Source of the DNA: Candidatus Altiarchaeota archaeon
GTDB taxonomy: Archaea > Altiarchaeota > Altiarchaeia > IMC4 > SCGC-AAA252-I15
Length of the DNA stretch: 64,000 nt
Direction: 5' to 3'
Assembly (NCBI GenBank): GCA_043800255.1
Contig: JAZDNF010000006.1
Location: forward strand, 3,901 to 67,900
The notes under the pieces: model-generated
Seen by the model: the letters and a program-made list of their open reading frames with translations, nothing else
The model's database searches: none
Told to the model about the DNA's origin: nothing
Position numbers and translations under genes: made by a program
Part shown: positions 1 through 64,000 of the stretch, in pieces
How positions within the stretch are numbered: the stretch's first letter is position 1
How the letters are laid out: every line of letters starts with the position of its first letter

Positions 1-3000
1 GCGTGTTCACCGTGTCAGAGCTCGTCCTGTTCACGGTCAGGATTCTGTCAACTGCCGAGAACCTCTCGTTCTCCCAGAGGTCGGCGCAGAGGACATTCCA
101 GCGGAAGGTGCCATTCGCCATGTCAGCCAGATAGAACCCGTTAACCTGGTTGTTCAACACGCTAACCGTCGTATTGGTCGCAGCCCACGTTCCGGACATG
201 TTCGTGTACAATGAACAGTTAACGACAGAAGCCTTCTGCGAGGCCCTATACTTTATGAAAAGGTTCCCATCATAGTCTGTCAGGCTGCTGGCAGGCTGCT
301 CCAGGCTGACCTGCACAACATACGGCAGGCTCGTCGTGGTGGTCGCATTTATTGTGGTCGTGGTCGAAGACGTTGTGGTCGTTGTCGTATACCCCGAACA
401 GTTCGCCGTACACGAGGAGGTCATGCCAACGTCAGACCAGGTGTAACGTGTCGTGCAGGTGTTATCGTCTCCAGAGCTTTCAGTATAGTAGTAGTCGTAG
501 ATGTCATACTCCGTGGAACCGCACAGGAAGTTGTTGGATATGTTGTTGTAATCCGAGTAGTAGTTGTATATCCCGTATTTGCTCCATGTGACGTTGTTGT
601 TCAATATCGTGTTGTTGCCTGAACTGTAATAGAGGATGATGCCGTCGCCGTCTGCTATGACGTTGCCTGACACCGTATTCAGGTTCGAGTACGCGAACGC
701 TATATGCCCGGCGGCGACGCCATTCAAGGTAACGCCACTAGTGTTGAAATAATAGTACACCGGACGGCCGTTGACCGTATTACTTGTGCCTATGCTGTGA
801 TTGTAATAGGCGAACGAACCGCCGTCTAACCTCAGATTCCAGTCGTTTTTCGAAAAATTGTTCCCAGACAGATTACAGTTGATAGACGCGTACAGGTATG
901 CTCCCTCCTCACTGTTGTTGTAAACTGTGTTGGCTGTTAGATTGTTATTGTTCGAAGAGTACACGTATATCCCCTCGCCCGTGCTATTGTAGACTGTGTT
1001 GTCTTCCAGCCTGTTGTTGGCTGACGAGGAAAGGCTTATCCCATCATATCCGCTGTGCTCCACCCTGTTGCCTGCCATACTGTTGTTGCTCGAAGTGTCC
1101 GAGTCTATGCCGTCCTCGGGCGACATCGAGATGTTGTTCCCTGAAACGTTGTTGGAGTTCGAATAGTACAGGTACACTCCGTCCGCAGAGCTGTTGCGTA
1201 TGTTATTCGAGAAAACGGTATTGTAGTCGGAGTATATGATCCGAACTCCCATTCTGGCATTATTCATGTCGCTGTTTGAGATCGTGCTATTGTAGGAGTT
1301 CCTGTATATCACAGCCCCGTCAGCGTCGGTCAGATTGTTATTCGTTGCTGTGATGTTGCTGCTGAACGCTATACCCAGGTGGCCTACGTACCTGCCCTGC
1401 AGTACTTGGTTGTTTTGGCCGTAGTAGTATCTGACCTGCTTCCCGTTTACCGTGTTGAAGCGGTCTATGGTATGATTGTAGTCGCTGGAAGCGGATGATT
1501 CGACATACAGGCCGGCGCTTCCGCTGTCCTCGAGGGCATTGTACGAGAGAGTCCCTAAAGACGCGCCATACAGGTAGATGCCATAGGCGCCTGAGTTCCG
1601 GATAGTGTTATTCAACAGCGTCACATGGTCTGCGGAAACGTATATCCCATCGGTGTCTGAATTTTCCACGATGTTAAAGCTCGCGTCCGTATAATCTGCG
1701 GACGACAGGTATATTCCCCTGTTGTTGTACCTCAGCGTATTGTTTGAGACGTTGTTCCACTCGCCGTAGTAGATGTAGACCCCGTTCTGCGAGTTGTTCT
1801 CCACGATGTTGTTCTGTATTGTGTTGTTATTGCCTGCGTAGACTGAGATTCCATCATCGAAGGACGAATTCCTGATAGTGTTATGCCGTATCGTGTTGTT
1901 GTTCGAATAGTAGGTGTATATTCCATTGTAAAGCGAGTCCCTGATCGTGTTGTTATTCACCTGGGAATTGTTCGCATAATACAGGATTACGCCATAGTAG
2001 TTGCCTGAGACGTTGTTCCTCTCTATCACGGCATTTCCTGAGCTGATGTAGATTCCATAACCTGAGTAGCTTCCTGCGCTATACCCTACGCCGCTTATCG
2101 TCGAATCCCTTATCGTCAGCGCAGAGCCTGGCATCGCCCTAAACGTATACGCTATCGACGAATTCGATGACCGTATTGTGGAGTTCGTGAAATTCATGGC
2201 AGCCCCGTTCTCGACCGTGATTCCAAACTGGCCGTCCGACGTCCCGTTCAGCACGAGGGTACAGTTTACGGCGGTGAGGCTGTTGCCAGACGTCGCGAGG
2301 ATGCTCCCAGCCATGGTGACAGTCTCATCAGTGCAGTTCGAACTGCCGGACACAACACCCTGCGTCCGCCAGTCGCCTGAGGGAACATTCAGCGTGAAAT
2401 TCACATAAACCGTCTGGTTCGCAACCCCTGTGATCTGCACATTGTTATCGTATGTCTGGTACACGCCGTTAACGAAGACAAGCCACTGCGTTGGCGTGGT
2501 CGGGTAATCAAGTTGCACGGTATATGTTCCGGTATTTAACTGAGTTAACGTGTAGTTGCCTGCCGAGCCCGCAGTTGCGGAGCTTATCGTCGTCGAGCCT
2601 GACAGCAGACTGAGATTCGCGCCCTCGATGGGGTCGCCGTTGGCGTCGAGCACAAGTCCGATGACACTGCCGCTCCTCGGCAGTGTGAAGTTACGATAGG
2701 CAGTCTGGCCGGGAATCACGTACACAGACTCTGTTATGTTCAGAAGCTCCAAACCTGCTGGCGGATTGACCTGGATGTTGTACGTGTTGTTGGCGGCGTT
2801 TGGATAATAGGGATAGGTGTCGTTGTCCAATCCTGTGAGGAGGAAGCTGCCGTTCGCCTCTCCTGTGAACTTCGGGTCCTCGGATGTGACGCCAAGGAAA
2901 TAGTACAGCGTGTGGAGCAGGGGATACGGCACCGGATCCCCATTGTAGTCGAAAACGTACCCTGATATTGAACCCTTCCTCGCAAGCGTGAAATTGACCG

Positions 3001-6000
3001 TGACAGTCTGGCCTGAGGATATCGTGAAGTTGTTACTCGACCAGTTCAGGTTCGCAGACGCTGCTGGGGTGACGGTTATGTTGTTGTCCCCGTCAGCCAG
3101 CCCTATTATTATGTAACTGCCGTTCGCGCTGCTGGAGCCGTAAACTGTCAAGGCGCCAAACACCGACACTGACACATTCGCTGCCGGGTTCCCATCCTCA
3201 TCAAGTATGAAACCAGTGACTGTGGCACCCTGTGACAGGCTCAAATTCGCGTTAGAAGCCTGGGTTCCGTTCACATACACTGTGGTTGAATTCCTCCGGA
3301 AGTTTCCGCCGGACGGGGGATGGGCAGTTACAGTGTAATTGCTGGTTACAAGGCCTGTAATGTTATAATCGCCGCTCGCATTCGTGTATGCTGTCTTACT
3401 AGCGCTTCCTGATGCGGTGACCAATGAACCGTTCACCCCAGAACCGTTGGCGTAGGTTATCCTCCCATAAATCGAGCCGCCTGGATTGAACTGCGTGTAA
3501 TTGTAGGATGATGTGTTGTACAGGTTGTACAATTCGACAGTCTCTCCGCTGCTGTTGACGTACATCGTCAGCCTCGACAGCGCATAGTATGTGTTCCTGC
3601 CCTCCTCCCTGAGGGTCAGACCGTCAAACGGCAGCCTCAGCCAGCTGGTTCCAGCTGACAGGGTGGAGTGGTTGGCTGCTGTAGCAACTCCTGTGCCGTT
3701 CTCATCGGAAACCAATGCAGTTATGTAATAATTGCCATACAGACCGATTGTTAACGCCACGTCAATGTTCAAGTAATCGAAGAACCCATCTCCGTTAGAG
3801 TCTGAGCCGCTGTTGAGGTATGTGCCGTTCGGGTAGCTATCATGGGGCGAGAACTGCGTGTAAGAGTAGTTTGACGTGATATGGACGCTGCCGTATTCTG
3901 CCACGAGGTTGTTGTTGCCGTCCGATACCAGAAGCGTTAGGTTGTAGGGTCCGTTGGTCATCCTGGCGTAGATGTCGCCGCCGCTGAATCCAAGCTGTAT
4001 GCTCCTAAATGTCGCGGAACCTAGGGAGGAAGTGCTGGCCCGCGCCAACAATGTCCCGGTTGAGCTGTAAAGCCTCCCTTCGAAGGAGTATGTGTCGCTT
4101 AATACCGATGTGAAATTCAATGTCACGTTCAGGTACTGATACTTCGAGCTTACGAGGTTCGACAGTGCGCTGGAGTAGTTGACGGAGAAGAACTCTGCAG
4201 CATAGGCATCAAATTGGGTGTAATTGTAGGATGAAGTGCTGTAGACATATCTTGCGACTGTGCTGCTCCCAAGGGATGTGAGAACGTAACCGTCCTTGAG
4301 CTCAAGGGTTATGTTGTAGGGCCCGTTGAGTGTGGCGTTCCTGATGTCCTTGCACTTGAAGCTCAGTTGCAGCTGCTGCACGCTTAATGATGAGTTTGTG
4401 CTGTTGTCTGACGTCGCTATCACGTCGCCCGAAGAGTTTGTGATTGCCCCAAGCACGGTATACTCTTCTCCAATGGTAGTGTTAACGCTCAGATTCAGTA
4501 TCAGATAATCGTACAGGCTGTTGTTGTTCGCATCTATGGCATATGCTGTTACGTTGGAGTTGAATCCCACGCTGTTGCTGTCGAAGTCAGTGTAATTGTA
4601 CGATGATGTCCGGATTCTGGACGGATAAGCGTATACCTGTAAGCTACCGTTTGAGATGTCATACACTGTCAGGCTCATATTGTAGGGGCCGTTCACGCCG
4701 CCGGCGCGTATCGCCTGCCCGGAGAAGTTCAATGAGACGTTCAGTATGCCGGAAGCAGAGTAGACTTGTGTTGACGTTGAGTCGGTAACGTTTCCAGTAG
4801 TGTCATACAGTATCCCCTGCACGCTGTAATTGCCCTGCACCGAGATGTTCAACCCGAGGTACATGCTGAGGAGGTCGTATTTTGTGTTGGAATTGTTGTC
4901 CACCCCGCTGTCAGACTCAGCGCCAGTGTAGAATACGCTAGGATATGAGAAGCTGGTGTAGTTGTATGCTGATGTGTTGTAACCGCTTGTGAAGGCTGCG
5001 GAATTCGTGCCGTTCTGATAGTCCAAATAGGCTTGGGTGAGCTGCAGTGTCCCGTTCAGCATGTTGCTGTAGATGCACGTGCCTGAGAACATGAGGGAGA
5101 GGCTCTGGACTCCAGTAGTTAATGACAGGTCAGAGCTTGCATAGCAGTAGCTTGAGTTCCTGCCGTCATAGAGGAAGCCTGAGAAAGTGTAGTTGCCTGC
5201 CACTGTGACGTTCGCCTGCGCGGTAACGTTCAATGCCTCCCCGATGCCGTCCGAGTTGCTGTCAATTCTGGAGTCCGAAAAGGCTCCAGTAAAGCCTGAA
5301 ACCGATGCGACACTCTTCAACGGCGGCGAGCTTCCGGCGCCCCAAGGCCACCACCACCATGAATCGAAACCATGCCGCCTGAAAATTGTCTTGTACTGGT
5401 ATGATGTGGCTAAGCTTGCGCTGTTGGCCGCCCTGTAGGCGTCGTATACGTTTTCTGCCGTCTGGATATTGCCCCTCTTCAGCGCCGAGATGGTGCTGTC
5501 TGCGCCAAAGTCATTATACACTCCGCACAGTTGGAAGTCCCACACTGGGCCCCGGTATTCATGGGAGTTGGTGACGTTGTCCCCGTCCGTGTCCTCCAGG
5601 TTCGAGATGTCAAGATCCCAACCCCAATTATTATAGTGTGTGGAGCCTCTCGCGATGCATGATGCATAACTCGCCCAGTTCTCTTCAACAGGTTCGTATT
5701 TGTTCTTCCAGTCCCCTGTCTGCGATATGTGGTGGCCGTACTCGTGCTCGACGTCGTCTGTCGTGTCCCTGTCATGCCACATGGTGATGTGGGGGATAAG
5801 CGCGCAGGATGTTGGAACCCCACCGCAGGCGGCATTATCGTTGTTGTTCACCTCAACAAAGATGGTCTCCTTCGTCTCCATGTTCCGGTTCTTGAAATAA
5901 TTGTAGATTCCTATCAGCCTTTCCAAGGCTGAGATCGAGTCATGGACTGCGTATGTGATGTCCCTGCCCAGGAAATCAGCATTCTTCTTTAATGTGCCGG

Positions 6001-7831
6001 AATTGCCAGTCGCCCAGTACGCAACAGCGTTGGCTCTCTTGGCGAACGCAACCCCCCACTGGCTGTCATCGTACATCTCGAACACTATCTTCTCCATGTC
6101 CCTCTCAGGCGACCATTTTACTAGGGAGAGTGTCCTGAACTGCTTGTCTTCGACCATGAACTCCATGTTCGTGCTGAAACAGTAATCGCCCTGCTTGTCT
6201 GTGAAAGTGTCCATGTGATAAATCCAGGCCGCTGCATCGTTCTGCTGCTCGTATCTTACGTTAACGTTCGCGAAACCCGAGCCGTCGTTCTTCTTCACCG
6301 TGCCGCATATCCTGTGGCTTTCGGCATCGTTGTTGTTCTCCTTCAACTCCCTGATATTGTTGTCAGGGTCGACCTGGACTTTTATCACATCCAGGAAGTC
6401 AGGGTCGTTCTCGCCGCCGCGCCACGTCCCATACCAGCTTATGGTCGTCTGGGCCGAGCCATGCGCGGCAATGGAAGCTATAGTCTTCGTTTCGGCCCCG
6501 TACGCCCCAAAGGGCGCTTTTTTCGAAATCTTGACGTTAACGTTCCTTGCGGTGACGTTCCCCTCGTTCCTTACCGTGACTGTGACTGTTATCGGACCAG
6601 ACCGCTTGGCAGGCTTGGATAGGGTTATGTCCTTGTCCGTGACATTGAGATCAGGCTCTCCGACTGTTATCTCGACCTCGTCCATCTTCTCGTAGCTGTT
6701 GACTGTAGGCCAGCACGCGAAGCCTGAGTTGCAGGAGCGTCCGACGACCCTCACAGTGTAGGCGTCGTCTGTCTGCTGCGGAGGCTCTGGTATCTCGGTG
6801 GAGAATGTTCGAGTATAGGTTGCAAGACTATGGTAAAATGATGCGCTGTAAAGCATCCTCCAGTCTGACTCAGAAGGGTATTTGCCATATGCCCTGAAAT
6901 AGAATGTCGGGCAGTAGAACGTTGTAGTGTAAGTGTAACTGATCGTTACGCTATCGCCCGGAGTCGCTGAGCTGGGGCCGCTTGCCGACAGGTAGCTTAT
7001 ATGATAGCCTGCCGCAATGTTGGCTGCGACACTTTTCTCGGTCAGAACAACCCTGCCGCCCCTGTCTTCCACATACTGGAGAAAGGAATCCAGAACGGAG
7101 AGTCTCTCGTAATTCGACCCTGCTATGGAAGGATGCACTACAACCGCTCTGGCCTCTTTTATCTCCTTCTGGTCGAATTCCGCCTTTAGGAACTGGAGGA
7201 AATCCTCGGGAGTGAAGCCCAGGTTGCCTAGTATGACTTTGTCGTCAAGCGGTACCTCGCCAAATAATGTTTTCGCCTCTGCTATCGGCACCACAGTGAC
7301 GCCGTCGAATTCTATTGGATACACTATCCTGCCGCGCCTGACGCAGTACTCGCACTTGAACCCGGAATCAACAGGATGGAATCCTGTCTCGGAGCTGACG
7401 CCCAGAATCCTCAAAGCATCGAGGAGACTTAGGATGTCAGTATAACTGGACTCGTATGACACTGACTTGTAGTGTAGCCGCCCGACATCTGCCGGAGCTA
7501 GTATCTCTTTCAGAAGGTTTAAAGTGCTGTTGAGACTCTCGACTTTCCCGTCAAGAGAGTAGCTCAACATGTCGTCAGAACCCAGAACTGCAATCTGATG
7601 GCCTCTTTCATGTAGGTCTAACACAGTCTCAGGATACGCCAGCATAAGTTCATCGGTCATATAGACTGTGACAATCCAGCCGCGGTCCTCTATCGGCTTC
7701 AGGACACTGTCAAGAAGGCGCAAATCCTGCTCAGTCTGCACGTCAACCTGGAGGATGACATACTTCTGCTCCTGAGCGCTGACGCTGCTGATAAGGCAGA
7801 ATAATGCGACGAACAGTATACCCCTCTTCAT
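1..7831 (-). CDS. Giant secreted multidomain surface protein, 3'-truncated (C-terminus lies beyond position 1; >2610 aa in window). It has a signal peptide, an HExxH zinc-metallopeptidase motif, about five tandem ~120-aa repeat domains, CarboxypepD_reg/Ig-like domains, and right-handed parallel beta-helix (PbH1-type) repeats.
   Basis: Manual minus-strand translation. ATG at 7831 gives MKRGILFVALFCLISSVSAQEQ..., a signal peptide. The frame (coordinate mod 3 = 1) is open at spot checks: ~5729-5746 encodes DDVEHEYGHHISQ, ~1870-1960 encodes NNTIRDSLYNGIYTYYSNNNTIRHNTIRNS, and 58..2 encodes SAVDRILTVNRTSSDTVNT with no stop reached at position 1. Only short ORFs exist in the other frames. The gene is absent from the ORF track because it runs off the edge. 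Confidence 0.8.
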   Translation of the reverse strand, partial: MKRGILFVALFCLISSVSAQEQKYVILQVDVQTEQDLRLLDSVLKPIEDRGWIVTVYMTDELMLAYPETVLDLHERGHQIAVLGSDDMLSYSLDGKVESLNSTLNLLKEILAPADVGRLHYKSVSYESSYTDILSLLDALRILGVSSETGFHPVDSGFKCEYCVRRGRIVYPIEFDGVTVVPIAEAKTLFGEVPLDDKVILGNLGFTPEDFLQFLKAEFDQKEIKEARAVVVHPSIAGSNYERLSVLDSFLQYVEDRGGRVVLTEKSVAANIAAGYHISYLSASGPSSATPGDSVTISYTYTTTFYCPTFYFRAYGKYPSESDWRMLYSASFYHSLATYTRTFSTEIPEPPQQTDDAYTVRVVGRSCNSGFACWPTVNSYEKMDEVEITVGEPDLNVTDKDITLSKPAKRSGPITVTVTVRNEGNVTARNVNVKISKKAPFGAYGAETKTIASIAAHGSAQTTISWYGTWRGGENDPDFLDVIKVQVDPDNNIRELKENNNDAESHRICGTVKKNDGSGFANVNVRYEQQNDAAAWIYHMDTFTDKQGDYCFSTNMEFMVEDKQFRTLSLVKWSPERDMEKIVFEMYDDSQWGVAFAKRANAVAYWATGNSGTLKKNADFLGRDITYAVHDSISALERLIGIYNYFKNRNMETKETIFVEVNNNDNAACGGVPTSCALIPHITMWHDRDTTDDVEHEYGHHISQTGDWKNKYEPVEENWASYASCIARGSTHYNNWGWDLDISNLEDTDGDNVTNSHEYRGPVWDFQLCGVYNDFGADSTISALKRGNIQTAENVYDAYRAANSASLATSYQYKTIFRRHGFDSWWWWPWGAGSSPPLKSVASVSGFTGAFSDSRIDSNSDGIGEALNVTAQANVTVAGNYTFSGFLYDGRNSSYCYASSDLSLTTGVQSLSLMFSGTCIYSNMLNGTLQLTQAYLDYQNGTNSAAFTSGYNTSAYNYTSFSYPSVFYTGAESDSGVDNNSNTKYDLLSMYLGLNISVQGNYSVQGILYDTTGNVTDSTSTQVYSASGILNVSLNFSGQAIRAGGVNGPYNMSLTVYDISNGSLQVYAYPSRIRTSSYNYTDFDSNSVGFNSNVTAYAIDANNNSLYDYLILNLSVNTTIGEEYTVLGAITNSSGDVIATSDNSTNSSLSVQQLQLSFKCKDIRNATLNGPYNITLELKDGYVLTSLGSSTVARYVYSTSSYNYTQFDAYAAEFFSVNYSSALSNLVSSKYQYLNVTLNFTSVLSDTYSFEGRLYSSTGTLLARASTSSLGSATFRSIQLGFSGGDIYARMTNGPYNLTLLVSDGNNNLVAEYGSVHITSNYSYTQFSPHDSYPNGTYLNSGSDSNGDGFFDYLNIDVALTIGLYGNYYITALVSDENGTGVATAANHSTLSAGTSWLRLPFDGLTLREEGRNTYYALSRLTMYVNSSGETVELYNLYNTSSYNYTQFNPGGSIYGRITYANGSGVNGSLVTASGSASKTAYTNASGDYNITGLVTSNYTVTAHPPSGGNFRRNSTTVYVNGTQASNANLSLSQGATVTGFILDEDGNPAANVSVSVFGALTVYGSSSANGSYIIIGLADGDNNITVTPAASANLNWSSNNFTISSGQTVTVNFTLARKGSISGYVFDYNGDPVPYPLLHTLYYFLGVTSEDPKFTGEANGSFLLTGLDNDTYPYYPNAANNTYNIQVNPPAGLELLNITESVYVIPGQTAYRNFTLPRSGSVIGLVLDANGDPIEGANLSLLSGSTTISSATAGSAGNYTLTQLNTGTYTVQLDYPTTPTQWLVFVNGVYQTYDNNVQITGVANQTVYVNFTLNVPSGDWRTQGVVSGSSNCTDETVTMAGSILATSGNSLTAVNCTLVLNGTSDGQFGITVENGAAMNFTNSTIRSSNSSIAYTFRAMPGSALTIRDSTISGVGYSAGSYSGYGIYISSGNAVIERNNVSGNYYGVILYYANNSQVNNNTIRDSLYNGIYTYYSNNNTIRHNTIRNSSFDDGISVYAGNNNTIQNNIVENNSQNGVYIYYGEWNNVSNNTLRYNNRGIYLSSADYTDASFNIVENSDTDGIYVSADHVTLLNNTIRNSGAYGIYLYGASLGTLSYNALEDSGSAGLYVESSASSDYNHTIDRFNTVNGKQVRYYYGQNNQVLQGRYVGHLGIAFSSNITATNNNLTDADGAVIYRNSYNSTISNSDMNNARMGVRIIYSDYNTVFSNNIRNSSADGVYLYYSNSNNVSGNNISMSPEDGIDSDTSSNNSMAGNRVEHSGYDGISLSSSANNRLEDNTVYNSTGEGIYVYSSNNNNLTANTVYNNSEEGAYLYASINCNLSGNNFSKNDWNLRLDGGSFAYYNHSIGTSNTVNGRPVYYYFNTSGVTLNGVAAGHIAFAYSNLNTVSGNVIADGDGIILYYSSGNNTILNNNVTWSKYGIYNYYSDYNNISNNFLCGSTEYDIYDYYYTESSGDDNTCTTRYTWSDVGMTSSCTANCSGYTTTTTTSSTTTTINATTTTSLPYVVQVSLEQPASSLTDYDGNLFIKYRASQKASVVNCSLYTNMSGTWAATNTTVSVLNNQVNGFYLADMANGTFRWNVLCADLWENERFSAVDRILTVNRTSSDTVNT
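3300..5100 (-). repeat. Intragenic tandem repeat, period ~365 bp (~122 aa), about 5 copies, inside the giant surface-protein gene.
   Basis: Recurring DNA motif tgtaattgtaggatgatgt and variants at ~3496, ~3858, ~4218, ~4591 and ~4957 on the plus strand. These encode the repeated peptide motif (T/S)SYNYT(Q/D)F on the minus strand. Confidence 0.6.
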
Positions 7832-7871
7832 GATACCCCAACCCAAGTAGATTAAAGCTGTTACAATTATT

Positions 7872-7893
7872 CTGTCGAAAAGTATAAAAATAC
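7872..7893 (-). promoter_or_regulatory. Putative archaeal BRE/TATA box for the giant surface-protein gene.
   Basis: The minus strand reads gtaTTTTTATActtt about 45-55 nt upstream of ATG 7831, within an AT-rich intergenic spacer. Confidence 0.4.
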
Positions 7894-7923
7894 ACGTTAA
7901 GGGCGCGGCAGATGGTATGCGCG

Positions 7924-8466
7924 TCAGTCGATGACAAAAAACGGGGACTTGTATCCCCTATACTCCCTTCTCATGTACCTGTCCAAGTCGATCAGCCACT
8001 GCGCCAGCATAATCTCTGACTTATGCACGTCCTCTAACTTACCTCTCACACCGAGCTCATAATAGGATCTCTTGCCCATGTCTTTTCCCTCCCGTATGAA
8101 GAACCCCCCCTTCTGCATGTCTGGTGGGACCCCCTCCATAACCTCCTCAACCGGAACGCCCCGTATACCCTCCAAGCGGTACCTCAGCACAGCCTCGTCA
8201 CCCTCCCGCTCAAAGACCACCCGCTCGCTGCTGTTAGGGTCATTATACAAGAACCTCGGAACCCTCTTAGCAATGTAAGAGGGAATCTGATACCTGTACG
8301 GTTTACCGGGTGTGACGACTCTCGGAGGCTCATCCAGCAAGGGGGAGGGTAAAACCGGTCCCGAACCCTTGCGTATGAGGATGGTCTTGACCTCGACTAA
8401 TTTGCCGTCTAACGTCTCAACAAAGTCTCCAACATAGGGTTTCTTCGACTCCGGAGTCTTGTGCAT
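7924..8466 (-). CDS. Conserved hypothetical protein (180 aa), function unknown.
   Basis: Complete ORF in the track with no antisense competitor. Compact spacing to the downstream aEF-1beta gene. No recognisable motif. Confidence 0.5.
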   Translation of the reverse strand: MHKTPESKKPYVGDFVETLDGKLVEVKTILIRKGSGPVLPSPLLDEPPRVVTPGKPYRYQIPSYIAKRVPRFLYNDPNSSERVVFEREGDEAVLRYRLEGIRGVPVEEVMEGVPPDMQKGGFFIREGKDMGKRSYYELGVRGKLEDVHKSEIMLAQWLIDLDRYMRREYRGYKSPFFVID

Positions 8467-8497
8467 AGGATAGAATAGGGAACCAAGAAAGAAATAC

Positions 8498-8770
8498 TTA
8501 CAGCCTGTTGACGTCGATTACCGTCACTTCAGCGACACCAGGTATGTTAGAAATCTCCTTCTCCAGCTTGTCAGTGCCGCCTTTAGAATCATCCAATAGT
8601 ATCGTGACCTCAAGAGAGCTTAACCCGAAAGCTATCGGCTTAATCTCAGAACTGTGGAATTTCCCAACCCGGTTGACGAGTGGAATGACCTTCTCCCTGA
8701 TCTTTCCCAAGTCGGTTTTGACGCCTTCAGGCATCAGATTAAGCTTGGCAACTACGTTATAGTCGGTCAT
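8498..8770 (-). CDS. Translation elongation factor 1-beta (aEF-1beta).
   Basis: 90 aa, MTDYNVVAKLNLMPEGVKTDLGKIREKV...GVAEVTVIDVNRL, typical archaeal EF-1beta length and sequence pattern. 4-nt overlap with the upstream L10e gene. Confidence 0.85.
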   Translation of the reverse strand: MTDYNVVAKLNLMPEGVKTDLGKIREKVIPLVNRVGKFHSSEIKPIAFGLSSLEVTILLDDSKGGTDKLEKEISNIPGVAEVTVIDVNRL

Positions 8771-9303
8771 TTCTTGATGTCAGAAACCTCGATCCTCATG
8801 TTAGCCGGGAGCTTGTGCATCGCGCCCCTGAGAGCCTTCCTAGCGCTCATGATCATCTGGTCGTCCTTGTTAACGTATACGGTCATTATAGGCTGACCAG
8901 GATATATTCTGGCAGCCCTCCCCATCGGCTTCCCGAATGATTTGCGCATGCCGTCCTGGACCCTGTCGGCGCCTGCGCCGGTCGCCATAACGTTCTCCCG
9001 TATCACATGATGGGGGAACACGTTAATCTTGAAGTAGTAGTTTGACACTCCAATCACCTTTTCAAGAATCCTCTGGGCGGATATCCTCGCAGCATCCAGT
9101 GAGTTGTGCCGTATTATTATGCGCCCCTTGGGGATGATAGACAGCTTAACATTGAAGTCACCCTTCGAGTTGCCCATATCGTAGGTGTTCAGTTTCGGAG
9201 TTGGGATGCCCGTTATGAAAGAGTCCCCAGGGTTGTCTGAAGTCCTAGTGTACGCTGGACTGTCCCACCTATAGCATTTCGCCGGTCGTAAACCTTTAGC
9301 CAT
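8767..9303 (-). CDS. rpl10e: 50S ribosomal protein L10e (uL16 family).
   Basis: MAKGLRPAKCYRW...; 178 aa; matches the conserved L10e N-terminus and length. Confidence 0.9.
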   Translation of the reverse strand: MAKGLRPAKCYRWDSPAYTRTSDNPGDSFITGIPTPKLNTYDMGNSKGDFNVKLSIIPKGRIIIRHNSLDAARISAQRILEKVIGVSNYYFKINVFPHHVIRENVMATGAGADRVQDGMRKSFGKPMGRAARIYPGQPIMTVYVNKDDQMIMSARKALRGAMHKLPANMRIEVSDIKK

Positions 9304-9341
9304 TCTAGATGTTCTATTAATACAGATTCAATGCTTAAAAA

Positions 9342-10169
9342 CTATGATACCAGCCTCTCAATGGGCAGAACCAGTATGTCCTTGCACCCTATCATCTTCA
9401 GCTTTTTGATGGTTGCGAACACCTTGTCCTCGTCGACCACAGAGTGGACTGCCACGAAGTTCCCGTCAGCCAAGTCCATGACCGTGGGACTCTGCATACC
9501 AGGGATTATCTTCTCGACCTTGGCCAGGTTCTTCCGGGGGACGTTTACCATTAGGTACCTCTTGCTCTGTGCGTTTATGACGCTGGAAAGCGAGACCGCC
9601 ATGTTATCGTTCCTGTAGCTTTTGTTGGATATGAGAACAGCCTCGCTGTCCATTATCGTGTCGATTATCTTCAGATTGTTCAACTCCAGAGTGGTTCCAG
9701 TGCTGACTAAATCCACTATCATGTCGGCAACTCCGAGATAGGGTGTGACCTCCGTCGCCCCTGACACCGTCACAATCTCCACCTTCTTGCCAAGCTGCTT
9801 GAAGTATTTCGCAGTCAGCTTCGGGAACTCAGTCGCGACCTTGACTCCGACTTTGACGTCCTTCGGCGACCTCAACCCAAGATTCTTCGGAGCCGCCAGA
9901 ACAAGACGAGTCCTGCCGAAACCCAGCTTCAAGGAAACCCTGACGTCAGCCCCAGTCTCCTCCACCAAATCCAGTCCAGTTATTCCAAGTTCCGCGGCAC
10001 CGTCCCTGACGAGCTCAGGAATGTCCTGAGTCCTCACAAACAGCACCTCGATGTCCTTGTACCGTGAGACCAGCTTCCTGCTGGAGTCCACCCTAATGCC
10101 GGCCTTGTTCAAAAGCTCGACCACCGGCCCGTTCAGCCTACCCTTATTCGGAACCGCGATTTTGACCAT
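9342..10169 (-). CDS. hisG: ATP phosphoribosyltransferase (long form).
   Basis: 275 aa, MVKIAVPNKGRL...GITGLDLVEETGADV...LVSTGTTLELNNLK, a HisG signature pattern. Confidence 0.9.
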   Translation of the reverse strand: MVKIAVPNKGRLNGPVVELLNKAGIRVDSSRKLVSRYKDIEVLFVRTQDIPELVRDGAAELGITGLDLVEETGADVRVSLKLGFGRTRLVLAAPKNLGLRSPKDVKVGVKVATEFPKLTAKYFKQLGKKVEIVTVSGATEVTPYLGVADMIVDLVSTGTTLELNNLKIIDTIMDSEAVLISNKSYRNDNMAVSLSSVINAQSKRYLMVNVPRKNLAKVEKIIPGMQSPTVMDLADGNFVAVHSVVDEDKVFATIKKLKMIGCKDILVLPIERLVS

Positions 10170-10241
10170 CTTCGTTCTTAATCAAAAGTATTATTCGAAT
10201 AAATAGCCAGTATTTTATGATAAAATGCCCCATAGTAACAC

Positions 10242-12773
10242 ATGAGCCAGGGGAACGGGGAAAAGGTGAAAAGCAGGCCTACAACCCCGAAAAAACAAGA
10301 ACAACCTGAAGTCAAAAGCATAGAGCCGAAAAGAATAGAGACGACACAGGACCCTAAGTTCGCATACTCTGAAATCAACGGCATCAAAGTCTTCGGCCCA
10401 AACCCTGTGGAAACCGATGAGAAAGGAGATTTTGTCCACAATTCCACAGTATTCCCCGACGACGGCGTAATAGTGACCTCTCCCAGGATGCACGCCTACC
10501 AAATCCTTAGATATGCGGATTTCCTAGCAGGACAGAGCGGACGACGTCCAGAAGAGGAGGAGAGTAGATTCGCAAACCAGACAGTAAGATGCTTCACGAG
10601 AGGCAAGAAGTATTATATCAGGGTAGAAGAGGAAACTCCGGAGTCGATAGGAAAGTATGCAGCAGCAGCCGAATTATTAGAGAATTTCGTCGAGCCGACA
10701 TCCATAAAGTTCACGGAAATCAGGGATCAGTCGGTTAGAGAGCAATTCAAACGGAGGGGAAAGTACCATCTCGTCGCCCCGGAGCCGATGACAGACGAGG
10801 CTATCAGAGACTACACTGGACACGCTTACGTTCACCTGAATACGGCAAACAGGTACTATCACATGGACTCTGGCGAGCGGCTTCTGACTCCGTCAGAGTT
10901 TGAAAAGATCAGGAGAGACGTAGGAGACAGGGAGAAATTCCTGGGCAGACTCCATGAGATTGTGCAACTAAACGCCGATAAAAAATTACACGAACGGGGA
11001 GAGGTTGAACTTTACAACGTGGACGAACACAGATTCAGCATCCAAAAGGACATCAAAGGGTTTCTTGATATTGCTGAAAAAATCGATGAAACCGGATGGG
11101 ATAAAAGCGACATAAGAACGAAATTCGAATCCCTCGTCGACAGGTTCAGAAATGCCACAAACCCGGAGGACAGGAAAGACAGCATCAACAGCGCAGGATG
11201 GCGTAACAGGATGTACGCCAAACTCAAGGGAATGCCCGGCGAGGAATACCCGACCATGCGCCTTACTCCCGCCCTTTTCATGTACCTAGAATGGTATCCT
11301 GGAGCCGAGATTAAGGACAATAAGATGACATACGACCCAAAGGTCAAACCCGTTGCAAGGGAGATTATAGAACACTTCCATGGCAGATTCCCAAACCTCG
11401 AATACGTCAACATAGGACGCATAAAACACAAACTCGTGGAAGAGACGAAGGTCAGAAGGCCTGGCAGGGAAGTATACCTTGTAATGTTGAGAAACAAGGG
11501 GGAGAAGGAGGAGAGAGCCTTCGAAGTGAGAGAGCAGAAAGTCGATGTGAAATCGATAATCGGCGGATTCCTGAAGGAGGGCAGGATAACCGAAGAAGAC
11601 ATCAGAAACGAAACAGAACAGTATAAACAGTGCCTGAAGGAAGCGCAAAAGAAGTCGCTGGCTTATAAGAACTACGTAAACAACAGGATCATAATCAACA
11701 ACATGCTGGGCATGAGAATGCAAACGCCAGAGCCGTTAAGCCTTGAGAACAGCGAAGAGTACTTTATCTGGAAGTTCATACCAGGCATCGAAACCTCAAG
11801 CATCCCGTCAGTCTACTTCGGAGACAAGAGCTGCGTAACGGAGTCTGCAGTTCAGATGGGAAGGGTTGCCGCAATAAACATGATAACCGGCAGGCGCATG
11901 TTCGACATGGGCACAGAAGTCGCGTCGTTCTCGAAAAGGTTTCTCTCACGCGGACAAAAGCCGGGCGAGATCATGATCGTCGAGCCGGTTACAACGCTCG
12001 AGGAATTAGACAAAAGATTAGACGACCCCGCAAACACGGAGATATACGCCCAAAGCCTCAAAAGAATCCTTTCAAAAGCCGGCGGCGAAGGTCTCGGCGA
12101 CAGAGAGTTCGACGAGATAAAAGGAGCGTTCTACTCGTCCCTTGGGAGAACGTATAATACCATCCGCAACAATTACCTGAAGAATCGTGACGAGTGGAGG
12201 AACCTGTTCGCAAATGTCGAGAAGGACGAGTATGACATACACAACAAATGGCTGAAAGTCCTCGACAGGCTTGAAAAGCACGACGACCCTAGAACTATTA
12301 CAAGAGCGACAGAACAGTGCCTGCAGGAGATCGAGGACATCAGAAAAGTAGAAGCCGGCGAAGGACTCAAGTGGGAGAAGATAGAGAGAGGATACGGGAT
12401 GACGGGAAAACTCGTCAACCAGGCCGGCTTGCACGGCAGACCAGCCAAGACGGTCGCGGCGGCGGTGAAACACTACAAGAACGCTGACAAAAGCCTTGAC
12501 GTGCAAGTCTACGACGACCGTGCTGGAAACTTCGTACCGGCAGAAAGCGTGATAAGTCTCCTCCTCATGGCAGCCACCAAGGGCACGGACCTGCATTTTC
12601 ACGCAACCTGCGACGACGAGAGGATAGCGAAGAGAGTCTTGAACGACATCGGCCACATGATCAACGTCGGGTTCCACGAAACCATGAACGAAAAAGGTTA
12701 CCCGCAATTCAACAGTGAAAAATTGGAGGAAGAGCTAGGCTACCAGCCAGGGGTTTTGAGGATAAAATCGTAG
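10242..12773 (+). CDS. 843-aa protein whose ~720-aa N-terminal region is of unknown function, fused to a C-terminal HPr-like phosphocarrier domain.
   Basis: The C-terminal ~90 aa read GKLVNQAGLHGRPAKTVAAAVKHYKNADKSLDVQVYDDRAGNFVPAESVISLLLMAATKGTDLHFHATCDDERIAKRVLNDIGHMINVGF. This matches the HPr fold pattern including the active-site GLH(A/G)RPA motif, with the His codon at ~12432. The N-terminal region has no P-loop and only weak resemblance to AceK-like atypical kinase motifs (VMLRNKGEKEERAFEVREQKV; AAINMITGRRMFDMG). Confidence 0.75.
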   Translation: MSQGNGEKVKSRPTTPKKQEQPEVKSIEPKRIETTQDPKFAYSEINGIKVFGPNPVETDEKGDFVHNSTVFPDDGVIVTSPRMHAYQILRYADFLAGQSGRRPEEEESRFANQTVRCFTRGKKYYIRVEEETPESIGKYAAAAELLENFVEPTSIKFTEIRDQSVREQFKRRGKYHLVAPEPMTDEAIRDYTGHAYVHLNTANRYYHMDSGERLLTPSEFEKIRRDVGDREKFLGRLHEIVQLNADKKLHERGEVELYNVDEHRFSIQKDIKGFLDIAEKIDETGWDKSDIRTKFESLVDRFRNATNPEDRKDSINSAGWRNRMYAKLKGMPGEEYPTMRLTPALFMYLEWYPGAEIKDNKMTYDPKVKPVAREIIEHFHGRFPNLEYVNIGRIKHKLVEETKVRRPGREVYLVMLRNKGEKEERAFEVREQKVDVKSIIGGFLKEGRITEEDIRNETEQYKQCLKEAQKKSLAYKNYVNNRIIINNMLGMRMQTPEPLSLENSEEYFIWKFIPGIETSSIPSVYFGDKSCVTESAVQMGRVAAINMITGRRMFDMGTEVASFSKRFLSRGQKPGEIMIVEPVTTLEELDKRLDDPANTEIYAQSLKRILSKAGGEGLGDREFDEIKGAFYSSLGRTYNTIRNNYLKNRDEWRNLFANVEKDEYDIHNKWLKVLDRLEKHDDPRTITRATEQCLQEIEDIRKVEAGEGLKWEKIERGYGMTGKLVNQAGLHGRPAKTVAAAVKHYKNADKSLDVQVYDDRAGNFVPAESVISLLLMAATKGTDLHFHATCDDERIAKRVLNDIGHMINVGFHETMNEKGYPQFNSEKLEEELGYQPGVLRIKS

Positions 12774-12778
12774 GTTCG

Positions 12779-13894
12779 TCATTTCAAGGCCTTCAACAGA
12801 TCAGCAGAATCATACCTTAATAGGATGTCCCTGTTCCTGCCCCGCTCACCCGTCTTATAGGAAGTGTCTATCAGCTTGTAATGCTCCAGCTTCTGGATGA
12901 TCTGATTGTACTTTTTTATGCCGATTCTCGTGTCCCTGTTGAAGGCTTCGTAGATTTCGCCTGACGACTTTATGTCTGAGGAGGCTATCAGACGCAGAAG
13001 CTCCCCCTCCTCAGCATCCAATGCCCCGACGACCTTCTTAAGGCCGAGCAGCCTGGAACCCTTCTCAAACGCCTCCTCAACATGCTCCTTCGTAACCTTC
13101 TTCGAAGCCTTCGACTCCGCGAGGTATGCGCTCCTCCTCAGCAGGTCTATGCCAACCCTCAGATCACCCTGCGAGAACGTCTTCTCAACGACAATGTCCA
13201 GCACATTCTCGGATACCACGCCAGGATAGAAGCCGAACTTAGCTCGGTTGAGGAGTATCTCCCTGATCTCACTCACAGTATAAGGCTGGAAGAAAATCTC
13301 CTGCGGATTATAAACCGACTTCGTCTTCACATCCAACTGAGACATGTATTTTTCGTCTATCATGATCCCGATTATGCCGACCTTGTCGAAACCGTAGGAG
13401 CTGTGCGCCTTCAACAAGTCCAAGAGAACGCTGTCAACGTTCTTCTCCAAGAACAGGTTGTCGAACTCGTCCAATGCGACAGCCAGCGTCTTCTTCTCCG
13501 AAGTCAATTTCCTGAAAACCCTCTCCTTCACGGACTCCAGAGGCTTGCCGGTGTCAGGAGGACTGTGACCGAACACCTTCTCATGTATCTTAGAGAATAT
13601 GGAAAAGCGGGTGTGACAGTCCTCACAGTTGATGTAAACGGGAAGAAGCCGGGAAGTCTCCTCAGCGACCTGATTGAACAAGTATTTGATGGCAGTAGTC
13701 TTCCCCGTGCCCGGAGGCCCGTGGAGCAACGTATTCAAAGGGCTCACACCCCTCAGACCAGGCTTCAACGCAAGACTCAACCCCCCCAACTGGTCATCCC
13801 TGTGGATGAAATCCTCAGGAACATAGGACGGCGTGAAAACCTCCTCATCCTTGAAGAGCGTCTCATCCGACATGAGGAGTTTAGCCTTTTTCAC
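12779..13894 (-). CDS. cdc6: Orc1/Cdc6 replication initiator (AAA+ ATPase with winged helix).
   Basis: 371 aa with Walker A GPPGTGKT, Walker B LDEFD, and a C-terminal winged-helix region. Confidence 0.9.
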   Translation of the reverse strand: MKKAKLLMSDETLFKDEEVFTPSYVPEDFIHRDDQLGGLSLALKPGLRGVSPLNTLLHGPPGTGKTTAIKYLFNQVAEETSRLLPVYINCEDCHTRFSIFSKIHEKVFGHSPPDTGKPLESVKERVFRKLTSEKKTLAVALDEFDNLFLEKNVDSVLLDLLKAHSSYGFDKVGIIGIMIDEKYMSQLDVKTKSVYNPQEIFFQPYTVSEIREILLNRAKFGFYPGVVSENVLDIVVEKTFSQGDLRVGIDLLRRSAYLAESKASKKVTKEHVEEAFEKGSRLLGLKKVVGALDAEEGELLRLIASSDIKSSGEIYEAFNRDTRIGIKKYNQIIQKLEHYKLIDTSYKTGERGRNRDILLRYDSADLLKALK

Positions 13895-14249
13895 CTTAGA
13901 TATTGGGGGGTGGCATTATTTAACAGGGCGCAAGTTAAAAAAAAAGGTTAGGGTATGAGGGACTAGTGTATTAGGGTTACACTCAACCATTTCGGTCTGA
14001 AGCCGAGGTTTCTTTTGACGTAGAGGCTGTGGTAGTCCTTAAGCCGCACGTCCAAATTCTGGTCCTTTACCCGTCCTATACAAGGTGCCTTTTGTATCAT
14101 TTTGTCCTTCATACCCTTGATCCAAGTGGATTGTGAGAACCCCAACCACCCGGGAGGCATTATAGTCTTCGATTGGGCAGTATATACTGCTTGGGTGAGA
14201 GAGCGGGGGAAAAGTAATCTGCGGACATATTACCCAATAATGAGTAGTT

Positions 14250-14275
14250 ACAAAAAATCGAGTATTTTTAAACCA
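14250..14275 (+). promoter_or_regulatory. Putative archaeal TATA box upstream of the riboflavin operon.
   Basis: cgagTATTTTTAAAcc lies ~30-45 nt upstream of the ribB ATG at 14301. Confidence 0.4.
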
Positions 14276-14300
14276 TCAGGCGCACATATATTACCCTATC

Positions 14301-15427
<1,127 letters not shown>

Positions 15428-15442
15428 ATGAGGTGATATGAT

Positions 15443-15856
15443 ATGGAAAAAATAAACATGGGGATTGTTGCGGCAGAGTTCAACTATGACATAACCTATG
15501 CGATGGTCGAACTCGCCAAAGAGCACGCCGCATTCTTGGGGGCGAACGTCGTGGACATAAAGAAAGTTCCCGGAGTGTTTGACATGCCGTTGGTCGTCAA
15601 GCAGATGCTCAAGAGGAAGAACATAGACTGCGTCGTAACCCTCGGAGCAGTCATAGAAGGGCAGACGGAGCACGACGAGATTGTCATGCAACACGCTTCG
15701 AGGAAGATAGCAGACCTGGCTTTGGAGTATGAGAAGCCGACCGCGTTGGGCATTGCAGGACCCGGTATGTCAAGGCTTGAAGCCCACAAGAGGGTCGAGT
15801 ACGCGAAACGCGCCGTAGAAGCAGCAATCAAGACATGCAAAGTGCTGAGAGCATAG
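15443..15856 (+). CDS. ribH: 6,7-dimethyl-8-ribityllumazine synthase.
   Basis: 137 aa, ...GIVAAEFNYDIT...VVTLGAVIEGQTEHDEIV... lumazine synthase pattern. Confidence 0.9.
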   Translation: MEKINMGIVAAEFNYDITYAMVELAKEHAAFLGANVVDIKKVPGVFDMPLVVKQMLKRKNIDCVVTLGAVIEGQTEHDEIVMQHASRKIADLALEYEKPTALGIAGPGMSRLEAHKRVEYAKRAVEAAIKTCKVLRA

Positions 15857-15886
15857 TATTCTACCGCCAGCTTCCGTAATATTAAC

Positions 15887-16474
15887 GTGGAAGCCCAGAT
15901 GGGGAAGGACGCCTTCAGAAGGCGGTGGGACGACTACCTGAAGAACGAAGTCCCGAAGCTCATGGAGGAGGGCGTAAGAGACGGTAAACTTGACAAGGTC
16001 ACGTATCCCTCCATCGTTCTCGACGCGAGCGCACTCCAGATAGAGAGTCTGAACCTCCCTTCCGAGGAGGAAACGGCCGTAAAAGCGATAAACGCCAGGG
16101 AAGTCCAGTACGCCTCGCTGATAAAAAAGCTCGGCAGAGGCGAAAAACTTACCGAAAAAGATTCCACGAGATTCTACGACACATTCCGTGCAGATGTTTC
16201 CGAGATGAGACAAGACCTGAAACTCTCGGACATAAACCTCAGGAGAGATGAGGACACGAAATTAAACCAGTTTCTCAAAACAGACCTCACGAAAATCCAC
16301 GAACAGGGTACTCTGACAGGAGAGACCATCATGTCAGCGTTGAAATTCAACAGACTCCACCTCAGAGCCAGACTGGGCGATGAGAAGTTCAGGGAATATC
16401 TTGAGCTTGACAGGATAGCGAGAGACAGCCTCAGAAAAGAGAGCATGAAAAAAGCGCCGCCAGAGCTGAACTGA
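15887..16474 (+). CDS. Hypothetical protein (195 aa, predicted helical) embedded in the riboflavin cluster.
   Basis: Complete ORF between ribH and the pyrimidine reductase gene. No recognisable motif. Confidence 0.5.
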   Translation: MEAQMGKDAFRRRWDDYLKNEVPKLMEEGVRDGKLDKVTYPSIVLDASALQIESLNLPSEEETAVKAINAREVQYASLIKKLGRGEKLTEKDSTRFYDTFRADVSEMRQDLKLSDINLRRDEDTKLNQFLKTDLTKIHEQGTLTGETIMSALKFNRLHLRARLGDEKFREYLELDRIARDSLRKESMKKAPPELN

Positions 16475-16518
16475 ACCGTTTAAATACAGCTAATAGAATA
16501 TGTAACCGGTGGGTCAGG

Positions 16519-17148
16519 TTGGAACCGTACGTCATACTGAATTCTGCGATAAGCTTGGACGGCAAGATAGGCGGCAAAGCCAAGCAGATGGTCTTCTCCA
16601 ACAGGCTTGACACGTATAGGGTGAAGCAGCTGAGGGGGTCTGTTGACGCTGTCATGGTCGGCATAGAGACCATAAAGGCCGACAATCCTGAAATCTTGGT
16701 TAAAACCTCCGAGGGGAAGGAGCCTGTCAAGGTTATCATAGACCCGAAAGCAGAAATCCCGTTGGACGCGAACATACTCAAGGAGGACGCGCCCATAATA
16801 GTGGTGACTTCGAAGTCTGCAATTGGAAATAGGGTCGAGAGGATAAAAAACGCCGGCAAAAATGTTGAAGTAATGCAGATCGGCAGGGACGCAGTAAACC
16901 TCCGCGAGATGCTCTGGAGGCTCTATGAGATGCGCATCAGGAAAGTCCTGCTGGAAGGAGGCAGGAGCCTCGCGAGGAAGATGCTCAACGAAGGCTTCGT
17001 CAACGAGATGTTCCTCACAGTCGCCCCCAGGCTGATAGGAGACGGCATCGGATTCTTTCAGGGGGATGTTGACAAGGACATCGACCTCAAGCTTGAGGGA
17101 ATCCTGCAGTACGGAGACCTCGTAGTATTACATTATACCGTAAAATAA
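16519..17148 (+). CDS. 2,5-diamino-6-ribosylamino-4(3H)-pyrimidinone 5'-phosphate reductase (RibD reductase-domain / ArfC-like).
   Basis: 209 aa, ...YVILNSAISLDGKIG...VDAVMVG..TIKADNP.L...VLLEGGRSL..., the dihydrofolate-reductase-like RibD C-terminal-domain pattern. Confidence 0.8.
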   Translation: MEPYVILNSAISLDGKIGGKAKQMVFSNRLDTYRVKQLRGSVDAVMVGIETIKADNPEILVKTSEGKEPVKVIIDPKAEIPLDANILKEDAPIIVVTSKSAIGNRVERIKNAGKNVEVMQIGRDAVNLREMLWRLYEMRIRKVLLEGGRSLARKMLNEGFVNEMFLTVAPRLIGDGIGFFQGDVDKDIDLKLEGILQYGDLVVLHYTVK

Positions 17149-17150
17149 GC

Positions 17151-18401
17151 CTACTTCTCTCCAGGGTACATCTCCAGAAGCTCTAATGCGTAATCTCCCA
17201 GTTCCGAGCGCACCTGCCCGCCCGGGTTGTCTTTTCTCACTATATGCCTGAGACATCTTCTGGCTGACTCTTTGCTATTCTTGTCGTAGAATTCCTCGTC
17301 ATCAGCCGGCTTGTTCGCCAGATGATAGGGAGTCCTGCCTGCGAGACGGTCTTCGAACTTTCTGATCACTTTTTCTGTGATGATGTCAGGCCGCCGGTCT
17401 ACTATGCCGTTGAACAGCGTCACCATGTCAGATCGGGTAGAGGCTGACAGCAGGTCGCTTACTATGGCGCCCGCAAGATTCTCCATGAAATCCTCAGTAA
17501 GCAACTGGGGACGTGTAGCCGCGACCCCAGTGATATTCTTCAGCATGTGAGTGTACATCCAGCTGTACTGTTCGTTGGTTATGCTCCTGTCAAAGTCTGT
17601 CTTCCGGAAAAACTCGACCGAGTTTCCAGCTGCCCTGGCGACATAGTGTATTTTTTTGGCGAAAGCTCCCATTGGATGCTTCTCCTTTGTGACAATGTCC
17701 CAGAGGTTCTCATCCCTTTTAGAGATTGTAGCACTGGGCAGTATCTCAACCCCATTTTTGTCAAGCGCCTTGTAGACTTCACGGTTCACGTGCTTTAGTT
17801 TGGGGTCGGCGTCGTTCCCTTCCGGAGAGTCCAACAGTTTCCGATACTCTGCCCCAAGAGTCAGCCTCTTCACCATAGTGCCGAACTCGTCAGACGCCAG
17901 GCCCAGTCCCCTGGTGAAGCCGCCTAACGCTTTGACCGCCCGTTCCTTGGGGGTATCATCCGTCTGTATCACGCTTGCCAGCGCCTTCCCAGCGTACTTG
18001 TAAGTGTCATGGTCGGTTTCGATTATGTTATCGTCTCTTATCATCTCAGAGAGGTCTTTTATCGCCAGGTCAGCCCACTTTGACCTCTGAGCAGGCGTCT
18101 TGAAAACTATCCGGCTCAATGCAAAACCAACATAGGATTTCGCCTCCTTGCCTGCGTTGTACTTCCGAAGGGTGTCAACCAGCAGCTTGTATGCCGGCTG
18201 CGCAATCTCATCCGGCCCGTCTATAACGTATTTATCGAGCTTCTTGCAGGCAGAATCCATCTTCTGAGTGTCATCGCCTTCCAGGATGCCCTTAGCCTCA
18301 GCGATAGTTGATAAAGCCTCCATCAGAAAAGGCTCCCTCAACAGGGGGAGCTTGTCAGAGCCGCCACCCTCCAAGTTCAGCTTGACGATTTTAGTGGTCA
18401 T
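17151..18401 (-). CDS. Hypothetical all-alpha protein (416 aa). Its N-terminal 19 aa are identical or near-identical to those of the adjacent paralog.
   Basis: Starts MTTKIVKLNLEGGGSDKLP. 4-nt overlap with the upstream gene. Last gene of a minus-strand operon. Confidence 0.6.
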   Translation of the reverse strand: MTTKIVKLNLEGGGSDKLPLLREPFLMEALSTIAEAKGILEGDDTQKMDSACKKLDKYVIDGPDEIAQPAYKLLVDTLRKYNAGKEAKSYVGFALSRIVFKTPAQRSKWADLAIKDLSEMIRDDNIIETDHDTYKYAGKALASVIQTDDTPKERAVKALGGFTRGLGLASDEFGTMVKRLTLGAEYRKLLDSPEGNDADPKLKHVNREVYKALDKNGVEILPSATISKRDENLWDIVTKEKHPMGAFAKKIHYVARAAGNSVEFFRKTDFDRSITNEQYSWMYTHMLKNITGVAATRPQLLTEDFMENLAGAIVSDLLSASTRSDMVTLFNGIVDRRPDIITEKVIRKFEDRLAGRTPYHLANKPADDEEFYDKNSKESARRCLRHIVRKDNPGGQVRSELGDYALELLEMYPGEK

Positions 18402-19057
18402 TTTGGTCTGGGCCAGATTTTATTCTTGCGATGAAATATCCTAACATCCTCACTTAGGTTAGGCGCCAATTGGAACCTTTTCCCGCCAAGATGTATCTCG
18501 CCTGAGTGAGCATTAGATCCCACATTCATTCCAGCGTCACCATCCACCATCACGGTTGCGCCGTCCAGCTCGCTGCCTAGGCCGTTTTCTGCGCTGCCGT
18601 GTATCGTCACCTTCCCGGACTTCGCACCAAACGCGGCGTAATTCCCGACATCCCCCAGTATCGTAACCTCCTTCTGATTGTCCAAGCAGCTGCAAAGGTA
18701 GTTCAGTTTTGGCAGGCGGGCCACATCCAACACAATATTATTGTCCGGACAGTTGTTGATAAGGGCGCTCAGGAACATTCCAGCCTGAAACTGGAAGTAG
18801 ACTTCAGTATCAGAGTACGAAGGCAATATCACATCGATAAACCTTTGCATTGCATTAGCGTCGACAGAGACGCCAGAGGCGGCTTCTGAAGCATATAGGT
18901 AGTTGAAGTGCCCTGAAACCTGAGAGGTAAAACAGGATTGATGGTATTTCTCGTCCAACATCCCGAGAAGCCTCTCATCCACCCGGTTATCTCTCAACTT
19001 CGGCAGCCTGTCAGAGCCGCCACCCTCCAAGTTCAATTTCACAATCTTAGTGGTCAT
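18398..19057 (-). CDS. GXGXXG beta-helix domain protein (glutamate synthase domain-3 / FwdC-like).
   Basis: 219 aa. N-terminus is MTTKIVKLNLEGGGSDRLP. The C-terminal half reads GDVGNYAAFGAKSGKVTIHGSAENGLGSELDGATVMVDGDAGMNVGSNAHSGEIHLGG, a GXGXXG repeat pattern. Confidence 0.7.
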   Translation of the reverse strand: MTTKIVKLNLEGGGSDRLPKLRDNRVDERLLGMLDEKYHQSCFTSQVSGHFNYLYASEAASGVSVDANAMQRFIDVILPSYSDTEVYFQFQAGMFLSALINNCPDNNIVLDVARLPKLNYLCSCLDNQKEVTILGDVGNYAAFGAKSGKVTIHGSAENGLGSELDGATVMVDGDAGMNVGSNAHSGEIHLGGKRFQLAPNLSEDVRIFHRKNKIWPRPK

Positions 19058-19099
19058 TTGAGTTCTTGGGGTAGATGGTGATTTTGAAATTCCAGCTCT

Positions 19100-19858
19100 T
19101 CACATTATATCGTCGAATAGTTTTTTCGCATTGTTGATGTAGTTGAGATCGTGTTTTATTATATCAGACACTGTCTCCCTGCGCTTTTCATCTGTTATGG
19201 TTTCCGCTTTCTTCAGCCCGTTTTTGAGAATCCGCATCGCCTTCTCGCCTCTCCCAGAGGGTATGGAACGCCCCAGAGGCGGTTTGGACTCGTCGACCAG
19301 TGAGTTGGCGAGCGCTGCCCCCGCCCACTTGTTAGTCTCGTATGTGAAGGCTTCGCCTGTGAGAGCATCCTCGAGGACGTCAAAAACGGATTTAACAATG
19401 TCCTCCCTGTCGCCGGGCGCCAAGACTATGACCTTCCTAAGCCCCTGGGATGCAGCCTGCTTGGCGTCGCTGTCAGTTTCACTGTCGGTTAGAGCCTCGG
19501 TCAGAAGAGCCATACCAGCATTAGCCCTCTTCCAGTCCGGGTCTTTGATTACAACATCTGCGACAGCGTCGGCAGCCTTCAGCTTGTCAGACAGCGTTGC
19601 CTTTGGATTGAATAGGAGTTCCCCTTTTGTGCCAGCCAGTTCAGGCTCCTTTAGGGGAGGCATCTCCGCGGCATCCTTCTGGGGTTTCTTCTCCTGAGGA
19701 GGCATACTGTAGGGTTGCTTCTTCGCCTCCTTCGTCTCCCCCGTGCGGAGGTCAACGGTAAACCTTCTCGGAAGCTGTTTTTCTCTAACCATTTGTCGGT
19801 TTTTTGAGGTAGGTTTCTTTGGGGCCTGCCGCCTGTTTTCCGTTAACGTATACTCCAA
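19100..19858 (-). CDS. Hypothetical protein (252 aa, HEAT-like helical). The true start may be the internal Met near 19792.
   Basis: Complete ORF. Its 5' end overlaps the bactofilin gene by 74 nt in a different frame; if Met23 is the start the overlap is 8 nt. Lys/Pro-rich N-terminal region. Confidence 0.5.
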   Translation of the reverse strand: MEYTLTENRRQAPKKPTSKNRQMVREKQLPRRFTVDLRTGETKEAKKQPYSMPPQEKKPQKDAAEMPPLKEPELAGTKGELLFNPKATLSDKLKAADAVADVVIKDPDWKRANAGMALLTEALTDSETDSDAKQAASQGLRKVIVLAPGDREDIVKSVFDVLEDALTGEAFTYETNKWAGAALANSLVDESKPPLGRSIPSGRGEKAMRILKNGLKKAETITDEKRRETVSDIIKHDLNYINNAKKLFDDIM

Positions 19859-20366
19859 CCTTTGAAGTTGCTCCCTCCTTTGACAGGACGTCGCCCTTCT
19901 CAGCCTCTATCCTATCCTCTGCGGAAACCCTGCCAGACCATGATATGACGCTCATCCTGGCTGACACCTTGTTGGCTGAGATGTCGCCTTCAGCCTGGAT
20001 CTCGCCCCTGGAGGAGGTGATATTCCCTTTCGCCTTTATGCCAGCCCCCCTTGAATGGATGTCGCCTTCGACGTTTATGCTGCCGTCGGCTGTTATCTCA
20101 CCAGCAGCTATGACAGAGTAAGCCTTGAAGTTCTCATGGGGGATGTGAAGTTTACCGTCCGATATAACCGTCTTGGCAGACGCTGATGAGTCCAGGTACA
20201 GGTTCTCGCCCGGCTCTCCTCTGACGACACTATTGTTTCCGCGCACCACAGTATAGGCTTCGCCGCCCACGTCTATGGTCTCCTTCCCGTCAACAACCTT
20301 GATCTCCTCAACATATTCCGTATCTTCCCGCCTTTTGGTTCTTTCAATGCTGCTCATGTTGATCAC
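19785..20366 (-). CDS. Bactofilin-like beta-helical cytoskeletal protein (DUF583 family).
   Basis: 193 aa. The core reads ITADGSINVEGDIHSRGAGIKAKGNITSSRGEIQAEGDISANKVSARMSVISWSGRVSAED, matching the bactofilin winding repeat (G.I..G.I/V). Confidence 0.7.
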   Translation of the reverse strand: MINMSSIERTKRREDTEYVEEIKVVDGKETIDVGGEAYTVVRGNNSVVRGEPGENLYLDSSASAKTVISDGKLHIPHENFKAYSVIAAGEITADGSINVEGDIHSRGAGIKAKGNITSSRGEIQAEGDISANKVSARMSVISWSGRVSAEDRIEAEKGDVLSKEGATSKVGVYVNGKQAAGPKETYLKKPTNG

Positions 20367-20437
20367 ATTCTGATATGAATTCGTTTAGCATCCTTAAAGC
20401 CTCAGGCTTCATGCAGTCATCCCTGAAACCATAGTTT

Positions 20438-22753
20438 TTAATGGAGGATTGATTTGATGTCATCGTCTGATAGCATTTCCACACCGGTTATTCCAAGGCG
20501 CTCCGCCAGAGTTTTTAGGATGTCCCTTGCACCGTAGCTTTTGATTGCCGACTCATCAATGCCGCCGCCCATCTGGTTCACGACATCCTTTAGGATTCCG
20601 CGTATTGTTAAGCTGTTCTTGTTCAGGTCCTCCACCGGAACATTGCCTATGCCCCCGTGTTTTTTCGACAGGCTCCTGGCAGCTTCAAGCCTTACCGGCC
20701 TCCGGATGTCATCAACCAGCCTCAACGCCTCAGGCTCCCTGCTCAGTCTCTCGCATATCTGCTTTTCTATGACAGCATCAACTCCTTTCGTCCCCAGCCC
20801 GAATTTCTGATGCTCATCAGCCACCTTCTTTCTTAGAGACCTCTGGGACATGGTTGGGTCCGCATCAAGGGCGTCAAAGTATAGCATTGCGATCTGCTTG
20901 TTCCTCTCCCAGTCAGGCTGCCTGTAAAGAGTGTCAAACAGCTTCCCCCTTGTTTCTGCCGGTTGACTGGCGAGAATCTCCCTGAACTCTTTAGGACTTA
21001 CTGGCTGAATTTCACCCCACTCCACCAGATAGCCGTTAACCTTCTCAGCAACCAGCGGCTGCTCGCTTAAACGTTTGTATGCCCCTGAGATTGCGTCCAC
21101 AATGGTCTGTTTGCCCCGCTTGAACTCATCAGCCAACTGTTTGAGTTCAACCCCGCCAGTTAGGTGCCGTCTCATGGTCTCACGATCCCTTTCAGAGCCT
21201 ATGTCAGATTTTTCAGAAGTTAGCGGGTTATTTCTAGGCACCTTGGATATGAACCACCCTAGGTCTGCCTGCGGGACATGCGAGAGCACTTCCCTGACAG
21301 TTTCTGCAGACACCTTGGGGATAGACTTCAGCCTCCCTGATTCTGCAAGCAGCTCTGAGACAGCATGCGGCCTTTTGCGGAGACGCTCTATGGAGTTCGT
21401 AACCGCCTTCTCGGACACGTGGGAGTCGTACTCTTTCATCCTGTTGATGTCCGGGCAGGAGTACGCTTCCCTGAAATGCAGCCTCATTATCTCGATGTCC
21501 CTGTCCCTGTTCCCGGTCTTCGGCAGACCGGACATTATCTCGTTGAACTTCTCATCGCTTGTGCTCCTCAGAACCCATCTCACCGCTTCATTAGTGATTT
21601 CAGGGTTCTCTATGCGCTGTCTGAACCCGTTTAGCTCCCTGATAACATGCAGGTTCCCTCTAAGCCCTTCTATAACAGCTGCAGACAATGTGATGGGTCT
21701 ATTCTTTCCCACGCCGAACCGCTCAGAAAGCTCTGCTACTGTGCTGTCGTCTTCCTGATCGAAGTAAGCGCTCAACAGCTCCCGCTCCTTCGGATCAGAG
21801 GGGTATGCGGTTGACTGGCTTAGTATGCGCTCCCTATCGGTTGAGGATATCAGACGCAGAATTTTTCGGGTATCCTCGACAGAAGGCATTTGCAATTTAA
21901 TTCTGGCTCCCGGGCCAGGTATGGAGTTTTCAATGTGCTCTCTCAGATCGGAGTTTTTCAGGACATTCTTGATCGCCTTTGTCTCGCGGCCGTCAAGAGT
22001 TCCTTGCGCCAATCCCAATTTGGAGGCTGCCTGCGCTCTTGTGATGGACCTCGCACCAAAGCGCAGTCTCAGTATATCAGAATCAGATTTAGGGACTCCT
22101 CTCCGAAAGCAGTCAGCCAGAAAGTTATCAAATTTGTCACCTGGCATCTGCTCCAGCAAAGACCTGTAATAGTCCACTTCCTCCCCGGAGGGCATCAGAC
22201 CGAGTTTCTCGAACGCCCTTGACTCTACCCTGACAATCTCTTTAATGCTGGTGTCCGTCAGCTCCCTGATCCTTTTGTCGCCGTGGCCTTCCTTGAAACG
22301 CAGTGACAGTATGTTCCTCTCCTCGTCGGTCAGAGCCTTGGAGCCGATAAGCGTGGCCTTCTCAGCAGGATCCATCGACTTCAACATCTTATGTACTTCC
22401 CTGTATGAGATTTTCCTTTTGTGATAGGGAATGACGTCAGGTTTCTTCGGGGGGCTTATGGACAATCCGACAACGCCCTCAGAGGTTATCGCGTACGCGT
22501 CTGACTGTCCCAACTCAGAGGACAGGAACTTTTTCTTTCTCTGCGGGGGAACGTCTGCGCGTTTGACCTCAGAGACTTCCAGGCGCCTGCCCTTCCCGCT
22601 GAGGTCGCCCAGCTTTTTGACGCTTATCTCCTTAAGCTCGTCTCCGTCGCGCAGGTAGACTTTCGCGTTCTCAGAATGAAGCTTTCTCAATAGCTGTTCC
22701 TTCAGCACCGGAATCTGGTCGTCGCTTATGTCTGCAACCTTTATTTTCGCCAT
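20438..22753 (-). CDS. 771-aa protein containing about five tandem sigma-70 region-4 / LuxR-like HTH repeats.
   Basis: Repeats include EERNILSLRFKEGHGDKRIRELTDTSIKEIVRVESRAFEKLG, SDILRLRFGARSITRAQAASKLGLAQGT, RDIEIMRLHFREAY...VSEKAVTNSIERLRKRP, RETMRRHLTGGVELKQLADEFKRGKQTIVDAISGAYKRL and NKQIAMLYFDALDADPTMSQRSLRKKV. Each resembles the sigma70_r4 pattern (..ILxLRF....T..EIA..LG.S...V......A..KLR). Confidence 0.65.
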   Translation of the reverse strand: MAKIKVADISDDQIPVLKEQLLRKLHSENAKVYLRDGDELKEISVKKLGDLSGKGRRLEVSEVKRADVPPQRKKKFLSSELGQSDAYAITSEGVVGLSISPPKKPDVIPYHKRKISYREVHKMLKSMDPAEKATLIGSKALTDEERNILSLRFKEGHGDKRIRELTDTSIKEIVRVESRAFEKLGLMPSGEEVDYYRSLLEQMPGDKFDNFLADCFRRGVPKSDSDILRLRFGARSITRAQAASKLGLAQGTLDGRETKAIKNVLKNSDLREHIENSIPGPGARIKLQMPSVEDTRKILRLISSTDRERILSQSTAYPSDPKERELLSAYFDQEDDSTVAELSERFGVGKNRPITLSAAVIEGLRGNLHVIRELNGFRQRIENPEITNEAVRWVLRSTSDEKFNEIMSGLPKTGNRDRDIEIMRLHFREAYSCPDINRMKEYDSHVSEKAVTNSIERLRKRPHAVSELLAESGRLKSIPKVSAETVREVLSHVPQADLGWFISKVPRNNPLTSEKSDIGSERDRETMRRHLTGGVELKQLADEFKRGKQTIVDAISGAYKRLSEQPLVAEKVNGYLVEWGEIQPVSPKEFREILASQPAETRGKLFDTLYRQPDWERNKQIAMLYFDALDADPTMSQRSLRKKVADEHQKFGLGTKGVDAVIEKQICERLSREPEALRLVDDIRRPVRLEAARSLSKKHGGIGNVPVEDLNKNSLTIRGILKDVVNQMGGGIDESAIKSYGARDILKTLAERLGITGVEMLSDDDIKSILH

Positions 22754-22762
22754 GATTTAGAG

Positions 22763-24514
22763 TCACAATTCTGCAATGAACTTGCTGGCCCTCCCGCTTT
22801 TCTCCAGGCTGTCGAATACCGACTCTAGGTGACCCCTAACCCTCTGTGAGAGGTCCTTATTATCATGCGCTTTAAGAAGGTCTCGTATCGCGGGCACTGC
22901 AATGCCGCCAGAAGCGAATTTCGCAAGCGTTTCCAAGCCTGATGTGGCAGCCATCTTCTCCCTGTCGGAGGTTCTGCCGCTGTTAAGGTCTTCCGCGAAA
23001 TCTTCGCGCGCCTGCTCCATGCGGGACCTTGCCACAGCCGACGTGTTCATCCCCTTGAAGCCTGCCTCGATTGTCCTGCGGACTTTCTCAGGGAGGCTCT
23101 TATCACGCTGTAATCCGATAACGTCCTTGACAGCTTGTACTCCGACGTCCTGGGAGGAGAATTTGATCACATTCACGAGGCCTGCAAGAAGCCACTGTTT
23201 CAGTTCGATCAGCTGGTCGCCTGTGACCCCCTCCGGTTCGTCTCTTATCGCTGACACCATGTCGTCGTGGGTCTTATCTATCATCCCAGGAGGCTTGTTT
23301 TTCAAGTCATACAGTAGACCATAATGCGCCCAGTATTTTGTCCCGTAGTCTCTGCCGTTTCTCAGGGCATCAGACAACGCCTGATAGGCCTTATCCTGTA
23401 ATCCCTCAGGCCCATGGGATGCAATAGCTGACAGACTGCCTGCAGCCATGTACTGGCTTGTCAATCCAGGCACGTCAGTGCCGAAGTCCGAGCCTTCGGC
23501 ATTCAGTAGGCCGTCCCTGAAGACGTCCAGAAGATTGGAGGTTACCTTCTCGGGGTATCTCCTTAGTATGCTCTGCAGTCTTTGGTCGACGTGTTTTCCG
23601 GCAAGAACCGGCAGGTTCCCGCTCACGGCTGATTTGGACAGCAACAGAAGCTGGCCGGTTGTGATTGATGATCCGTTGTAGAGTATGGAATCCACCACTT
23701 CAGCAGCAGCATATCTGACGTCCTTGGAGGAATCTCCTGAGAAAGCGTCCAGAAGCCTCTCGCATATGTGTGTTCCGATTTTCTCATGCCCGCTCACCGC
23801 CAGTTGGGCGACATTATCCCTCAGATCGTCTTTGTAGTTTCGTGTTCGTCTATCCCTCCCCTCGAGACTCCTACTCTTCGTCAGCCCGTCAATCAGAGTG
23901 TCGGCTACACCAACGGTTAGGATATTGTGGAATTCAGGCCTCTTGTAAACCGACTTCAAAGCCCTGTGGATTACCCAAGAGTTTGATTTGTCCCTCGCGA
24001 ACTCGTTCGCCAATATCTGAACCTCGTCAGAGGTGACGAGTTCAGGATGCCTCCACATCGAATCCGCAAGATTGGAGGCGCATGCGTCCCGCGCCTCTCC
24101 GTTACCCCACTTTGCGACCGCGTCCGACATCATCCTGCGCGCCCTGACTGACCTGTCTTTTGGAGCGTTTACTAGAATGCGCCTTAGCGCTTCTCCTGAC
24201 TCGTGCTTCGAAAAGTCCGGCGAGTCAGCGCTTCTGAGAACCTCTTCAAGCACTCCGAAGGCTTGGTCAACGGTGTCAGCATGTTCCTTCGGAGCCCTGA
24301 TTATGATCTGCGACAGGCCCTTGGCAGCATTCACTTTGGGCATCTGCTGATAAGGCCTTTGGCTGTATTCTCCCTCCCCGAAGAGGGCGTCCCTGAAGTC
24401 TCTTATGTTCTCGCTTAATGCTGGTTTCAGGGGGATTGCTCGTACCTTGTCCTTCTCCCCGTCAGGCGCTTTTTGCAGGCTGAAACCGTCTTTTTGGATT
24501 TCCTCGATAGACAT
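22763..24514 (-). CDS. Hypothetical HEAT/ARM-like helical repeat protein (583 aa); first gene of the operon.
   Basis: Complete ORF, 9-nt spacer to the downstream gene, helical repeat character. Confidence 0.55.
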   Translation of the reverse strand: MSIEEIQKDGFSLQKAPDGEKDKVRAIPLKPALSENIRDFRDALFGEGEYSQRPYQQMPKVNAAKGLSQIIIRAPKEHADTVDQAFGVLEEVLRSADSPDFSKHESGEALRRILVNAPKDRSVRARRMMSDAVAKWGNGEARDACASNLADSMWRHPELVTSDEVQILANEFARDKSNSWVIHRALKSVYKRPEFHNILTVGVADTLIDGLTKSRSLEGRDRRTRNYKDDLRDNVAQLAVSGHEKIGTHICERLLDAFSGDSSKDVRYAAAEVVDSILYNGSSITTGQLLLLSKSAVSGNLPVLAGKHVDQRLQSILRRYPEKVTSNLLDVFRDGLLNAEGSDFGTDVPGLTSQYMAAGSLSAIASHGPEGLQDKAYQALSDALRNGRDYGTKYWAHYGLLYDLKNKPPGMIDKTHDDMVSAIRDEPEGVTGDQLIELKQWLLAGLVNVIKFSSQDVGVQAVKDVIGLQRDKSLPEKVRRTIEAGFKGMNTSAVARSRMEQAREDFAEDLNSGRTSDREKMAATSGLETLAKFASGGIAVPAIRDLLKAHDNKDLSQRVRGHLESVFDSLEKSGRASKFIAEL

Positions 24515-24633
24515 TGTACATGATTTTAAGGAGTTCTGGGATAAATACGCTCACTCCCTGCTTTTCGCCCGCACCAAGTCCAACATAGATTTATTTAAAT
24601 CAAATTCCAATATCCTTCTGAGGTGAGGTCATA

Positions 24634-25863
24634 ATGGCCAAGGATCAGACTAGAATAGTGTTTGTCTTAACTGTCTTCGTTATGAGCGTCTTATATTCCG
24701 CATCTGCGAAGTCCCTCGTCGAGTGGGATACTGACGCCAGAGAGAGGTACAATAATGCGAAGAACGAGTATCTGCGGGTGAGTAATGCTTACAGGGAGGC
24801 GATGCAGGACTGGATCACGGCGAAGAACGCCTACCAGCAGAACAAGAGCAAGGGGAACACGGAGAACGCCCTTGAAAGTTGGAAGAACCACCTGCTTGCG
24901 GCAGACCAGAGGCTTGTGGCCTACCTCGAGGCTCTGAAAGCTTACGCCGAAGGCGAGCCGACTTTGGATGAAACAGAAAGGCAGGAGATAATCTCTGAAG
25001 TGGAGGGTTACATCAACTGGCTGGAGCAGAAGCAGCCTGAGATCGAGGCTGCGACCACAAGGCAGGAGCTGCAGGACATCACAACGACTGTCAGAGAGGA
25101 ATGGAATAGTATAAAACCTGCAACCAGGAGGATAATCGGGCAGATGATGAACGCGAAAGTCTTATGGGTTATAAACAAGGCGGAGAACGTTTCAGCAAAG
25201 GCTGAGGAAGCGATAGACAAGCTCGACGCGGCTGGGGAGGACACAACCGAGCTGGAGTCGCTGCTTGCAGACTTCAACGCGAAATTGGACCTGGCCAGGG
25301 AGAAGCATGATGCCGCCAGCGCAAAGTACGCTGAAAGCAGAAATGCTGGAGAAGTGGACAGCCTGCTTAGAGAGGCTGACGCTCTGGTTAGGGAGGCTAA
25401 CGGTTACCTGAAGGAAGCGTACACGACGCTGAAGCAGCTGGTGAAGGAGATACGGGAGTCCGCTTCAGGGAAGGTGAGAGTCCGCGGCACGGGGAAACTG
25501 TGGGCTGCTGGAGACGGGGAGGCCACAATCTCAGGAAATGCCACAGTCGAGTTGACCGGGGAGGACGGAGAGCTTGAGCTGCACGACAAAGGAGGGGACA
25601 TGATTGAGACGGTGACCGGCTTCGGAGACAGGAGAGTGACCGGGCAGATAATAAGGTACAGTGGATCCGGCACAGCAACAGTCTCGGGGAGCGACATCGT
25701 CGTCAAACTGGAAGCCTCGAATGTCGACCTGTACGCTGAAGGCACAGGCAAAGCCAAACTGAAGGGAACTGGAACGTATAAGACGTGCGGGACTGGCGCG
25801 TGCGCTGAAGGCGCGTGGACTTCCGCCGGCGTTGACGTGACCATCTCAGCGAACGTAGGATGA
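24634..25863 (+). CDS. Secreted coiled-coil protein with a Gly/Thr-rich beta C-terminal region (409 aa).
   Basis: N-terminal signal/anchor IVFVLTVFVMSVLYSASA, a long helical region, then GTGK.../GSGTATVSG repeats. Confidence 0.6.
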   Translation: MAKDQTRIVFVLTVFVMSVLYSASAKSLVEWDTDARERYNNAKNEYLRVSNAYREAMQDWITAKNAYQQNKSKGNTENALESWKNHLLAADQRLVAYLEALKAYAEGEPTLDETERQEIISEVEGYINWLEQKQPEIEAATTRQELQDITTTVREEWNSIKPATRRIIGQMMNAKVLWVINKAENVSAKAEEAIDKLDAAGEDTTELESLLADFNAKLDLAREKHDAASAKYAESRNAGEVDSLLREADALVREANGYLKEAYTTLKQLVKEIRESASGKVRVRGTGKLWAAGDGEATISGNATVELTGEDGELELHDKGGDMIETVTGFGDRRVTGQIIRYSGSGTATVSGSDIVVKLEASNVDLYAEGTGKAKLKGTGTYKTCGTGACAEGAWTSAGVDVTISANVG

Positions 25864-26240
25864 AAAACAGGATACTGATAATTGGGATAATAGCGCTGCT
25901 TGTCTTGTCCAGCCCAGGATGCCTCAGAAAATTGAGAGGCGGACAGAGAGCCACCACAATCGTGCCAACGACCATAGCAGAGACTCAACAGGCTGCCCCA
26001 ACAGACGAGGAAGCCTCCGAAGCAGAGCCGATAGCTGACATAACCTCTGAAGAATCCAAGCTGACGCCTCCGGACGTTGACTTAGACTTAGACCTCGAGC
26101 CAACAACGACTGTTGAAACCACCATCCCAGAGGTAATGTCAGACGAAGACCTGGCAGAACTTGATACCATCATAAACAACATCAACACCATAGAAACAGA
26201 ACTGTACGCAGGCGACCTGGACCTGGACATCAGCCTGTGA
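25860..26240 (+). CDS. Small acidic secreted lipoprotein-like protein (126 aa).
   Basis: Signal peptide MKNRILIIGIIALLVLSSPGC, then a D/E/T-rich region. 4-nt overlap with the upstream gene. Confidence 0.5.
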   Translation: MKNRILIIGIIALLVLSSPGCLRKLRGGQRATTIVPTTIAETQQAAPTDEEASEAEPIADITSEESKLTPPDVDLDLDLEPTTTVETTIPEVMSDEDLAELDTIINNINTIETELYAGDLDLDISL

Positions 26241-26351
26241 GCCCCCATTAGTTCCCTTCTTAGGGGACTAGGGCGAGCCACAGGCCGCACCAAGATAACG
26301 GGGGATTGAGAGCAAGGGAATCAGTAAGAAGTCTGGGATTGTCTCTTGCAG

Positions 26352-26374
26352 TCATTGCTCGTCTTTGTGATATA
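26352..26374. repeat. Direct repeat copy 1 (tcattgctcgtctttgtgatata).
   Basis: 22/23 identity to 27269-27291. The match extends ~12 nt further (tctcttgcag versus tctctggcag) across a 6-nt indel. Confidence 0.6.
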
Positions 26375-26432
26375 ACCTTAAAAAAGAGGATATGATAGTA
26401 TTCCTAGATCTATTTGAGGCATAGTGTTGGTT
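26352..26432 (-). pseudogene. Truncated remnant of a relE-like toxin gene 3' end.
   Basis: The minus strand encodes ...NTIISSFLRLYHKDEQ*, bounded by an upstream in-frame stop. This matches the C-terminus of the intact RelE at 27269-27517 (...KIIFLDLYHKDEQ*). The terminal 23 nt are a 22/23 match. Confidence 0.4.
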
Positions 26433-26460
26433 TTATTTTAGCATTTCGATATTTGATGTA

Positions 26461-26955
26461 ATGTCAAACGCTGGCCCCGTTATTCTGTATTTGGATAATA
26501 CCGAGCTTTACGGCTCCTTGAAGAAAGCGATAAAACACTATCTAACTGGAGGTACTGGAGGTGTACGATCTAAGTTTCTGGATTATCTAAAGAAGTTGCA
26601 GGATTCGGGGGGTGTCGTTGTATTAACTTCTGAGCTCGCTGAATTTGAAGCTATTAGACGACTGCTCACGGATTTCCCAGAATTGACGTTTAACAAGGCT
26701 CTTGAAGCTTGGATGGAGTTGAGGGGAAGGTATGATATTCGTTCAATAGATCTCCGAGACTGTAAGACAATAAATCTTGACCTTAAATTCTTCCAGAAAA
26801 CAGGATTCGACTATAAAGATGGGATGCATTATTCAGTGGCAAAAAAATATGGGGCTTTTATTGTGACTGGAGATGGGAAATTTGGAGAAACGGCAGAGCA
26901 GGTATACAAGGGTAAAGTACTAAGAAGAGGGGACGTATATCAAAAATTCAAGTAA
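26461..26955 (+). CDS. PIN-domain protein (VapC-like nuclease fold), 164 aa.
   Basis: The N-terminal Asp sits in ILYLDNTELYG. C-terminal AFIVTGDGKF resembles the PIN TxDxxF motif. AT-rich codon usage. Confidence 0.55.
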   Translation: MSNAGPVILYLDNTELYGSLKKAIKHYLTGGTGGVRSKFLDYLKKLQDSGGVVVLTSELAEFEAIRRLLTDFPELTFNKALEAWMELRGRYDIRSIDLRDCKTINLDLKFFQKTGFDYKDGMHYSVAKKYGAFIVTGDGKFGETAEQVYKGKVLRRGDVYQKFK

Positions 26956-27268
26956 TTATTTAGATTTCTTAATGATTTTAGCTAAATCTTTTGCTATGGT
27001 ATCTAGATTAACCCTGTTAGACACTCCTTTTACCTCAGTTACAGGAATCCGAAAACCATTAACTTTCAGGGTTTTTTTCACCGCATGGATTTGCATAATA
27101 GCTCACCCGTATACAATATAATAGAGGATATAGAACTTAAAAAAGGGCCATTTTTGTTTATTCTACTCAAACGTGCATTTACTTCTTAAAACAGCCTTCT
27201 AGGCAGTATACAGTTAGTTTCTGTTTTTCTGGGCAGCGTTTTTCCATGTTTTTCTCTGGCAGGATCAC

Positions 27269-27291
27269 TCATTGCTCGTCTTTGTGGTATA
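27269..27291. repeat. Direct repeat copy 2 (tcattgctcgtctttgtggtata), which is the 3' end of the relE coding sequence.
   Basis: See copy 1. The two copies flank the PIN gene 26461-26955, about 915 bp apart. Confidence 0.6.
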
Positions 27292-27517
27292 GGTCTAGGA
27301 AGATTATTTTGTCCTCTTTTTTGAGGTGCATGTATGACAGGCGGAATGGCGGGATTTTGACTTCCCTGCTGTCCTTTCGGACGTAGCGCATCGGTTTTCC
27401 GACTTCAGGATTGCTGACTATCTTCTTAATCTGCTTTTTGACTCGTTCTTTCAGGTCTCGGTTTTTGATTCTCTTTATTATGTTCTCAAAATGCGGTTCG
27501 TATGCGACAGTTACCAT
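27269..27517 (-). CDS. relE: RelE/ParE-family type II toxin.
   Basis: 82 aa. The C-terminal ...RLSYMHLKKEDKIIFLDLYHKDEQ pattern is typical of RelE/StbE toxins. 7-nt overlap with the upstream antitoxin gene. Confidence 0.7.
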   Translation of the reverse strand: MVTVAYEPHFENIIKRIKNRDLKERVKKQIKKIVSNPEVGKPMRYVRKDSREVKIPPFRLSYMHLKKEDKIIFLDLYHKDEQ

Positions 27518-27780
27518 GTCTCAAGTTCAGCCAGGAATTTGTCGCCGCTAGTCTCCTTGAACTTGCCCTTCTCGTATCTTTCCAACGCCTCCACAGTCCT
27601 TTTCGCGAACTTCAAGTCTTCCATGAAAGTCCCACCCAACTCCCGGACCGGTTTGAGTATGAACTGGCGGTCTTTTTTGATGATGACGAATTTATCGCCC
27701 ACATTGAACCCCTCCCGCATGTCCTGCGGTATCACAACCTGACCCTTGGAACTTAATTTGGTAACGTCCACATTAATCAT
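27511..27780 (-). CDS. AbrB/MazE/SpoVT-family antitoxin.
   Basis: 89 aa. ...LSSKGQVVIPQDMREGFNVGDKFVII is a swapped-hairpin AbrB/MazE motif. Immediately upstream of and overlapping relE. Confidence 0.7.
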   Translation of the reverse strand: MINVDVTKLSSKGQVVIPQDMREGFNVGDKFVIIKKDRQFILKPVRELGGTFMEDLKFAKRTVEALERYEKGKFKETSGDKFLAELETW

Positions 27781-28096
27781 CTAGATCACCATAATAAGAT
27801 TCGTCTTACCAATATATAAACCAACATTCTGGGCAAAAAACCCACCAATAGTCGCGGAAGCGGGGAGTTGCCCCTTCAGTTTTCCGTTGGAGAAGCAGAG
27901 TTTCCTGCGTCGCCCGCTCTCCCGCACATCCAAGTGTAGTGTAATACAGTAAAAACATCACAAACAACGGAAAAATAGGGGGCTGTGCGAGCAATATGGA
28001 CAGGTAAATGCATAGTTGGCCCATATTTTATTGCGGGTAAAGCCGGTAGACCAATATACCTTGGAGTGAACGTCTCCAGTGTCTGCCGGTACTGTG

Positions 28097-28960
28097 TCAC
28101 TGTTTCTGTCCTCTTTTCCTGACTATTCTTTTCAGTTTTTCTGGAATTTGAAGGTAGTTTTCAGATGTTATTACGCTTCTTCCGCTCTCGTACTCTAGTT
28201 TTTTTCTTGCGTCGCCGGCTATGGTGCCCCCTCGTCTGGCCACTGTTTTGTTTTGGATAAATCCTCTTGCATCCCTTTTACGGGCTATCTCCGTCGTTGC
28301 CGCCTCTCCGAGCATGGTGAATATCAGCTCCAGGTCGGTCATATGGTCCCGCAGGTTCTCGCGCTTTAGGCCCTTGTATTTCAGGTATTGACTGGGGGTC
28401 ATGCCGAAGGTGGCGTCCGATATCTCAGCCGTCAATATGGCGAATTCTGTGTCTTGTTTAACTCCCCTCTTGTTCCATTCTCCGGTAAGTTCGTCTCTTA
28501 CGGCGATACCTCTCACTCTTTTCTCAATCCAGTCCTCAGAGTAGCCTTTTGCTTGGTAAATCCCTCGCATCCGTCCCATAGCCAGTTCAGGATTCCCTAT
28601 CTCCTGCACTCTCTCGTAGCCGACTTTCGCAAGCCATCTCTTGAAAGGTTCTGCTTTCTTGGAGGGGATAGATTGTATTATCCTGAACATAGACTCTGTG
28701 TTGGCGCAGTCTGTTAGGTATTTTTTGCCGTCTGGTGCGGACAGTTTCAGTTGTACCCAAATTGGGGACAACTGAAGTTGTGCGAATTCCCTCTCTTTGA
28801 CCTTCCCCCAATACTGGCGGGGTGTCGGGCTGTCAGTCAAAACCTGGACGACGTCCACGACCGAGAAATACCATTCCTTATCATGCCAGACCCTACGAAT
28901 CTGTTTGCCCTGAAAAACGACCAACGAATTATCCTCATCCATACCAACCACAAACAACAA
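28097..28960 (-). CDS. Bro-N domain protein (phage antirepressor / DinD-like family).
   Basis: 287 aa. N-terminal VVFQGKQIRRVWHDKEWYFSVVDVVQVLTDS fits the Bro-N pattern. Island context. Confidence 0.65.
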   Translation of the reverse strand: MLFVVGMDEDNSLVVFQGKQIRRVWHDKEWYFSVVDVVQVLTDSPTPRQYWGKVKEREFAQLQLSPIWVQLKLSAPDGKKYLTDCANTESMFRIIQSIPSKKAEPFKRWLAKVGYERVQEIGNPELAMGRMRGIYQAKGYSEDWIEKRVRGIAVRDELTGEWNKRGVKQDTEFAILTAEISDATFGMTPSQYLKYKGLKRENLRDHMTDLELIFTMLGEAATTEIARKRDARGFIQNKTVARRGGTIAGDARKKLEYESGRSVITSENYLQIPEKLKRIVRKRGQKQ

Positions 28961-29014
28961 TACATATTAACTCTAGAAAGCCCTTAAAAACACCGCGAGC
29001 AACGGAAAAATAGA

Positions 29015-29713
29015 TCATGCTCCCACCTCTACGATTTTAGCCCCCGTAATCCTCGAAAGTTGGTTCGCAAGAGTTTTATTCTTCACGTAAATCATTGGTG
29101 GGTACAGTTCTTCTGAGGATACTCCATCTATTGAAGATGGCCTACAAACAAATAGTAATGTGTCAATGTCTGAATTTCTGAATAGAGTCTTTGAAACGAT
29201 ATCCTTGTTTGAGATAAAAGAATAAAACCTTTTTAGTGTGGCTATTATGCAATCATAAAAGATGACACCCCATAATTGGTTATCCGAATCTTTTCCCCTC
29301 CGTTTAGAGTTGATATGTTTGATGCACCTATTTATTTTAGAGAGGGCTTCTTTTTCGTTTTTTGGCAGGTTCAATGGTAACGACGAACTATGAACGTTCC
29401 TCTTAAGAGACGTATTGATTGAAGTAATCTCAACATCTACTCCTTTGTCTTTAATTTCATAATCCGGGACTTTATTAGACTTGTTCTCTTGAATCCGAGT
29501 TAAATCTCCTAATGGACTTAGTACCTTCTTAACATAGCGTTCGAGTTGCGGCGTAACCACATTTGTTCTGATAAAATCTTGATACGAGATAATACCATTG
29601 CTCGACACATTCTTACCATCCATACAGGGCCCATAGTATATTTTCATCAGGCCTTCAATATCCTGTGGAGGGTCATAACTCGCCTTATCCATGATTCTCC
29701 TCAACAATCCCAA
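29015..29713 (-). CDS. Hypothetical protein (232 aa), island-encoded.
   Basis: Complete AT-rich ORF with no motif recognised. Confidence 0.45.
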   Translation of the reverse strand: MGLLRRIMDKASYDPPQDIEGLMKIYYGPCMDGKNVSSNGIISYQDFIRTNVVTPQLERYVKKVLSPLGDLTRIQENKSNKVPDYEIKDKGVDVEITSINTSLKRNVHSSSLPLNLPKNEKEALSKINRCIKHINSKRRGKDSDNQLWGVIFYDCIIATLKRFYSFISNKDIVSKTLFRNSDIDTLLFVCRPSSIDGVSSEELYPPMIYVKNKTLANQLSRITGAKIVEVGA

Positions 29714-29771
29714 TCTCTCCGTCTAACTTCTTTTCGTACCAATCAAGAGGAAATATGTGGAACATAATGTT

Positions 29772-30659
29772 TTATGTACTATCTGTTTGTTTTTGAGAAT
29801 TGATTTCATCGATCAACATTTTTTCGAATGAGAGGTGAAACTCTAATGTTCGGGAAAATGTTTTGTCCATCCAATCTAACGTTTTTACAGAAGTATACTC
29901 ATCACCTTTTCTCAGAAAAGGTTTATTCGGAATCCTATGACACCATGTTTTTTCAGCAGGATTGCCAGTAATTGAAAATATCGTTTCTGAATGAGAATGA
30001 AAAGACATTCGTTTTCTTCCATGAGCCACATAACGTCTAAGCTCATTTAGTTTGGGTGTACTGAGTATCTCGATTATGTCACCATACTCTTTTTGCGTCC
30101 GTGAATATTTTTGTAGTTCTTTTTCATAGTCCGTGACTGGCTTCTGAGGCGTAAAAATCCAGTTATAAGATTCTACCAGAAGGTACTCTTCGAAGGAGGG
30201 AGCTATCTGCGTTGTCCCTTTGTTTTTTAGTTGCTTAAATAGATTACCAAAACCAAATTCAGGGTCGTACTTCCTGCGGAGGGTTATCCTAAATAATTTT
30301 GCTAATGAATCTAAACTGCCGCGTAGGGATAAAATAAAAGCATCAAGTTCAAACTCCAGAAGAACGTGGAACTTGGATTTCTCAGTTATTTTTTCATCTG
30401 AAGAATATGCCATGGAGTAAACTGAATGCATCTTCTGAAAAAGAAAATAGTGAAAACATGCACTTTCAAGAGAATGTGAAAGGCCAGATATTAGTTCCTC
30501 GAATAGGTGTTTATCGTCTGCAAGGATGCTCTTCTCAAGTTCTTTATCTAAATGTTTACTTCTTTCGAAAAAATCACCGAATTTTCCATTAAAAAAAGAT
30601 AAAAACTCTTTCTCAGAAAAATCAAGATTCAATCCATTATCCTGTTCCATCTTCGACAA
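29772..30659 (-). CDS. Hypothetical protein (295 aa). It lies directly downstream of, and overlaps by 23 nt, the Type IIG R-M gene.
   Basis: Complete ORF. The overlap suggests translational coupling with the upstream R-M gene. Confidence 0.45.
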   Translation of the reverse strand: MSKMEQDNGLNLDFSEKEFLSFFNGKFGDFFERSKHLDKELEKSILADDKHLFEELISGLSHSLESACFHYFLFQKMHSVYSMAYSSDEKITEKSKFHVLLEFELDAFILSLRGSLDSLAKLFRITLRRKYDPEFGFGNLFKQLKNKGTTQIAPSFEEYLLVESYNWIFTPQKPVTDYEKELQKYSRTQKEYGDIIEILSTPKLNELRRYVAHGRKRMSFHSHSETIFSITGNPAEKTWCHRIPNKPFLRKGDEYTSVKTLDWMDKTFSRTLEFHLSFEKMLIDEINSQKQTDST

Positions 30660-33606
30660 TTTTTATTTCGTCTTCCGTTAGGCCATATAGCTTATACACG
30701 AGCGAGTTTATCTCATTATCTGTGGCCTCAATCTGCCGCTCCAAAACAGACCTCTCCTGAGGAGTTTTAACACCAGCCAAATGATTATGCAAACCCAACA
30801 TACGAGAAACCAAAGAAACAACATCATCATGCTGTTTCTTCTCAAGAGGATTTGAAAAGTCTATTCGTCTTATTGAGATTTTTGATATGCTATTCCAGAA
30901 ATATTCGTATATCCCTCCACTTTTTAATTTTCCTATGCTCTTGAATCTGTATGTTAAAAGTTTTGAATTCAACAAACCTAGTAAGTATAGCAGATCTTCT
31001 GGTTGATTGTTTTCGAATAATACAGTCGTATCTGTTAAGCCTATAAATTCATTAGCATAATCTATTGCAAAACGATTATATTTTGCAAGATATGGGCACA
31101 TTATTTTTTTTCTGTCATAATGTTCTTTATGGAGGGGCCATGTATACTTCCACCATTCACAGTCCCCACGTTTGTATGCTGCTCGTGCTTTTAATTCACT
31201 TGAATTTTCAAGGAGATGTTTTTGAACAGCATTGGGAAGATTATCAAATTTAATAACATCTTCTAAATATAACAAATAGTCTCCTCGATCTTTAATGAAG
31301 AATCGTTGGATATCTGAGTTTGATGCCCGGTTATAATAGTTTCCCTTTTTTACACCCCAACTAATTATCTTATCTGACGTTATTTTTCCAAAAACATTAT
31401 TCCTACCCGTTTGCATACCTTGACCAATAATAAGGATTTGCCCTAATTTCTCTCCCTCGTTATCGATTTTCTCGTTCAATAATGCGTTGTCCTCTGAAAC
31501 GAAAGACCATGGCTCTGAAGTTAAGTTAGATTGTCCTATTCTTATCTTTTGAAAAATAGAAAAATTCTGAATTTGTCTACTTAAATTTGATGTTAGTAGT
31601 TCATCTCCTAACAATTTGTATACATCGATCTTTCCATTTTTCGAGCTTGATTGTAGGTTGATTATACAGGTTGTAATACCTACTCGGGGGAATATAGGGT
31701 AATTCTGAAAATCAATTATCTCAGAAATTCTTGAATTTTCAAGGATATAACCCCTCAATTTATCTGCTTTGTATGCTTCAAGGAATGCTCTTGAAACAAT
31801 AAAGCTGATATAATCTTGAGACAGCTGTAGTGCTTTTCCAATAAAGTAGAAAAGTATATCCGTTTTATCATTGTAGATTTCAGGATAACCCTTTTTTATG
31901 GCTTTCAATCTAGGGTCTTTTTTACCCCACGTATCATCAATGTTCAAATACGGCGGATTCCCTATCACTGCATCAAACTTGAAGGGGAATTCTTTTTTCC
32001 AGTTGAATGTGTTTATCCGGAGCGTTTCTTCTTCGGTGAATATTTTGGTCTGGCCTGTGTAGAAGTCGGGGCCGATGAGGCTGTTCCCGCATTTGATGTT
32101 ATTGTCCAGGTCGGGCAGTACGCGGCCTCCGAGGCGTTTCTGGGGTTCCCTGTGCTCGTCCTCCAAGACTTTCAAAAGTAGATTAAGCTTTGCGACCTCG
32201 ACGGCCTGCTCGTCAATATCAACACCGTATATGTTGTTCAAGAGTATCCGTTTCTTCTCGCCCAATGTCAGATACCATTGTCCGCCTTTGCCCTGATAGA
32301 CGGCATCCTTGTTTTTGCCGGGATCGTGACTTACGTACCAGTCCCTATGATAATCTAAAAGCTTCTGATACGCTCCAATCAAAAACGAACCTGAACCGCA
32401 CGCTGGGTCGAGAACTTTCAGTTTCTCAACCTGCTTGGGAGATTTGCCCTCAATAAGCCTTCCGACAGTATTTTGAACGATATAGTCTACGATGTATTTT
32501 GGCGTGTAATAGACGCCGCCGGCCTTCTTCACCTCTGGCTTTTCCTCGACTTTGGCGCGATGGCCTTCGGTAAGGCGTATTACTTTCCCTAGGAACTGCT
32601 CGTAGACGTTGCCGAGGATGTCAGCCCCGATGACTGAGAACTCATAAGGGCAATTCGGGTAATACAGGTTCTTGATCATGTCCCTGAAGACTTTATCATC
32701 AATCTTCAGGTTCGGGCAGACGTAATCCGGGAAAGACGTCCGTCCCTTTTCCTCTTTGAAATAGAATATCCCAGAATTGTATTTCTCATCAGCTTTTTCG
32801 AAAAGCCTCAGCAAATGGGTGTAAATGTCCTCCTTCTCCGATATCTCCTGAAGCTGTTCGTATGGTTCTATCCCCCGATCCTCGCATATTCTCAAGAATA
32901 TTATCCGGTCTATGGTCTTCTGGACTGCATAATTTATCTCACGAACAGAGTATTTTGGATTCCTCAATGCGATGTTCTTTGCCAGCTCATCCCTCCACCT
33001 CTCAATCTCCTTCAGGAATTCGTCATCCACCTCGGATGTGCCTTTTTTGCCCTTGACAGATTCAGCATACTGGTCGAACAAGCCGTGCTCTATCGAAGTC
33101 TTGGCGAAAATATTTGCTATCTCATCCCAACGGGTCGCATACTCGTCATAGCGTACGTACAATATCCTCCCAACACTGGCAGAGTCGTTTGGCAAGGGTT
33201 TCTTACGGCAATCATATACTGCAAACTCTTCGAAATCGGTTAGAACAGCGAGAGGCAGTTTCGCGCTCCAGGAATATCTCCGAATCTGATATGCCGGGCT
33301 GACATCGCCCTTGATGTTCACAGAAGGCTTTTTAGTCTCGAGGAAAAATTTTCGTGTCCCGCCGATACGGAAAGAATAATCCGGAGCCTTGATGTTCTGA
33401 CCTATTCTAATCGCATCCTCGTGGATCACATCCTTGTAGGCTTCAGCGATTCCCTTAACATTACGAACATCCCAACCCAATTCCTCAAAAAAGGGATTGA
33501 TGAATTCCTCCCTCAATTGAGTTTCATTATAAGCAGCGCTCAAATATGATTTCTTGTTCCACTCAAATCTCTCAACCAACTCAACAATCTTCTCCGGCGC
33601 AGCCAT
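30637..33606 (-). CDS. Type IIG restriction-modification enzyme: fused endonuclease, gamma-class N6-adenine DNA methyltransferase and target-recognition domain (Eco57I/MmeI-like).
   Basis: 989 aa. The N-terminus has a restriction-enzyme-like motif (...ETQLREEFINPFFEELGWDV...). MTase motif I is LDPACGSGSFL and motif IV is VIGNPPYLNI. A long C-terminal TRD-like region follows. Confidence 0.85.
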   Translation of the reverse strand: MAAPEKIVELVERFEWNKKSYLSAAYNETQLREEFINPFFEELGWDVRNVKGIAEAYKDVIHEDAIRIGQNIKAPDYSFRIGGTRKFFLETKKPSVNIKGDVSPAYQIRRYSWSAKLPLAVLTDFEEFAVYDCRKKPLPNDSASVGRILYVRYDEYATRWDEIANIFAKTSIEHGLFDQYAESVKGKKGTSEVDDEFLKEIERWRDELAKNIALRNPKYSVREINYAVQKTIDRIIFLRICEDRGIEPYEQLQEISEKEDIYTHLLRLFEKADEKYNSGIFYFKEEKGRTSFPDYVCPNLKIDDKVFRDMIKNLYYPNCPYEFSVIGADILGNVYEQFLGKVIRLTEGHRAKVEEKPEVKKAGGVYYTPKYIVDYIVQNTVGRLIEGKSPKQVEKLKVLDPACGSGSFLIGAYQKLLDYHRDWYVSHDPGKNKDAVYQGKGGQWYLTLGEKKRILLNNIYGVDIDEQAVEVAKLNLLLKVLEDEHREPQKRLGGRVLPDLDNNIKCGNSLIGPDFYTGQTKIFTEEETLRINTFNWKKEFPFKFDAVIGNPPYLNIDDTWGKKDPRLKAIKKGYPEIYNDKTDILFYFIGKALQLSQDYISFIVSRAFLEAYKADKLRGYILENSRISEIIDFQNYPIFPRVGITTCIINLQSSSKNGKIDVYKLLGDELLTSNLSRQIQNFSIFQKIRIGQSNLTSEPWSFVSEDNALLNEKIDNEGEKLGQILIIGQGMQTGRNNVFGKITSDKIISWGVKKGNYYNRASNSDIQRFFIKDRGDYLLYLEDVIKFDNLPNAVQKHLLENSSELKARAAYKRGDCEWWKYTWPLHKEHYDRKKIMCPYLAKYNRFAIDYANEFIGLTDTTVLFENNQPEDLLYLLGLLNSKLLTYRFKSIGKLKSGGIYEYFWNSISKISIRRIDFSNPLEKKQHDDVVSLVSRMLGLHNHLAGVKTPQERSVLERQIEATDNEINSLVYKLYGLTEDEIKIVEDGTG

Positions 33607-33681
33607 CTCTACAAGTTATTATCGAATAACAAGATTAAATCGTTAATAGTCCTGATTTTCCAATCTACTCCGTTTCCTATT

Positions 33682-34899
33682 TTATTCGTCGTCTTTGATT
33701 TTGCTGAGGGTTAAGCGTGTGGTTTCTTCGGGGGTGGCGTATTTTCTGAGGATTTCCTCCAGTTCCTGGGGGAATTCGTGCTTTTCAAGTTTTCCGGCCA
33801 GTCCCATTATGTTTAGGGTGCTTACGTCATCCCAGAAGCCGTCTTTTTTCAGTATCTCCTCTAGTTTCTGCCTTTCCTTTGTGTTCGCGGCGGGAAATTT
33901 GAGAGCCTCTTTCACTGCAACGCGCACCCGCTTATCGGAGCCGTAGATGTACTCTACCCCCTCCTTTTTAGCGTATGCTACTAAGGCTTCAGCAAGCTGA
34001 GCATACTCCTCCTCAAACCAGGCCTTGAACTCCTGCTCCCTGACCTTCAGTTCGGCGTACTTGTTGGCTAAGACGACCCCCTCCTCAGCCATGTATTTGT
34101 TTAACGGCAGCTGCCGGGTTTTAACTTGATGTTTCTTGATTTTGCAATACTCTTGGAAGGCACACCAGGCACATAGACCGGATTCTATGGCGGGGAAATT
34201 GTCGTCGGTGGTCGCCTGTTCTATGCTTTGTATGATACCTAAAAATTCTGTTTTAAGGTCTTCCAGGTGCTGGCTCGTCCGTTTGGATCTGAGTTCCTTG
34301 TCGAATACTAGGTAATGCCATACTAAGTCAACTTCCTCTACATCGTCCCACATCTGGCGAATGCCTATCTCGTAGAGGGCTAGTTGTTGATCCCTGTTCT
34401 TCTTATCCTGGGTTGGAAGATGTTGGCTTGTCTTGTAATCGTGTATTTCATAAATTCCATCACCGACAGTATCCAGGCGGTCTATGTAGCCGATAAAATT
34501 ATACTGGTTATCGCCTAGCAGGTCTACGGTAACCATCATCTCAGTTTCGAGGGTCTTCCCTTTCTCAAAGGGTTTATAGCGGTTATAGTAGTCCACCAGA
34601 CACTTTTCGCCGACAATCCGGTAATGCTCTTGTGTCAAACCCTCCTTGTTGACGACGACGTCAGGGTTTATGTATCTCACCCAGGAGTCGTTATAACCTC
34701 CTAAAAGTTCGTCAACAGAAGCGATTTTCCCGTGATTGCGATCTATATAGAACTTCTCCAAAGCCTCATGAACCCGCTTGCCCATGAAAGCCTCAATACC
34801 CTCAAAAGCCTCGACGTCCAGCTTATCGATATACTGAAACTTAAATGCCAGAGGACAATTCTCGAAACATTGTAGACGAGAATACGAGTACCTCATCAT
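33682..34899 (-). CDS. PD-(D/E)XK RecB-family / Cas4-like nuclease with a Cys cluster.
   Basis: 405 aa. The N-terminal YSYSRLQCFENCPLAFKFQYI matches the Cas4/RecB-nuclease N-terminal motif. The later CAWCAFQEYC provides three more Cys, giving a 4Cys Fe-S-like arrangement. Confidence 0.7.
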   Translation of the reverse strand: MMRYSYSRLQCFENCPLAFKFQYIDKLDVEAFEGIEAFMGKRVHEALEKFYIDRNHGKIASVDELLGGYNDSWVRYINPDVVVNKEGLTQEHYRIVGEKCLVDYYNRYKPFEKGKTLETEMMVTVDLLGDNQYNFIGYIDRLDTVGDGIYEIHDYKTSQHLPTQDKKNRDQQLALYEIGIRQMWDDVEEVDLVWHYLVFDKELRSKRTSQHLEDLKTEFLGIIQSIEQATTDDNFPAIESGLCAWCAFQEYCKIKKHQVKTRQLPLNKYMAEEGVVLANKYAELKVREQEFKAWFEEEYAQLAEALVAYAKKEGVEYIYGSDKRVRVAVKEALKFPAANTKERQKLEEILKKDGFWDDVSTLNIMGLAGKLEKHEFPQELEEILRKYATPEETTRLTLSKIKDDE

Positions 34900-34980
34900 A
34901 TAGAATAGTGGATTATTTAGTTAAAGGTGGGGGGAGCATTGGAAAAATAGTCTAACCAATACAAGCCCCTATGTTTAGAT

Positions 34981-35100
34981 TAGTTGATGCATTGTGAACA
35001 GGTGATGCATAGTGTATCAACTAAGCCCTAGTTAGGATATCAATCAGGTGATATTGGTTCCTGTCTTAGGGAGTGATAAGAATCAGCTACTTCACAGGCG
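34981..35100. repeat. ~110-bp element A. It has a perfect 8-bp inverted repeat (tagttgat...atcaacta, 27-nt loop) followed by the conserved 27-mer agtgatAagaatcagctactTcacAggc.
   Basis: Homologous with indels to element B at 37681-37790. The 27-mer is a 24/27 match. Intergenic. Confidence 0.6.
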
Positions 35101-35169
35101 CTTGGAATGGGAGAAGTGGGCTTGGGAGCGTGATGGTGTGCCTGCTCGCGTACCCGTCCAATGAATCAT

Positions 35170-36276
35170 CTATTTGTTTTCAGCTACTTTTATCCAGCGG
35201 TCCAGGTAGTCAATTTTTATGACTTGTTGAAGTTTTTTGTTTTTGACCAGCACTTGTTTTAAATCTCCGATCAGGTCTGCTTTTTTATTGTATTCCTTAA
35301 CCTCTTTTGAGCGTGCGGCAAGGTAATGGTTTATCTGGGCTTCTCTTTCGTCTTGATTATTGCAGTATCCGCAGTCGCATTTCATAAGCTCTGGTGCATT
35401 CTTTTTTATGTAGTCAAGTTCTGAGCCTGAAAACCTATTCTTCAATCCTGGGACGTAGAAGCGCGAGTATTGTCTCTGGCCGAAGCCGGGAGATGCGCGT
35501 CTTAGTCTGTCTCCTGAGTCTGCACCGTGAACAATGGCGTGTATGTTGACGTTTGGTAATAAGAGGTCGAAGAAACTGCTATATGTTGAGATTATCGGCT
35601 TACCTGTCTGGGATAACCCGTTTAGTATGTCTTTGTATCCGCTTAGGTATTCCGTTGATGCGGAGTAGACATCGAATTCTATTGCGGAAAAGCAGAAGCC
35701 GTCGGCGTCTGATTTGGCGTAGGCATTGCATATTTGGGCTGCTGCTCTTTTATTGATGAGTAAGTCTATGGTCAAAGCCAAGCCAGCATATACTTTTTTC
35801 TTAGGATATAGTTCTTTTGCGTCTTTTATGAAATTGAGGTTATGCTGTTGTGCTGGGCAGTTTTCTTCGTCTATGAATCCATAAGGTGCTATGAGAAATT
35901 CCGGGTCCACTGTTTTAGTTACCTCATCTAGGGGGTCTTCGGATAGTGCCTCGTTAATCCTGTTCTCCTGGAAGGTAAGGAATTTTCTAACAAAATCTTT
36001 TCGTCGTTTCTTATCTGATGGTATCTGCCGTATTTCATCCTCCACATCCAGCTTTGACACGTACCTAGCATGTGACCTCTTGTCCGAAACAAGATCGTAT
36101 AAGTGGGGGTCTACGACGAAAGACTTGCCGGTTTTTAGAAGAATCTGGGAGAAAGCATTGTTGTAATACTCCAGGTTTGGGCTGTCAATTACGTAGCCGT
36201 CAAAGTGATCCTTTACTTTTTCTGTGAACTTTCCTTCTTGAGCATTGTATCTGACGTAAAACTTCATTTTTGCCAC
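35170..36276 (-). CDS. TGT-fold (tRNA-guanine transglycosylase / DpdA-like) protein lacking a PUA domain, 368 aa.
   Basis: ...IVHGADSGDRLRRASPGFGQ...ELMKCDCGYCNNQDEREAQINHYL. The CxCxxC...H spacing resembles the TGT/ArcTGT/DpdA zinc site, and DS..RRG resembles the TGT catalytic segment. This is pattern-level similarity only. Confidence 0.45.
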   Translation of the reverse strand: MAKMKFYVRYNAQEGKFTEKVKDHFDGYVIDSPNLEYYNNAFSQILLKTGKSFVVDPHLYDLVSDKRSHARYVSKLDVEDEIRQIPSDKKRRKDFVRKFLTFQENRINEALSEDPLDEVTKTVDPEFLIAPYGFIDEENCPAQQHNLNFIKDAKELYPKKKVYAGLALTIDLLINKRAAAQICNAYAKSDADGFCFSAIEFDVYSASTEYLSGYKDILNGLSQTGKPIISTYSSFFDLLLPNVNIHAIVHGADSGDRLRRASPGFGQRQYSRFYVPGLKNRFSGSELDYIKKNAPELMKCDCGYCNNQDEREAQINHYLAARSKEVKEYNKKADLIGDLKQVLVKNKKLQQVIKIDYLDRWIKVAENK

Positions 36277-36640
36277 GCTTCAAGGGTGACGATAGCCTTG
36301 ACTTGCTAATTACTTTACATTCGCCTTTTTTTATACTCAATATTCCGACTCCAAGCTCCCTGAAGGTGCCTACGTCGAGTCTGGCAGCCAGATTATGGGG
36401 TATTGCAACGTAATTGTAATGGCAGTATGATGTGTTCAAAGCTGCCTGCCTAAGTGCCCTACGCCAGTCTGAGACCTTAACTTCAACGGAGGTTAAACGC
36501 CCCGTAGACTTCCGTTTGAAGACCAGATCCATGCTTTTCCGGTAGCTTTTCTCCGGATGGGTTCTGACCTCCTCAAATGGCTCAAAACCGTCATCGAATG
36601 TGTCCAGAATAGGACCATAGAGGGAAAGCTCAGAGGCCAT
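36200..36640 (-). CDS. Small PD-(D/E)XK nuclease-fold protein (Hjc-like), 146 aa.
   Basis: ...SMDLVFKRKSTGRLTSVEVKVSD... resembles the Hjc D-x(n)-E-V-K catalytic motif (VDLVA...IEVKVTK). Its 3' end overlaps the TGT-like gene by ~77 nt. Confidence 0.5.
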   Translation of the reverse strand: MASELSLYGPILDTFDDGFEPFEEVRTHPEKSYRKSMDLVFKRKSTGRLTSVEVKVSDWRRALRQAALNTSYCHYNYVAIPHNLAARLDVGTFRELGVGILSIKKGECKVISKSRLSSPLKRGKNEVLRQIQCSRRKVHRKSKGSL

Positions 36641-36673
36641 TATCTTTAATTAATTGAGCCCCTAATTATTAAT

Positions 36674-37219
36674 ATGACCGTACAGAAGAATTTGAAGCCA
36701 ATCTTACTATTGTTCCTGCTCTCGAAGCTGAGCGAAAAGGGTGAGCGTAAGGTAGATAATCTGCGTTCCATGAAGCTCCTATTTCTGATACAAAAAGAGG
36801 GTGAAAAGCAGGTAGAAAAAGGATTCAACTTCGTACCATACAAATACGGCCCATATAGTGAAGACTACTTCGATACCTCAATATACCTGTCAGAGAAAGG
36901 TTTAATCGACGTGGAGACCGATGTTTCAGGAGACATCAAAGCAGTTAAAATCAAACCCGAGGGGAGTGAAAAAGTCGCAACCCTTCAAACGGCATATTCA
37001 GACATAGCATCGAGCGTCTCAAAGATAGTATCCGAATACGCAAACCTAAGCACCGACCTTCTGCTATTGTACATCTACTCGAAATATGCGGACTTCACCA
37101 TACGTTCCGAGATAAAGGACAAGATACTATCCATAGCAAAGGCCAACTTTAGCATATTACAGTCTAAGGCAAAACAATTCAACTTTTCCGAAGGAGAACT
37201 CAATTTAGTGGGGATTTAA
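36674..37219 (+). CDS. Panacea-domain (DUF4065 / SocA-like antitoxin) protein, 181 aa.
   Basis: ...MKLLFLIQKEG...FVPYKYGPYSEDYFD... fits the Panacea pattern. Directly precedes a PIN gene. Confidence 0.5.
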   Translation: MTVQKNLKPILLLFLLSKLSEKGERKVDNLRSMKLLFLIQKEGEKQVEKGFNFVPYKYGPYSEDYFDTSIYLSEKGLIDVETDVSGDIKAVKIKPEGSEKVATLQTAYSDIASSVSKIVSEYANLSTDLLLLYIYSKYADFTIRSEIKDKILSIAKANFSILQSKAKQFNFSEGELNLVGI

Positions 37220-37654
37220 GTGCTACGCATAATCGCGGATACAAACATCATACTATCAGGGTTATTCTTCGATAAAAACCCCGAGAAACTGTTACTGCTA
37301 GCCATAAACGGCGACCTAAAACTCATAATCCCCGAACTTGTCATAACAGAGGTAAACGAAAAAATAGAGGGAAAATTCTCAAAACAAGAAAACCTGGGGG
37401 CAGCAAGGGACTTTTGGTTCGTACTCCAAAAAGCATTCCGCGAAACAAAAGAGGACATACTCTCCGATAAGACTACTCCCATAGACTGTCCTGACTCCGA
37501 TGACACTAAGATTCTGGAATATGCAACCAAGATTAAGCCAGATTACGTCATATCAGGAAACCAACACGTACTCGACATCAAAGACCCTCCCTGTCAGATA
37601 ACCAAACTAAGAGCCTTTTTAGAAAAAGAATTTCCAGGAATCCTGGAGGATTAA
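37220..37654 (+). CDS. PIN-domain protein (VapC-like), 144 aa.
   Basis: LRIIADTNIILSG contains the first Asp. ITEVNEK and DSDDTKILEYA supply further acidic residues. The C-terminal VISGNQHVLD is a degenerate TxD motif. Confidence 0.55.
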   Translation: MLRIIADTNIILSGLFFDKNPEKLLLLAINGDLKLIIPELVITEVNEKIEGKFSKQENLGAARDFWFVLQKAFRETKEDILSDKTTPIDCPDSDDTKILEYATKIKPDYVISGNQHVLDIKDPPCQITKLRAFLEKEFPGILED

Positions 37655-37680
37655 TCCTTCCAGAGACCTAAAAAAATGCA

Positions 37681-37790
37681 CGTTGATAACATGGTGTGTT
37701 AGCCAATACAAGGGGTTATCAAAATCAGCAGAGACAAAGGGAATTTGGTGTTTGAGTCAAGCAGTGATGAGAATCAGCTACTCCACGGCT
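37681..37790. repeat. ~110-bp element B. It has a perfect 8-bp inverted repeat (ttgataac...gttatcaa, 23-nt loop) followed by the 27-mer agtgatGagaatcagctactCcacGgc.
   Basis: Pairs with element A (34981-35100). Together they delimit a ~2.7-kb cassette (35.1-37.75 kb). Element B ends ~8 nt from the stop of the bactofilin gene at 37798. Confidence 0.6.
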
Positions 37791-37797
37791 ATGGTCG

Positions 37798-38484
37798 TTA
37801 CTTGAGTCTGTTGGTGAGGGTTTGTCCGGGGCCTGCTTTTCTCTGGTTTTCTCTGAATCTGATGCGGCCCTGAAGTGAGAGGATGTCCTTGTAAGCGTAG
37901 ACTTCATCTGTTGCAGAGACTATGTCGTCTTTGGCGCGGATTCCGCCGCTCTTGGAGATGATAGGCCCTCTGGCCCGCATCACGCCGGATTTGGACTCTA
38001 TGTCCCCGTTGGCTGTGATGCTCCCATCCCAGGCGATGAGACTGTCGCCTGATGTTATGGAACCTCCGGCTGCTATGTCGCCCTTGAATGAGTTTATGGC
38101 CCCGCTGTGAGAGTATATGTCTCCGCCGGCCCGTATCGGGCCATTGTCAGCGTTTATGTCCCTCTCAGCCCGTATGCTGCCGACCGCGTCTATGCCGCCG
38201 TCAGCTTCTATCCTGCTCTTCGCCCTGAAATCAGGATTCGATATTATGAGCCTGCCTCCGGTCTTCAGGCGCTCAATCTGGGAGCAGGACTCGGCCAGGA
38301 TGAAATTCTCATCCCCGCCCCTGACGGCAACCTGATTTCCCACCAGGACTGTGTAATCAATGCCTTCGAGAGTGACCTTCCCATTGGAAACAGGGCATTG
38401 CCTGCCTCCGACCGTTAACTCAGCCAGAGGTTTGATGTCCTCAAGCCCGCCCCTCTCTCCCGCACAGTAGACCTTCTGGACCAT
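37798..38484 (-). CDS. Bactofilin-like beta-helical protein (second paralog), 228 aa.
   Basis: ...GGIDAVGSIRAERDINADNGPIRAGGDIYSHSGAINSFKGDIAAGGSITSGDSLIAWDGSITANGDIESKSGVMRARGPII, a bactofilin-type winding repeat. Confidence 0.7.
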   Translation of the reverse strand: MVQKVYCAGERGGLEDIKPLAELTVGGRQCPVSNGKVTLEGIDYTVLVGNQVAVRGGDENFILAESCSQIERLKTGGRLIISNPDFRAKSRIEADGGIDAVGSIRAERDINADNGPIRAGGDIYSHSGAINSFKGDIAAGGSITSGDSLIAWDGSITANGDIESKSGVMRARGPIISKSGGIRAKDDIVSATDEVYAYKDILSLQGRIRFRENQRKAGPGQTLTNRLK

Positions 38485-38570
38485 AGTCTAAATTAAAGAA
38501 TAATATACGCATCCCCTGAATAAAAGAGGCTTCCGCAAGACTTTTAACGAGGGGCATCTAATAGTATTGA

Positions 38571-39713
38571 ATGCTTTCTAGGGTTTTGGTTGCGGGTTTG
38601 AACTGCCGTCCTGTGGCAGTCTCAGCCAAAAAGTTCATACCAGAAGTTTATGTCGTAGACTACTTCGGCGACGTTGACCTGAAACGGGCTGCCGACGGCG
38701 TCTACTCCATAGGCAAAGAGTACTCGCTGGACAGGCTGCTCAAGCGAACGAAGAAGGTCATAGGGAGGGTGAAACCTGAGGGAGTGCTGCTGACCTCAGA
38801 ATTAGGATGCAACCCAGACACCGTCAGAGAGGTGGGATACTCCTGCAAGATAATTGGGAACGGCTTCGAGCAGGTCAACTCAGTCAGAGAGTGGAAAGGC
38901 TTCTTCCACACGCTTGACAAACTGGGCATAAAACATCCGAAGACGATTCTGGTGGACAAGATAATGAACGTCGAATGGGCGTGCAAGACTATAGGGTTCC
39001 CGCTGGTGACGAAGCCATTGCACGGCTCCTCAGGACAGGGAGTCAGGCTCATCCACTCCCTGAAGGAGGCCCTTACAGAGTTCGACAAATACAAGAGGAT
39101 ACTCATCCAAGAGTACGTCAGAGGCGTGAACGCCAGCGTCTCCGTGATTTCAACAGGAGCTGATGCGACTGCAGTCTCCTTGAACGAGCAGCTCCTAGGC
39201 AAGAATGAATTCGGACAGGAGAACCAGTTCGGATACTGCGGGAACATAGTGCCATTGGAAAGCAGACTCGAGAGGAAGGCCAGAGAAGACGCCGAGACAA
39301 TATGCAGGGAGTTCAAGCTGGTCGGGAGCGTCGGAATCGACATGGTCCTGGCAGACCAGCCGTATGTGATAGAAGTGAACCCCAGATTCCACGACACGCT
39401 CGAATGCATCGAAAGGGCATACGACATTAACCTCGTCAAAGCCCACATTGAAGCAATCGGCGGGATCCTGCCAACGGTAGGGAAATCTGGAAAAACCTAC
39501 GCGAAGAGCATACTTTTTGCGGACGGCAGGCTGAAGATAGCAGGCAACCTGGAGAACGTTGAGGGCGCGGCAGACATAATGAGAGAGGGAGCGATCGTCG
39601 AAAGAGGCAACCCGGTGTGCAGCGCCATAGCAGAGGGGAAGGACAGGGACGCAGCGCTTTCAAGCCTGAACGACAAGATAATCACATTAAAAAAATGCTT
39701 CAGAAGGATTTAA
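38571..39713 (+). CDS. ATP-grasp superfamily ligase (archaeal RimK/MfnD/MptN-like).
   Basis: 380 aa. ...PLVTKPLHGSSGQGVRL..., ...LIQEYVRG..., ...IDMVLADQPYVIEVNPRF... are ATP-grasp motifs. Confidence 0.65.
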   Translation: MLSRVLVAGLNCRPVAVSAKKFIPEVYVVDYFGDVDLKRAADGVYSIGKEYSLDRLLKRTKKVIGRVKPEGVLLTSELGCNPDTVREVGYSCKIIGNGFEQVNSVREWKGFFHTLDKLGIKHPKTILVDKIMNVEWACKTIGFPLVTKPLHGSSGQGVRLIHSLKEALTEFDKYKRILIQEYVRGVNASVSVISTGADATAVSLNEQLLGKNEFGQENQFGYCGNIVPLESRLERKAREDAETICREFKLVGSVGIDMVLADQPYVIEVNPRFHDTLECIERAYDINLVKAHIEAIGGILPTVGKSGKTYAKSILFADGRLKIAGNLENVEGAADIMREGAIVERGNPVCSAIAEGKDRDAALSSLNDKIITLKKCFRRI

Positions 39714-39714
39714 C

Positions 39715-41055
39715 ATGCTTCTGCCGATAATAGCGTACCTTATGCTGCTGCTTGGCATAGGCATCTACTACAGCAGGATAAGAAGCCTTGACGAGTTCAT
39801 AATCGCCGGCAAAAACCTGGGCTTCTACGTTCTGGTAACTTCAATAGCTGCCACATTCTACGGCGCTGCGGCAGTGTTGGGCGGGGCGGAGCTGGCATAC
39901 TACTTCGGATTGGGAGCATTGTGGTTCATGGTACCATTCTACATAGGGAACCTGCTGGTCATACCATTCCTGGACAAGATCGAGAAATCCGGGGCTAAGA
40001 CCCTGCCGGATTTCCTGGGAAAATACTATGACAGCAGGATCGTAGTCCTGTCCTCCCTGCTGCTTGTAGTTTTATGCCTGGTGCCTTCCGAGATTCTGGC
40101 CATAGGGAAAATAATGAATGTTCTGATGCCCTACTCCACGGAAGGCTGGATGATAGCAATCACAGCGGTCGTGATACTGTACACCCTGCTCGGCGGGATG
40201 CGGTCGGTAGCGCACTCTGACATGATACAGTTCACTATCATGGCATTGTCTTTCGCGATTCTGCTGCCGTACGCGCTCAAATACAGCCCGGATTTCCTAT
40301 CCAACGTCCCGGGCGAAAACCTCGACCCTCTGGCATATTTCAGGATGCTCCCCCAGGACGCGATAAGATGGACCATACTATTGCTTTTCCTGCCGATAAC
40401 AAGCTCGCCCCTCTACATGAGGTTCTTCGCATCCCTGAAGAAAGTCGACAGGAAGAAGGCGCTGGCCGGCACAGTAATGATATATTTTGCGATTGACATG
40501 ATACTGCTGTCCAGTGGCATGATAGCCTACGCCAACTCAGAAAAGCTGGGAATAACAGAGGAGAACGCCGACATATCGCTGCTGATACTGGGCCTGAATG
40601 CGCTGCCGAAAGGCCTAACGGCGGTGTTCATAGTAGGTCTGCTGGCTGTCATGATGAGCACCGCCGATTCCTGGCTGCACGCTGGCGCCTCAAGCCTCGC
40701 CTATGACATACTGAAGAGAAGACAAGCCAATAGTGAAAGCAGCCTCATAATGGCATCCAGGCTTTTCATAATAGTGCTGGGAGTGGGAAGCCTGCTGATA
40801 GCCCTCTACTTTTTCGACATAATCGAAGCCCTGAGCGCGCTGCTGACAGTATGGATTTCAGGAGTCCTCGTGCCGACGATGGCAGCCCTGCTGTCTGTCA
40901 GAATGTCAAGCAGGGCGGCAGCCCTTTCGATGATATTAGGTACGTCAGCCTCGGTCCTTTGGACGGTAACGCCCATAATGCCGGTGGACCCGCTCTTTGT
41001 CGGCATTTTTTTCTCGCTCGCCGGCGCATTACTTGGAAGAAAACAGCGTATTTAA
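39715..41055 (+). CDS. Sodium:solute symporter (SSS) family transporter.
   Basis: 446 aa, multi-TM. N-terminal ...YYSRIRSLDEFIIAGKNLGFYVLVTSIAATFYGAAAVLGGAELAY is typical of SSS family transporters. Confidence 0.75.
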   Translation: MLLPIIAYLMLLLGIGIYYSRIRSLDEFIIAGKNLGFYVLVTSIAATFYGAAAVLGGAELAYYFGLGALWFMVPFYIGNLLVIPFLDKIEKSGAKTLPDFLGKYYDSRIVVLSSLLLVVLCLVPSEILAIGKIMNVLMPYSTEGWMIAITAVVILYTLLGGMRSVAHSDMIQFTIMALSFAILLPYALKYSPDFLSNVPGENLDPLAYFRMLPQDAIRWTILLLFLPITSSPLYMRFFASLKKVDRKKALAGTVMIYFAIDMILLSSGMIAYANSEKLGITEENADISLLILGLNALPKGLTAVFIVGLLAVMMSTADSWLHAGASSLAYDILKRRQANSESSLIMASRLFIIVLGVGSLLIALYFFDIIEALSALLTVWISGVLVPTMAALLSVRMSSRAAALSMILGTSASVLWTVTPIMPVDPLFVGIFFSLAGALLGRKQRI

Positions 41056-41082
41056 TCTGCAAGGATTAATTGTCTATCTGAC

Positions 41083-42048
41083 ATGAAAGAGCTGATGATA
41101 TCATTAGCGGTTATCCTGCTCGTAACAGGCACCGTAGACGCCCAGATAAGGCAAAAAACGAGCATGGACGTCAACGTCACAGGCACAGAATCGGGGATGC
41201 TCTGCGCCGGCGAGCAGATAAAGGTGAGCGTGACAGACAGGCACAAGGGCACGAAGTTGGATGGAGCTGACATTGACGTGTACTACAGCAGCACCAAGAT
41301 ACTGAACCTGGAGTCAGACGAGAGGGGAGAGGCGCACTTCGTCCCGGAAAAAGCAGGCACATACAGGGTAACAGCCGAGAGAAGCAGATACTATGACAAT
41401 GAGGTGAGCTTCTACGTTGAACAGTGCATTCCAACCACAACTACAAGCATTTTCGCCTGCCCGCTCGTGAGCGTCAACCCCGATCTTGAGACGGATTGCA
41501 TCGAAAGCGGGGGCACCGTTGTCGCGGAAACAACGCCCGACGGCTGCAAGCAGCCGCCGAAATGCCACTGCAATGGAGCTGTCTCAGAGAACTGGACCTG
41601 CCAGACGGAAACTACGACGACAGTTACCACCACCATAAGCCAGAGGCAGGTCGCAAACGACCTCTTCAACAGTTCGATGGGATACTATGATGCAGGAGAC
41701 TACAACAAGACTAGGGAGCAGATCACGCTAGCATGCGACATATACCGGAACATAAGCGACCTCCCCGCGCTTGAAGAGTGCGAGAAAGTGTTGGACAACC
41801 TGCCTATGATGTTCGAGACGCCTGAGAACGACACGCCGAAAACCACGCTCACCACCATAATGAGAGAACCGGAGAAGCGGGAGAAGAAGAATACTATAGG
41901 ATTGGTACTCGCCATCGTACTGTCGCTGTTCATAATCATCATACTCGGCTCGATGATGGCAGGCGGGAAGCCGAAATCCAGCAGCCTCGGCGGGCAGTTC
42001 AGGAACATCATAAGACTCGGCGGGAAGTCAAAGCTTGAGGAAATCTGA
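41083..42048 (+). CDS. Membrane-anchored surface protein (321 aa): signal peptide, CarboxypepD_reg/Ig-like domain, Cys-rich and Thr-rich regions, and a C-terminal TM anchor.
   Basis: MKELMISLAVILLVTGTVDAQ signal peptide. ...GTYRVTAERSRYYDNEVSFYV... A C-terminal hydrophobic segment is followed by a basic tail. Confidence 0.55.
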   Translation: MKELMISLAVILLVTGTVDAQIRQKTSMDVNVTGTESGMLCAGEQIKVSVTDRHKGTKLDGADIDVYYSSTKILNLESDERGEAHFVPEKAGTYRVTAERSRYYDNEVSFYVEQCIPTTTTSIFACPLVSVNPDLETDCIESGGTVVAETTPDGCKQPPKCHCNGAVSENWTCQTETTTTVTTTISQRQVANDLFNSSMGYYDAGDYNKTREQITLACDIYRNISDLPALEECEKVLDNLPMMFETPENDTPKTTLTTIMREPEKREKKNTIGLVLAIVLSLFIIIILGSMMAGGKPKSSSLGGQFRNIIRLGGKSKLEEI

Positions 42049-42052
42049 GGAG

Positions 42053-43531
42053 ATGGCACAGACGCCGGAGATAAAACTCCCAGGAGACACGTCAAATGTC
42101 GTGATGCGGTTCGCCCCGAACCCGAACGGCCCTCCGACGATAGGCCACGCGAGGGGGATAACGGTAAACGACCATCTCGTCAGAAAATATGATGGACAAT
42201 TCATTCTCAGGTTCGACGACACAGACCCGAAGCTGAAGAAGCCGCTTCTTGAAGCGTACGACTGGTACGTGGAGGATATTAGATGGCTGGGCGCCGAACC
42301 GGACAGGATTATAATAGCATCCGATAGGATGCCAGAATACTATAAAGCGGCTGAGGAGCTCATCAGGATGGGGAAAGCGTACGCCTGCTCATGCCCGAAG
42401 GAGGATTTCAAAAAGCTCAAGGACGCCGGCAGGGAGTGCCAGTGCAGGCCTAAAAGCGCGGAAGAAAACCTTGAAGCCTGGAAGGGGATGCTCAAAGGCG
42501 ACTACGATGAGGGGGGCATCGTGCTCAGGATAAAAACGGACTTGGAAGGCGACGACCCTGCCATAAGGGACTGGGTGGCGTTCAGGATAGTGAAGGAAAG
42601 GCATCCGAGGGTGGGAGACAAGTACATGGTATGGCCTATGCTCGACTTCGAGTCAGCCATAGAAGACCGCCTGCAGGGCGTGACTCACATCATAAGAGGC
42701 AAAGACCTGATAGACTCTGAGAAGAGGCAGAAGTTCGTATACGATTACATGAACTGGAAGTACCCCATAACCCTCCACTGGGGCAGGATAAGATTGGAGG
42801 ATTTCGGCAAGTTCAGCACCAGCGCAATATCGAAGTCAATCGCGGAGGGCGCGTACTCCGGCTGGGATGACGTCAGGCTCCCGACACTAAGAGCCTTCAG
42901 GAGGAGGGGGATAACGGCTGAAGCCATCATAAGGACGATGCTGGCTTTAGGGCTGTCCGAGAGCGACATCAGCCTCAGCATGGAAAACGTCTACGCAGAG
43001 AACAGGAAGATACTCGACCCCCTGGCAGGCAGATACTTCTTTGTCGAGGATGACGGCTTCACCGTCTCAACCGAGGGCACCCCTGGAAAGACCGTAAGGC
43101 TGCCGCTGAACCCAAACAGGAAGTTCGATGGAACAAGGGACATGGCCTTAGAAGTCAAAGACAACAGGACAGTATGCTGCATACCCAGCCAGGATGCGAT
43201 GTCCCTCAAGGAGGGGGAGGTGATAAAGCTGATAGGCCAGTATGATGTCACTATCATGGAAGTTGACATTGAAGGCAAGCTCATCAGGGCGGAGTACACA
43301 AACAGCAAGGGAGGGAAAAAACTCCATTGGACGTTTCCGCCCGGGCAGAAGGCTGGCGGAGGTAGCGTCCGTGCTGAGATTCTCATGCCGGACGGCACTA
43401 AGAAGGAAGGATACGCCGAGCACTCCTGCGTTCACCTCAACGTTGGCGATATCGTCCAGTTCGAGAGGCTGGGCTTCTGCAGGCTAGACTCAAAAGAGCC
43501 GGCGCTCACATTCTGCTTCGGCCACAGCTGA
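42053..43531 (+). CDS. gltX: Glutamyl-tRNA synthetase (archaeal / non-discriminating type).
   Basis: HIGH-class motif PNPNGPPTIGHARG, KMSKS-like KFSTS, and an archaeal GluRS zinc/anticodon-binding C-terminal region. GGAG lies just upstream of ATG 42053. The track's 42035 start uses an upstream TTG. Confidence 0.9.
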   Translation: MAQTPEIKLPGDTSNVVMRFAPNPNGPPTIGHARGITVNDHLVRKYDGQFILRFDDTDPKLKKPLLEAYDWYVEDIRWLGAEPDRIIIASDRMPEYYKAAEELIRMGKAYACSCPKEDFKKLKDAGRECQCRPKSAEENLEAWKGMLKGDYDEGGIVLRIKTDLEGDDPAIRDWVAFRIVKERHPRVGDKYMVWPMLDFESAIEDRLQGVTHIIRGKDLIDSEKRQKFVYDYMNWKYPITLHWGRIRLEDFGKFSTSAISKSIAEGAYSGWDDVRLPTLRAFRRRGITAEAIIRTMLALGLSESDISLSMENVYAENRKILDPLAGRYFFVEDDGFTVSTEGTPGKTVRLPLNPNRKFDGTRDMALEVKDNRTVCCIPSQDAMSLKEGEVIKLIGQYDVTIMEVDIEGKLIRAEYTNSKGGKKLHWTFPPGQKAGGGSVRAEILMPDGTKKEGYAEHSCVHLNVGDIVQFERLGFCRLDSKEPALTFCFGHS

Positions 43532-45946
43532 TCAGAGGTAAATGCCGCGCAGGGTTCCTGAATCATCCTCCTGCGATATCACGTTGCCTGATTTCAGAGT
43601 GTACAGCACCTTGAGTTCGAAAATGTATGGATGATCAATGCCACCCTTCGGGCACGACAACACGACCGGGAACAGGGCTCCAGACATTATCGGGCCCCTC
43701 GCATAGCCCTGACAGTCTCCGGCAAACTGCACTCCAGAAACGTTCCAGTCCTCCCTGCTCGAGAAGCTGAGCTCGAATGTGCCGTTCCCGTAGGGCATCA
43801 TCGTCGCGAGAACCGGGATTATCTTATCAAAGCCTGATGACCTCAGCGAAACGTCAACGCAGTCGAGGCTCTCGTTCCAGTGGTTCCTGACCTTCCTGAC
43901 GCACTTACTCTCAACACACAGGTTATAGTAGTTGGACCTCACCACCATGTCGTTCACGCACAGGTAGGGGCCGTAGTAGTCCCCCGGGCAGTCCGAATGT
44001 TTCACGCACTCGACTATGCGGCCGCCGGAGTCCCTTAAGGTGACATATACCGTGTCTTCCAGGAACGTGGTATTCTCGTCCAATATCCTGACATTGTATG
44101 CCCCGGTTATGAGGCCGCTTATTTCGCCGCTGAACGGAATCTCAGAGGCGCACAGTATGCAGGTCCCATTGGCAGCCTGCGCCGTTATTCTAACAGTGAG
44201 GTTCTCGTTCTCGGCGTATAACATCGAAGTCAGCGTGTAGCAGGGCATCTCAGCCTCCAACGCCCCGTTAAAGATTATTTTACCGTCTGCCGAGCTTATG
44301 TTCCCCGCCTTTTCCCTGTCGCATTTCCCCAACCCCGGCAGAAACCTCAGCACAGGCTCCTCGGTCAGCACGATTATTGATGTCGTAGTGGTCGATGAAG
44401 TCGACGTAACCGTTGACAGAGTCGATGTGACCGAAGTTGACGTTATAGTCGCCGGCGGCTGGACGCCGTACACTCTAAGCCCAAGGTCATATTCGTAACC
44501 CAAACTGCCGAGGGACATCCACTCGCCTCCCAGGTTGATCCAGCCTCTGCCATACACTGGACGGCCATAGTCTGCGCCAATCCAACTGCCATTGACTTCA
44601 GGCCTGAGGACGATGAAAAAGTCGCCTGAGCGCAGCTCATAAGCCAGGTCAACGTTAGCCCATCCCAAACCAGAGGGAGCAGCAATCACAGGCTTCGCAA
44701 GAGGCACTCCAGGTTTGCCGTCTGCTCCCACGCCGTAGAGGATGACCTCAACCTCTGACGGATTTTCCATGACATGGAATCTAACACCCTTTATGGTGAA
44801 CGGATATCTTGCGGGCGTGAACCTGACGCCCAACATGCCAGAGCCGCCTGAGAAGCCAACCTTGCCCTCGAAGCCGGAGTCGTCGTAGGATAGCTCAACA
44901 GCATCATCCTGAAGGCAGCAGCAGTGTTTCCTGTCGGGGTTGGATGTCGTGCAATCCCAATCCCCCCTTGAATCGCGGACCCACACGCCGTCCGCTATCA
45001 CGCACCCTCCATCAGCATAGCATCTAGATTCGGTGGAACCGTATCTGTCCCTGCATAGTTGGTAGCAATTCTGCTCGTAGACCATTAACGAGGTCAGAAG
45101 AACAGTTGAGGTCGACGTGGATGACGTCGTGGTCGATGATGATGTCGTAGAGGATGACGTCGTGGAAGACGTCGAGGACGTTGACGTCGATGATGTAACA
45201 GGCACTGACGAGGTTGATGTCGTCGAGGATACAACCGTGCTCGAAGACGTTGACGTGCTCGTACTTGAGGATGTCGTAGTGCTTATGCTCGAAGAGCTTG
45301 TAGTGCTGGTTGACGAAGTCGTCGACGTGGTAGTCGACACGTGTACGGTGGTTGTTGTCGGCGGCACAGGCTGCATCCCGACAACCTGGATGCCCAGGTC
45401 ATACTGGTAGCCGATGTCCTTGAGCTGCGCCCAGCTGCCGTTCATGTCAACCCACCCTCTGAGCTCATGGGGAGCATCCTGGTCGCTCCCAAGCCAGCTC
45501 TCGTTGGCTCCCAACTGGGTCATGCCCACGTAGAAGCTCCCGGAAGTTATGACATAAACCAATTCTGCAGTATGCCATCCTCTGCCAGCAGGCTCTGCTG
45601 CGAACGGCCGTATCATGTCGGAGCCTGGCGCCTCATAGTAGCCGTCGTCGTCCATCAGGCGGACTATGAACTGCCGGGGATTGTCTGCGATATGATACCT
45701 GACTTCCTCAATCGTGAACGGATACCTCTGGGGCGTGAACTTAACGGCTAAGGTTGCGTTAGCGGCTGTGAACGCCATCTTGCCTTCGAAGGAGCCGTCA
45801 TCATAGTACAGTCCAACGGTTTCGAGCCCAGAGCCGGCGTCCAACGATGTTGAAGTGCCGGCAGGGACGTTCCCATTCTCAACGCAGCCTGCGATGGAAG
45901 CCAGCGTAAAAACCAGTAAAACGGACAGGAGATTAAACCTCTGCAT
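43532..45946 (-). CDS. Secreted lipoprotein-like surface protein (804 aa) with two homologous ~200-aa domains, Ser/Thr-rich linkers, and Cys-rich C-terminal domains.
   Basis: Signal peptide with lipobox-like ASIAGC. GSFEGKMAFTAANATLAVKFTPQRYPFTIEEVRYHI is duplicated as SGFEGKVGFSGGSGMLGVRFTPARYPFTIKGVRFHV. Two long S/T tracts separate the domains. Confidence 0.65.
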   Translation of the reverse strand: MQRFNLLSVLLVFTLASIAGCVENGNVPAGTSTSLDAGSGLETVGLYYDDGSFEGKMAFTAANATLAVKFTPQRYPFTIEEVRYHIADNPRQFIVRLMDDDGYYEAPGSDMIRPFAAEPAGRGWHTAELVYVITSGSFYVGMTQLGANESWLGSDQDAPHELRGWVDMNGSWAQLKDIGYQYDLGIQVVGMQPVPPTTTTVHVSTTTSTTSSTSTTSSSSISTTTSSSTSTSTSSSTVVSSTTSTSSVPVTSSTSTSSTSSTTSSSTTSSSTTTSSTSTSTVLLTSLMVYEQNCYQLCRDRYGSTESRCYADGGCVIADGVWVRDSRGDWDCTTSNPDRKHCCCLQDDAVELSYDDSGFEGKVGFSGGSGMLGVRFTPARYPFTIKGVRFHVMENPSEVEVILYGVGADGKPGVPLAKPVIAAPSGLGWANVDLAYELRSGDFFIVLRPEVNGSWIGADYGRPVYGRGWINLGGEWMSLGSLGYEYDLGLRVYGVQPPATITSTSVTSTLSTVTSTSSTTTTSIIVLTEEPVLRFLPGLGKCDREKAGNISSADGKIIFNGALEAEMPCYTLTSMLYAENENLTVRITAQAANGTCILCASEIPFSGEISGLITGAYNVRILDENTTFLEDTVYVTLRDSGGRIVECVKHSDCPGDYYGPYLCVNDMVVRSNYYNLCVESKCVRKVRNHWNESLDCVDVSLRSSGFDKIIPVLATMMPYGNGTFELSFSSREDWNVSGVQFAGDCQGYARGPIMSGALFPVVLSCPKGGIDHPYIFELKVLYTLKSGNVISQEDDSGTLRGIYL
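45100..45360. repeat. Low-complexity (GAYGWCGT)n-like coding repeat encoding a Ser/Thr-rich linker. A second, shorter tract lies near 44380-44460.
   Basis: Runs such as gatgacgtcgtggtcgatgatgatgtcgtagaggatgacgtcgtggaagacgtcgaggacgttgacgtcgatgatg on the plus strand. Confidence 0.55.
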
Positions 45947-45973
45947 GTTAGATATTCAGTTTAAAAAGAAAAA

Positions 45974-46408
45974 TCACCATATGTTGAAGAGGGTTATGCC
46001 ATCGACTTTAACGCCTCTGCCGGAGGTGTAGGACAGGACTCCCTTGAGCTTCACGTCCTTTCCTAAGTCTTCATTGTGGAGTTCTGCCGTGAGTTCGCCG
46101 CACTCTTCCGTCGGCGGAGACGGCGGGTTGATGACAGATATCTCGTCAAATGCTGTATAATGCCTGTTCAGTTCGTCGAAGACGTGAACCGTCAGCCGCA
46201 CGTCCCTTATGGCGGCAGGGCCGCCATTGCAGACGTCAGCGGAGCAGATGACATCAGGAGGATGCAGGTAACAGTCGAATTTTTTCATATAAGGCTCGGA
46301 GACCGCGGGCATGTTTGCAGAGTAGGTTCCACGAGAAAAAAGCGCCAGTATTAATATGACAAGAGACAATACTACAACCGCGGGCACAACGTATTTCCTT
46401 GAGTCCAT
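45974..46408 (-). CDS. Small membrane-anchored hypothetical protein (144 aa).
   Basis: N-terminal TM helix VVPAVVVLSLVILILALF, then a Cys-containing extracellular domain. Confidence 0.45.
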   Translation of the reverse strand: MDSRKYVVPAVVVLSLVILILALFSRGTYSANMPAVSEPYMKKFDCYLHPPDVICSADVCNGGPAAIRDVRLTVHVFDELNRHYTAFDEISVINPPSPPTEECGELTAELHNEDLGKDVKLKGVLSYTSGRGVKVDGITLFNIW

Positions 46409-46496
46409 GATAGTAAATCGCTATTTTTATTTATTAATGATAATATCAATATCTTATTTCGTTTGATGATCCGATGACTTCATGGAGGTGACGTTT

Positions 46497-46856
46497 ATGG
46501 GTTATGTTAAGTTCGAGGCTCCGGCCGACCTTGTTGAGAAGGCGCTTGACGCGCTCGAGGCAGCCAGAGACGGCGGAAAAGTGAGGAAAGGCACCAACGA
46601 GGTGACCAAGGCAGTAGAACGCGGGAACGCCAAGCTTGTTCTGATAGGCAGCGATGTTGAGCCCCCTGAGATCGTCATGCACCTGCCTATGCTGTGCGAC
46701 GAGAAGGAGATACCCTACATCTACGTCAAGAAGGCCGAGATAGGTGATGCCGTCGGCATACACGTGCCAACCGCTGCCGCAGTAATAGTGGAGGAGAGCA
46801 AGAACAAGGACATGCTCTCGGACATTATTGAAAAGCTTAAGGAGATCAGAAAATAA
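46497..46856 (+). CDS. rpl7ae: 50S ribosomal protein L7Ae (eL8 / K-turn binding).
   Basis: [43 protein letters not shown]... GGAGGTG lies 6-12 nt upstream of ATG 46497. The track's 46482 start is an upstream in-frame ATG. Confidence 0.9.
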
Positions 46857-46857
46857 C

Positions 46858-47046
46858 ATGGTAGACGCAGAAGTCGTTAAGATAATCGGCAGGACAGGCA
46901 TCTACGGGGAGGTAATCCAGGTGATGTGCAAGGTCCTCGAAGGGGAGAACACTGGCAGAGTAATCAGGAGAAACGTCAGAACCCCCGTCAAGGAGGGCGA
47001 CATACTGGACCTCAGGGAGACTGAGAGGGAGTCCAAACCGCTGTAA
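46858..47046 (+). CDS. rps28e: 30S ribosomal protein S28e.
   Basis: 62 aa, MVDAEVVKIIGRTGIYGEVIQVMCKVLEGENTGRVIRRNVRTPVKEGDILDL. Coordinates taken from the track; the track's 46828 start is an upstream TTG. Confidence 0.9.
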   Translation: MVDAEVVKIIGRTGIYGEVIQVMCKVLEGENTGRVIRRNVRTPVKEGDILDLRETERESKPL

Positions 47047-47047
47047 G

Positions 47048-47422
47048 ATGGAAAAGTGCGAATTTTGCGGTGGCGGAATCCAGCCTGGAACAGGCAGCAT
47101 TTTCGTGACCGTCAAAGGCAAGGCCTATCATTTCTGCTCCAACAAGTGCGAGAAGAACATGCTCAAGCTCAAGAGGAAGCCTAGGAAGACGAAGTGGACT
47201 GCAGAGTACAGGAAGGAGAAGGCCATACGGGTTAAATCACTGAAGGACGCTGAGAGGCCTGCTGAGAAGGCGGTCAAGGAGGAGAAGGCCGAAGACGTTA
47301 AGAAGGAGGAGAAGCCTGCTGAGAAAGCCCATAAGAAGCCTGAGAAGGAAGAGACTAAGACAGACAAGAAGGTCAAAAAGACCAAAACAAAGAAGGCTAA
47401 AAAGGAAGGCAGTAGAAAATGA
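47048..47422 (+). CDS. rpl24e: 50S ribosomal protein L24e with a Lys-rich C-terminal extension.
   Basis: MEKCEFCGGGIQPGTGSIFVTVKGKAYHFCSNKCEKNM... zinc ribbon, then a KE-rich tail. Confidence 0.9.
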   Translation: MEKCEFCGGGIQPGTGSIFVTVKGKAYHFCSNKCEKNMLKLKRKPRKTKWTAEYRKEKAIRVKSLKDAERPAEKAVKEEKAEDVKKEEKPAEKAHKKPEKEETKTDKKVKKTKTKKAKKEGSRK

Positions 47423-47865
47423 AGACGCTGTTTATCGTAAAACCGTGGGCAGTGCAGAGAGGCCTCGTCGGTGAGATAGTGGCAAGGTTCGAGAGACACG
47501 GCCTCAGGATTTCCGGGCTGAAGGTCGTGTCCGTCACCAAGAAACAGGCTGAGCGCCTCTATTCTGTTCACAAGGGAAAACCATTCTACAAGTCCCTGAT
47601 AGACCACATAACCTCGTCCCCAGTCGTTGTCGGCGTCTTGGACACGGACGTGCTGGACACGGACGCGGCAATCGCCCTCGTGAGGAAGGTTGTCGGCGCG
47701 ACAGACCCTGCCAAAGCCCAGATGGGCACGATAAGGGGCGACTTCGGGATGAGGATAGACCGGAACGTCATACACGCGTCAGACTCAAAAAAATCGGCAG
47801 AATACGAGCTTCCCATATTCTTCAAAAAAAGCGAGCTCGTAACCTACAAGAAGGTGACCTTATAA
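47419..47865 (+). CDS. ndk: Nucleoside diphosphate kinase.
   Basis: ...TLFIVKPWAVQRGLVGEIVARFERHGL...GTIRGDFG...NVIHASDS..., the NDK signature. Confidence 0.9.
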   Translation: MKTLFIVKPWAVQRGLVGEIVARFERHGLRISGLKVVSVTKKQAERLYSVHKGKPFYKSLIDHITSSPVVVGVLDTDVLDTDAAIALVRKVVGATDPAKAQMGTIRGDFGMRIDRNVIHASDSKKSAEYELPIFFKKSELVTYKKVTL

Positions 47866-47866
47866 G

Positions 47867-48280
47867 ATGACAACAGTCTATGACACACCAGGAGGAAAGC
47901 TGATAAGCAAGGCGGCTGAGGACCTCAAAGGGAAGATAAAAAAGCCGGCTTGGGCTGACTCCGTGAAAACCGGACCGAACAGGATGAGGATGCCTGACAG
48001 CCCCGACTGGTACTACCACAGGACGGCTTCCGTCCTGAGGAAGATATACCTGAAAGGCCCCATCGGCGTCCAGAAGCTCAGGGTCATGTACGGCTCGAAG
48101 AAGAGCAGAGGGCACAAGCCTGAGGAATTCAGGAAATCAGGCGGCAAAGCCATAAGGTCAGTGCTGATAGAATTGGACAAGCTAGGATTCACCGAAAAGT
48201 TCGAGAGAAATGGGAGAAGGATAACGTCCAAGGGCAGGTCGTACCTGGACAAGATGGCATCCAGCCTAAAAAATGGGTGA
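47867..48280 (+). CDS. rps19e: 30S ribosomal protein S19e.
   Basis: 137 aa, MTTVYDTPGGKLISKAAEDLK...PDWYYHRTASVLRKIYL... S19e pattern. Confidence 0.9.
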   Translation: MTTVYDTPGGKLISKAAEDLKGKIKKPAWADSVKTGPNRMRMPDSPDWYYHRTASVLRKIYLKGPIGVQKLRVMYGSKKSRGHKPEEFRKSGGKAIRSVLIELDKLGFTEKFERNGRRITSKGRSYLDKMASSLKNG

Positions 48281-48599
48281 TATTGAGGAGCTGAGGAGAC
48301 GGAGGCTGCAGCAGCTCACGCGGCAGCAGTCTCAGGAGCAGCTTCAACAGGATCTCCAGCAGAGGGAGATGGAGCGGCAGATAAAGCTGATTGTTGACAA
48401 GATTCTGACGCCTCAGGCTAAGGAGCGCCTAGGCAACATAAGAGCAGCCCGCCCGGAGTATGCCCGCCAGATTGAGATACTCATGATACAGCTCGCCCAG
48501 AACGGCAGGCTCCCGAAGCAGATTGACGACATTCAGCTGAAGGAGATCCTGAAGCAGATCTCTGAGAAGAAGCGAGACACGAAAATCTCGTTCAGATGA
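48273..48599 (+). CDS. DNA-binding protein of the PDCD5/TFAR19 family.
   Basis: 108 aa, ...RRRRLQQL...ILTPQAKERLGNIRAARPEYARQIEILMIQLAQNGRLP..., a conserved archaeal PDCD5-like pattern. It sits immediately after the S19e gene, as is typical in Euryarchaeota. Confidence 0.75.
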   Translation: MGDIEELRRRRLQQLTRQQSQEQLQQDLQQREMERQIKLIVDKILTPQAKERLGNIRAARPEYARQIEILMIQLAQNGRLPKQIDDIQLKEILKQISEKKRDTKISFR

Positions 48600-49198
48600 T
48601 AAAGACCCTCATATTCGACCTGGGAGGTGTCCTCTTTTCCAACGGCACCGGAGCCGCCGTCAAACTGATAAGCGAGGGATACAGTATAGACGAGGATAAG
48701 GTTTCCTCAGTCCTCAGGGGGGAACTTGGCAACAGCTACAGGCGCGGTGAGTTAAACTTCGATGAATTCTGGGAGAAAGCTAAAAGCGCATGGAATTGTG
48801 ACGCCGACCCTGATGAGCTGGCTAGGATATGGGACGGATGCTTCGTAATCAACGACTCTGTTTCTGACATCATAGGCAGATTGAATCGGGAAGGCTATGA
48901 GCTCCTTTACCTGTCCAACAACAGAGTAGGCACCGTCAGCTTCCTGGAAGGCAGGTACGATTTCCTGCGCATGTTCAAAGACGGTGTATTCTCCTTCGAT
49001 GTCGGTTTCATAAAACCTGACCCCCGAATCTACAGGGCGCTGTTGGAGAAGACCTCCAGCAGGCCGGAAGAGTGCGTATTCATAGACGACAAAGCAGAGA
49101 ACCTGAAACCTGCCGAAAAACTGGGGATGAGAACAATACACTTCGGAGAGGATACGGATATCACAGACGAGTTAAACAGACTTGGAGTAGGCCTCTAA
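48596..49198 (+). CDS. HAD-superfamily hydrolase.
   Basis: Motif I FDLGGVLF; a later FIDD motif; 200 aa. Confidence 0.75.
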   Translation: MIKTLIFDLGGVLFSNGTGAAVKLISEGYSIDEDKVSSVLRGELGNSYRRGELNFDEFWEKAKSAWNCDADPDELARIWDGCFVINDSVSDIIGRLNREGYELLYLSNNRVGTVSFLEGRYDFLRMFKDGVFSFDVGFIKPDPRIYRALLEKTSSRPEECVFIDDKAENLKPAEKLGMRTIHFGEDTDITDELNRLGVGL

Positions 49199-49200
49199 GA

Positions 49201-50367
49201 TCAGAGTTCTCCTAATTCTTTGTCGAGCTCTTCTTCCTCAAGCGCGGGCTCTTCAGCAGCCCCTTCCTTTTTCTCAGGCTCCTCGAACTCATAGCCTAGT
49301 TCGCCTAGGAGCTCCTCGCCTTCATCGCCTTTCTTCTTCCATCTCTTAGAAGCCACTATAGCACCACCAAATATGCAGACGCCGAGGATTATCACAGCCC
49401 AGTTGGACCTCGTGAAGGGCCCGATCTTGCCCTTCTGTATTGTCTCAAGCTCCTCGTTGACTGATGCCACTTCCTGAGTCAAGAGCATGTTCTCGCCCTC
49501 CAGAACCTTTATCTGAGCCTTGAACTGGTCGATCTGCTGCTCAAGCCTCAACTTCTCAAGCTTCAGCTCTCCGATGAGTATTTCAACCTCCGGGTTTGAG
49601 ACGTTCTCTGTGGTAGGGATTACGGTTATGCTCAGCCAGTCGACTATGTTGAGGCCGAACTGCAGATTATCGTATTTGTCGATGTACTTGTCTGTGAGCA
49701 TGTCAATGTCAGACAATGTGAAGACGAGGCCGTTCCCGAAGATGGCGGCTCCTGCTATGGGGGGCATGCTCCCAGACGTGAAAGATAATGTGTCAGAGTA
49801 TGTGTCCTGGTCGCCGGTCGCTATGGCGTAGGAGTTTCCGGAGAGCTTCAGGCCGTGTCCCTTGTAGAAGCCCAGCTGAGACACGCCTTGTATCGTAACC
49901 CTGGACGTCGGCACCAGATTGAACCGGTCAACTATGAAATTCTGTATCTGCTCTTCGGGTATGGTATCTGTTGAATCTATGAGTATGCCGTCGTCCATTA
50001 TCATGCCGAATGGGCTCATAATCTGGTTCGCGTTAGCAGGCTCGCCGCCGAGTATGAAGACGCCGCCCCCTTTTGTGAGCACGAACCATAGGACTGCGGA
50101 AAGTTCCTCGGTTTTCAGGGGCTTCCCAGGGTGGATTATCAGGATGTCATATTCCGCCAGCCGGTCCTCTGATAGCTCACCCCGCGTCATCGACGCCATC
50201 TCATACCCCTTGTCAGAGAGGCGGGCGGCAAACTTTGAAAGTCCGCTGCTTATCTTATAGGTTTCGGGCGTGCTTACCTCGTAGAAGAGTATTCTTGCAG
50301 CTGATGAGGATGATGACAGGATAATCGATACAATGATCGTAAAGTGTAAAATATGCCTTATCTTCAC
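49201..50367 (-). CDS. Secreted / membrane-anchored protein (388 aa) with a coiled-coil, a C-terminal TM helix and an acidic cytoplasmic tail.
   Basis: Signal peptide; ...LEKLRLEQQIDQFKAQIKVLEGENMLLTQEVASVNEELE coiled coil; TM AVIILGVCIFGGAIVA; acidic EE-rich tail. Confidence 0.5.
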   Translation of the reverse strand: MKIRHILHFTIIVSIILSSSSSAARILFYEVSTPETYKISSGLSKFAARLSDKGYEMASMTRGELSEDRLAEYDILIIHPGKPLKTEELSAVLWFVLTKGGGVFILGGEPANANQIMSPFGMIMDDGILIDSTDTIPEEQIQNFIVDRFNLVPTSRVTIQGVSQLGFYKGHGLKLSGNSYAIATGDQDTYSDTLSFTSGSMPPIAGAAIFGNGLVFTLSDIDMLTDKYIDKYDNLQFGLNIVDWLSITVIPTTENVSNPEVEILIGELKLEKLRLEQQIDQFKAQIKVLEGENMLLTQEVASVNEELETIQKGKIGPFTRSNWAVIILGVCIFGGAIVASKRWKKKGDEGEELLGELGYEFEEPEKKEGAAEEPALEEEELDKELGEL

Positions 50368-50497
50368 TTTTTATCCCTTAAATATTGCGGTTGGACAATA
50401 AAAGTCGTATATGGACGCCCAACCATCCGTTCTCAGCCTGCTGAAATTCACAAGAATACACGCTGTCATGGGCAGAGCAGGCCTAGGTAGGACGTCT

Positions 50498-51175
50498 TCA
50501 CCCCAGTGACAGCTTCACGTGGCTGATGCTGGGGCCAGCAGGATCTATAACTACGGCATTGCCGTGGGAGAGCATCCCGACATTCAACACCCTCGTCTTC
50601 CCTATGAGGTCATCCTTGCCTGCTGACTCGTGTATGTGAGACGAGACATTAGCTATCGGCTGCTTATCCTCCAGGAATTTCCTCAATGCGGAGGACCCGA
50701 CGTGGGCTCCGCCAGGTATCATATCGCATTTAGTGTCTTTCGGCGGGAAATGCGTTAACACTATCGTCTTACCTGCTTTCGACTTATCCCAGACGCTGTC
50801 AAGCTTCTCCCGTATCTCATTCTCAGACAGCTCGAATGGCGTTCCGAAAGGCGTTGAATTGCTGCCGCCGAGCCCTATGAACCTTATTCCGTCAATCGTG
50901 ACCGCCTTCTCGTGGAAGTTCACCCCGTTTTTTTCGAAGATGTCTATCACAAACTTTTGGTCGCAGTTTCCTGGGAGAGCGTAGACTTTCGCATCCTCTT
51001 TCAGCAGGTCGATGGCGTATTCGACGTCTATCTTGTTCTCTTTGGGGTCCTTGAAGCCGACGCTGTAGTCGCCCAGAAGGAAAACACATCCTATGCCGTC
51101 GTCTACGACGTAGTCTCTGACTTTTATGAGAGTCTTCTGGTCACCGTGAATGTCCGACACGCATATGATTTTCAT
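50498..51175 (-). CDS. Calcineurin-like metallophosphoesterase.
   Basis: MKIICVSDIHGD...VFLLGDY...LPGNCD...GGSN... metallophosphatase motifs. Confidence 0.8.
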   Translation of the reverse strand: MKIICVSDIHGDQKTLIKVRDYVVDDGIGCVFLLGDYSVGFKDPKENKIDVEYAIDLLKEDAKVYALPGNCDQKFVIDIFEKNGVNFHEKAVTIDGIRFIGLGGSNSTPFGTPFELSENEIREKLDSVWDKSKAGKTIVLTHFPPKDTKCDMIPGGAHVGSSALRKFLEDKQPIANVSSHIHESAGKDDLIGKTRVLNVGMLSHGNAVVIDPAGPSISHVKLSLG

Positions 51176-51209
51176 CGTATTTTACTATTTGATGGAAAAT
51201 TAATAAACC

Positions 51210-51983
51210 ATGGCATCGCTGACTTTCCTCGGGACCGGCGGCGGAAGGTATGTGATACTCTCCCAAAGGAGGCACTCCGGCGGAATCTGGCTCGACCTTG
51301 GTAAAAGAATCATAGTGGACCCAGGGCCCGGGGCCCTAGTGAGGGCTATAGAGGGGGGGAAGGATCCCATGAAACTGGATGCTGTCCTCGTCTCCCACAA
51401 CCACCTAGACCACTACAATGACGCTGAGGTCATGATAGAGGCGATGACGCACGGCCTCAAGAGGAGGAGAGGCTTCTTCGCAGCCCCTGAGAGCGCGCTA
51501 GCGTATATTTCAGAATATCATAGGGAGTCCGCGGACGTGAGAAGCGTCAGAGCCGGCGATGTTTTCGCAGTTGGCGATATTACAGCCGAGGCTCTGCCGA
51601 CGGCAGGCCACGCCGACGGCATCGGCTTCAGGTTCAAGACAGGAGACGTCGACATCGTCTACTCCTCAGACACCGGATTCTCGCAGGAGCTTGCCAGCTC
51701 TTACAGAGGAGCGAAGACCCTGATACTGAACGTCATCTTCCCCTCGGGGAAGCCGATAAAATCCCACCTCAACACCGACTCAGCCATAGAGGTTGTGAAG
51801 ACAGCAAAACCAGAACTGTGCGTCATCACCCACTTCGGCATCACCATGCTCAACGCAGACCCGGAAAAACAGGCAGCCAGGATACAGGCTGAAACAGGCA
51901 TAAAGACCATAGCAGCAACAGACGGGATGACAATAGACTTAGAACACCCCACAGAGGAACAGCACAAACTGGAAGGCTTTTAG
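51210..51983 (+). CDS. Metallo-beta-lactamase fold hydrolase.
   Basis: VLVSHNHLDHYND is the HxHxDH motif. A later TAGHADG supplies a further His. Confidence 0.8.
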   Translation: MASLTFLGTGGGRYVILSQRRHSGGIWLDLGKRIIVDPGPGALVRAIEGGKDPMKLDAVLVSHNHLDHYNDAEVMIEAMTHGLKRRRGFFAAPESALAYISEYHRESADVRSVRAGDVFAVGDITAEALPTAGHADGIGFRFKTGDVDIVYSSDTGFSQELASSYRGAKTLILNVIFPSGKPIKSHLNTDSAIEVVKTAKPELCVITHFGITMLNADPEKQAARIQAETGIKTIAATDGMTIDLEHPTEEQHKLEGF

Positions 51984-52008
51984 ACTTCCTCCTTCCTAAT
52001 AGTAACTG

Positions 52009-53025
52009 ATGGTTGAGACCAAGACTTCTGGAAAGTATGAAAGCCTTCGAGATATAAGAGATAGGTTCAGGAATCTGCCAGAACCTAAGACTACCGATCA
52101 GAGGATAAGCAAAGTAGCAGCTGATATCTCTGAGACGTTAGTAAGGGGCCTGGAGGGGAAATCCGGTGAGGAAATCGCCAGAATCCTGAAAGTCTGGGAG
52201 CAGCCGGGGTTCAAGAACTGGATTGGAACCAACCCTGAACTTCTCTTAACCCGTTACCTGGTCGGGGAAAACTGGGAGAAATACTCGCATAATCTGAAGA
52301 ATATTATGACAGGAGTCCAAGGCGGCGTATGGATGATACAAGAGCTTTCAAGTCCGGGCTCAAAGTATGCGGAAAAACAGACTCCAGAGGAGAGGCTGAG
52401 GAGGGTGAACGATACTGCAAACGATGTGATGCAGTTTGTCGGCGATGTTTGGACCGTAGTCCAGTCGATGAACATTGCGATGGCCGCGGGAAAGACAACG
52501 CGCAAAGAGGACGTCAACGTCAATGAGCTCCTGAAGAGGCCTTACAAAGCGTCCATACACTCTGCCCTCATACAGGAGGACCGGCTGGAACCTAGATGGA
52601 AGCTGGATAAGGAACTGCCAAAAATCAGAACAGACCCGACACTCTTAGAGGCTGTGCTGATTAACGTCTTCATGAACTCAGCGCATGCTATGGAGAACAC
52701 GAAAGAGAAGAAGCTTCATATGAAAACCTCCAGGGAGGGAAATTTCGCGAAGATTGAGATCAAAGACTCAGGGTACGGGTTCAACCCTGAAGAGAAGGTC
52801 AACCAAGAGGGCGAACCAGACCCCAGAGGCAAACAGACGAAAAAAGAGTGGATTATGGGACTCTTTAACACCACCAAAGGGCCCAGAGGCACCGGCATGG
52901 GACTGTTTATTTCCAACAGCGTGATAACAACCCTCGGCGGCACATTCGACATAAACAGCGAAGGCAAAGGAAAAGGCGCGACAGTAACGATAAAACTGCC
53001 AGTAACACAGACTACTCGACAGTAA
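52009..53025 (+). CDS. Histidine-kinase-like ATPase (HATPase_c) protein with a novel soluble N-terminal region.
   Basis: N box ...VLINVFMNSAHAM; G1 IKDSGYGF; G2 GTGMGLFIS. No TM segments. No clear H-box. Confidence 0.6.
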   Translation: MVETKTSGKYESLRDIRDRFRNLPEPKTTDQRISKVAADISETLVRGLEGKSGEEIARILKVWEQPGFKNWIGTNPELLLTRYLVGENWEKYSHNLKNIMTGVQGGVWMIQELSSPGSKYAEKQTPEERLRRVNDTANDVMQFVGDVWTVVQSMNIAMAAGKTTRKEDVNVNELLKRPYKASIHSALIQEDRLEPRWKLDKELPKIRTDPTLLEAVLINVFMNSAHAMENTKEKKLHMKTSREGNFAKIEIKDSGYGFNPEEKVNQEGEPDPRGKQTKKEWIMGLFNTTKGPRGTGMGLFISNSVITTLGGTFDINSEGKGKGATVTIKLPVTQTTRQ

Positions 53026-53034
53026 CGCTCTTCG

Positions 53035-54300
53035 CTAGGTTCTTTTCTCGAACTCTTTGTTTACTAGGTCAACCATCTTGTCTGGATTGAAATCTCCTTT
53101 GTACCAGGAGCCTGATATGAGGCCTGCGTTTTCCAGTTCTTTTATCTGATTTTTGTATCTATTGTAGTCGCTTGAGTATATCATACATATTACCGTGTTT
53201 GGCCAGCGTTTGTGTATCTCCCTTATCAAGTCAATTCCCGTCTTCTTTCCTGCGAGCTCCACATCCGCAAGCAGTAAGTCCGGGGCTTTTCCACTTTGTT
53301 CTATAAGATCTAGCGCACGCTCCGCGCTCCGATAGCAACCTATATCCTCCTGTTCCCTCTGGCTCTTGTCTTGTGCTTCATTCCCCTTCTGAGGCCGATA
53401 CATCGTTAGATTTTTGATTTTTTCTTCAGCATTGAAAAAGAATAGCTGATGCAAAGGATTGTCTTCTACCACCATCAGAGTCGCAGATTTTATGAGAGGT
53501 TTGGTTGGCTTTAGACTGTCCTTGATGCTGGATGTTGCGTGATATTTGATTACGTTTATGTCTCCTGGCTGACCGAATGCATGCTCGATGTCACATGGCA
53601 CTGGCTCCCCCATCTTTCTCGAGTATTCATCCTCATCTGATATGCTCATCAGCGGAGTATGTTTTTTACGGAATCTCCAAGCTATCTCATCCATTCCCCA
53701 AATTATGTCCGCAAAGTCGACTCTTGACTTACTTAATGCATCCTGCGATACTTTCTTTATGTTCTTCCAGAAGTCAACGTATATCTCCTCGTTTGGGTAT
53801 TTTGTCTTTATCTCTTCAAGAACGTCTGGTTTCTCTATGAATCGCGACCACGCTTGCCCCCGGATAAGCGGCATTACAGTGTGCATTATCTCTTTGGCAT
53901 CCCCAGTTTTGGGCTTGACTTCGTCCTCTATCTGCTGTGCGAAGCATGTGTGCAGTATCGGTCTCCTGATGAGGTTGCCCAAATCGGTTGTTAGAAGAAA
54001 CAAGACATCGTCGCGGGTGAATTCCATGTCAGGGAATCTCTTGTCTCTGAGGAAATCGTATATCATCTCGAATGTTTTGAAACTCTCGGTCTGCTCTTCC
54101 TTCGGGAGGGCGTTCAACTTCTTAAAAAGCGGCTGAAAGAACGCGCCGAACTTCGTACCTCCATGGAAGACCTTTCTAGCCTCAGAAGCGAAAGGATGAC
54201 TGCCGGGCACAATATCATGCGGGAAATCGTGAATTGGGACCTTCTCGTGAATGCTGGGAGTCTCAGGAGCACGAGACTTTTTCTGCTTCTCCTCGACCAT
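53035..54300 (-). CDS. Protein with a C-terminal receiver (REC)-like domain and an unknown N-terminal domain, 421 aa.
   Basis: ...ATLMVVEDNP... then ...PDLLLADVELAGKKTGIDLIREIHKRWPNTVICMIYSSD..., a REC-like acidic pocket and phospho-acceptor Asp pattern with an atypical insertion. Convergent with the HATPase gene. Confidence 0.5.
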   Translation of the reverse strand: MVEEKQKKSRAPETPSIHEKVPIHDFPHDIVPGSHPFASEARKVFHGGTKFGAFFQPLFKKLNALPKEEQTESFKTFEMIYDFLRDKRFPDMEFTRDDVLFLLTTDLGNLIRRPILHTCFAQQIEDEVKPKTGDAKEIMHTVMPLIRGQAWSRFIEKPDVLEEIKTKYPNEEIYVDFWKNIKKVSQDALSKSRVDFADIIWGMDEIAWRFRKKHTPLMSISDEDEYSRKMGEPVPCDIEHAFGQPGDINVIKYHATSSIKDSLKPTKPLIKSATLMVVEDNPLHQLFFFNAEEKIKNLTMYRPQKGNEAQDKSQREQEDIGCYRSAERALDLIEQSGKAPDLLLADVELAGKKTGIDLIREIHKRWPNTVICMIYSSDYNRYKNQIKELENAGLISGSWYKGDFNPDKMVDLVNKEFEKRT

Positions 54301-54339
54301 AGATTATAATAGACTACAGAAGATTAAGTATTGTTCAAC

Positions 54340-56109
54340 CTATTCTACTGTAACGCTCTTCGCCAGGTTGCGTGGTTTGTCCGGGTCTATTCCTTTCAGG
54401 ACTGAGATGTAGTATGCGAACAGGTGCAGGGGGACGATGTTGAGTATTGGCGTGAGGAGGGGATCTGTTTTTGGTATTTTGAAGTCGCCGTTCTCGCCGA
54501 CTGTTATGACAGACGCGCCCCGCGCTTTAACCTCCTGGATGTTGGAAGCCATCTTGTCCTTCAGGTCATCTGAGGAGAGGATGGAAACGACGACAACACC
54601 CTCCTCCAAAAGTGCTAGTGGGCCGTGCTTGAGCTCGCCTGCAGGATAGCCTTCAGCATGAACGTAGGATATCTCCTTCAGCTTCAGAGCACCCTCCAAC
54701 GCGGTCGGAAAGTTCTGCCTTCTGCCGATGAAAAAGAAGGTGTTGGTGTTAGCGTACTTCTCAGCCAGCCTGCGGATGCTGTTCTCGTCAAGAATCCTCT
54801 GAATCTTGTCAGGCAGAGACTTAAGCTCCTCGAAAGGAAGATCAAAACCCTCCCTGTCGATTCTGCCACTCTGGACCGCCAACAGGAAGCCCAACAGGGT
54901 TGCAGCGATCGCCTGCCCGACATAAGCCTTGGTGGATGCGACAGCAATCTCCGGGCCGGAGTAAATGTATGCGACATCGTCAGAAACTCTCGCTATCGTG
55001 GAGCCGACCACGTTCACTATGGATGCGACATAAGCGCCCCTCTTTTTAGACTCCTTGAGAGCTGCGAGTGTGTCAGCCGTCTCCCCCGACTGGGAGATGC
55101 CGACAACCGCGGTCCTTTTGTCGACGGTCTTGATAGTGGAATACCTGAACTCCGAAGCCACCACAGCCTCAGCCCTGATGCCAAGATTCTCGAGGACGTA
55201 TTTTCCAACAAGGCCAGCATGATATGCCGTGCCGCACGCTATCAAATATATCCGATCATAATCCTTAAGCCGCATGGCAATCGCCATAAGCTCCTTCTCG
55301 CCCTTGAGGGCGTTTCTCGCAGCCTGCGGCTCCTCGAAGATCTCCTTGAGCATGAAATGATGGTAGCCTGCCTTCTCGGCTTCAGAGACGTCCCAGCTGA
55401 TTTTCTCAACCTTCTTCTTAATCCTTTTGCCGGACTCCAGAGAATAGAACTCAGCCTTGTCCCTAGTCACGACACCATACTCGAAATCGTCCAAGATTAT
55501 GGACTTCTTGGTCTCGGACATGAACGCTGGAGCGTCCGAGGCGATGAAATTCTCCTTCTGGCCGAGGCCTATCAGGAGAGGAGAATCCTTCCTGGCAACA
55601 AGAATCCTGTCAGGCTCCTCGCTCGAAATCGCCGTGATGGCATAGCTCCCGTTGAGGCGCCTTACTGCACTGGCAAACGCCGTCAGGAAGTCGCCCTCAT
55701 AGTATTCCTCAATCAGGTGGGCTATCACCTCAGTATCGGTCTCGGACTTCAGCTTATGCCCCCGCTCGCTGAGCTCCCGGGTCAGCTCCTGATAGTTTTC
55801 GATGATGCCGTTGTGGGCGACGGCGAATTTCCCGGAACAGTCAGAGTGCGGGTGAGCGTTCACCTGCGACGGAATGCCATGCGTGGCCCAACGGGTGTGA
55901 GCGACGCCGATGTTAGACTTAAGCTGCTCAGGCTTCAGCTTCCTCCTGACGTCATCGACCTTACCCTTGTCCTTCGGGATTTCAATCTTCCCACCAGAGA
56001 CATAGGCAAGGCCTGCACTGTCATAACCGCGATACTCCAGCCTCTTCAGCATGTCAAACAACAGCTCAGGCGCGTTCCGCCCCCCGATATAACCCGCAAT
56101 ACCGCACAT
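54340..56109 (-). CDS. glmS: Glutamine--fructose-6-phosphate aminotransferase.
   Basis: 589 aa. MCGIAGYIG N-terminal nucleophile, and two SIS domains (...GISQSGETADT...), ending ...KSVTVE. Confidence 0.95.
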   Translation of the reverse strand: MCGIAGYIGGRNAPELLFDMLKRLEYRGYDSAGLAYVSGGKIEIPKDKGKVDDVRRKLKPEQLKSNIGVAHTRWATHGIPSQVNAHPHSDCSGKFAVAHNGIIENYQELTRELSERGHKLKSETDTEVIAHLIEEYYEGDFLTAFASAVRRLNGSYAITAISSEEPDRILVARKDSPLLIGLGQKENFIASDAPAFMSETKKSIILDDFEYGVVTRDKAEFYSLESGKRIKKKVEKISWDVSEAEKAGYHHFMLKEIFEEPQAARNALKGEKELMAIAMRLKDYDRIYLIACGTAYHAGLVGKYVLENLGIRAEAVVASEFRYSTIKTVDKRTAVVGISQSGETADTLAALKESKKRGAYVASIVNVVGSTIARVSDDVAYIYSGPEIAVASTKAYVGQAIAATLLGFLLAVQSGRIDREGFDLPFEELKSLPDKIQRILDENSIRRLAEKYANTNTFFFIGRRQNFPTALEGALKLKEISYVHAEGYPAGELKHGPLALLEEGVVVVSILSSDDLKDKMASNIQEVKARGASVITVGENGDFKIPKTDPLLTPILNIVPLHLFAYYISVLKGIDPDKPRNLAKSVTVE

Positions 56110-56146
56110 TCTGGATATAACTAATAATGGAGTATATTAATATACT

Positions 56147-57865
56147 ATGACCATCAAGAGGAGGGGCAGAGGAGTTGACGACCCCGACCAGATGCAGATG
56201 TTCAAGAAGGATGAACTGTTGCCGCCGCCGTTCGACAAAAGCCATGTGGACAGCGCCAGCCTCGCCAAGCTGGGGCTGACTGCGAAGGACGCTGGAGACA
56301 GCAAGCTCATAACGCATCCTCTCTTCTCCAAGAACATGGAGCACTGGCATTTTCAGGTTGACATGGCAGCCAAAGCCGTTGACGAGAATTCTCTGATAAT
56401 ACTGCCGACAGGCCTCGGAAAGACCAACATCGCCGCCTTGGTAGCTGCAAAGAGAATGCAGGAAAAGCCTCACAAGAAGGTCCTGATGCTCGCCCCAACC
56501 ACTGCACTGGTAAACCAGCATGCAGAAACGTTCGGACAGCTCTTCAGCGGCAAAAAGGTTGCGAAAATCATGGGCGGCGTGGAAAACAGGGAAAAAATAT
56601 GGGAGAACAGTGACATCGTCATTGCCACACCCCAGACGATAGAGAACGACCTCGCGGGAGGCAGAATCAAGCTGGATGATGTTTCACTTCTGATCGTGGA
56701 CGAGGCGCATAAGACGAGAGGAGATTACTCATATGTGAACGTCGGAAGACAATACCAGAAAGTCGAAGGCAGCAGGGTGCTGGGCCTGACAGCCTCTCCC
56801 GGAAGCAGCGCCCAGAAGATAAAGGAGATATGCTCCGACCTGGGAATACCGCCAGGCAGCATACAAATCCGCACGGACGAGGACAGGGACGTGAAACCCT
56901 ACATCCAGTTCGTGAACAGACGGGAGATTAAGGTGCCTCTGCCAGACGTCAAAGACATCAGGGAACAGCTGGGCAGCCTCTACGAGGACAGCCTCGACGC
57001 CCTGCAGAAGCAGGTCAAAAAGAGAGGGTACTTGAGCGAATACCTGAAGGGCACGAGGTTCACCGAGAAGGCCGTTGACGAGATTCGGACTGAGGAGATA
57101 ACAAAACTGTTCGAGCAGATTAGCGATAGAAAGGACCGCCTGAAGAGCAGGGGGCTGGACTACACGACCGATGCGAAACAGTCCAACGCAGACCTGACAG
57201 CATGCGCCAAAGTGCTGAAGCTGTCACACGCTCTCAGGACATTGGACACTCACACGCTTTACACAACATACGAGTACCTGAAGCGGATGAAAGGGGATGG
57301 CACGAAAGCCTCGGAGGAGCTGTTCGAAGACAACAGGATGGATGAATCATATACGGCCATCGGCAGCATGGACGCCACCCATCCAAAAGTTCTAGCACTG
57401 CAGGACATTGTCCTGAAGAACAAAGGCAAGAACATACTCGTCTTCACAGAGTACACTGACACCGCGGAGGACATCACAAGAGAGCTGAACGAGTGGAACA
57501 AGGACGTCAAAGCCAGAAAGTTCATAGGACAGCGGGGGATGACGAAAAAAGAGCAGAGGGAAACGCTCGAAGCGTTCAAGAACCGCGAGTTTAATGTCAT
57601 GGTCGCAACCTCTGTCGCGGAGGAAGGCCTCGACATAAGCGCGGTAGACGCTGTCGTGTTCTTCGAGCCTGTCCCTGACGAGAAGAGGACGGTCCAGCGG
57701 GCGGGCAGGACAGGGAGGAGAGCGCCTGGCGAAGTCTACGTCCTCATCACCGAAGGCAGCAGGGACGAGCTCAACTACTGGGACTCGCAGAGGAAGTGGG
57801 ATCGTATGAGGAAGAACGTCGAAATGCTGCAGAAGAAGAGACAGTGGGAGAGCGGCGGACAGTAA
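56147..57865 (+). CDS. Hef/FANCM-type superfamily-2 helicase (helicase domain only; no nuclease domain).
   Basis: Motif I LPTGLGKT, motif II IVDEAHK, motif III LTASPG, motif V TSVAEEGLDI, motif VI QRAGRTGR. Confidence 0.8.
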   Translation: MTIKRRGRGVDDPDQMQMFKKDELLPPPFDKSHVDSASLAKLGLTAKDAGDSKLITHPLFSKNMEHWHFQVDMAAKAVDENSLIILPTGLGKTNIAALVAAKRMQEKPHKKVLMLAPTTALVNQHAETFGQLFSGKKVAKIMGGVENREKIWENSDIVIATPQTIENDLAGGRIKLDDVSLLIVDEAHKTRGDYSYVNVGRQYQKVEGSRVLGLTASPGSSAQKIKEICSDLGIPPGSIQIRTDEDRDVKPYIQFVNRREIKVPLPDVKDIREQLGSLYEDSLDALQKQVKKRGYLSEYLKGTRFTEKAVDEIRTEEITKLFEQISDRKDRLKSRGLDYTTDAKQSNADLTACAKVLKLSHALRTLDTHTLYTTYEYLKRMKGDGTKASEELFEDNRMDESYTAIGSMDATHPKVLALQDIVLKNKGKNILVFTEYTDTAEDITRELNEWNKDVKARKFIGQRGMTKKEQRETLEAFKNREFNVMVATSVAEEGLDISAVDAVVFFEPVPDEKRTVQRAGRTGRRAPGEVYVLITEGSRDELNYWDSQRKWDRMRKNVEMLQKKRQWESGGQ

Positions 57866-57914
57866 ATCTGTCCCTGCTGCTTTTATAAGAAAATTCGAAT
57901 AGTATTAGCACACA

Positions 57915-58967
57915 ATGAATGACAAGTTCACGGGGTGTTGGACTGCGCTGGTCACTCCTTTTAAGGACGACATCGGGGTTGACTGGGAGCAACTTGAAAA
58001 GAACGTTGAATTCCAGGTAGAGCAGGGCCTGACCGGGCTGCTGCCGATGGGCACCACAGGAGAGTCTGCCACCATAACCCACGAGGAGCATGCGAAGGTA
58101 ATCGGGAAGGTCACCGACTGGGCCCATGGAAGGGCCAAGGTTCTGGCAGGCACAGGCTCAAACAGCACGGAGGAGGCAGTCCATGAGACGCGCCTCGCCC
58201 ATGAGATTGGAGTTGACGGAGTTCTCCTGGTAGACTGCTACTATAATAAGCCCTCCTCGATAGAGCTGAGAAAAGAGTACTACAGCATAATAGCCGAAAA
58301 GTTCCCTGAGCTTGACATCGTGCCCTATGTGATACCGGGGAGGAGCGTCACGGCGCTGCTGCCGGAGGACCTTGCGATACTGAGGAGCGAATACAACAAT
58401 ATCGTCGCCGTAAAGGAGGCTACAGGCGACTTCCAAAGGATGCAAAGGACAAGGGAACTGTTGGACGACGACTTCAACATACTGTCAGGAGACGACCCGA
58501 ACACGTACAAGATGATGACAGACCCGAAGATACGGGCTGCGGGAGTGGTATCTGTGATATCCAACATAACGCCAGGCCCGATAGAAAAGTACACCAGACT
58601 CATACTGGACGGGAAAACGGAGGATGCGAAGGCCATAGACGACGCCTTAACGCCATTATTCAACGTCGTGGGCGTCAAGACCGAGGAGGAGATAAAACTC
58701 CCGAACGGCAGGAAGGCGAAAGTGGTTTACAAGTTCCCAAACCCTGTCCCAGTGAAGACGATGATGAACGGCCTGGGCATGCAGGACAGCCCCTGCAAGA
58801 GGCCGATGGGCAGGCTCACGAAGGCAGGCGTCAATATCGTGAGAAACGCGCTGAAGACCGTGTGGGCCAACAACCCGGAGATGCTTGAACCCATAGAGGA
58901 GTTCTACCATGCGAACATCTCCAGGAGACTGGATGATGACGGCGTCTGGAACTCGCTCAGCTACTAG
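57915..58967 (+). CDS. DapA-family lyase (4-hydroxy-tetrahydrodipicolinate synthase / N-acetylneuraminate lyase family).
   Basis: ...LVTPF... and GTTGES motifs; Schiff-base Lys in IVAVKEATGD; 350 aa. Confidence 0.75.
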   Translation: MNDKFTGCWTALVTPFKDDIGVDWEQLEKNVEFQVEQGLTGLLPMGTTGESATITHEEHAKVIGKVTDWAHGRAKVLAGTGSNSTEEAVHETRLAHEIGVDGVLLVDCYYNKPSSIELRKEYYSIIAEKFPELDIVPYVIPGRSVTALLPEDLAILRSEYNNIVAVKEATGDFQRMQRTRELLDDDFNILSGDDPNTYKMMTDPKIRAAGVVSVISNITPGPIEKYTRLILDGKTEDAKAIDDALTPLFNVVGVKTEEEIKLPNGRKAKVVYKFPNPVPVKTMMNGLGMQDSPCKRPMGRLTKAGVNIVRNALKTVWANNPEMLEPIEEFYHANISRRLDDDGVWNSLSY

Positions 58968-59332
58968 TCCTTCGAGATTATGACCTCAAGCAGGACTTCA
59001 TAGTTCTTAGGCTTCAGATTCGGATTGGCTGCCACATGCCAGTCGAAGGGATGGTGATGCTTCTTGAAGAGCACTTTCAGCTCCTCGCCGATTTCGTCGG
59101 CATCCAACAGCTCGCCCGGACAGTAGAATATGACAGAATGCCCTTCGAGGATCGGATGGGAGCCGGCCTCCTTGAGTATGTCATCCCTGACCTCGGAGAA
59201 ATGACTGTGGTGGACTGCAACGTTCCCAACCTTCGAGAACCATCTCCGTACTTCCTCAACGTCCTTGTGAGACTTCAGGTCAGGCATGCCGTCCTTTCTC
59301 GTGGTCAGATACAAGTGAATGTCCATCGCCAT
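58964..59332 (-). CDS. Hypothetical His-rich protein (122 aa).
   Basis: Complete ORF with a 4-nt overlap to the DapA stop region. No motif recognised. Confidence 0.45.
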   Translation of the reverse strand: MAMDIHLYLTTRKDGMPDLKSHKDVEEVRRWFSKVGNVAVHHSHFSEVRDDILKEAGSHPILEGHSVIFYCPGELLDADEIGEELKVLFKKHHHPFDWHVAANPNLKPKNYEVLLEVIISKD

Positions 59333-59336
59333 ATTA

Positions 59337-59603
59337 TCACCTTACGAATTTTATGAGGTATTCCTCGTGAGAGAGGGGCACTATGTCCATGACGTCAACG
59401 CCGTAGTATTCTTTCAACACTTTCCCGAGATCCTGCGTGTCCAGTATCACGGCATTTATGTCCTCCGACTGGTCGAAGCACGCCTTGAACTCGTCATGGT
59501 ACGTCTCAATCCTGAGAACCTTCTTCCTGTACTTCCGGGTCAGGATGTCAGTGAGCTCATCCTCTCCCAGCAGGATGCCCCGGATTTTTCCCTCGATGTT
59601 CAT
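59337..59603 (-). CDS. Hypothetical protein (88 aa).
   Basis: Complete ORF tightly spaced to its neighbours. Confidence 0.45.
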   Translation of the reverse strand: MNIEGKIRGILLGEDELTDILTRKYRKKVLRIETYHDEFKACFDQSEDINAVILDTQDLGKVLKEYYGVDVMDIVPLSHEEYLIKFVR

Positions 59604-59796
59604 CCTACTTTATAACCTTGTGCTCGATCTTCTTAACGCGGTCATCGAGCTTTTTCATATGCAACATGAACCTCTTCTCCATCTTCTCGATGTGAAGATG
59701 GAGGCGGTCGACTTCTTCCTTGAACTTTTCAGCATTGACGGTCAACTTTATCACCTCATGGTTATTGATAAGTATTAGATTAAAAGAATAATTACT

Positions 59797-60651
59797 ATGG
59801 CAGAGGATATTAACCCGAATTTGATTGTCCAGCTGATACGGAGGGCTGAGACCAGGCTCCCGGAGGACGTCACAGGAGCCCTTAAAGCGGCCTTTAGGCG
59901 CGAGAGAGGCGTCGCGAGGCTGCAAATCAGGAACATCCTGGAGAACGTCAAAGTCGCGGAATCTGAGGGCATACCCATGTGCCAGGACACGGGGGCGCCG
60001 GTGTTCTACGTCAGGATAGGCAGAGGCTCCGACTATAGAAAAATCAGGGAGGCCATAGCTGAGGGCACCAGAAAGGCTACCAGGGTCATACCATTGCGGC
60101 AGAACATCGTAGACCCTCTAACAAGGAGGAACACAGGCGACAACACCGGAGAGGGGATGCCTGCAGTGCATGCTGAATTCCACGATGGAGATTACACTGA
60201 AATCGCCGTCCTGATGAAGGGCGCAGGCTCTGAGAACATGAGCAGGCTGGGAATGCTGAACCCCGCGGACGGCATTACGGGGATTGTAGAGTTTGTCGTC
60301 AAAGCTGTTTATGAGGCTGGAGCCAGACCGTGCCCGCCCACCATACTCGGGATTGGGCTGGGCGGGACAGCGGACGATGCCATGCAACTCGCCAAGAAGG
60401 CGCTGCTCGGCAGGATAGACATCAGGAATGAAGACCCTGGGCTTGCGAAGCTTGAGCAGGACATACTGAAGAGGGTGAACAGGCTCGGCATCGGGCCGAT
60501 GGGTCTGGGGGGGAAGACAACAGCATTGGGAGTGAACATTCTGAAGGCAGGCTGCCATACGGCAAGCCTCCCCGTTGGAGTGAACATACAATGCTGGGCC
60601 AACAGGAGGGCTGCTGTGAGAATCCGAAGAGGGAAGGTCAGATGGCTATAG
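59797..60651 (+). CDS. fumA: Class I fumarate hydratase (Fe-S type), alpha subunit.
   Basis: 284 aa. ...GIPMCQDTGAPVFYV... the FumA/TtdA catalytic-subunit pattern. Confidence 0.9.
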   Translation: MAEDINPNLIVQLIRRAETRLPEDVTGALKAAFRRERGVARLQIRNILENVKVAESEGIPMCQDTGAPVFYVRIGRGSDYRKIREAIAEGTRKATRVIPLRQNIVDPLTRRNTGDNTGEGMPAVHAEFHDGDYTEIAVLMKGAGSENMSRLGMLNPADGITGIVEFVVKAVYEAGARPCPPTILGIGLGGTADDAMQLAKKALLGRIDIRNEDPGLAKLEQDILKRVNRLGIGPMGLGGKTTALGVNILKAGCHTASLPVGVNIQCWANRRAAVRIRRGKVRWL

Positions 60652-61193
60652 TAAGGTTGAAGACGCCAATCAGCGAGAAGGAGGTCCGAATGCTGAGAGC
60701 AGGCGACACAGTTTACCTGAGCGGCATCGTCCATACTGCAAGGGACAAAGCCAATAAGAGGATGCTCGAAGAGGGGAAAACGCCAGTCCATCTTGGAGAT
60801 GGCGTGCTCTTCCACTGCGGTCCCCTCGTCAGGAGAAACGGCAGGAGATGGGAGGTTGTAGGTTTAGGCCCGACCACAAGCTCGAGGATGGACAAGTACA
60901 CGCCGCAGCTGATCGTTAGATTCAAGCCCAGGATTATAATAGGGAAGGGAGGCGTGGACGAGAAGTCAGCCTCGGCCTTTAGAAAACACGGCATCGCATA
61001 CCTTTCGATGACAGGCGGCTGCGCAGCCTCGTCGGCGAAGTCGGTAAGGAAGGTGCTGGATGTTAGATGGAAGGAGTTGGGCCTTGCTGAGGCTATGTGG
61101 ACGCTGGAAGTCGAAGAGCTGGGACCTCTGACGGTTGCCATAGACACCAGCGGAGGGAACTTCTACAGGAGACTCAGTAGGCGGCGAGCATAG
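60642..61193 (+). CDS. fumB: Class I fumarate hydratase, beta subunit.
   Basis: MAIVRLKTPISEKEVRMLRAGDTVYLSGIVHTARDKA..., the beta-subunit swivel-domain pattern. GGAAGG SD lies upstream of ATG 60642. The start overlaps the alpha stop. Confidence 0.9.
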   Translation: MAIVRLKTPISEKEVRMLRAGDTVYLSGIVHTARDKANKRMLEEGKTPVHLGDGVLFHCGPLVRRNGRRWEVVGLGPTTSSRMDKYTPQLIVRFKPRIIIGKGGVDEKSASAFRKHGIAYLSMTGGCAASSAKSVRKVLDVRWKELGLAEAMWTLEVEELGPLTVAIDTSGGNFYRRLSRRRA

Positions 61194-61404
61194 GATTCAG
61201 GAAGTGCTTCCAGAGAGTGTAGAGTGAGAGCATCACAATAAAAGCTGCCATCCAGTGGCTTCTGATGCTGTCAGGCAGTATGCCGATATACGTCAAGACT
61301 ATCATCAGGAGAAATACTTTTATGACAGGCCACACCACCTCGAAGAAATAACGCTCAGCCTTAGTCTCATCTGCATCCTGCATTGGCTTGACAATGTCAA
61401 CCAT
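61174..61404 (-). CDS. Small two-TM membrane protein (76 aa), hypothetical.
   Basis: Two hydrophobic helices (VVWPVIKVFLLMIVLTYIGIL; MAAFIVMLSLYTLW). Confidence 0.4.
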   Translation of the reverse strand: MVDIVKPMQDADETKAERYFFEVVWPVIKVFLLMIVLTYIGILPDSIRSHWMAAFIVMLSLYTLWKHFLNPMLAAY

Positions 61405-61424
61405 ACTGTTGACTTATGGAATTC

Positions 61425-61445
61425 TGAAAGTATAAAAACGAGCAT
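61425..61445 (+). promoter_or_regulatory. Putative TATA box for the HD-GYP gene.
   Basis: gaaaGTATAAAAAcg lies ~30 nt upstream of ATG 61472. Confidence 0.4.
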
Positions 61446-61471
61446 TTATTGCAGAAAGCCCCTAATGATAA

Positions 61472-62698
61472 ATGATGGCTGGAGGAGACCAGACTAGGCA
61501 GAAAACACCAGGGAAGGGTGAAATCCCAAAAGATAAAGTGCCTCACATAAAGGAGGACGCTCCGAAAGTAGACCTAAAGGTCGTGCTGGAGACGATAGAC
61601 AGGGTAATGGGAGGGGTGAGCGGCGGCCTCAGCATGGACGAGACTCTTAAGGACATCACAAGCGGGATAAGAAAGGCCACAGGCTCGGAGAGGGCTCAGG
61701 TCAGGTTCATAGACCCTGAATCCGGGAAGGTAACTGAGACGTATTTTGAGGGCATGACGCCGGAACAACAGGCCATATACCGGGAGAGGCACGGCGTAAA
61801 ATCAGAGCTCATGAAAATCCTCGAAAAGGACGGCACAGTCAGCATCAACAACATAGATGAGGCTGTAGAGAGGGGATGGATTGACGGCGAGAGGGAGACG
61901 AGACTTGGAGTGTTCAACGTCGTGAAAGCGAGGGTGGACTACGAGCGGGACGGCAGGAAGATGATAATCGAACTTTCAGGATACAACGCCCCGGGAGGCT
62001 ATCTCCCGGAGCATGAGGCTATCATGAAGGCGCTTGGGAAAGTCGCCGCGATGTCCATAGACAAGGCTGAGACTATTGAGAAGACAATACAGGCCTTGGC
62101 ACGCGCTGTCGACGCAAAAGACAAGTACACCATAGGACACTCGTCAAGGGTCGCGGACTACGCTCTCGCGCTTGGCCAGAGGCTCGGTTGGGATAACGAT
62201 AAACTATCGCTCCTGAAAAAGTCAGCGCTCCTCCACGACATAGGGAAGATTTCAGTCCCGGAAGCCATACTGCACAAGAAAGGCCAGCTTGACGAGAAAG
62301 AGCGGAAGCTGATAACAAGCCACTCCACGGAAGGGGCTAACATACTTAGGGACTTGTACCCTGAGATAGCTGAGGATATAGAACACCACCATGAGTGGTA
62401 CAATGGCGGAGGGTATCCCGGGGGGCTTAAGGGCGGGAGGATCCCGCTCATGTCCAGGATCATATCGGTCGCGGACGCATTCGACGCCCTCGTCTCAGGC
62501 AGACCTTACAGGAATAAAGTGGACCACGAGGAGGCTATGAGCATAATATGGAAAAACGCTGGCACACAATTCGACCCCGGACTCGTTGAGAAGTTCGAGG
62601 ATGCTCTGAAGGACGGGATCAATCTCACAGGATGGAAAGAGTACAGTTACCCTGGCACTGTCAGGATTGACAGAAACTACGTCCGCCCGAAAATTTAA
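61472..62698 (+). CDS. HD-GYP domain phosphohydrolase with an N-terminal GAF-like sensor region.
   Basis: HD motif LLHDIGK. HHHEWYNGGGYPGG is the HD-GYP signature. 408 aa. Confidence 0.8.
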   Translation: MMAGGDQTRQKTPGKGEIPKDKVPHIKEDAPKVDLKVVLETIDRVMGGVSGGLSMDETLKDITSGIRKATGSERAQVRFIDPESGKVTETYFEGMTPEQQAIYRERHGVKSELMKILEKDGTVSINNIDEAVERGWIDGERETRLGVFNVVKARVDYERDGRKMIIELSGYNAPGGYLPEHEAIMKALGKVAAMSIDKAETIEKTIQALARAVDAKDKYTIGHSSRVADYALALGQRLGWDNDKLSLLKKSALLHDIGKISVPEAILHKKGQLDEKERKLITSHSTEGANILRDLYPEIAEDIEHHHEWYNGGGYPGGLKGGRIPLMSRIISVADAFDALVSGRPYRNKVDHEEAMSIIWKNAGTQFDPGLVEKFEDALKDGINLTGWKEYSYPGTVRIDRNYVRPKI

Positions 62699-62736
62699 GC
62701 CCTGCGCATCGGGTTTAGTTTATCTAATACAATAGT

Positions 62737-63303
62737 ATGTTTATGTCAGGCTCATTTAACAGGGAGTTCCTCAGTCCAGGCTTCCTGTTGGAGAACACAA
62801 GGCGGAAGTGGCTGATTCCGAGATTGGATGTTGATGATATCACGAAAATTGACATCGACGCCCTGAAGTCCAATGGGATTAAGGCGATAATATTCGATGT
62901 TGACAACACCCTGTGCCCTCATATGGGAGCAGCTGTTGACCTGAAGCTGAAGGCTTCGTTCGACAGGATTGCTGGGAATTTCAGGTGCTGCCTTCTGACG
63001 AACGCGATGAGGCAGGACAGGAGAGACCAGCTTGAGAGCCTCTTCGGCCTGCCGTCGGCCAACAACAGCAGGAAGAAGCCGCACGTTGAGGCTGTTGAGG
63101 AAGCACTCCGCCTTCTGGGGACGAAACCTGAGGAGACTGCCTTGGTGGGTGACAGACTCATCACAGACATCGTTGGAGCCAACAAGGCCGGGGTCTATTC
63201 TATAAAGGTCAGGCCTGTCAGCTTCTTGAGCGAGCCGCTGCTTCTGAAGCTGGCAAGAGTGTTCGAGGAGATGCTGCTGATAGCATACAAGGCAGCCGGC
63301 TAG
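62737..63303 (+). CDS. HAD-superfamily phosphatase, subfamily IIIA (YqeG-like).
   Basis: AIIFDVDNTL motif I, then ...LLTNA..., then ...VGDRLITDI... Confidence 0.7.
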   Translation: MFMSGSFNREFLSPGFLLENTRRKWLIPRLDVDDITKIDIDALKSNGIKAIIFDVDNTLCPHMGAAVDLKLKASFDRIAGNFRCCLLTNAMRQDRRDQLESLFGLPSANNSRKKPHVEAVEEALRLLGTKPEETALVGDRLITDIVGANKAGVYSIKVRPVSFLSEPLLLKLARVFEEMLLIAYKAAG

Positions 63304-63304
63304 G

Positions 63305-64000
63305 ATGGGATTCTACGACATGGGCAGAAGGGAACGGGCGGATTACGTTCACAATATGAGGGAGGCCCTTCTCGATGACTTCAGGAGGGGGGATGAGTCT
63401 AACATAAGAAGGTATTTCTCAGACGATGACGGCCATGTCAGGCAGAAGGCGTATCTGGCTGCCGGCAGGCTTTATAAGGAGAAGAGGGAACTCAGGGAGA
63501 ACATCCTGAAGACCCTGCATGAGCTTTCCAGCTCGAAAGACGAGAAGGTCAGGCAGACTGTAGTCCACTGTTACAGTGAGATAGGCATGATAACCCCCGA
63601 TGAGGCTGTCAAAGTCTTTGAGACGGCCCTGGCAGACGGAAGCTGGAAGGTCAGGAACTCTGTAGTTGGAAGCCTGAAGGTGATAGGCGAGAAGAACCCT
63701 GATGCTGCCATAGGGTTCGCGAACAGTTTTCTCAGGAACCCTGACCCTAGGATCAGGAAGGCTGTCCTGCACGGCCTCGAGCTTAGGGGGAGAACCCACC
63801 CGCAGGACATCCTGCCAGTGCTTGAGAAGGCGCAGTTCGACAGTGACAGGGAAGTCAGGGAGACTCTGGTTCATGTCCTCTCGCAGATAAGCTACAAGAA
63901 GGGATGCCTTGAGAAGGTTGTCAATGCTTTGAACGGCTGGGAGAACAAGGACATGGTCAAGAAGGCTGTGAAAGAGATTTTAGAAGTCCATAGGAGGTAT
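63305..64000 (+). CDS. HEAT (PBS-lyase-type) repeat protein, 3'-truncated at the window end.
   Basis: Manual translation MGFYDMGRRERADYVHNMREALLDD... has no stop through position 64000. Repeats DGSWKVRNSVVGSLKVIG, DPDPRIRKAVLHGLE and DSDREVRETLVHVLSQI. Absent from the track because it runs off the edge. Confidence 0.65.
   Translation, partial: MGFYDMGRRERADYVHNMREALLDDFRRGDESNIRRYFSDDDGHVRQKAYLAAGRLYKEKRELRENILKTLHELSSSKDEKVRQTVVHCYSEIGMITPDEAVKVFETALADGSWKVRNSVVGSLKVIGEKNPDAAIGFANSFLRNPDPRIRKAVLHGLELRGRTHPQDILPVLEKAQFDSDREVRETLVHVLSQISYKKGCLEKVVNALNGWENKDMVKKAVKEILEVHRRY

Follow-up and report, generated by a model that had tools for sequence, protein, structure and literature searches.

Type IIG restriction-modification (R-M) enzymes of the MmeI/Eco57I type alter their specificity through swaps of target-recognition domains. 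In the defence islands of bacteria and archaea, R-M and toxin-antitoxin (TA) genes cluster with further immune genes (Makarova et al. 2011/2013; PMC3632139). The Dpd system, a 7-deazaguanine restriction-modification system, includes the TGT homologue DpdA together with DpdB, DpdC and DpdD-K (PMC10164549), and 7-deazaguanine DNA is itself targeted by type IV (modification-dependent) restriction enzymes and the anti-phage glycosylases Dag1 and Dag2 (bioRxiv 10.1101/2025.10.29.685425). TGT homologues or TGT-like proteins are also found in CBASS type IV (Cap10) and BREX-related BRC systems (PMC12839542). PanAT toxin-antitoxin systems combine a Panacea (DUF4065) antitoxin with exchangeable toxins (PMC8832971).

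Here, we analysed a 64,000-nt stretch of an Altiarchaeota genome (the window), which contains a low-GC island. As in described defence islands (PMC3632139), immune genes are grouped in it: an R-M gene, three modules of TA type, one PADLOC candidate and a Cas4-like nuclease standing alone. The composition of this DNA is atypical, and the cluster is missing from the syntenic site of relatives. Unlike the described islands, it has no recombinase, tRNA or terminal repeats, and it is stratified and nested in an orphan cluster between two housekeeping genes that are normally adjacent (operon-like). We favour, with a probability of about 0.7, a composite origin by several separate acquisitions and recombinations inside a 21.4-kb lineage-specific segment, and not a single integrase insertion.

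17149 to 38570, no strand: full synteny break against four Altiarchaeota relatives, 21.4 kb between RibD_C (16519-17148) and ATP-grasp (38571-39713)
17151 to 26240, no strand: 'region A', orphan cluster of host-like GC (GC3 0.56-0.67, close to core)
26321 to 37780, no strand: low-GC composite defence/addiction island (change-point fit, GC profiles, codon usage)
28950 to 31950, minus strand: very-low-GC block, GC 0.33-0.39 (two orphan ORFs and the last 437 codons of the type IIG gene)
37798 to 38484, minus strand: orphan beta-solenoid-like protein, 228 aa ('bactofilin' 2), of host-like GC, with weak FapA solenoid matches only

A two-change-point maximum-likelihood segmentation placed the low-GC block (GC 0.421) at 26321-37780, its edges at most 70 nt from the AT-rich interval 26250-37790 given by the first-pass annotation. 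In 500-nt windows, GC had a mean of 0.422 inside that interval (sd 0.048, n=22) and 0.520 outside it (sd 0.026, n=104; Mann-Whitney p=1.5e-12), and none of the outside windows came down to the inside mean. GC3 was 0.30-0.57 in island genes versus about 0.59-0.73 in real core genes, and the log-likelihood under the core codon usage model was lower for island genes, indicating atypical codon usage. The annotated AT-rich defence/addiction island of foreign make-up holds. Its description as one inserted unit does not: composition is layered, the R-M gene is chimeric and a cassette within it moves independently. At least three GC3 strata make up this mosaic: 0.55-0.58 in the Bro-N gene, the Cas4-like gene and the N-terminal half of the type IIG gene; 0.46-0.51 in a four-gene cassette; and 0.30-0.40 in the PIN gene, in the two ORFs of 232 and 295 aa and in the C-terminal half of the type IIG gene.

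RibD_C and the ATP-grasp gene lie 7-51 bp apart in all four relatives (L001, L003, L004 and L005), and the downstream order SSF, GluRS, L7Ae, S28e, L24e, NDK and S19e is common to these and the window. Because the two genes are adjacent in the relatives, the synteny break measures 21.4 kb, twice the island as first annotated, and the low-GC island is nested inside an orphan cluster of host-like GC. None of the four carries the cluster at this site, where the RibD_C/ATP-grasp pair is intact; an empty site in a near relative was not found among these Altiarchaeota. Identity to the closest genomes is about 46-49% for the ATP-grasp protein and 57% at most among the flanking proteins compared, and the four relatives are nearer one another than to the present genome, forming their own clade. 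Since they are distant and form a separate clade, gain here or loss in their ancestor both fit the comparison.

Region A encodes 416-aa and 219-aa proteins with a shared N-terminus, a 252-aa protein, a 193-aa beta-solenoid protein ('bactofilin' 1), a 771-aa protein with a sigma70_r4-type HTH, a 583-aa protein, a 409-aa secreted protein and a 126-aa lipoprotein-like protein. Pfam matched only the sigma70_r4 HTH and, weakly and below cut-off, HAAS (409-aa) and FapA (193-aa), and none of the six region A proteins tested matched a PHROG family. At its junctions, region A joins the neighbouring DNA tightly (RibD_C is 2 bp away), and no repeats occur there.

The genes at 19785-20366 and 37798-38484 are true paralogs (BLASTP 34% identity, E 3e-17), as expected from the annotation of paralogous bactofilins on either side of the island. 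The family name itself failed: at a threshold as loose as E<=10, neither protein was matched by a bactofilin HMM of Pfam or NCBIfam. Both are beta-solenoid-like orphans, and the 228-aa protein had 0 homologues among 5.8 billion proteins. Only the 37798-38484 paralog adjoins the island, and 19785-20366 sits 6 kb to the left. That the island split a bactofilin operon is not demonstrable, because the 21.4-kb break includes both loci.

The left and central parts of the island contain the following features.

26349 to 26413, no strand: two overlapping ParE 3'-end scars in opposite orientations, at the island left edge
26461 to 26955, plus strand: solo PIN-like gene, 164 aa, GC3 0.39 (Pfam PIN E 5.7e-4, 20.9 bits, below the 23.6 cut-off)
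27269 to 27780, minus strand: type II toxin-antitoxin pair, genes sharing 7 nt
27876 to 28960, minus strand: Bro-N protein (28097-28960, 287 aa; Pfam Bro-N E 1.4e-10) and an overlapping 74-aa ORF before it
29015 to 29713, minus strand: orphan ORF, 232 aa, within the very-low-GC block
29772 to 30659, minus strand: orphan ORF, 295 aa, within the very-low-GC block
30637 to 33606, minus strand: chimeric type IIG R-M enzyme, 989 aa (Pfam HSDR_N, N6_Mtase, Eco57I, TaqI_C)
33682 to 34899, minus strand: solo Cas4-like PD-(D/E)XK exonuclease, 405 aa (Pfam PDDEXK_1 E 4e-29)

The TA pair consists of a ParE/RelE-fold toxin (27269-27517; Pfam ParE_toxin E 7.7e-8) and a MazE/AbrB-type antitoxin (27511-27780; Pfam MazE_antitoxin E 4.6e-7). 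The scars match the intact ParE 3' end (27266-27327) as a direct repeat (D8, 24/26 nt) and an inverted repeat (I1, 39 nt, 82%); they translate as '..FLRLYHKDEQ*' and 'LKKEDMIVFLDL'. The Bro-N protein corresponds over its full length to PADLOC candidate PDC-S13 (E 2.4e-119) and has 30 homologues in viral contigs at 39-66% identity.

Residues 5-739 of the type IIG enzyme match PADLOC REase_MTase_IIG (E 6e-211). GC3 is 0.58 over codons 1-552 and 0.30 over codons 553-989, with the step at the NPPY motif (0.64 to 0.36 between 50-codon bins 11 and 12) within a single intact ORF. The N-terminal half has 110 plasmid relatives and the C-terminal half 5, which are weak. The gene is chimeric, its C-terminal half being of different origin. 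As in MmeI/Eco57I-type enzymes, a single protein of 989 aa unites an HSDR_N nuclease, an NPPY N6-methylase and a TaqI_C specificity domain, with a C-terminal half of separate origin; in contrast to them, the exchanged segment begins in the methylase core at NPPY and runs through the two downstream orphan ORFs. Neither ORF matched a family in Pfam, NCBIfam, PADLOC or PHROGs, and no viral relative of the 295-aa ORF was found. Besides a CX2CX5C cluster, the Cas4-like protein has a helical extension at its C-terminus; it matches TIGR00372 cas4 below cut-off (E 9e-9) and PHROG exonuclease families (best E 7e-27). No CRISPR-resembling tandem array was seen, and other cas-family matches numbered 0 among the ORFs scanned.

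As first annotated, the window contains no integrase, transposase or tRNA in the sequences searched. Integrase and transposase Pfam domains were absent from all island and flank ORFs scanned and from the non-overlapping ORFs of at least 144 aa at 7.9-63.3 kb, a scan that excluded the giant ORF 2-7957 and the 151-aa ORF 63419-63874. Replication, structural or recombinase genes were not found among the ORFs scanned with Pfam and PHROGs. No tRNA or tRNA fragment turned up in the window, which is part of a 118.7-kb contig. With Rfam, the window had no match at the gathering score, and 16500-39000 had none even at E<=1.

The right part of the island is a repeat-flanked set of genes.

35072 to 35095, plus strand: left copy of a 24-nt direct repeat, AGTGATAAGAATCAGCTACTTCAC, core of a 42-nt repeat at 35054-35095
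35170 to 36276, minus strand: cassette gene 4, zinc enzyme with a TGT fold (365-368 aa), from a family lacking annotation (fold and zinc motif)
36200 to 36640, minus strand: cassette gene 3, small nuclease-like protein (146 aa) with a PD-(D/E)XK motif; overlaps the TGT-like gene start
36674 to 37219, plus strand: cassette gene 1, Panacea-like putative antitoxin/regulator, 181 aa (PADLOC PDC-M19A E 1.6e-17)
37220 to 37654, plus strand: cassette gene 2, PIN_3 putative toxin, 144 aa (Pfam PIN_3 E 1.3e-12)
37763 to 37786, plus strand: right copy of the repeat, AGTGATGAGAATCAGCTACTCCAC, at the island right edge, 11 nt before the 228-aa gene stop codon

The TGT-like/Hjc-like pair and the Panacea/PIN pair had been annotated as separate items. 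Both belong to one conserved four-gene cassette (35170-37654). The Panacea-like protein also matched PADLOC models of the type I S-subunit C-terminus (E 1.3e-14) and the DarG linker (E 2.8e-7); Pfam SocA_Panacea matches were sub-threshold with near-full profile coverage in three lineages (E 0.16, 0.02 and 0.013). The nuclease-like protein keeps D38, E53 and K55 (a D..ExK motif) invariant in 7 orthologues. Its Hjc identity did not survive an hhalign profile test, though this motif is present; no PADLOC model matched, and the pLDDT of its structure model (38) was too low to use. The TGT-like protein has a zinc motif and conserved D53 and D/E253. It had no HMM match beyond a marginal, unrelated PADLOC one to Cas11 (E 0.004); the 'TGT-like' label is supported by fold and zinc motif. 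Apart from 'bactofilin' and 'Hjc-like', the cargo is largely as first listed. The 24-nt repeat has two matches in the window versus 0 expected (100 shuffles), flanks the cassette and not the whole island, and is absent at other cassette loci.

The four genes keep order and orientation in L006/L007, L008, L009, L010, L011 and L012, each gene being 38-88% identical at the amino-acid level. The cassette occurs in five other archaeal contexts with neighbourhoods that all differ (a type IIG gene with tRNA and rRNA operon; a type I S subunit; a site between 23S rRNA and an Eco57I-type methylase; MtrA), and R-M genes adjoin it in 3/3 other contexts with flank sequence. Its GC is below that of the flank in L006, L008, L009 and L010. 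Aligned with L009 across 2315 nt, it shows 81% nucleotide identity, and a Cas4-like remnant sits on the opposite side. The nuclease and TGT-like parts are fused in Bathyarchaeia (P0136 and P0139; A3 HMM E 2e-21 and 4e-26). Furthermore, in L057 and L058/L060 distant TGT-like genes have a nuclease-like ORF and a Panacea-like gene upstream, with a non-PIN fourth gene; informative contexts of the distant family are few, at three loci. The cassette is rare and mobile, and its genes travel together from one archaeal genome to another. The Panacea-like protein, the small PD-(D/E)XK nuclease and the zinc-binding TGT-fold enzyme make up its conserved core, and the fourth gene, after the Panacea-like gene, is exchangeable, with PIN_3 in the present genome. 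None of the libraries searched describes this cassette.

Unlike Dpd, the cassette has two core proteins only, sometimes fused; the DpdB ParB-like ATPase, DpdC, helicases and preQ0-synthesis genes were not found among the island and flank genes scanned, and the TGT-like protein has no HMM-detectable similarity to DpdA/TGT. It shares a reader-plus-nuclease architecture with type IV enzymes and Dag1/Dag2, as a single fused polypeptide in Bathyarchaeia, and by analogy its base-flipping or base-exchanging fold could recognise modified guanines. However, the predicted fold is a TGT TIM barrel and not one of the glycosylase folds of that study. Like PanAT, the Panacea-like gene forms a two-gene unit, antitoxin first, whose partner varies (PIN_3 here, unrelated proteins in L057 and L058); unlike ordinary PanAT pairs, its Pfam Panacea match is below threshold and it is consistently linked to the nuclease/TGT-like pair. 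The CD-NTase, QueC-like Cap9, PglZ, HerA and STAND partners of CBASS type IV and BRC are lacking.

A single integrative element (a decayed provirus, plasmid or island) that arrived in one event, with its integrase lost or outside the window, would account for the contiguous low-GC block with its sharp edges, the many viral homologues of Bro-N and the match of the Cas4-like protein to viral exonuclease PHROGs, and integrated elements typically carry TA modules. We consider it unlikely, given the three GC3 strata and the step within the intact type IIG gene, the occurrence of the cassette alone in other genomes, a direct repeat that flanks the cassette and not the island, and the lack of replication, structural and recombinase genes among the ORFs scanned and of any tRNA or tRNA fragment in the window.

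It is quite improbable that the whole of 17149-38570 is the relevant unit, with region A and the defence genes co-arriving or being lost in the clade of the relatives. Region A and the 228-aa gene are host-like in GC3 and codon usage and the island is not, so DNA of at least two ages is present, and the region A junctions are tight and repeat-free; the extent of the synteny break, the separate clade of the four relatives and the paralogs that bracket most of the segment speak for such a unit. Native DNA with a local mutational or selective bias, or an assembly or binning chimera, is very improbable, even with AT-richness frequent in defence genes and a metagenome-assembled genome as source record: codon usage deviates as well as GC, the cassette stands beside archaeal core genes in independent assemblies, and host-like sequence of conserved synteny lies on both sides in one contig, so that two chimeric joins would be needed.

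Under the composite origin that we favour, the modules (the solo PIN gene; the ParE/AbrB-type TA pair and its edge scars; the virus-related Bro-N gene; the type IIG gene; the solo Cas4-like gene; the cassette) would have been brought in through homologous recombination or recombination at short repeats, using recombinases provided in trans. Recombination at NPPY would have swapped the C-terminal methylase/specificity half of the type IIG gene and the two downstream orphan ORFs for DNA that is much richer in AT. The cassette may be an immune module in which the TGT-fold enzyme would act on nucleic acid, either writing a guanine-derived base of the 7-deazaguanine type or recognising and excising it, the nuclease coupled to this enzyme would perform cleavage, and the Panacea-like/PIN pair would serve as an addiction or abortive-infection back-up. 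We infer this mechanism for an otherwise ordinary composite defence island, whose cassette is, by association and fold, plausibly a new TGT-fold defence candidate.

The GC content of the window falls sharply from about 26.25 to about 37.7 kb, as the first-pass annotation had proposed. The mean GC of 500-nt windows was 0.422 within 26250-37790 and 0.520 outside (Mann-Whitney p = 1.5e-12), and across the whole window the lowest outside value was still above the mean inside. A two-change-point likelihood fit placed the limits of this low-GC block, hereafter the island, at 26321-37780, at most 70 nt from the coordinates first given. A check of codon usage, also suggested at that stage, separated the island from the core genes as well. 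Island genes have a GC3 of 0.30-0.57 compared to about 0.59-0.73 for core genes, and their likelihood under core codon usage is lower. A smaller compositional outlier lies outside the island: the response-regulator gene at 53035-54300 (minus strand), with locally low GC (0.457) and a GC3 of 0.54, which adjoins a histidine-kinase-type ATPase gene. The island genes are as follows.

26461-26955: PIN protein, weak match (E 5.7e-4, below cut-off)
27269-27780: ParE/RelE toxin and MazE/AbrB-type antitoxin, confirmed
28097-28960: Bro-N protein, confirmed
29015-29713: ORF of 232 aa, no family in any library searched
29772-30659: ORF of 295 aa, no family in any library searched
30637-33606, minus strand: type IIG restriction-modification (R-M) enzyme of 989 aa, confirmed
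33682-34899: Cas4-like PD-(D/E)XK exonuclease, confirmed
35170-36276, minus strand: TGT-like protein
36200-36640, minus strand: 146-aa protein, no family in any library searched
36674-37219, plus strand: 181-aa Panacea-like protein, sub-threshold (E 0.16)
37220-37654, plus strand: PIN_3 protein, confirmed

Unrelated defence and toxin-antitoxin genes are clustered here, as the type IIG enzyme, the ParE/AbrB pair, the PIN protein, PIN_3 with its Panacea-like partner, the PADLOC candidate PDC-S13 and the Cas4-like nuclease all lie inside 11.5 kb. The composition is atypical, and the block is absent from the syntenic site in four of four relatives, all of them distant. By gene content and composition, "defence/addiction island" was the right label, and the island itself is a further, ordinary example of a well-known kind. 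Its originally listed cargo was upheld for ParE/RelE-AbrB, Bro-N, the type IIG enzyme, the Cas4-like nuclease and PIN_3; the PIN and Panacea assignments fell below cut-off, and an Hjc-like assignment failed.

The Bro-N protein matches PDC-S13 over its full length (E 2e-119), and viral contigs encode 30 homologues of it, the most similar at 66% identity. The type IIG enzyme (PADLOC E 6e-211) contains HSDR_N (aa 26-136), Eco57I/N6_Mtase (aa 328-661) and TaqI_C (aa 809-910) domains, and direct reading of its translation shows PD..ExK and NPPY. It therefore has the fused nuclease, gamma-class N6-methylase (NPPY) and specificity domain of its class. The Cas4-like protein has a RecB-like domain and CX2CX5C, scores 35 against TIGR00372 (cut-off 65), and has only distant viral relatives. 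No CRISPR-like tandem array was found, nor any other cas-family match among the ORFs scanned; therefore, we regard this nuclease as solo. No viral relatives of the 295-aa ORF were found. An AT-rich motif ending in CAACGGAAAAATAG (CATTGG in the third copy) is repeated at 27950-27978, 28985-29013 and 34934-34950. The Bro-N and Cas4-like start codons are each preceded by a copy at a distance of ~35 nt, and the motif may thus be a shared promoter element; the other copy is within a 74-aa ORF. Reading by eye, we also saw an uncalled 46-codon ORF at 26962-27102 (minus strand; MQIHAVKKTLKVNGFRIPVTEV...), convergent with the solo PIN gene and possibly encoding a small antitoxin-like protein.

We compared this region with contigs of four Altiarchaeota relatives (L001, L003, L004 and L005), the nearest available genomes, which are distant (46-50% identity for the ATP-grasp protein). 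They share the order riboflavin genes, RibD_C, ATP-grasp, (SSF), GluRS, L7Ae, S28e, L24e, NDK and S19e, with a gap of 7-51 bp between RibD_C and ATP-grasp. The corresponding window genes are RibD_C, with its end at 17148, and ATP-grasp, at 38571-39713, so the break in synteny spans 21.4 kb, about twice the island as first drawn. Host-like GC3 and codon usage characterise the initial 9 kb of the break (17151-26240) and its last gene (37798-38484), and the low-GC island lies nested between these two parts. Pfam families in these two flanks were limited to a sigma70_r4 HTH and weak sub-cut-off matches. We rejected a provirus at 17151-26240 because PHROG families were not matched by any of six proteins tested from the host-like-GC genes of the break. 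The four relatives are mutually closer (58-76%) than to the window genome, and the 21.4-kb difference may be a gain in the window genome or a loss in the relatives' ancestor. The search for an empty site returned this larger break and no true empty site among the available genomes.

The island had been described as flanked by bactofilin paralogs. The 193-aa (19785-20366) and 228-aa (37798-38484, minus strand) products are true paralogues (34% identity, E 3e-17), and both fall inside the break. We rejected their identity as bactofilins, as neither matched PF04519 in Pfam at E <= 10 and neither had a bactofilin match in NCBIfam; their best matches are weak ones to the FapA beta-solenoid (E 0.002 and 0.09). 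The 228-aa protein has no homologue in 5.8 billion proteins, and because it is an orphan, no empty site could be found through this boundary gene.

Several other features accompany this comparison. A second synteny break at 43532-46408 holds 804-aa and 144-aa orphan genes (no Pfam match) between GluRS and L7Ae, a pair of neighbouring genes in each of the four relatives. A Cdc6/Orc1 gene (12779-13894, minus strand) adjoins the riboflavin operon, likewise in L004; a replication origin may lie nearby, in which case a 21.4-kb insertion would be origin-proximal. Within the orphan cluster of host-like GC, the adjacent 416-aa and 219-aa genes (17151-19057) have their first 23 residues in common (87% identity), encoded by a 70-nt DNA repeat (18334-18403 and 18990-19059), and the C-terminal end of the 219-aa protein is a weak GXGXG-type solenoid. 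The sole recognisable domain of the 771-aa protein at 20438-22753 (minus strand) in this cluster is a sigma-70 region-4-type HTH. At the left end of the window, an ORF at 2-7957 (minus strand) of at least 2652 codons runs past the boundary and probably encodes a very large surface protein; it occupies the first 7.9 kb, so that no other listed ORF there exceeds about 135 aa.

We then looked for the means of integration. No integrase, transposase or resolvase domain (Phage_integrase, rve, DDE, resolvase or HUH) was found in the ORFs scanned, which comprised the island and flank ORFs and every non-overlapping ORF of at least 144 aa from 7.9 to 63.3 kb and left aside the giant ORF at 2-7957 and a 151-aa ORF at 63419-63874. 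The window contains no tRNA or tmRNA and no Rfam family at the gathering score. Across 16500-39000, Rfam gave no family at E <= 1, and hence no ncRNA or tRNA fragments. The first-pass statement that integrase, transposase and tRNA are lacking thus stands for the ORFs tested and the tRNA scan. Repeat comparison of the outer island edges, and of the junctions of the 21.4-kb segment, gave nothing significant; the flanking repeats that were found surround an internal cassette and do not pair the island ends. With neither a recombinase gene among the ORFs scanned nor a tRNA/tmRNA site with terminal repeats in the window, this stretch is probably not an integrative genomic island or integrated mobile element.

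Nor does the island appear to be one insertion, as had been suggested. Its genes fall into three GC3 classes: 0.55-0.58 (Bro-N, Cas4-like and the N-terminal half of the type IIG gene), 0.46-0.51 (the four cassette genes) and 0.30-0.40 (PIN, the 232-aa and 295-aa ORFs and the C-terminal half of the type IIG gene). Inside the intact, 989-codon type IIG ORF, GC3 steps from 0.64 to 0.36 between consecutive 50-codon bins near codon 550, at the methylase NPPY motif. Beyond the R-M gene, the AT-rich part extends over both downstream orphan ORFs, and the nearer one overlaps the R-M stop codon. On the simplest reading of this step, two divergent type IIG genes would have recombined at NPPY, their most conserved stretch, which would have swapped the specificity half plus downstream DNA. 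The plasmid searches agree with this reading: they gave 110 relatives of the N half (up to 41.5% identity) and five weak ones of the C half. At the left island edge (26349-26413), two overlapping ParE 3'-end scars lie in opposite orientations; the solo PIN gene separates them from the intact ParE gene, which is ~900 nt away. The GC3 classes, the type IIG step and the ParE scars are signs of piecemeal growth. The step in an intact gene, the edge scars and the nested, repeat-flanked cassette make the island a clean case of defence-island growth without a resident recombinase.

The cassette comprises the four genes at 35170-37654. The first-pass annotation had listed a TGT-like and Hjc-like pair and a Panacea/PIN pair as two items; across loci they form one four-gene unit. 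A search of 5.8 billion proteins gave only four close homologues of the TGT-like protein (365-368 aa). We recovered loci from the encoding contigs, GTDB genomes and JGI metagenomes. The metagenome scan with the close alignment added just three loci, and a broad 40-sequence alignment was too divergent for such a scan. Every archaeal locus with enough sequence (L006/L007 and L008-L012) shares the four genes and their divergent arrangement, with PIN_3 and the 181-aa gene on one strand and the 146-aa and TGT-like genes on the other, each gene 38-88% identical to its window counterpart. The neighbours at four of these contexts are listed here.

Neighbours of the cassette at other archaeal loci
L006/L007: type IIG gene, tRNA, rRNA operon
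L008: type I S subunit, GrpE-DnaK-DnaJ
L009: MtrA, pilin-like genes
L010: 23S rRNA, Eco57I-type methylase

Flanking genes differ at every locus, and the cassette GC is below that of the flank in L006, L008, L009 and L010. Of the other contexts, three have sufficient flanking sequence (L006/L007, L008 and L010), and in each of them the cassette adjoins an R-M gene; in the window the type IIG gene is one gene away. A 24-nt direct repeat, the core of a 42-nt repeat, brackets the window cassette at 35072-35095 and 37763-37786 (22 of 24 identical; none expected by chance). The cassette DNA of L009 is 81% identical to that of the window over 2315 nt, and L009 also carries a Cas4-like 3'-end remnant (3245-3382; 79% nucleotide identity over 92 nt to window positions 33692-33783). 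The remnant is on the PIN_3 side in L009 and the intact gene on the TGT-like side in the window; therefore, the cassette moves as a unit, even relative to a travelling neighbour. These data show that the cassette travels horizontally and sits beside R-M genes. We also observed that the R-M-plus-cassette clusters of L006 (1-5566) and L010 (3332-6322) lie directly beside an rRNA operon and tRNA genes. Such genes are classic hot spots of integration, and the window site differs in this respect.

An AlphaFold2 (AF2) model of the TGT-like protein from a five-sequence alignment (pLDDT 74.7, pTM 0.78) has a predicted TIM barrel closest to TGT, DpdA and ArcTGT. A zinc motif of the superfamily, CxCxxC...H (C297, C299, C302 and H314), is conserved in 39-40 of 40 family members and aligns with the pattern of ArcTGT (1iq8) in a sub-significant profile match (E 1.1 alone). 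TGT enzymes have known catalytic Asp residues; D53 and D/E253 are conserved here and are modelled at barrel-strand ends, where they may correspond to those residues. Fold and motif bear out the label TGT-like. The Pfam TGT model matched neither this protein nor 10 distant relatives, and the protein had no match in Pfam, NCBIfam or PDB sequences; its sole PADLOC match was a marginal one to the unrelated Cas11 (E 0.004). An HMM scan of 1.84 billion representatives gave a family of 637 clusters at 50% identity (E <= 0.001), with members mostly of about 350-470 aa. A viral origin was rejected, as IMG/VR, GenBank phages and plasmids contain no relatives; BFVD gave no significant fold match.

The 146-aa protein carries an invariant D38...E53-x-K55 motif, and a fused homologue weakly matches REase_MTES_1575 (E 0.12). 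It has no PDB sequence match, and its AF2 single-sequence model (pLDDT 38) is too low to judge the fold. The Hjc assignment was rejected, as hhalign of a 7-sequence profile against Pyrococcus furiosus Hjc (1GEF) gave a probability of 0.35% (E 0.17). The 181-aa protein scores 13.3 bits against Pfam PF13274 (Panacea; cut-off 25.7, E 0.16), and its orthologues reach E 0.02 and 0.013 with near-full profile coverage. It has the antitoxin-first order of PanAT pairs, being followed by PIN_3, with a partner gene that is exchangeable across orthologues.

We ran HMMs of the 146-aa and 181-aa proteins against the loci of distant TGT-like members. In L057 (E 3e-26) and L056 (E 4e-9), the 146-aa HMM matches an ORF that directly precedes the TGT-like gene. 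In two TGT-like proteins of 557 and 560 aa, P0136 (Bathyarchaeia) and P0139, this HMM matches the first 130 residues; both are gene fusions. For the 181-aa HMM, the match in L057 and L058/L060 (E 1e-17 to 1e-19) is a gene lying two positions upstream; in L057 and L058 the Panacea-like gene is followed by unrelated, non-PIN genes of 149 and 181 aa. The cassette parts are thus linked across deep divergence, and two of them fuse. From these matches and fusions, the conserved core is Panacea-like protein, putative PD-(D/E)XK nuclease and TGT-fold protein, with an exchangeable fourth gene, as has been described for the toxin partners of Panacea antitoxins (PMC8832971). At L057 7463-8266 we noted a distant version of the cassette, which runs Panacea-like, 149-aa, nuclease-like and TGT-like, all co-directional, and adjoins an IS240-family DDE transposase and a urease operon.

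What the cassette does is suggested by its parts, and we infer that it is an immune module. The substrate of the TGT-fold enzyme would be a nucleic-acid base, either guanine or 7-deazaguanine, and the putative PD-(D/E)XK nuclease would be its effector; enzyme and nuclease would be functionally welded, their genes overlapping here and fused in Bathyarchaeia. The Panacea-like/PIN pair would stabilise, guard or back up the nuclease/TGT-fold pair. Our tentative reading, to which we give a probability of roughly 0.3, is an undescribed, horizontally mobile archaeal immune system, in one of two versions. As a minimal Dpd-like R-M system, it would mark self DNA with 7-deazaguanine from the archaeal preQ0/archaeosine precursor pool; DpdB, DpdC and preQ0-supply genes are absent from the cassette and the island. 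As a modification-dependent restriction system, it would read or excise deazaguanine bases in viral DNA, and of the two versions this one accords better with the nuclease/TGT-like fusion. Thirdly, the cassette may be a tRNA-directed toxin. TGT homologues are already known in defence from Dpd, CBASS Cap10 and BRC, although with partners that differ from those of the cassette (PMC10164549, PMC12839542). The combination of nuclease-like, TGT-like and Panacea-like proteins was not found in the literature searched, and on the immune reading the cassette would count as a variant within TGT-linked defence or perhaps as a new system.

The value of this locus lies in the cassette. It defines an unannotated TGT-fold family whose members lie beside R-M genes and have a putative nuclease and a Panacea-like protein as linked partners. 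Archaeal immunity is under-described, and in nearly a third of archaeal genomes nothing beyond CRISPR and R-M is seen (PMC12988326). Should the cassette's role prove to be the writing or reading of 7-deazaguanine in DNA, no smaller system of this type would be known, and the tRNA archaeosine pathway of archaea would be tied to genome defence.

Follow-up and report, generated by a model that had tools for sequence, protein, structure and literature searches.

Two short intergenic stretches of an archaeal contig, in the following termed A and B, are true copies of a rare, non-coding element of about 50 bases. Within the window, i.e. the whole 64-kb stretch of DNA that was analysed, they and a third copy (C0) are situated at the two edges of a low-GC island and at one seam inside it (see Table 1). 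The element goes with the site and not with the cargo; the earlier note on this DNA had merged it with the four-gene cassette that lies between A and B, and both are now told apart. With a probability of roughly 45%, we read A, B and C0 as att-like junctions that remained after site-specific insertions in tandem.

Table 1. Junction element copies, cassette genes, island and flanking host genes in the window.
Feature	Position	Strand	Remarks
Left flanking host gene	25860..26240	+	high GC; 126 aa
Accessory (defence / toxin-antitoxin) island	26241..37797	.	low GC; bounded by C0 and B
Third copy C0	26247..26285	+	left island edge; box ATTAGTTCCCTTCTTAGGG, differing 13-nt interior GACTAGGGCGAGC, then CACAGGC
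Island content I			PIN gene, relE/abrB-like pair, Bro-N protein, two unknown genes (Pfam, PADLOC)
Island content II			type IIG Eco57I-like restriction-modification gene, Cas4-like PD-(D/E)XK nuclease, then four-gene cassette
Copy A	34953..35100	+	internal seam
Copy A, CCAATACAAG box	34953-34966	+	
Copy A, hairpin	34981-35023	+	TAGTTGAT-N27-ATCAACTA
Copy A, second hairpin			after first hairpin; with half-motif GGATATCAATCAGG
Copy A, box	35053-35071	+	ATTGGTTCCTGTCTTAGGG
Copy A, core	35072-35095	+	AGTGATAAGAATCAGCTACTTCAC, then AGGCG
Cassette gene 1	35170..36276	-	TIM-barrel protein, Cys/His zinc-type motif; 368 aa
Cassette gene 2	36200..36640	-	PD-(D/E)XK-type nuclease; 146 aa
Cassette gene 3	36674..37219	+	Panacea-like antitoxin; 181 aa
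Cassette gene 4	37220..37654	+	PIN-domain toxin; 144 aa
Copy B	37683..37790	+	right island edge
Copy B, hairpin	37683-37722	+	TTGATAAC-N24-GTTATCAA; CCAATACAAG box in loop
Copy B, box	37743-37762	+	ATTTGGTGTTTGAGTCAAGC
Copy B, core	37763-37786	+	AGTGATGAGAATCAGCTACTCCAC, then GGC
Right flanking host gene	37798..38484	-	high GC; 228 aa, beta-solenoid-like, no known family

The 27-mer that the earlier note had reported as common to both elements (24/27) was borne out: it spans 35072-35098 in A and 37763-37789 in B, both on the + strand, and is unique in the window. It includes a 24-nt core, AGTGAT[A/G]AGAATCAGCTACT[T/C]CAC, in which A and B agree at 22/24 positions (identity well above 60%) and which is followed by (A)GGC. 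When up to three mismatches were allowed on either strand, these two cores were the sole matches in 64 kb, with no sign of a multi-copy MITE, and none of 100 shuffled sequences contained any match. Both elements are intergenic as had been stated, B ending 8 nt before the stop codon (37798-37800) of the right host ORF. In contrast, the proposed diverged direct repeats of ~110 bp shrank to a robust similarity of ~50 nt comprising a short box, the core and (N)GGC: gapless extension of the match reached 42 nt at 76% identity, blastn returned the core alone, and the 95 nt upstream and 95 nt downstream of the core aligned at the level of shuffled sequence (p = 0.52 and 0.72, respectively), so that the claimed alignment of intervening stretches with indels does not hold. 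Besides the core, a single block is common to A and B, TA[A/G]CCAATACAAG (at 34953 and 37700; 12/14), and its distance to the core differs between the copies. The perfect 8-bp hairpins exist in both, the stem of A being lengthened to 9 bp by a one-base extension, but the loop in B is N24 and not N23 as had been given. Of all 110-nt windows, only 5.8% contain a perfect 8-bp hairpin whose loop measures 3-40 nt; among the 51 matches of a hairpin scan of the whole 64 kb, TTGAT/ATCAA is part of the 8-mer stem in two only, which are located upstream of A and B.

The box of the third copy matches the 19-mer that precedes the core of A at 16/19 positions and is the only other match to it in 64 kb (up to three mismatches, either strand); by chance, 0.03 such matches are expected per window and roughly 1e-4 for that 200-nt spot. 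The CACAGGC on the right of C0 is also present in A and in the archaeal locus L001 (see below) and absent in B. A comparison of the three junctions gives 22/24 shared core positions for A and B, and for C0 the 19-nt box (16/19) and CACAGGC around another 13-nt interior. All three copies in the 64 kb are in direct orientation on the + strand. Both A and B carry a TTGAT hairpin and the CCAATACAAG box on their left side, whereas C0 adjoins the host gene and has neither.

The element consists of a small palindromic box (YYTG-NNN-YARG), the 24-bp core and (N)GGC; in its long form, TGATAA-type palindromes precede the box. TGATAA-like boxes recur in the core (GTGATAAG), inverted in the box (TTCTTGTC) and in the hairpin stems, which is consistent with several putative sites for one DNA-binding protein. 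The best conserved dyad comprises 6-7/9 positions and is out of register across the copies, about nine of which, from about three genomes, are known. As to a coding function, the reading frames of the element are not conserved.

The island extends over ~11.5 kb, its GC content being 0.32-0.50 compared with 0.52-0.59 in the flanks; at copy B, the value changes from 0.43 to 0.56, and C0 begins 6 nt after the stop codon of the left host gene (26238-26240). The segment between C0 and A holds at least 9 genes, that between A and B four genes arranged as two divergent pairs. That recombination has been at work at the left island end is shown by a relE 3' remnant, which has been rearranged and includes 39 nt in inverted orientation. 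Neither the island ORFs nor the other window ORFs scanned yielded a recombinase, integrase or transposase domain. The right host ORF (37798-38484), formerly labelled bactofilin, has no family match, and a search among 5.8 billion proteins retrieved itself as sole homologue. The window contains no tRNA genes; an orc1/cdc6 gene is situated only ~12 kb away.

According to its AF2 model (pTM 0.80), the product of cassette gene 1 is predicted to form a TIM barrel, with archaeosine TGT (1iq8) as second-best match (E = 1.6e-4, TMq 0.48); a CxCxxC motif is invariant at all three Cys, as is a His further downstream. These results lend weak support to the TGT-like label of the earlier note. Gene 2 runs into the start of gene 1, an overlap that the homologous loci share, and with its invariant D38/E53/K55 and faint matches to Mrr, HSDR_N and YhcG it represents a generic PD-(D/E)XK nuclease; the former designation Hjc-like is too specific. 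For gene 3, the Panacea assignment is weakly supported by PADLOC (PDC-M19A, 1.6e-17; DarG-type matches were also obtained) against a Pfam SocA_Panacea E-value of 0.16, and for gene 4 the PIN domain was confirmed (PF13470, E = 1e-12).

That this 2.7-kb cassette is itself a nested mobile element, with A and B as its own terminal repeats or attL/attR, would agree with the position of the repeats, which bracket exactly the four genes in direct orientation at distances of 72 nt and 29 nt. It would also agree with the behaviour of the genes as a unit: five further contig families carry the cassette at 45-59% identity and in unrelated surroundings, and the joint presence of the four genes in at least six contig families with differing neighbours indicates that the cassette does move. 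We nevertheless hold this explanation to be very unlikely. The element (up to 6-9 substitutions) and flanking direct repeats are absent from all five other cassette-bearing families, neighbouring genes directly abutting the cassette in L006 and L007; the cassette genes include no recombinase or transposase; a third copy is located 8.8 kb leftward at the island edge; and elsewhere the element is associated with entirely different cargo. Since the other cassette families lack the element and the element occurs elsewhere with other genes, the repeats are foreign to the cassette. Of the attL/attR idea, the att-like character in general fits better than before, given C0 and B at the island edges; the self-contained mobile cassette does not hold. 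The four-gene module (TIM-barrel protein, PD-(D/E)XK nuclease, Panacea-PIN pair) is a portable candidate defence system.

The core was recovered from two other archaeal loci (L001, 24/24; L002, 23/24), the genes and flanks of which are unrelated to those of the window; scans of a genome and a metagenome collection yielded one matching contig each, with one exact copy per contig. An identical or near-identical core amid unrelated genes and flanks points to sequence-specific recognition and not to shared ancestry of the loci. A profile search of additional contigs revealed further diverged copies in the genome of L002, all clustered in one locus. In this genome (L002/L072/L075), toxin modules of four genes each are arrayed in tandem, with element copies ahead of them, at their joints and behind them; homology breakpoints coincide with the element edges, and the same TTGATAAC palindromes adjoin the element as well. 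The first copy is separated by 2.4 kb from a tyrosine recombinase gene (L075), the transcription of which leads away from the array. As these tandem modules are paralogues, the repeated element may have been passively duplicated there. A tblastn search of the window with the L075 integrase gave no match, and four homologues of this recombinase (43-54% identity) had no element copy within the contig stretches retrieved.

A passive origin has to be weighed for the window as well: the copies might be relics without present function, left when unequal homologous recombination or a segmental duplication copied an ancestral intergenic sequence during reshuffling of the island. Indeed, the copies have diverged, the flanks of A essentially cannot be aligned with those of B, and the relE fragment shows that the island harbours other relics. 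Neutral decay, however, would be uniform, yet the core retains 22-24/24 positions beside randomised neighbours, is kept in other genomes amid unrelated flanks and is accompanied by a hairpin-plus-core architecture that persists despite differing hairpin sequences; we regard such relics as a rather improbable source of the copies. Still far less probable is a scattered MITE or the end of an IS200/IS605-type (PATE) or other transposon, although the subterminal hairpins at both ends, in direct orientation, superficially resemble IS200/IS605 ends. The copy number is low (three in 64 kb; elsewhere from one in L001 to a clustered handful in the L002 genome), terminal inverted repeats and target-site duplications are absent, and no inverted partner was found with up to 9 mismatches. 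Moreover, with loops of 24-27 nt the hairpins differ from those of TnpA, the ORFs scanned comprise no tnpA, tnpB or Y1 transposase, and viral, plasmid and phage collections contained no copies of the element.

The element could alternatively be a small non-coding RNA gene or a cis-acting RNA or DNA regulatory module of this archaeal lineage, i.e. hairpins followed by a conserved single-stranded "seed", or a signal associated with 3'-UTRs or terminators, in which case its position in the island would be incidental. The strong conservation of the core between drifting flanks resembles an sRNA seed; the G-U pairs in the hairpins of A and B function on the + strand only; copy A folds better than shuffled sequences (z = -2.2); five of about eight copies follow a same-strand gene at a distance of 50-110 nt; a run of T5-T7 follows all four copies of the L002 genome; and AT-rich, TATA-like boxes precede the long-form copies. 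The small-RNA or regulatory modules suggested in the earlier note nevertheless found no positive support in the structural analyses: no relevant Rfam family was obtained at the gathering threshold or E <= 10, the RNAalifold consensus of eight sequences (a number that gives the structure and covariation test low power) contained 0 pairs, covariation was absent, the one dyad with a compensatory change (GAG/CTC vs AAG/CTT) was paired in 77% of cells compared with 75% in shuffles, and the fold z-scores of B, L001 and L002 were about 0 or positive on both strands. The copies show no consistent orientation towards the adjacent genes, a T-run is missing in A, B and L001, complementarity to rRNA (10 nt) is at the shuffled level, and neither a CUGA D box nor a tRNA was detected. 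Above all, an sRNA gene offers no reason for copies exactly at both GC boundaries of the island, and we consider an RNA or regulatory function unlikely.

The att-like reading is strengthened by the third copy C0 at the left and by B at the right island edge, and the asymmetry of the arms of A and B versus C0 is as tandem insertion predicts. It is further backed by the core kept in unrelated loci, by the placement of the element in the module array near a recombinase gene in the L002 genome, by the recurrent TGATAA-like boxes, by the negative outcome of the RNA and coding analyses and by the relE remnant. We infer recombination at the element, the acting enzyme and the order of insertions as follows: An ancestral single copy would have been located in a ~70-bp spacer between the convergent host genes. 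Into this spacer, a site-specific recombinase, presumably a tyrosine recombinase and either supplied in trans or since lost, would successively have inserted circular DNA modules carrying the same site. As a result, C0 would represent the left edge with the host arm on its left, A an internal seam with an element-type arm including the hairpin on its left, and B the right edge with an element-type arm on the left and the host arm on the right; the four-gene cassette would be mere cargo of the segment between A and B, and recombination between direct copies would delete or excise the intervening segment. Several findings run counter to att-like sites: no recombinase gene among the ORFs scanned in the window, no element beside homologues of the cassette or, in the stretches retrieved, of the L075 recombinase, the paralogous modules of L075 that allow for passive copying, and the small number of known copies. 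The sequence itself adds two more. Fresh att duplicates are normally identical, whereas A and B agree at 22/24 positions and C0 has a different interior that is shorter where the core is expected; core sites of tyrosine recombinases typically show strong dyad symmetry, whereas the element does not.

If the element is a recombination site, it would define a specific insertion hot-spot for defence and toxin modules in Altiarchaeota-like archaea, the mobile-element biology of which is, to our knowledge, almost unknown; it would provide a DNA signature of how such modules are gained and lost, and metagenomes could be searched with it for island boundaries and for the recombinase at work. As a regulatory or RNA element, it would be a modest lineage-specific curiosity.

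In the comparison with known systems, the defining features of an integron, a MITE, an IS200/IS605/PATE element, Xer/dif, a known RNA family and a structured ncRNA were not found. The L075 locus is integron-like in that its gene modules form an array, away from which the tyrosine recombinase gene is directed, and in that every module is followed by a site copy, the first copy deviating from the later ones as attI does from attC. It is conceivable, if quite improbable, that the element is the site of an undescribed archaeal cassette-capture platform with integron-like logic, unrelated to IntI/attC: a trans-acting tyrosine recombinase would recognise the ~50-bp site (TGATAA-type boxes and 24-bp core), and multi-gene defence or toxin modules would be inserted, excised and duplicated at one and the same chromosomal position. 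In that case, the window would correspond to a recombinase-less array of the CALIN type (a CALIN being a cluster of sites without integrase), and L075 to a complete one. The attC hairpin is characterized by R'' (RYYYAAC) and R' (GTTRRRY), to which the stems TTGATAAC/GTTATCAA of B and TAGTTGAT/ATCAACTA of A do not fit; only the AAC/GTT triplets of B agree, and their order is reversed in A. Integron cassettes mostly contain a single ORF in the same orientation, whereas the cassettes here are multi-gene, occur in both orientations and have their own promoters. Archaeal integron cassettes are rich in toxin-antitoxin and restriction genes, as is the cargo here, and Altiarchaeota appear in the respective study solely as the outgroup that roots the tree (PMC9668308). 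No IntI-type integrase is present in the window, and the L075 recombinase scored 24 bits with the integron-integrase model TIGR02249, the cut-off of which is 265.

Xer/dif-dependent IMEX and pdif modules lack a recombinase of their own, often carry toxin-antitoxin or accessory genes, are moved by the host recombinase in trans and pile up in tandem at one short chromosomal site with imperfect site copies flanking them. By analogy, the recombinase-less modules, imperfect flanking copies and toxin-antitoxin and accessory genes of the island may be regarded as IMEX/pdif-like traits. The dif site itself consists of 28 bp, with two inverted arms of roughly 11 bp and a 6-bp spacer; the element has no such dyad, and the neighbourhood of orc1/cdc6 is not where a terminus site is expected. 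The rAID-type clusters of Bacteroidales combine recombinase-associated polymorphic toxin/immunity modules with repeated intergenic sequences, and L072/L075 resemble them in tandem RHS-tip-like toxin modules, conserved intergenic repeats and a neighbouring tyrosine recombinase; they belong, however, to another domain of life and differ in sequence, and the window has neither toxin array nor recombinase. From tandem arrays of integrative elements or islands bounded by att repeats, the window differs as follows: no integrase was found among the ORFs scanned in island and window, the target is a spacer between convergent genes instead of a tRNA gene, and the repeats are imperfect, the leftmost being without the 24-nt core. 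Common to both are the direct repeats at the edges and an internal seam of a compositionally foreign island, an arm asymmetry that fits successive insertion at one site, and a cargo of defence and toxin-antitoxin genes.

The direct repeat described in the earlier note was confirmed on both sides of the four-gene cassette: Two copies of the element, A and B, contain on the plus strand the 24-nt core AGTGAT[A/G]AGAATCAGCTACT[T/C]CAC (coordinates of all features are listed in the table), and no further match to this core was obtained in the window, on either strand and with up to three mismatches, nor in shuffled sequences; that the element represents a MITE or the end of an IS is extremely improbable. 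A perfect hairpin is indeed present 5' of each copy. Perfect 8-bp hairpins were detected in 5.8% of 110-nt windows (window scan, 51 hits), and only two of these 51 hits were counted as carrying TTGAT in the stem, one upstream of A and one upstream of B; as a result of this rarity and of the restriction of TTGAT stems to both copies, the co-occurrence of hairpin and core is regarded as not due to chance. The proposed homology of A and B over ~110 bp was not upheld: blastn detected the core alone, and the flanks (95 nt on each side of the core) aligned at shuffle level (p = 0.52 upstream, 0.72 downstream). The sole further block common to A and B is the 14-mer TA[A/G]CCAATACAAG, which is positioned outside the hairpin in A and within the hairpin loop in B. 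According to the comparison with copies of other genomes, the conserved unit comprises ~50 nt, i.e. a box (the short palindrome YYTG-NNN-YARG within TTGGT...), the 24-nt core and (N)GGC. On inspection, TGATAA-like boxes recur in core, box and palindromes, a pattern suggestive of multiple binding sites for a single DNA-binding protein.

The distribution of the copies at the level of the island is new information. The GC content is 0.32-0.50 from ~26.25 kb to 37.8 kb (surrounding DNA, 0.52-0.59), and B is located exactly at the right GC edge of this defence and toxin-antitoxin island. The 19-mer 5' of the A core (ATTGGTTCCTGTCTTAGGG) is matched only once more in the window (ATTAGTTCCCTTCTTAGGG; chance expectation, 0.03 per window); the high-GC region on the left closes with a gene whose stop codon precedes the start of this third copy, C0, by 6 nt. 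Located 13 nt 3' of its 19-mer is the motif CACAGGC, identical to the element end in A and in an uncultured archaeon (L001, see below); the interior between both differs from the core and is shorter, i.e. C0 is devoid of a core. From left to right, the first host gene is followed by C0, the accessory genes (8.8 kb), A, the cassette (2.7 kb), B and the second host gene, with the three copies in one common orientation and the two host genes convergent toward the island. Among the left arms, the hairpin and the CCAATACAAG box are present in A and B and absent in C0; among the right arms, CACAGGC is common to C0 and A and absent in B. This arm pattern is the one expected from successive insertion of circular modules at a single site. 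The designation of the right-hand flanking gene as bactofilin found no supporting family match, and no homologue of it besides itself was retrieved.

Positions of the element copies, the cassette and its homologues, the tandem modules and further features (window coordinates unless a contig is named)
Feature	Location	Strand	Sequence or content
Core of A	35072-35095	+	
Core of B	37763-37786	+	
Hairpin of A	34981-35023	+	TAGTTGAT-N27-ATCAACTA
Hairpin of B	37683-37722	+	TTGATAAC-N24-GTTATCAA
C0, 19-mer	26247-26265	+	
Possible truncated fourth copy	26325-26355		
Accessory segment (8.8 kb)	C0 to A		PIN gene, relE/abrB-like pair, Bro-N gene, two unknown genes, type IIG restriction-modification gene, Cas4-like nuclease
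Cassette, window	35170-37654		
Cassette, L003	8575-11095		
Cassette, L005	3904-6424		
Cassette, L006	8587-11093		
Cassette, L007	49-2545		
Cassette, L008	1-2317		
Archaeal rRNA operon, L003	1-5566		16S, tRNA, 23S; further tRNA genes
Tandem diverged four-gene modules, L075	341-8308		
Tandem diverged four-gene modules, L072	187-3772		
Tandem diverged four-gene modules, L002	3178-5072		
Repeat at left island end, left copy	26349-26415		
Remnant, first part	26352-26375	-	LYHKDEQ-stop
Remnant, second part	26374-26415	+	NLKKEDMIVFLDLF
Repeat at left island end, right copy	27266-27327		
relE-like toxin gene	27269-27517	-	ends ...HLKKEDKIIFLDLYHKDEQ-stop
AbrB/SpoVT-like antitoxin gene	~27514-27780	-	
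Type IIG gene (989 aa)	30637-33606	-	GC step near 31900
CTATTTTTCC(G/A)TTGC boxes	27950-27978, 28985-29013, 34934-34950	-	
orc1/cdc6 gene	12779-13873	-	Cdc6_lid and AAA domains
Non-coding stretch (~430 nt)	13874-14300		A-run; 14-nt inverted repeat (13950-13963 / 14104-14117)
Giant ORF	1-7831	-	repeats of ~363-nt (3489-4981) and ~300-nt period (2391-3011)
70-nt direct repeat	18334-18403, 18990-19059		
Adjacent genes at this repeat	18398-19057; 19100-19792 region	-	

Several further features of the island were noticed. A stretch that may be a fourth, truncated copy (TAAGAAGTCT-GGGATTGTCTCTTGCAGTCAT) is similar to the box and core start of the copy in a sediment metagenome contig (L002; local alignment p = 0.03, uncorrected); since part of it coincides with homology to the relE 3' flank, it is unproven. 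The left end of the island contains a 26-nt direct repeat (24/26), directly followed by 39-nt arms that are mutually inverted (82%). The right-hand copy forms the 3' end of an intact gene for a relE-like toxin, upstream of which an AbrB/SpoVT-like antitoxin is encoded, and the left-hand copy is a gene remnant; since the remnant is coding on opposite strands, the 39-nt piece has been flipped. In the type IIG Eco57I/MmeI-like restriction-modification gene, the GC content changes abruptly between the N-terminal two-thirds (~0.47) and the C-terminal part holding the TaqI_C-type specificity region (~0.33), and this step suggests that the specificity domain was swapped in. The box CTATTTTTCC(G/A)TTGC is repeated just upstream of minus-strand genes of the island (Bro-N gene, Cas4-like nuclease gene) and is probably an archaeal promoter (TATA/BRE) module that they share. 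Elsewhere in the window, the orc1/cdc6 gene is adjoined by a non-coding stretch with an inverted repeat (arms 140 nt apart), which had no match in Rfam; it may serve as an origin of replication or encode an unannotated RNA. The repeats within the giant ORF (at least 2610 codons, running off the left window end) would fit a very large surface protein of repetitive build, and the genes sharing a 70-nt direct repeat (84%) at their 5' ends are probably tandem paralogues.

For the 368-aa cassette protein, four homologues were found at 45-59% identity. The homologue contigs (L003/L004/L005, L006, L007 and L008) share the four genes and their arrangement: The PIN and Panacea-like genes are located on one strand and those of the ~140-aa nuclease and the ~365-aa protein on the other, the PD-(D/E)XK nuclease gene overlapping the start of the TIM-barrel gene and the Panacea-like/PIN pair being divergent from them. 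At least six contig families have this module conserved as one block. In the homologue contigs its neighbours are unrelated (a restriction-modification gene and an rRNA operon; grpE-dnaK-dnaJ; the gene of a type I specificity (S) subunit), and Eco57I-like restriction-modification genes adjoin the module in three lineages. In L003, the cassette and the restriction-modification gene were observed directly beside the archaeal rRNA operon, a setting unlike that in the window. The element was absent from the homologue contigs even with 6-9 substitutions allowed, these contigs have no direct repeats around the cassette, and in L006 and L007 the neighbouring genes directly abut it. In consequence, the cassette is a portable module, and A and B belong to the insertion site rather than to the module. 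The proposal that A and B are the cassette's own terminal repeats was rejected, as five other cassette-bearing contig families possess neither motif nor flanking repeat, and it is very unlikely to hold.

Concerning the gene labels of the earlier note, PIN was confirmed and Panacea is supported in the form Panacea-like. The “TGT-like” 368-aa protein is a TIM barrel with invariant Cys/His, for which archaeosine tRNA-guanine transglycosylase was the second-best but not the best structural match; the “Hjc-like” 146-aa protein is a nuclease with the invariant D...ExK signature of PD-(D/E)XK nucleases, its label being supported only at this generic level. No Pfam or NCBIfam model matched the large protein or the nuclease, and PADLOC returned for the former one faint match only (Cas11, E = 0.004). 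The four-gene module looks like an undescribed candidate defence system.

Scans with the core yielded one locus each in species-representative genomes (L001, a 4.4-kb contig of an uncultured archaeon; 24/24) and in JGI metagenomes (L002; 23/24); none of the proteins encoded there resembles a window protein. In L001, the element is flanked by the end of one gene and by the gene of a small secreted protein, with flaI-like, hisI, eIF-1A and Rio genes adjacent. In L002, the palindrome TTGATAAC-N5-GTTATCA precedes the core by ~70 nt, its 8-mer being identical to that of B. Two contigs of the same organism, L072 and L075, revealed the successive order tyrosine recombinase (PF00589), LAGLIDADG gene, 263-aa gene, palindromes, element with canonical core and two tandem four-gene modules, each encoding a ~150-aa protein, an RHS-tip-like toxin (~278 aa), a small protein (104 or 190 aa) and a transglutaminase (631 aa). 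A profile search of the contigs of this organism located additional copies, which separate the modules and follow the final one; these copies keep the box and ...CTCCAC-NGGC, their core interior differs (16/24, mostly A/G changes), and their flanks are of discrete left and right types, with homology beginning and ending at the element edges. In sample ERZ27247989, two module arrangements occur together that are identical to ~170-220 nt downstream of the element and then only ~75% identical, an indication that toxin modules are exchanged between strains. The assembly break of L072 at the motif was dropped as a sign of variability: It is explained by a k = 141 overlap into a shared region, and divergence begins ~130 nt further on.

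The main rival to a recombination site, namely an sRNA or regulatory element as the earlier note had also considered, is unlikely. It would agree with the G-U pairs in the plus-strand hairpins, the frequent position downstream of genes and the T-runs after the L002-genome copies; however, Rfam, consensus folding and covariation all fail to support it, and it leaves the boundary positions unexplained. Rfam was blank at the element both at the gathering threshold (window and six loci) and at E <= 10 (region, L001/L002), ARAGORN detected no tRNA, and neither single-sequence folds (both strands) nor RNAalifold were better than controls; the dyad GTG(AT)RAG...CTYCAC exhibits one compensatory change (A versus B), yet was at control level in the test. 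The minus strand of the element had looked similar to the 23S segment GAGUAGCUGGUUC. A C/D-box sRNA or rRNA guide was rejected (best complementarity to 23S/16S of L003 of 10-11 nt, equal to shuffles; no D box), as was a hidden small ORF: Beyond the core, the reading frames that cross it are not conserved, with a stop after 13 codons in B and one in the copy E_int. Regarding a virus or plasmid origin, only chance half-matches were obtained (IMG/VR with the core, both halves and a variant core; blastn against plasmids and phages), and the element had no match in Rfam, IMG/VR, PLSDB or INPHARED. The archaeal origin-recognition box, with its TCCAGTGGAAAC-like consensus, was dropped: The likeness amounts to ~8 nt, and such boxes differ from the copies, which lie in direct orientation at a distance of 2.7 kb.

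The best explanation is an att-like recombination site, with a probability of roughly 0.45. It is favoured because the copies sit at both compositional boundaries and at one seam, because the core sequence is conserved across genomes sharing nothing else, because in L075 it accompanies module seams and a recombinase, and because of the recurrent TGATAA-like boxes. Circular modules bearing a site P-O-P' would have been inserted one after another into a chromosomal site B-O-B', giving the products B-O-P' ... P-O-P' ... P-O-B'. Against the att-like site stand two negative results: no recombinase was found among the window ORFs scanned, and the element shows no clear dyad symmetry. Furthermore, the L075 modules are paralogous, so that the element may have been copied along with them, and no element was found near four homologues of the recombinase of L075 in the contig stretches retrieved, for which reason a link to this recombinase family was dropped. 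The copies are also imperfect and C0 has no core; that they are passive relics is distinctly unlikely. The observation of the element itself is solid; the att-like mechanism is inferred from ~9 copies in ~3 genomes.

In comparison with known systems, L075 resembles an integron in topology, but the element fails all defining features tested (attC R boxes, IntI integrase, cassette structure); the L075 recombinase gene is directed away from the array, and its product is distantly XerA-like and not an integron integrase. In the study of archaeal integrons (PMC9668308), Altiarchaeota, the lineage of the window, appear solely as the outgroup rooting its tree. A novel system of cassette capture, separate from integrons and marked by the element, is a minority possibility and distinctly unlikely. 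The architecture of a dif site is missing as well. Tandem integrative elements bounded by att repeats are among the closest analogues, and so, with no recombinase found in cis, is the logic of Xer/dif-dependent IMEX or of pdif modules. The element would belong with the att-type junction repeats of a genomic island.

Follow-up and report, generated by a model that had tools for sequence, protein, structure and literature searches.

Gene organisation of the locus

The window, that is, the whole stretch of 64,000 nucleotides of Candidatus Altiarchaeota DNA that was analysed, carries between positions 35170 and 37654 two pairs of genes transcribed in opposite directions. On the minus strand lie gene C (36200..36640), which encodes a small PD-(D/E)XK-type nuclease-like protein of 146 aa, and gene D (35170..36276), which encodes a predicted TGT-fold zinc TIM-barrel protein of 368 aa if read from a GTG codon and of 365 aa if read from a conserved ATG at 36267. 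The latter start, with the N-terminus MKFY, is shared by all the homologues and by the NCBI call. On the plus strand, gene A (36674..37219) encodes a 181-aa protein similar to Panacea, SocA and the C-terminal part of DarG, the third constant component of the system described here, and is followed by a gene for a PIN_3 domain protein of 144 aa (37220..37654), the equivalent of gene B of the bacterial loci and the putative variable effector or toxin of this clade.

The original prediction dealt with C and D, and both open reading frames are present at these coordinates; the overlap of about 77 nt assigned to them holds for the GTG start of D and is reduced to 68 nt from the ATG at 36267. In related loci the two genes may overlap by as much as 55 nt or lie up to 16 nt apart, so that the overlap is not a conserved feature. 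A programmed frameshift joining C and D was ruled out, since the overlap varies in length and gives way to an intergenic gap in some loci. Genes C and A are separated by a divergent, AT-rich region of 33 nt (36641..36673; TATCTTTAATTAATTGAGCCCCTAATTATTAAT), where two TATA-like boxes are found, both lying some 25 nt away from the opposing start codon. This region may be a bidirectional archaeal promoter giving rise to leaderless transcripts.

Protein D, a TGT-like barrel with a distinct pocket

Known substrates of base rewriting by TGT-fold enzymes are tRNA, DNA (Dpd and phage DpdA) and, as recently recognised, a protein (Cap10). The structure model of D shows a TGT-type (beta/alpha)8 barrel, bearing a zinc subdomain and devoid of a PUA domain, as originally proposed; a long helical insertion (residues ~64-110), the lack of PUA and the identity of the pocket residues distinguish it from TGT and ArcTGT. 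D contains the string CDCGYCNNQDEREAQINH and the anticipated CxCxxC...H zinc knuckle (35326..35379, minus strand; C300-x-C302-x2-C305...H317 in the 368-aa numbering), whose four residues are kept in 64-65 of 67 diverse members of the family. In a comparison of the D-family profile with the PDB, the zinc segment aligned to the zinc site of archaeosine TGT (1iq8) with a marginal E=0.03. A second segment formerly regarded as TGT-like, 'DS..RRG', actually has the sequence ADSGDRLRRAS, which does not literally match a TGT motif.

The family is missed by the models of known TGT and ArcTGT enzymes. The Pfam model PF01702 gave no match to the window D at E<=1 and none to the 67 relatives at E<=0.01, and the NCBIfam TGT models (TIGR00430, TIGR00432, TIGR00449) gave no significant match in the D family, the model arcsn_tRNA_tgt reaching 3 of the 67 relatives, on the zinc motif, with a best value of 1e-3 that is far under the cut-off. 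Direct scans with Pfam, NCBIfam and PADLOC returned nothing for either C or D. The D family is large, with 637 representatives at the 50% identity level, and the Pfam, NCBIfam and PADLOC-DB v2.0.0 (2023) models used do not recognise it. The alignment of the D family with E. coli Tgt by hhalign covered 12 columns, all of the zinc motif, at a probability of 0.3%, and for this reason residue equivalences cannot be set by sequence; those given below follow the topology and strand order of the model and not a superposition.

Barrel strand 3 ends, on its C-terminal side, in an IDPxTY motif whose D56 (36109..36111, minus strand) would be the equivalent of D102 of TGT (Zm) and D95 of DpdA, and thus a candidate general acid/base; 64 of the 67 members have Asp there, and in 66 the next residue is Pro. 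D256 (35509..35511, minus strand), in the loop after strand 8 (VHGxDxGD) and six residues beyond the end of that strand, is Asp or Glu in 56 members out of 67 and would correspond to D280 of TGT (Zm) and D256 of DpdA, as a candidate nucleophile. The situation seems different at the end of strand 4. The guanine-binding Asp (Zm D156, DpdA D130) is invariant in TGT and DpdA (PMC10164549), whereas the corresponding position of D, assigned by strand order only, reads P131-Y132-(F), with Pro in 67/67 members, Tyr in 65/67 and no Asp, so that the guanine-binding residue appears to have been replaced by an invariant Pro-Tyr. The conserved motifs of the pocket (IDPxTY, PPYF, NLYGGYFS and RYYxP) differ from those of TGTs as well.

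Protein C, a PD-(D/E)XK nuclease-like partner

In the 75 homologues of C, residues E53 (36482-4, minus strand), K55 (36476-8) and Q65 (36446-8) are invariant, and at least 90% of the sequences keep E4 (36629-31) and D38 (36527-9). The nuclease motif, D38-x14-E53-V-K55, is one residue longer in its spacing than the D-x13-E-V-K first reported. The predicted order of secondary-structure elements is compatible with the alpha-beta-beta-beta-alpha-beta core of the PD-(D/E)XK superfamily, with the catalytic residues placed on it, and the weak Pfam matches of the relatives of C fall almost only on families of this superfamily. The structure model of C is of low quality (pLDDT 48.5), and no nuclease fold was matched by it; in a search of the PDB with the C profile, NucS (2vld) aligned on the motif, marginally at 0.28.

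C shares with NucS, Hjc, the MTES_1575 REase and YhcG the E...D...ExK...Q motif and the order of secondary-structure elements, and its relatives give weak HMM matches to these families. It differs from them in being a stand-alone domain (131-172 aa) with neither a family-threshold match for the window protein nor a confident fold model, and nothing in it is specific to Holliday-junction resolution: the Hjc model PF01870 did not match the window C and matched 3 of 75 relatives, with a best value of 0.0082. Judging from the motif set conserved in the homologues, C is a generic member of the PD-(D/E)XK superfamily and not specifically an Hjc. The predicted nuclease type was thus borne out, and the designation 'Hjc-like' applies to the superfamily and not to Hjc itself.

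Protein A and the variable fourth gene

A was recognised by the PADLOC models PDC-M19A (1.6e-17) and DarG (2.8e-7) and by the NCBIfam model antitoxin_DarG (2e-5). With the Pfam domain SocA_Panacea (PF13274), values of 0.16 (the window protein), 0.0064 and 0.039 were obtained over the full domain length, all of them under the 25.7-bit cut-off. By blastp, A is a homologue of the gene that opens the bacterial operons (1e-7 to 1e-8), and its Haloarcula homologue is named SocA domain-containing antitoxin by PGAP.

The gene next to A in the window contains a PIN_3 domain (PF13470; 48.9 bits against a cut-off of 27, E=1.3e-12), and such a gene is found directly 3' of A in all 5 distinct Altiarchaeota-type loci. 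Elsewhere the fourth gene encodes a membrane protein with three TM segments (33 loci) or a SIR2-like protein (20 loci), the SIR2-like gene being placed after D in about one third of the loci. Two complete loci, including that of the Haloarcula plasmid pNG400, consist of A-C-D with no recognisable effector, and C-D itself may be the toxic part there.

Linkage, distribution and genomic context

The comparison was based on 82 distinct loci from archaea and bacteria. C lies directly upstream of D in all 75 distinct loci with enough upstream DNA, a recurrence far beyond chance. Moreover, the two are fused in the proteins P0018 and P0021. The claim that C and D form a functional pair is well in line with this constant adjacency and with the fusions, and they probably do so. 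The pair is nevertheless too small a unit and not 'minimal': it is half of a four-gene module, given that A accompanies D in 64/64 testable distinct loci. The association of A, C and D is still found where identity is down to 20-25%, the genes are ordered otherwise and the flanks differ. The bacterial genes A, B, C and D make up a single co-directional operon; in the window A-PIN and C-D are divergent. One further protein, P0111, looks like an A-D chimera and was set apart, since it may be an artefact of assembly or gene calling.

The module occurs on plasmids and integrative elements. A plasmid search yielded one record, the copy on pNG400 of Haloarcula marismortui ATCC 43049 (RR_RS00620, RR_RS00615 and RR_RS00610 in the PGAP annotation), and a scan of genome contigs yielded 2 Acidobacteria loci only. 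The SIR2 variant is present on three IMG/VR contigs; tblastn of D against a phage collection found nothing, and no viral fold in BFVD matched significantly. Type IIG and type I restriction-modification genes, BrxL, integrases and recombinases recur in the neighbourhood of the module; when 388 flanking ORFs were clustered, the recurrent families were SIR2-like and type IIG restriction-modification proteins only. The window copy is part of a low-GC island with a type IIG restriction-modification gene, a Cas4-like nuclease and other toxin-antitoxin genes, and some loci (L007) are found among housekeeping genes.

Comparison with known systems

Panacea antitoxins are known to bind membrane and RNase toxins directly and thereby neutralise them, and the partners of PanA antitoxins comprise dozens of unrelated toxins, RNases and membrane toxins included (PMC8832971). 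A resembles the SocA/Panacea proteins of PanAT (Panacea/DUF4065; PMC8832971) and the C-terminal domain of DarG, and the PIN RNase or membrane protein that follows it belongs to the toxin classes validated for PanA. PanAT is a two-gene pair, whereas A is here strictly tied to C-D in a system of three to five genes, and its Pfam Panacea match is under the cut-off. The locus could be a plain Panacea-type toxin-antitoxin or addiction module in which A would serve as antitoxin and C-D as a toxin of two parts, such as a TGT-like enzyme damaging tRNA or DNA plus a nuclease; the PIN, membrane or SIR2 proteins would be additional or alternative toxins, with no dedicated sensing of invaders. The place of A as first gene of the operon, as in PanAT pairs (PMC8832971), the presence of the module on mobile elements and the two loci limited to A-C-D are in favour of this explanation. 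However, where killing modules can be swapped, the sensor is usually the part that stays constant, which is C-D here; it would be unusual for a single antitoxin to act against three or four unrelated proteins simultaneously; and the A-PIN pair of the window already looks like a complete toxin-antitoxin pair, which would leave C-D unexplained. A plain toxin-antitoxin module is, on the whole, an unlikely description of the locus.

According to the original prediction, D would be a DpdA-like transglycosylase that puts 7-deazaguanine, derived from the preQ0 of the archaeosine pathway, into host DNA, and C the cognate endonuclease cutting unmodified or modified DNA. The conserved zinc site, the Asp at the strand-3 position and the acidic residue after strand 8, the nuclease partner always adjacent or fused and the frequent restriction-modification neighbours are all compatible with this idea. 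On the other hand, D has no detectable sequence homology with DpdA, the bacterial DNA preQ0 insertase (PDB 7UI4, PMC10164549), no TGT or DpdA HMM matches its 67 family members beyond the zinc motif, and invariant Pro-Tyr stands, by strand order, where DpdA has its strand-4 guanine-binding Asp. DpdA requires the DpdB ATPase (PMC10164549), yet neither DpdB nor QueC/D/E recurs near any of the 82 loci and no canonical TGT was found linked to them. In fact, QueC and QueD are not among the 25 most frequent of the 154 Pfam families found in 129 neighbours, PADLOC detected no Dpd component among the neighbours in the window, and DpdB, DpdC, DpdD-K and linked preQ0 genes (QueC/D/E, FolE), by which a Dpd system would be recognised, are absent here, their place being taken by a 140-aa PD-(D/E)XK protein, a Panacea-like protein and PIN, TM or SIR2 proteins. 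TGT and ArcTGT, for their part, are housekeeping genes, whereas D is encoded in mobile and defence contexts. C is without a specificity domain, and the constant A and the changing effectors would be left unexplained. The 7-deazaguanine restriction-modification idea is thus only partly supported, and we consider it improbable; the evidence does not support a DpdA-like, minimal module of this type.

A TGT-like enzyme has also been described in type IV CBASS, where Cap10 (PDB 9NTN) acts on protein-linked 7-deazaguanine together with the QueC-like Cap9 and a CD-NTase, having lost the zinc site and kept the three TGT aspartates (bioRxiv 10.1101/2025.04.06.647259). D, by contrast, keeps the zinc site and seems to have lost the strand-4 Asp; the QueC-like gene and the CD-NTase are absent, and PADLOC found no CBASS component.

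Finally, a fortuitous vicinity of a PanA-PIN pair and an independent C-D pair within a defence island, which the divergent transcription of the two pairs and the crowding of toxin-antitoxin genes in the window island might suggest, is already strongly disfavoured and very improbable, and A-PIN was rejected as an unrelated neighbour, because A is found with C-D in every testable locus of archaea and bacteria, at low identity, in other gene orders and flanks, and in bacteria within one co-directional operon.

A proposed model for the A-C-D system

In our best reading, A-C-D is an undescribed system of the defence or toxin-antitoxin-like kind, present in both archaea and bacteria, of which literature and database searches gave no description or match. 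We hold with moderate confidence that region 35170-37654 is the Altiarchaeota version of this conserved multi-gene system, made of an A-C-D core and a swappable effector. Its observed basis consists of the gene content, the folds and the conserved residues, together with the strict co-occurrence of the genes, the fusion of C to D, the exchange of effectors and neighbours from defence islands or mobile elements. The constant Panacea/SocA-like A and the interchangeable PIN, membrane or SIR2 effector that is usually present argue for an abortive-infection or toxin-antitoxin logic rather than for restriction-modification.

In such a system, C and D would act as one complex on nucleic acid. The zinc subdomain of D and its barrel pocket (D56, Y132, D202, D256 and Y274) would bind a nucleotide and flip its base out, the base would be excised or exchanged through a ribosyl-enzyme intermediate, and C (E4, D38, E53, K55 and Q65) would cut nearby. 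By analogy with Panacea antitoxins, A would bind the effector and hold it silent; in the window the PIN RNase would be co-transcribed with A. Engagement of C-D with invading or abnormal nucleic acid would then free the effector, the PIN protein here and a membrane protein or a SIR2 NADase elsewhere, leading to growth arrest or aborted infection.

A more specific proposal, which we put forward tentatively, is that D represents a new branch of the TGT superfamily working, when fused or bound to C, as an immune sensor-enzyme that flips and excises or exchanges a base of the invader, the event being relayed through A to PIN, pore or NADase effectors. Phages use 7-deazaguanines to evade restriction, and the target base may be a hypermodified one of this kind. 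If true, this would be a mechanistically new class of anti-virus system common to archaea and bacteria. The question is directly testable, since a copy is carried by pNG400 of the cultured H. marismortui ATCC 43049. The D family keeps a zinc subdomain of the nucleic-acid type but has a different pocket; if functional, the system would provide a new principle of enzymatic sensing or marking in prokaryotic immunity and would link the Panacea 'antitoxins' to multi-gene defence.

Composition and Distribution of the Module

The TGT-fold gene (D) and the small nuclease-type gene (C) had been proposed as a minimal module; the actual unit is larger, with a gene A and usually a fourth gene. A four-gene block is common to all five close D relatives, in which a PIN_3 gene (37220-37654, +, in the window) and a 181-aa A are on one strand and C and D are divergent, while the flanks differ. 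Distant bacterial relatives show a co-directional operon A-B-C-D, whose A is homologous to the window protein at 36674-37219 (+) (blastp 1e-7 to 1e-8). A matches PDC-M19A (1.6e-17) and DarG (2.8e-7) in PADLOC and antitoxin_DarG in NCBIfam (2e-5), is under the cut-off of Pfam SocA_Panacea in three members, and appears from its sequence to resemble SocA/Panacea and the C-terminal antitoxin region of DarG.

With 76 loci added by a metagenome scan and three by a viral-contig scan, 82 distinct D loci were scored with HMMs built in this analysis. C accompanies D at every testable locus (75/75), and A is likewise constant (64/64). The fourth gene varies: one for a protein of ~170-200 aa that carries three hydrophobic segments, placed between A and C (33 loci), a SIR2-like gene directly after D (20 loci; 3/5 tested reach the Pfam SIR2_2/SIR2 cut-off), or a PIN gene after A (5 loci, the Altiarchaeota clade including the window). 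The contig ends before an effector could show at four loci, and no effector was detected at two. Natural C-D fusions also exist: in P0018 (557 aa) and P0021 (560 aa), a C domain that spans residues 1 to about 126 (famC E about 1e-31) precedes the TGT-fold D domain. A further D-family protein, P0111 (443 aa), opens with ~60 residues like the start of A (GITRLQKMLYLLEK...FKPY) and passes directly to the IDPxTY motif of D; it represents a deletion-fusion or else a chimera created during assembly or gene calling.

In a variant layout (L093, L094, L095, L029, L036, L041), D and the SIR2-like gene are on one strand and C and A are convergent on the other; L093, L094 and L095 are IMG/VR contigs classed as viral, and L041 adjoins a BrxL-type gene. 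At another locus, L055, a 181-aa ORF (7415-7957, +) with no Pfam match overlaps the end of the SIR2-like gene; it could serve some SIR2-type loci as an additional accessory component.

The A-C-D core is also present in the cultured Haloarcula marismortui ATCC 43049, on plasmid pNG400 (NC_006392.1; locus L096, record 5078-7314), as RR_RS00620, named a SocA-domain antitoxin by PGAP, RR_RS00615 and RR_RS00610. No PIN, TM or SIR2 partner can be recognised beside it; its upstream neighbours are genes for an HNH endonuclease and ParA, and downstream there are IS elements together with a short radical-SAM fragment.

Gene Starts and Genomic Context

In the Candidatus Altiarchaeota MAG the products of C and D are annotated by NCBI as hypothetical. 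Both ORFs lie where they had been placed, D at 35170..36276(-) (368 aa from GTG) and C at 36200..36640(-) (146 aa). Since the D protein starts with M-x-F-Y in all homologues, the true start is the ATG at 36267 (365 aa), and the C/D overlap, although real, is 68 nt rather than the claimed ~77 nt. Related loci have C-D spacings anywhere between a 55-nt overlap and a 16-nt gap, so the overlap is incidental. C and A diverge from start codons just 33 nt apart; this AT-rich stretch (36641-36673) carries two TATA-like boxes, each about 25 nt from its start, a layout that suggests a compact bidirectional archaeal promoter giving leaderless mRNAs.

The module is inside a low-GC island (about 26-38 kb; GC 0.35-0.47, compared with about 0.52 elsewhere). 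Directly downstream of D are a Cas4-like nuclease gene of the PDDEXK_1 type (33682-34899, -; 405 aa, with a long C-terminal helical extension) and a 989-aa type IIG RM enzyme (30637-33606, -; PADLOC REase_MTase_IIG 6e-211; Pfam Eco57I, MmeI_Mtase and TaqI_C), and type IIG enzymes flank the module in eight other loci too. Elsewhere in the island, which contains further TA-like genes, lie a PIN-like gene (26461-26955), a pair judged from sequence to be RelE-like and AbrB-like (27269-27517 and 27511-27780, both -), the gene for a Bro-N protein (28097-28960) and two unknown ORFs (29015-30659). At its edge, just past the PIN gene, lies a gene for a 228-aa Gly/Asp/Ile-rich repetitive protein (37798-38484, -) with no Pfam match, followed by an ATP-grasp enzyme gene (38571-39713). 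No tRNA genes were found in the whole window. The genes found repeatedly beside the module across loci are type IIG and type I RM components, BrxL, ResIII, integrases and recombinases.

The TGT-Fold Protein D

D matches no Pfam, NCBIfam or PADLOC model. Only four close relatives were found among 5.8 billion clusters, and a profile search of 1.84 billion representatives gave 637 archaeal and bacterial relatives of about 400 aa (E<=1e-3). Of the 61 listed relatives, none bears a functional name and none a precomputed Pfam domain; a Pfam scan of 67 aligned relatives matched none. Given this 67-sequence alignment, AlphaFold2 produced a high-confidence model (pLDDT 94.9, pTM 0.93) in which a helical C-terminal subdomain follows an eight-stranded barrel. 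In the same alignment (368-aa numbering), P131 and W361 are invariant (67/67), and conservation is high at P57 and Y274 (66/67 each), Y132 and H317 (65/67 each), D56, C300, C302 and C305 (64/67 each), E325 (62/67), Q103 (60/67), D/E256 (56/67) and R272 (51/67); the acidic residue at 202/203 is E203 in 55/67 and D202 in the window clade.

All three aspartates of TGT and DpdA are invariant (PMC10164549). By strand order in the model, D56 at the end of strand 3 would take the place of TGT D102 and DpdA D95, and D256 after strand 8 would fall in the nucleophile region (D280 in TGT, D256 in DpdA). The guanine-binding Asp of TGT and DpdA would correspond to the invariant Pro-Tyr at the end of strand 4. 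These equivalences are inferred from topology; the base pocket is probably unlike that of guanine or 7-deazaguanine enzymes. In an hhalign comparison with E. coli Tgt the zinc motif alone aligned.

D is thus a member of the TGT superfamily at the fold level that keeps the zinc site and represents a distinct, highly divergent family. The original prediction of a DpdA-like enzyme stands for the fold and for the zinc-knuckle string, which is found in the sequence; it probably falls short, by strand order, on one of the three catalytic aspartates. Given this probable loss, the failure of the TGT/DpdA sequence models and the absence of Dpd and CBASS partners, D is not filed as DpdA.

The Nuclease-Type Protein C

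The window C protein alone gave no family match and, from a two-sequence input, a poor AF2 model. Related loci supplied 75 distinct homologues, all of which keep E53, K55, Q65 and G99; E4 and D38 are almost invariant. When each member was scanned, the weak Pfam matches fell nearly all on PD-(D/E)XK families, led by MTES_1575 REase (8 members, best 4e-6), YhcG_C (7) and HSDR_N_2 (5), with DUF234, PDDEXK_9, HSDR_N, Hjc, MmcB-like, NERD, Mrr_cat_2 and NucS_C also weakly matched; in the family profile, E, D, ExK and Q align to the NucS nuclease domain (2vld, E=0.28). On this evidence C is a predicted PD-(D/E)XK-type protein, so that "Hjc-like" is right at the superfamily level only. The nuclease motif is there, as D38-x14-E53-V-K55, one residue longer than the x13 described.

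Proposed Mechanism and Relation to Known Systems

A constant core with interchangeable PIN, membrane or NADase modules, carried on mobile elements and beside RM genes, is characteristic of abortive-infection-type defence or toxin-antitoxin systems. The TGT zinc subdomain stabilises nucleic-acid binding and is lost in Cap10, which acts on a protein (bioRxiv 10.1101/2025.04.06.647259); D retains it. Panacea antitoxins bind membrane toxins and RNases directly and so neutralise them (PMC8832971). In the reading that we favour, and to which we give an even chance as a whole, C and D would form a complex that cleaves nucleic acid and also flips, excises or exchanges bases in it, A would gate the effector, and the effector in this archaeon would be the PIN RNase.

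A pure Panacea toxin-antitoxin module, with C-D itself a toxin, seems rather unlikely. The self-modification and restriction pair first proposed is improbable, as neither QueC/D/E nor DpdB nor a canonical TGT recurs in the flanks of D loci. Beside so constant an A-C-D core, two pairs adjacent by coincidence can hardly be credited.

Compared with known systems, D is closest by fold to TGT and DpdA, and the module is closest by system logic to PanAT toxin-antitoxin pairs and to defence systems with swappable effectors. To our knowledge, TGT-fold components occur in only two other defence systems, Dpd and type IV CBASS (Cap10); the partner genes of both systems are absent from D loci, and Cap10 lacks the zinc subdomain that D keeps. 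PADLOC-DB v2.0.0 (2023) contains no model for B, C or D, and full-text literature searches turned up no account of the combination, although a recent name may exist elsewhere. We rate the module as a multi-gene defence or toxin-antitoxin-like system built around a new branch of the TGT superfamily; more tentatively, D may be an immune sensor-enzyme with a TGT fold, whose target could be hypermodified phage DNA.
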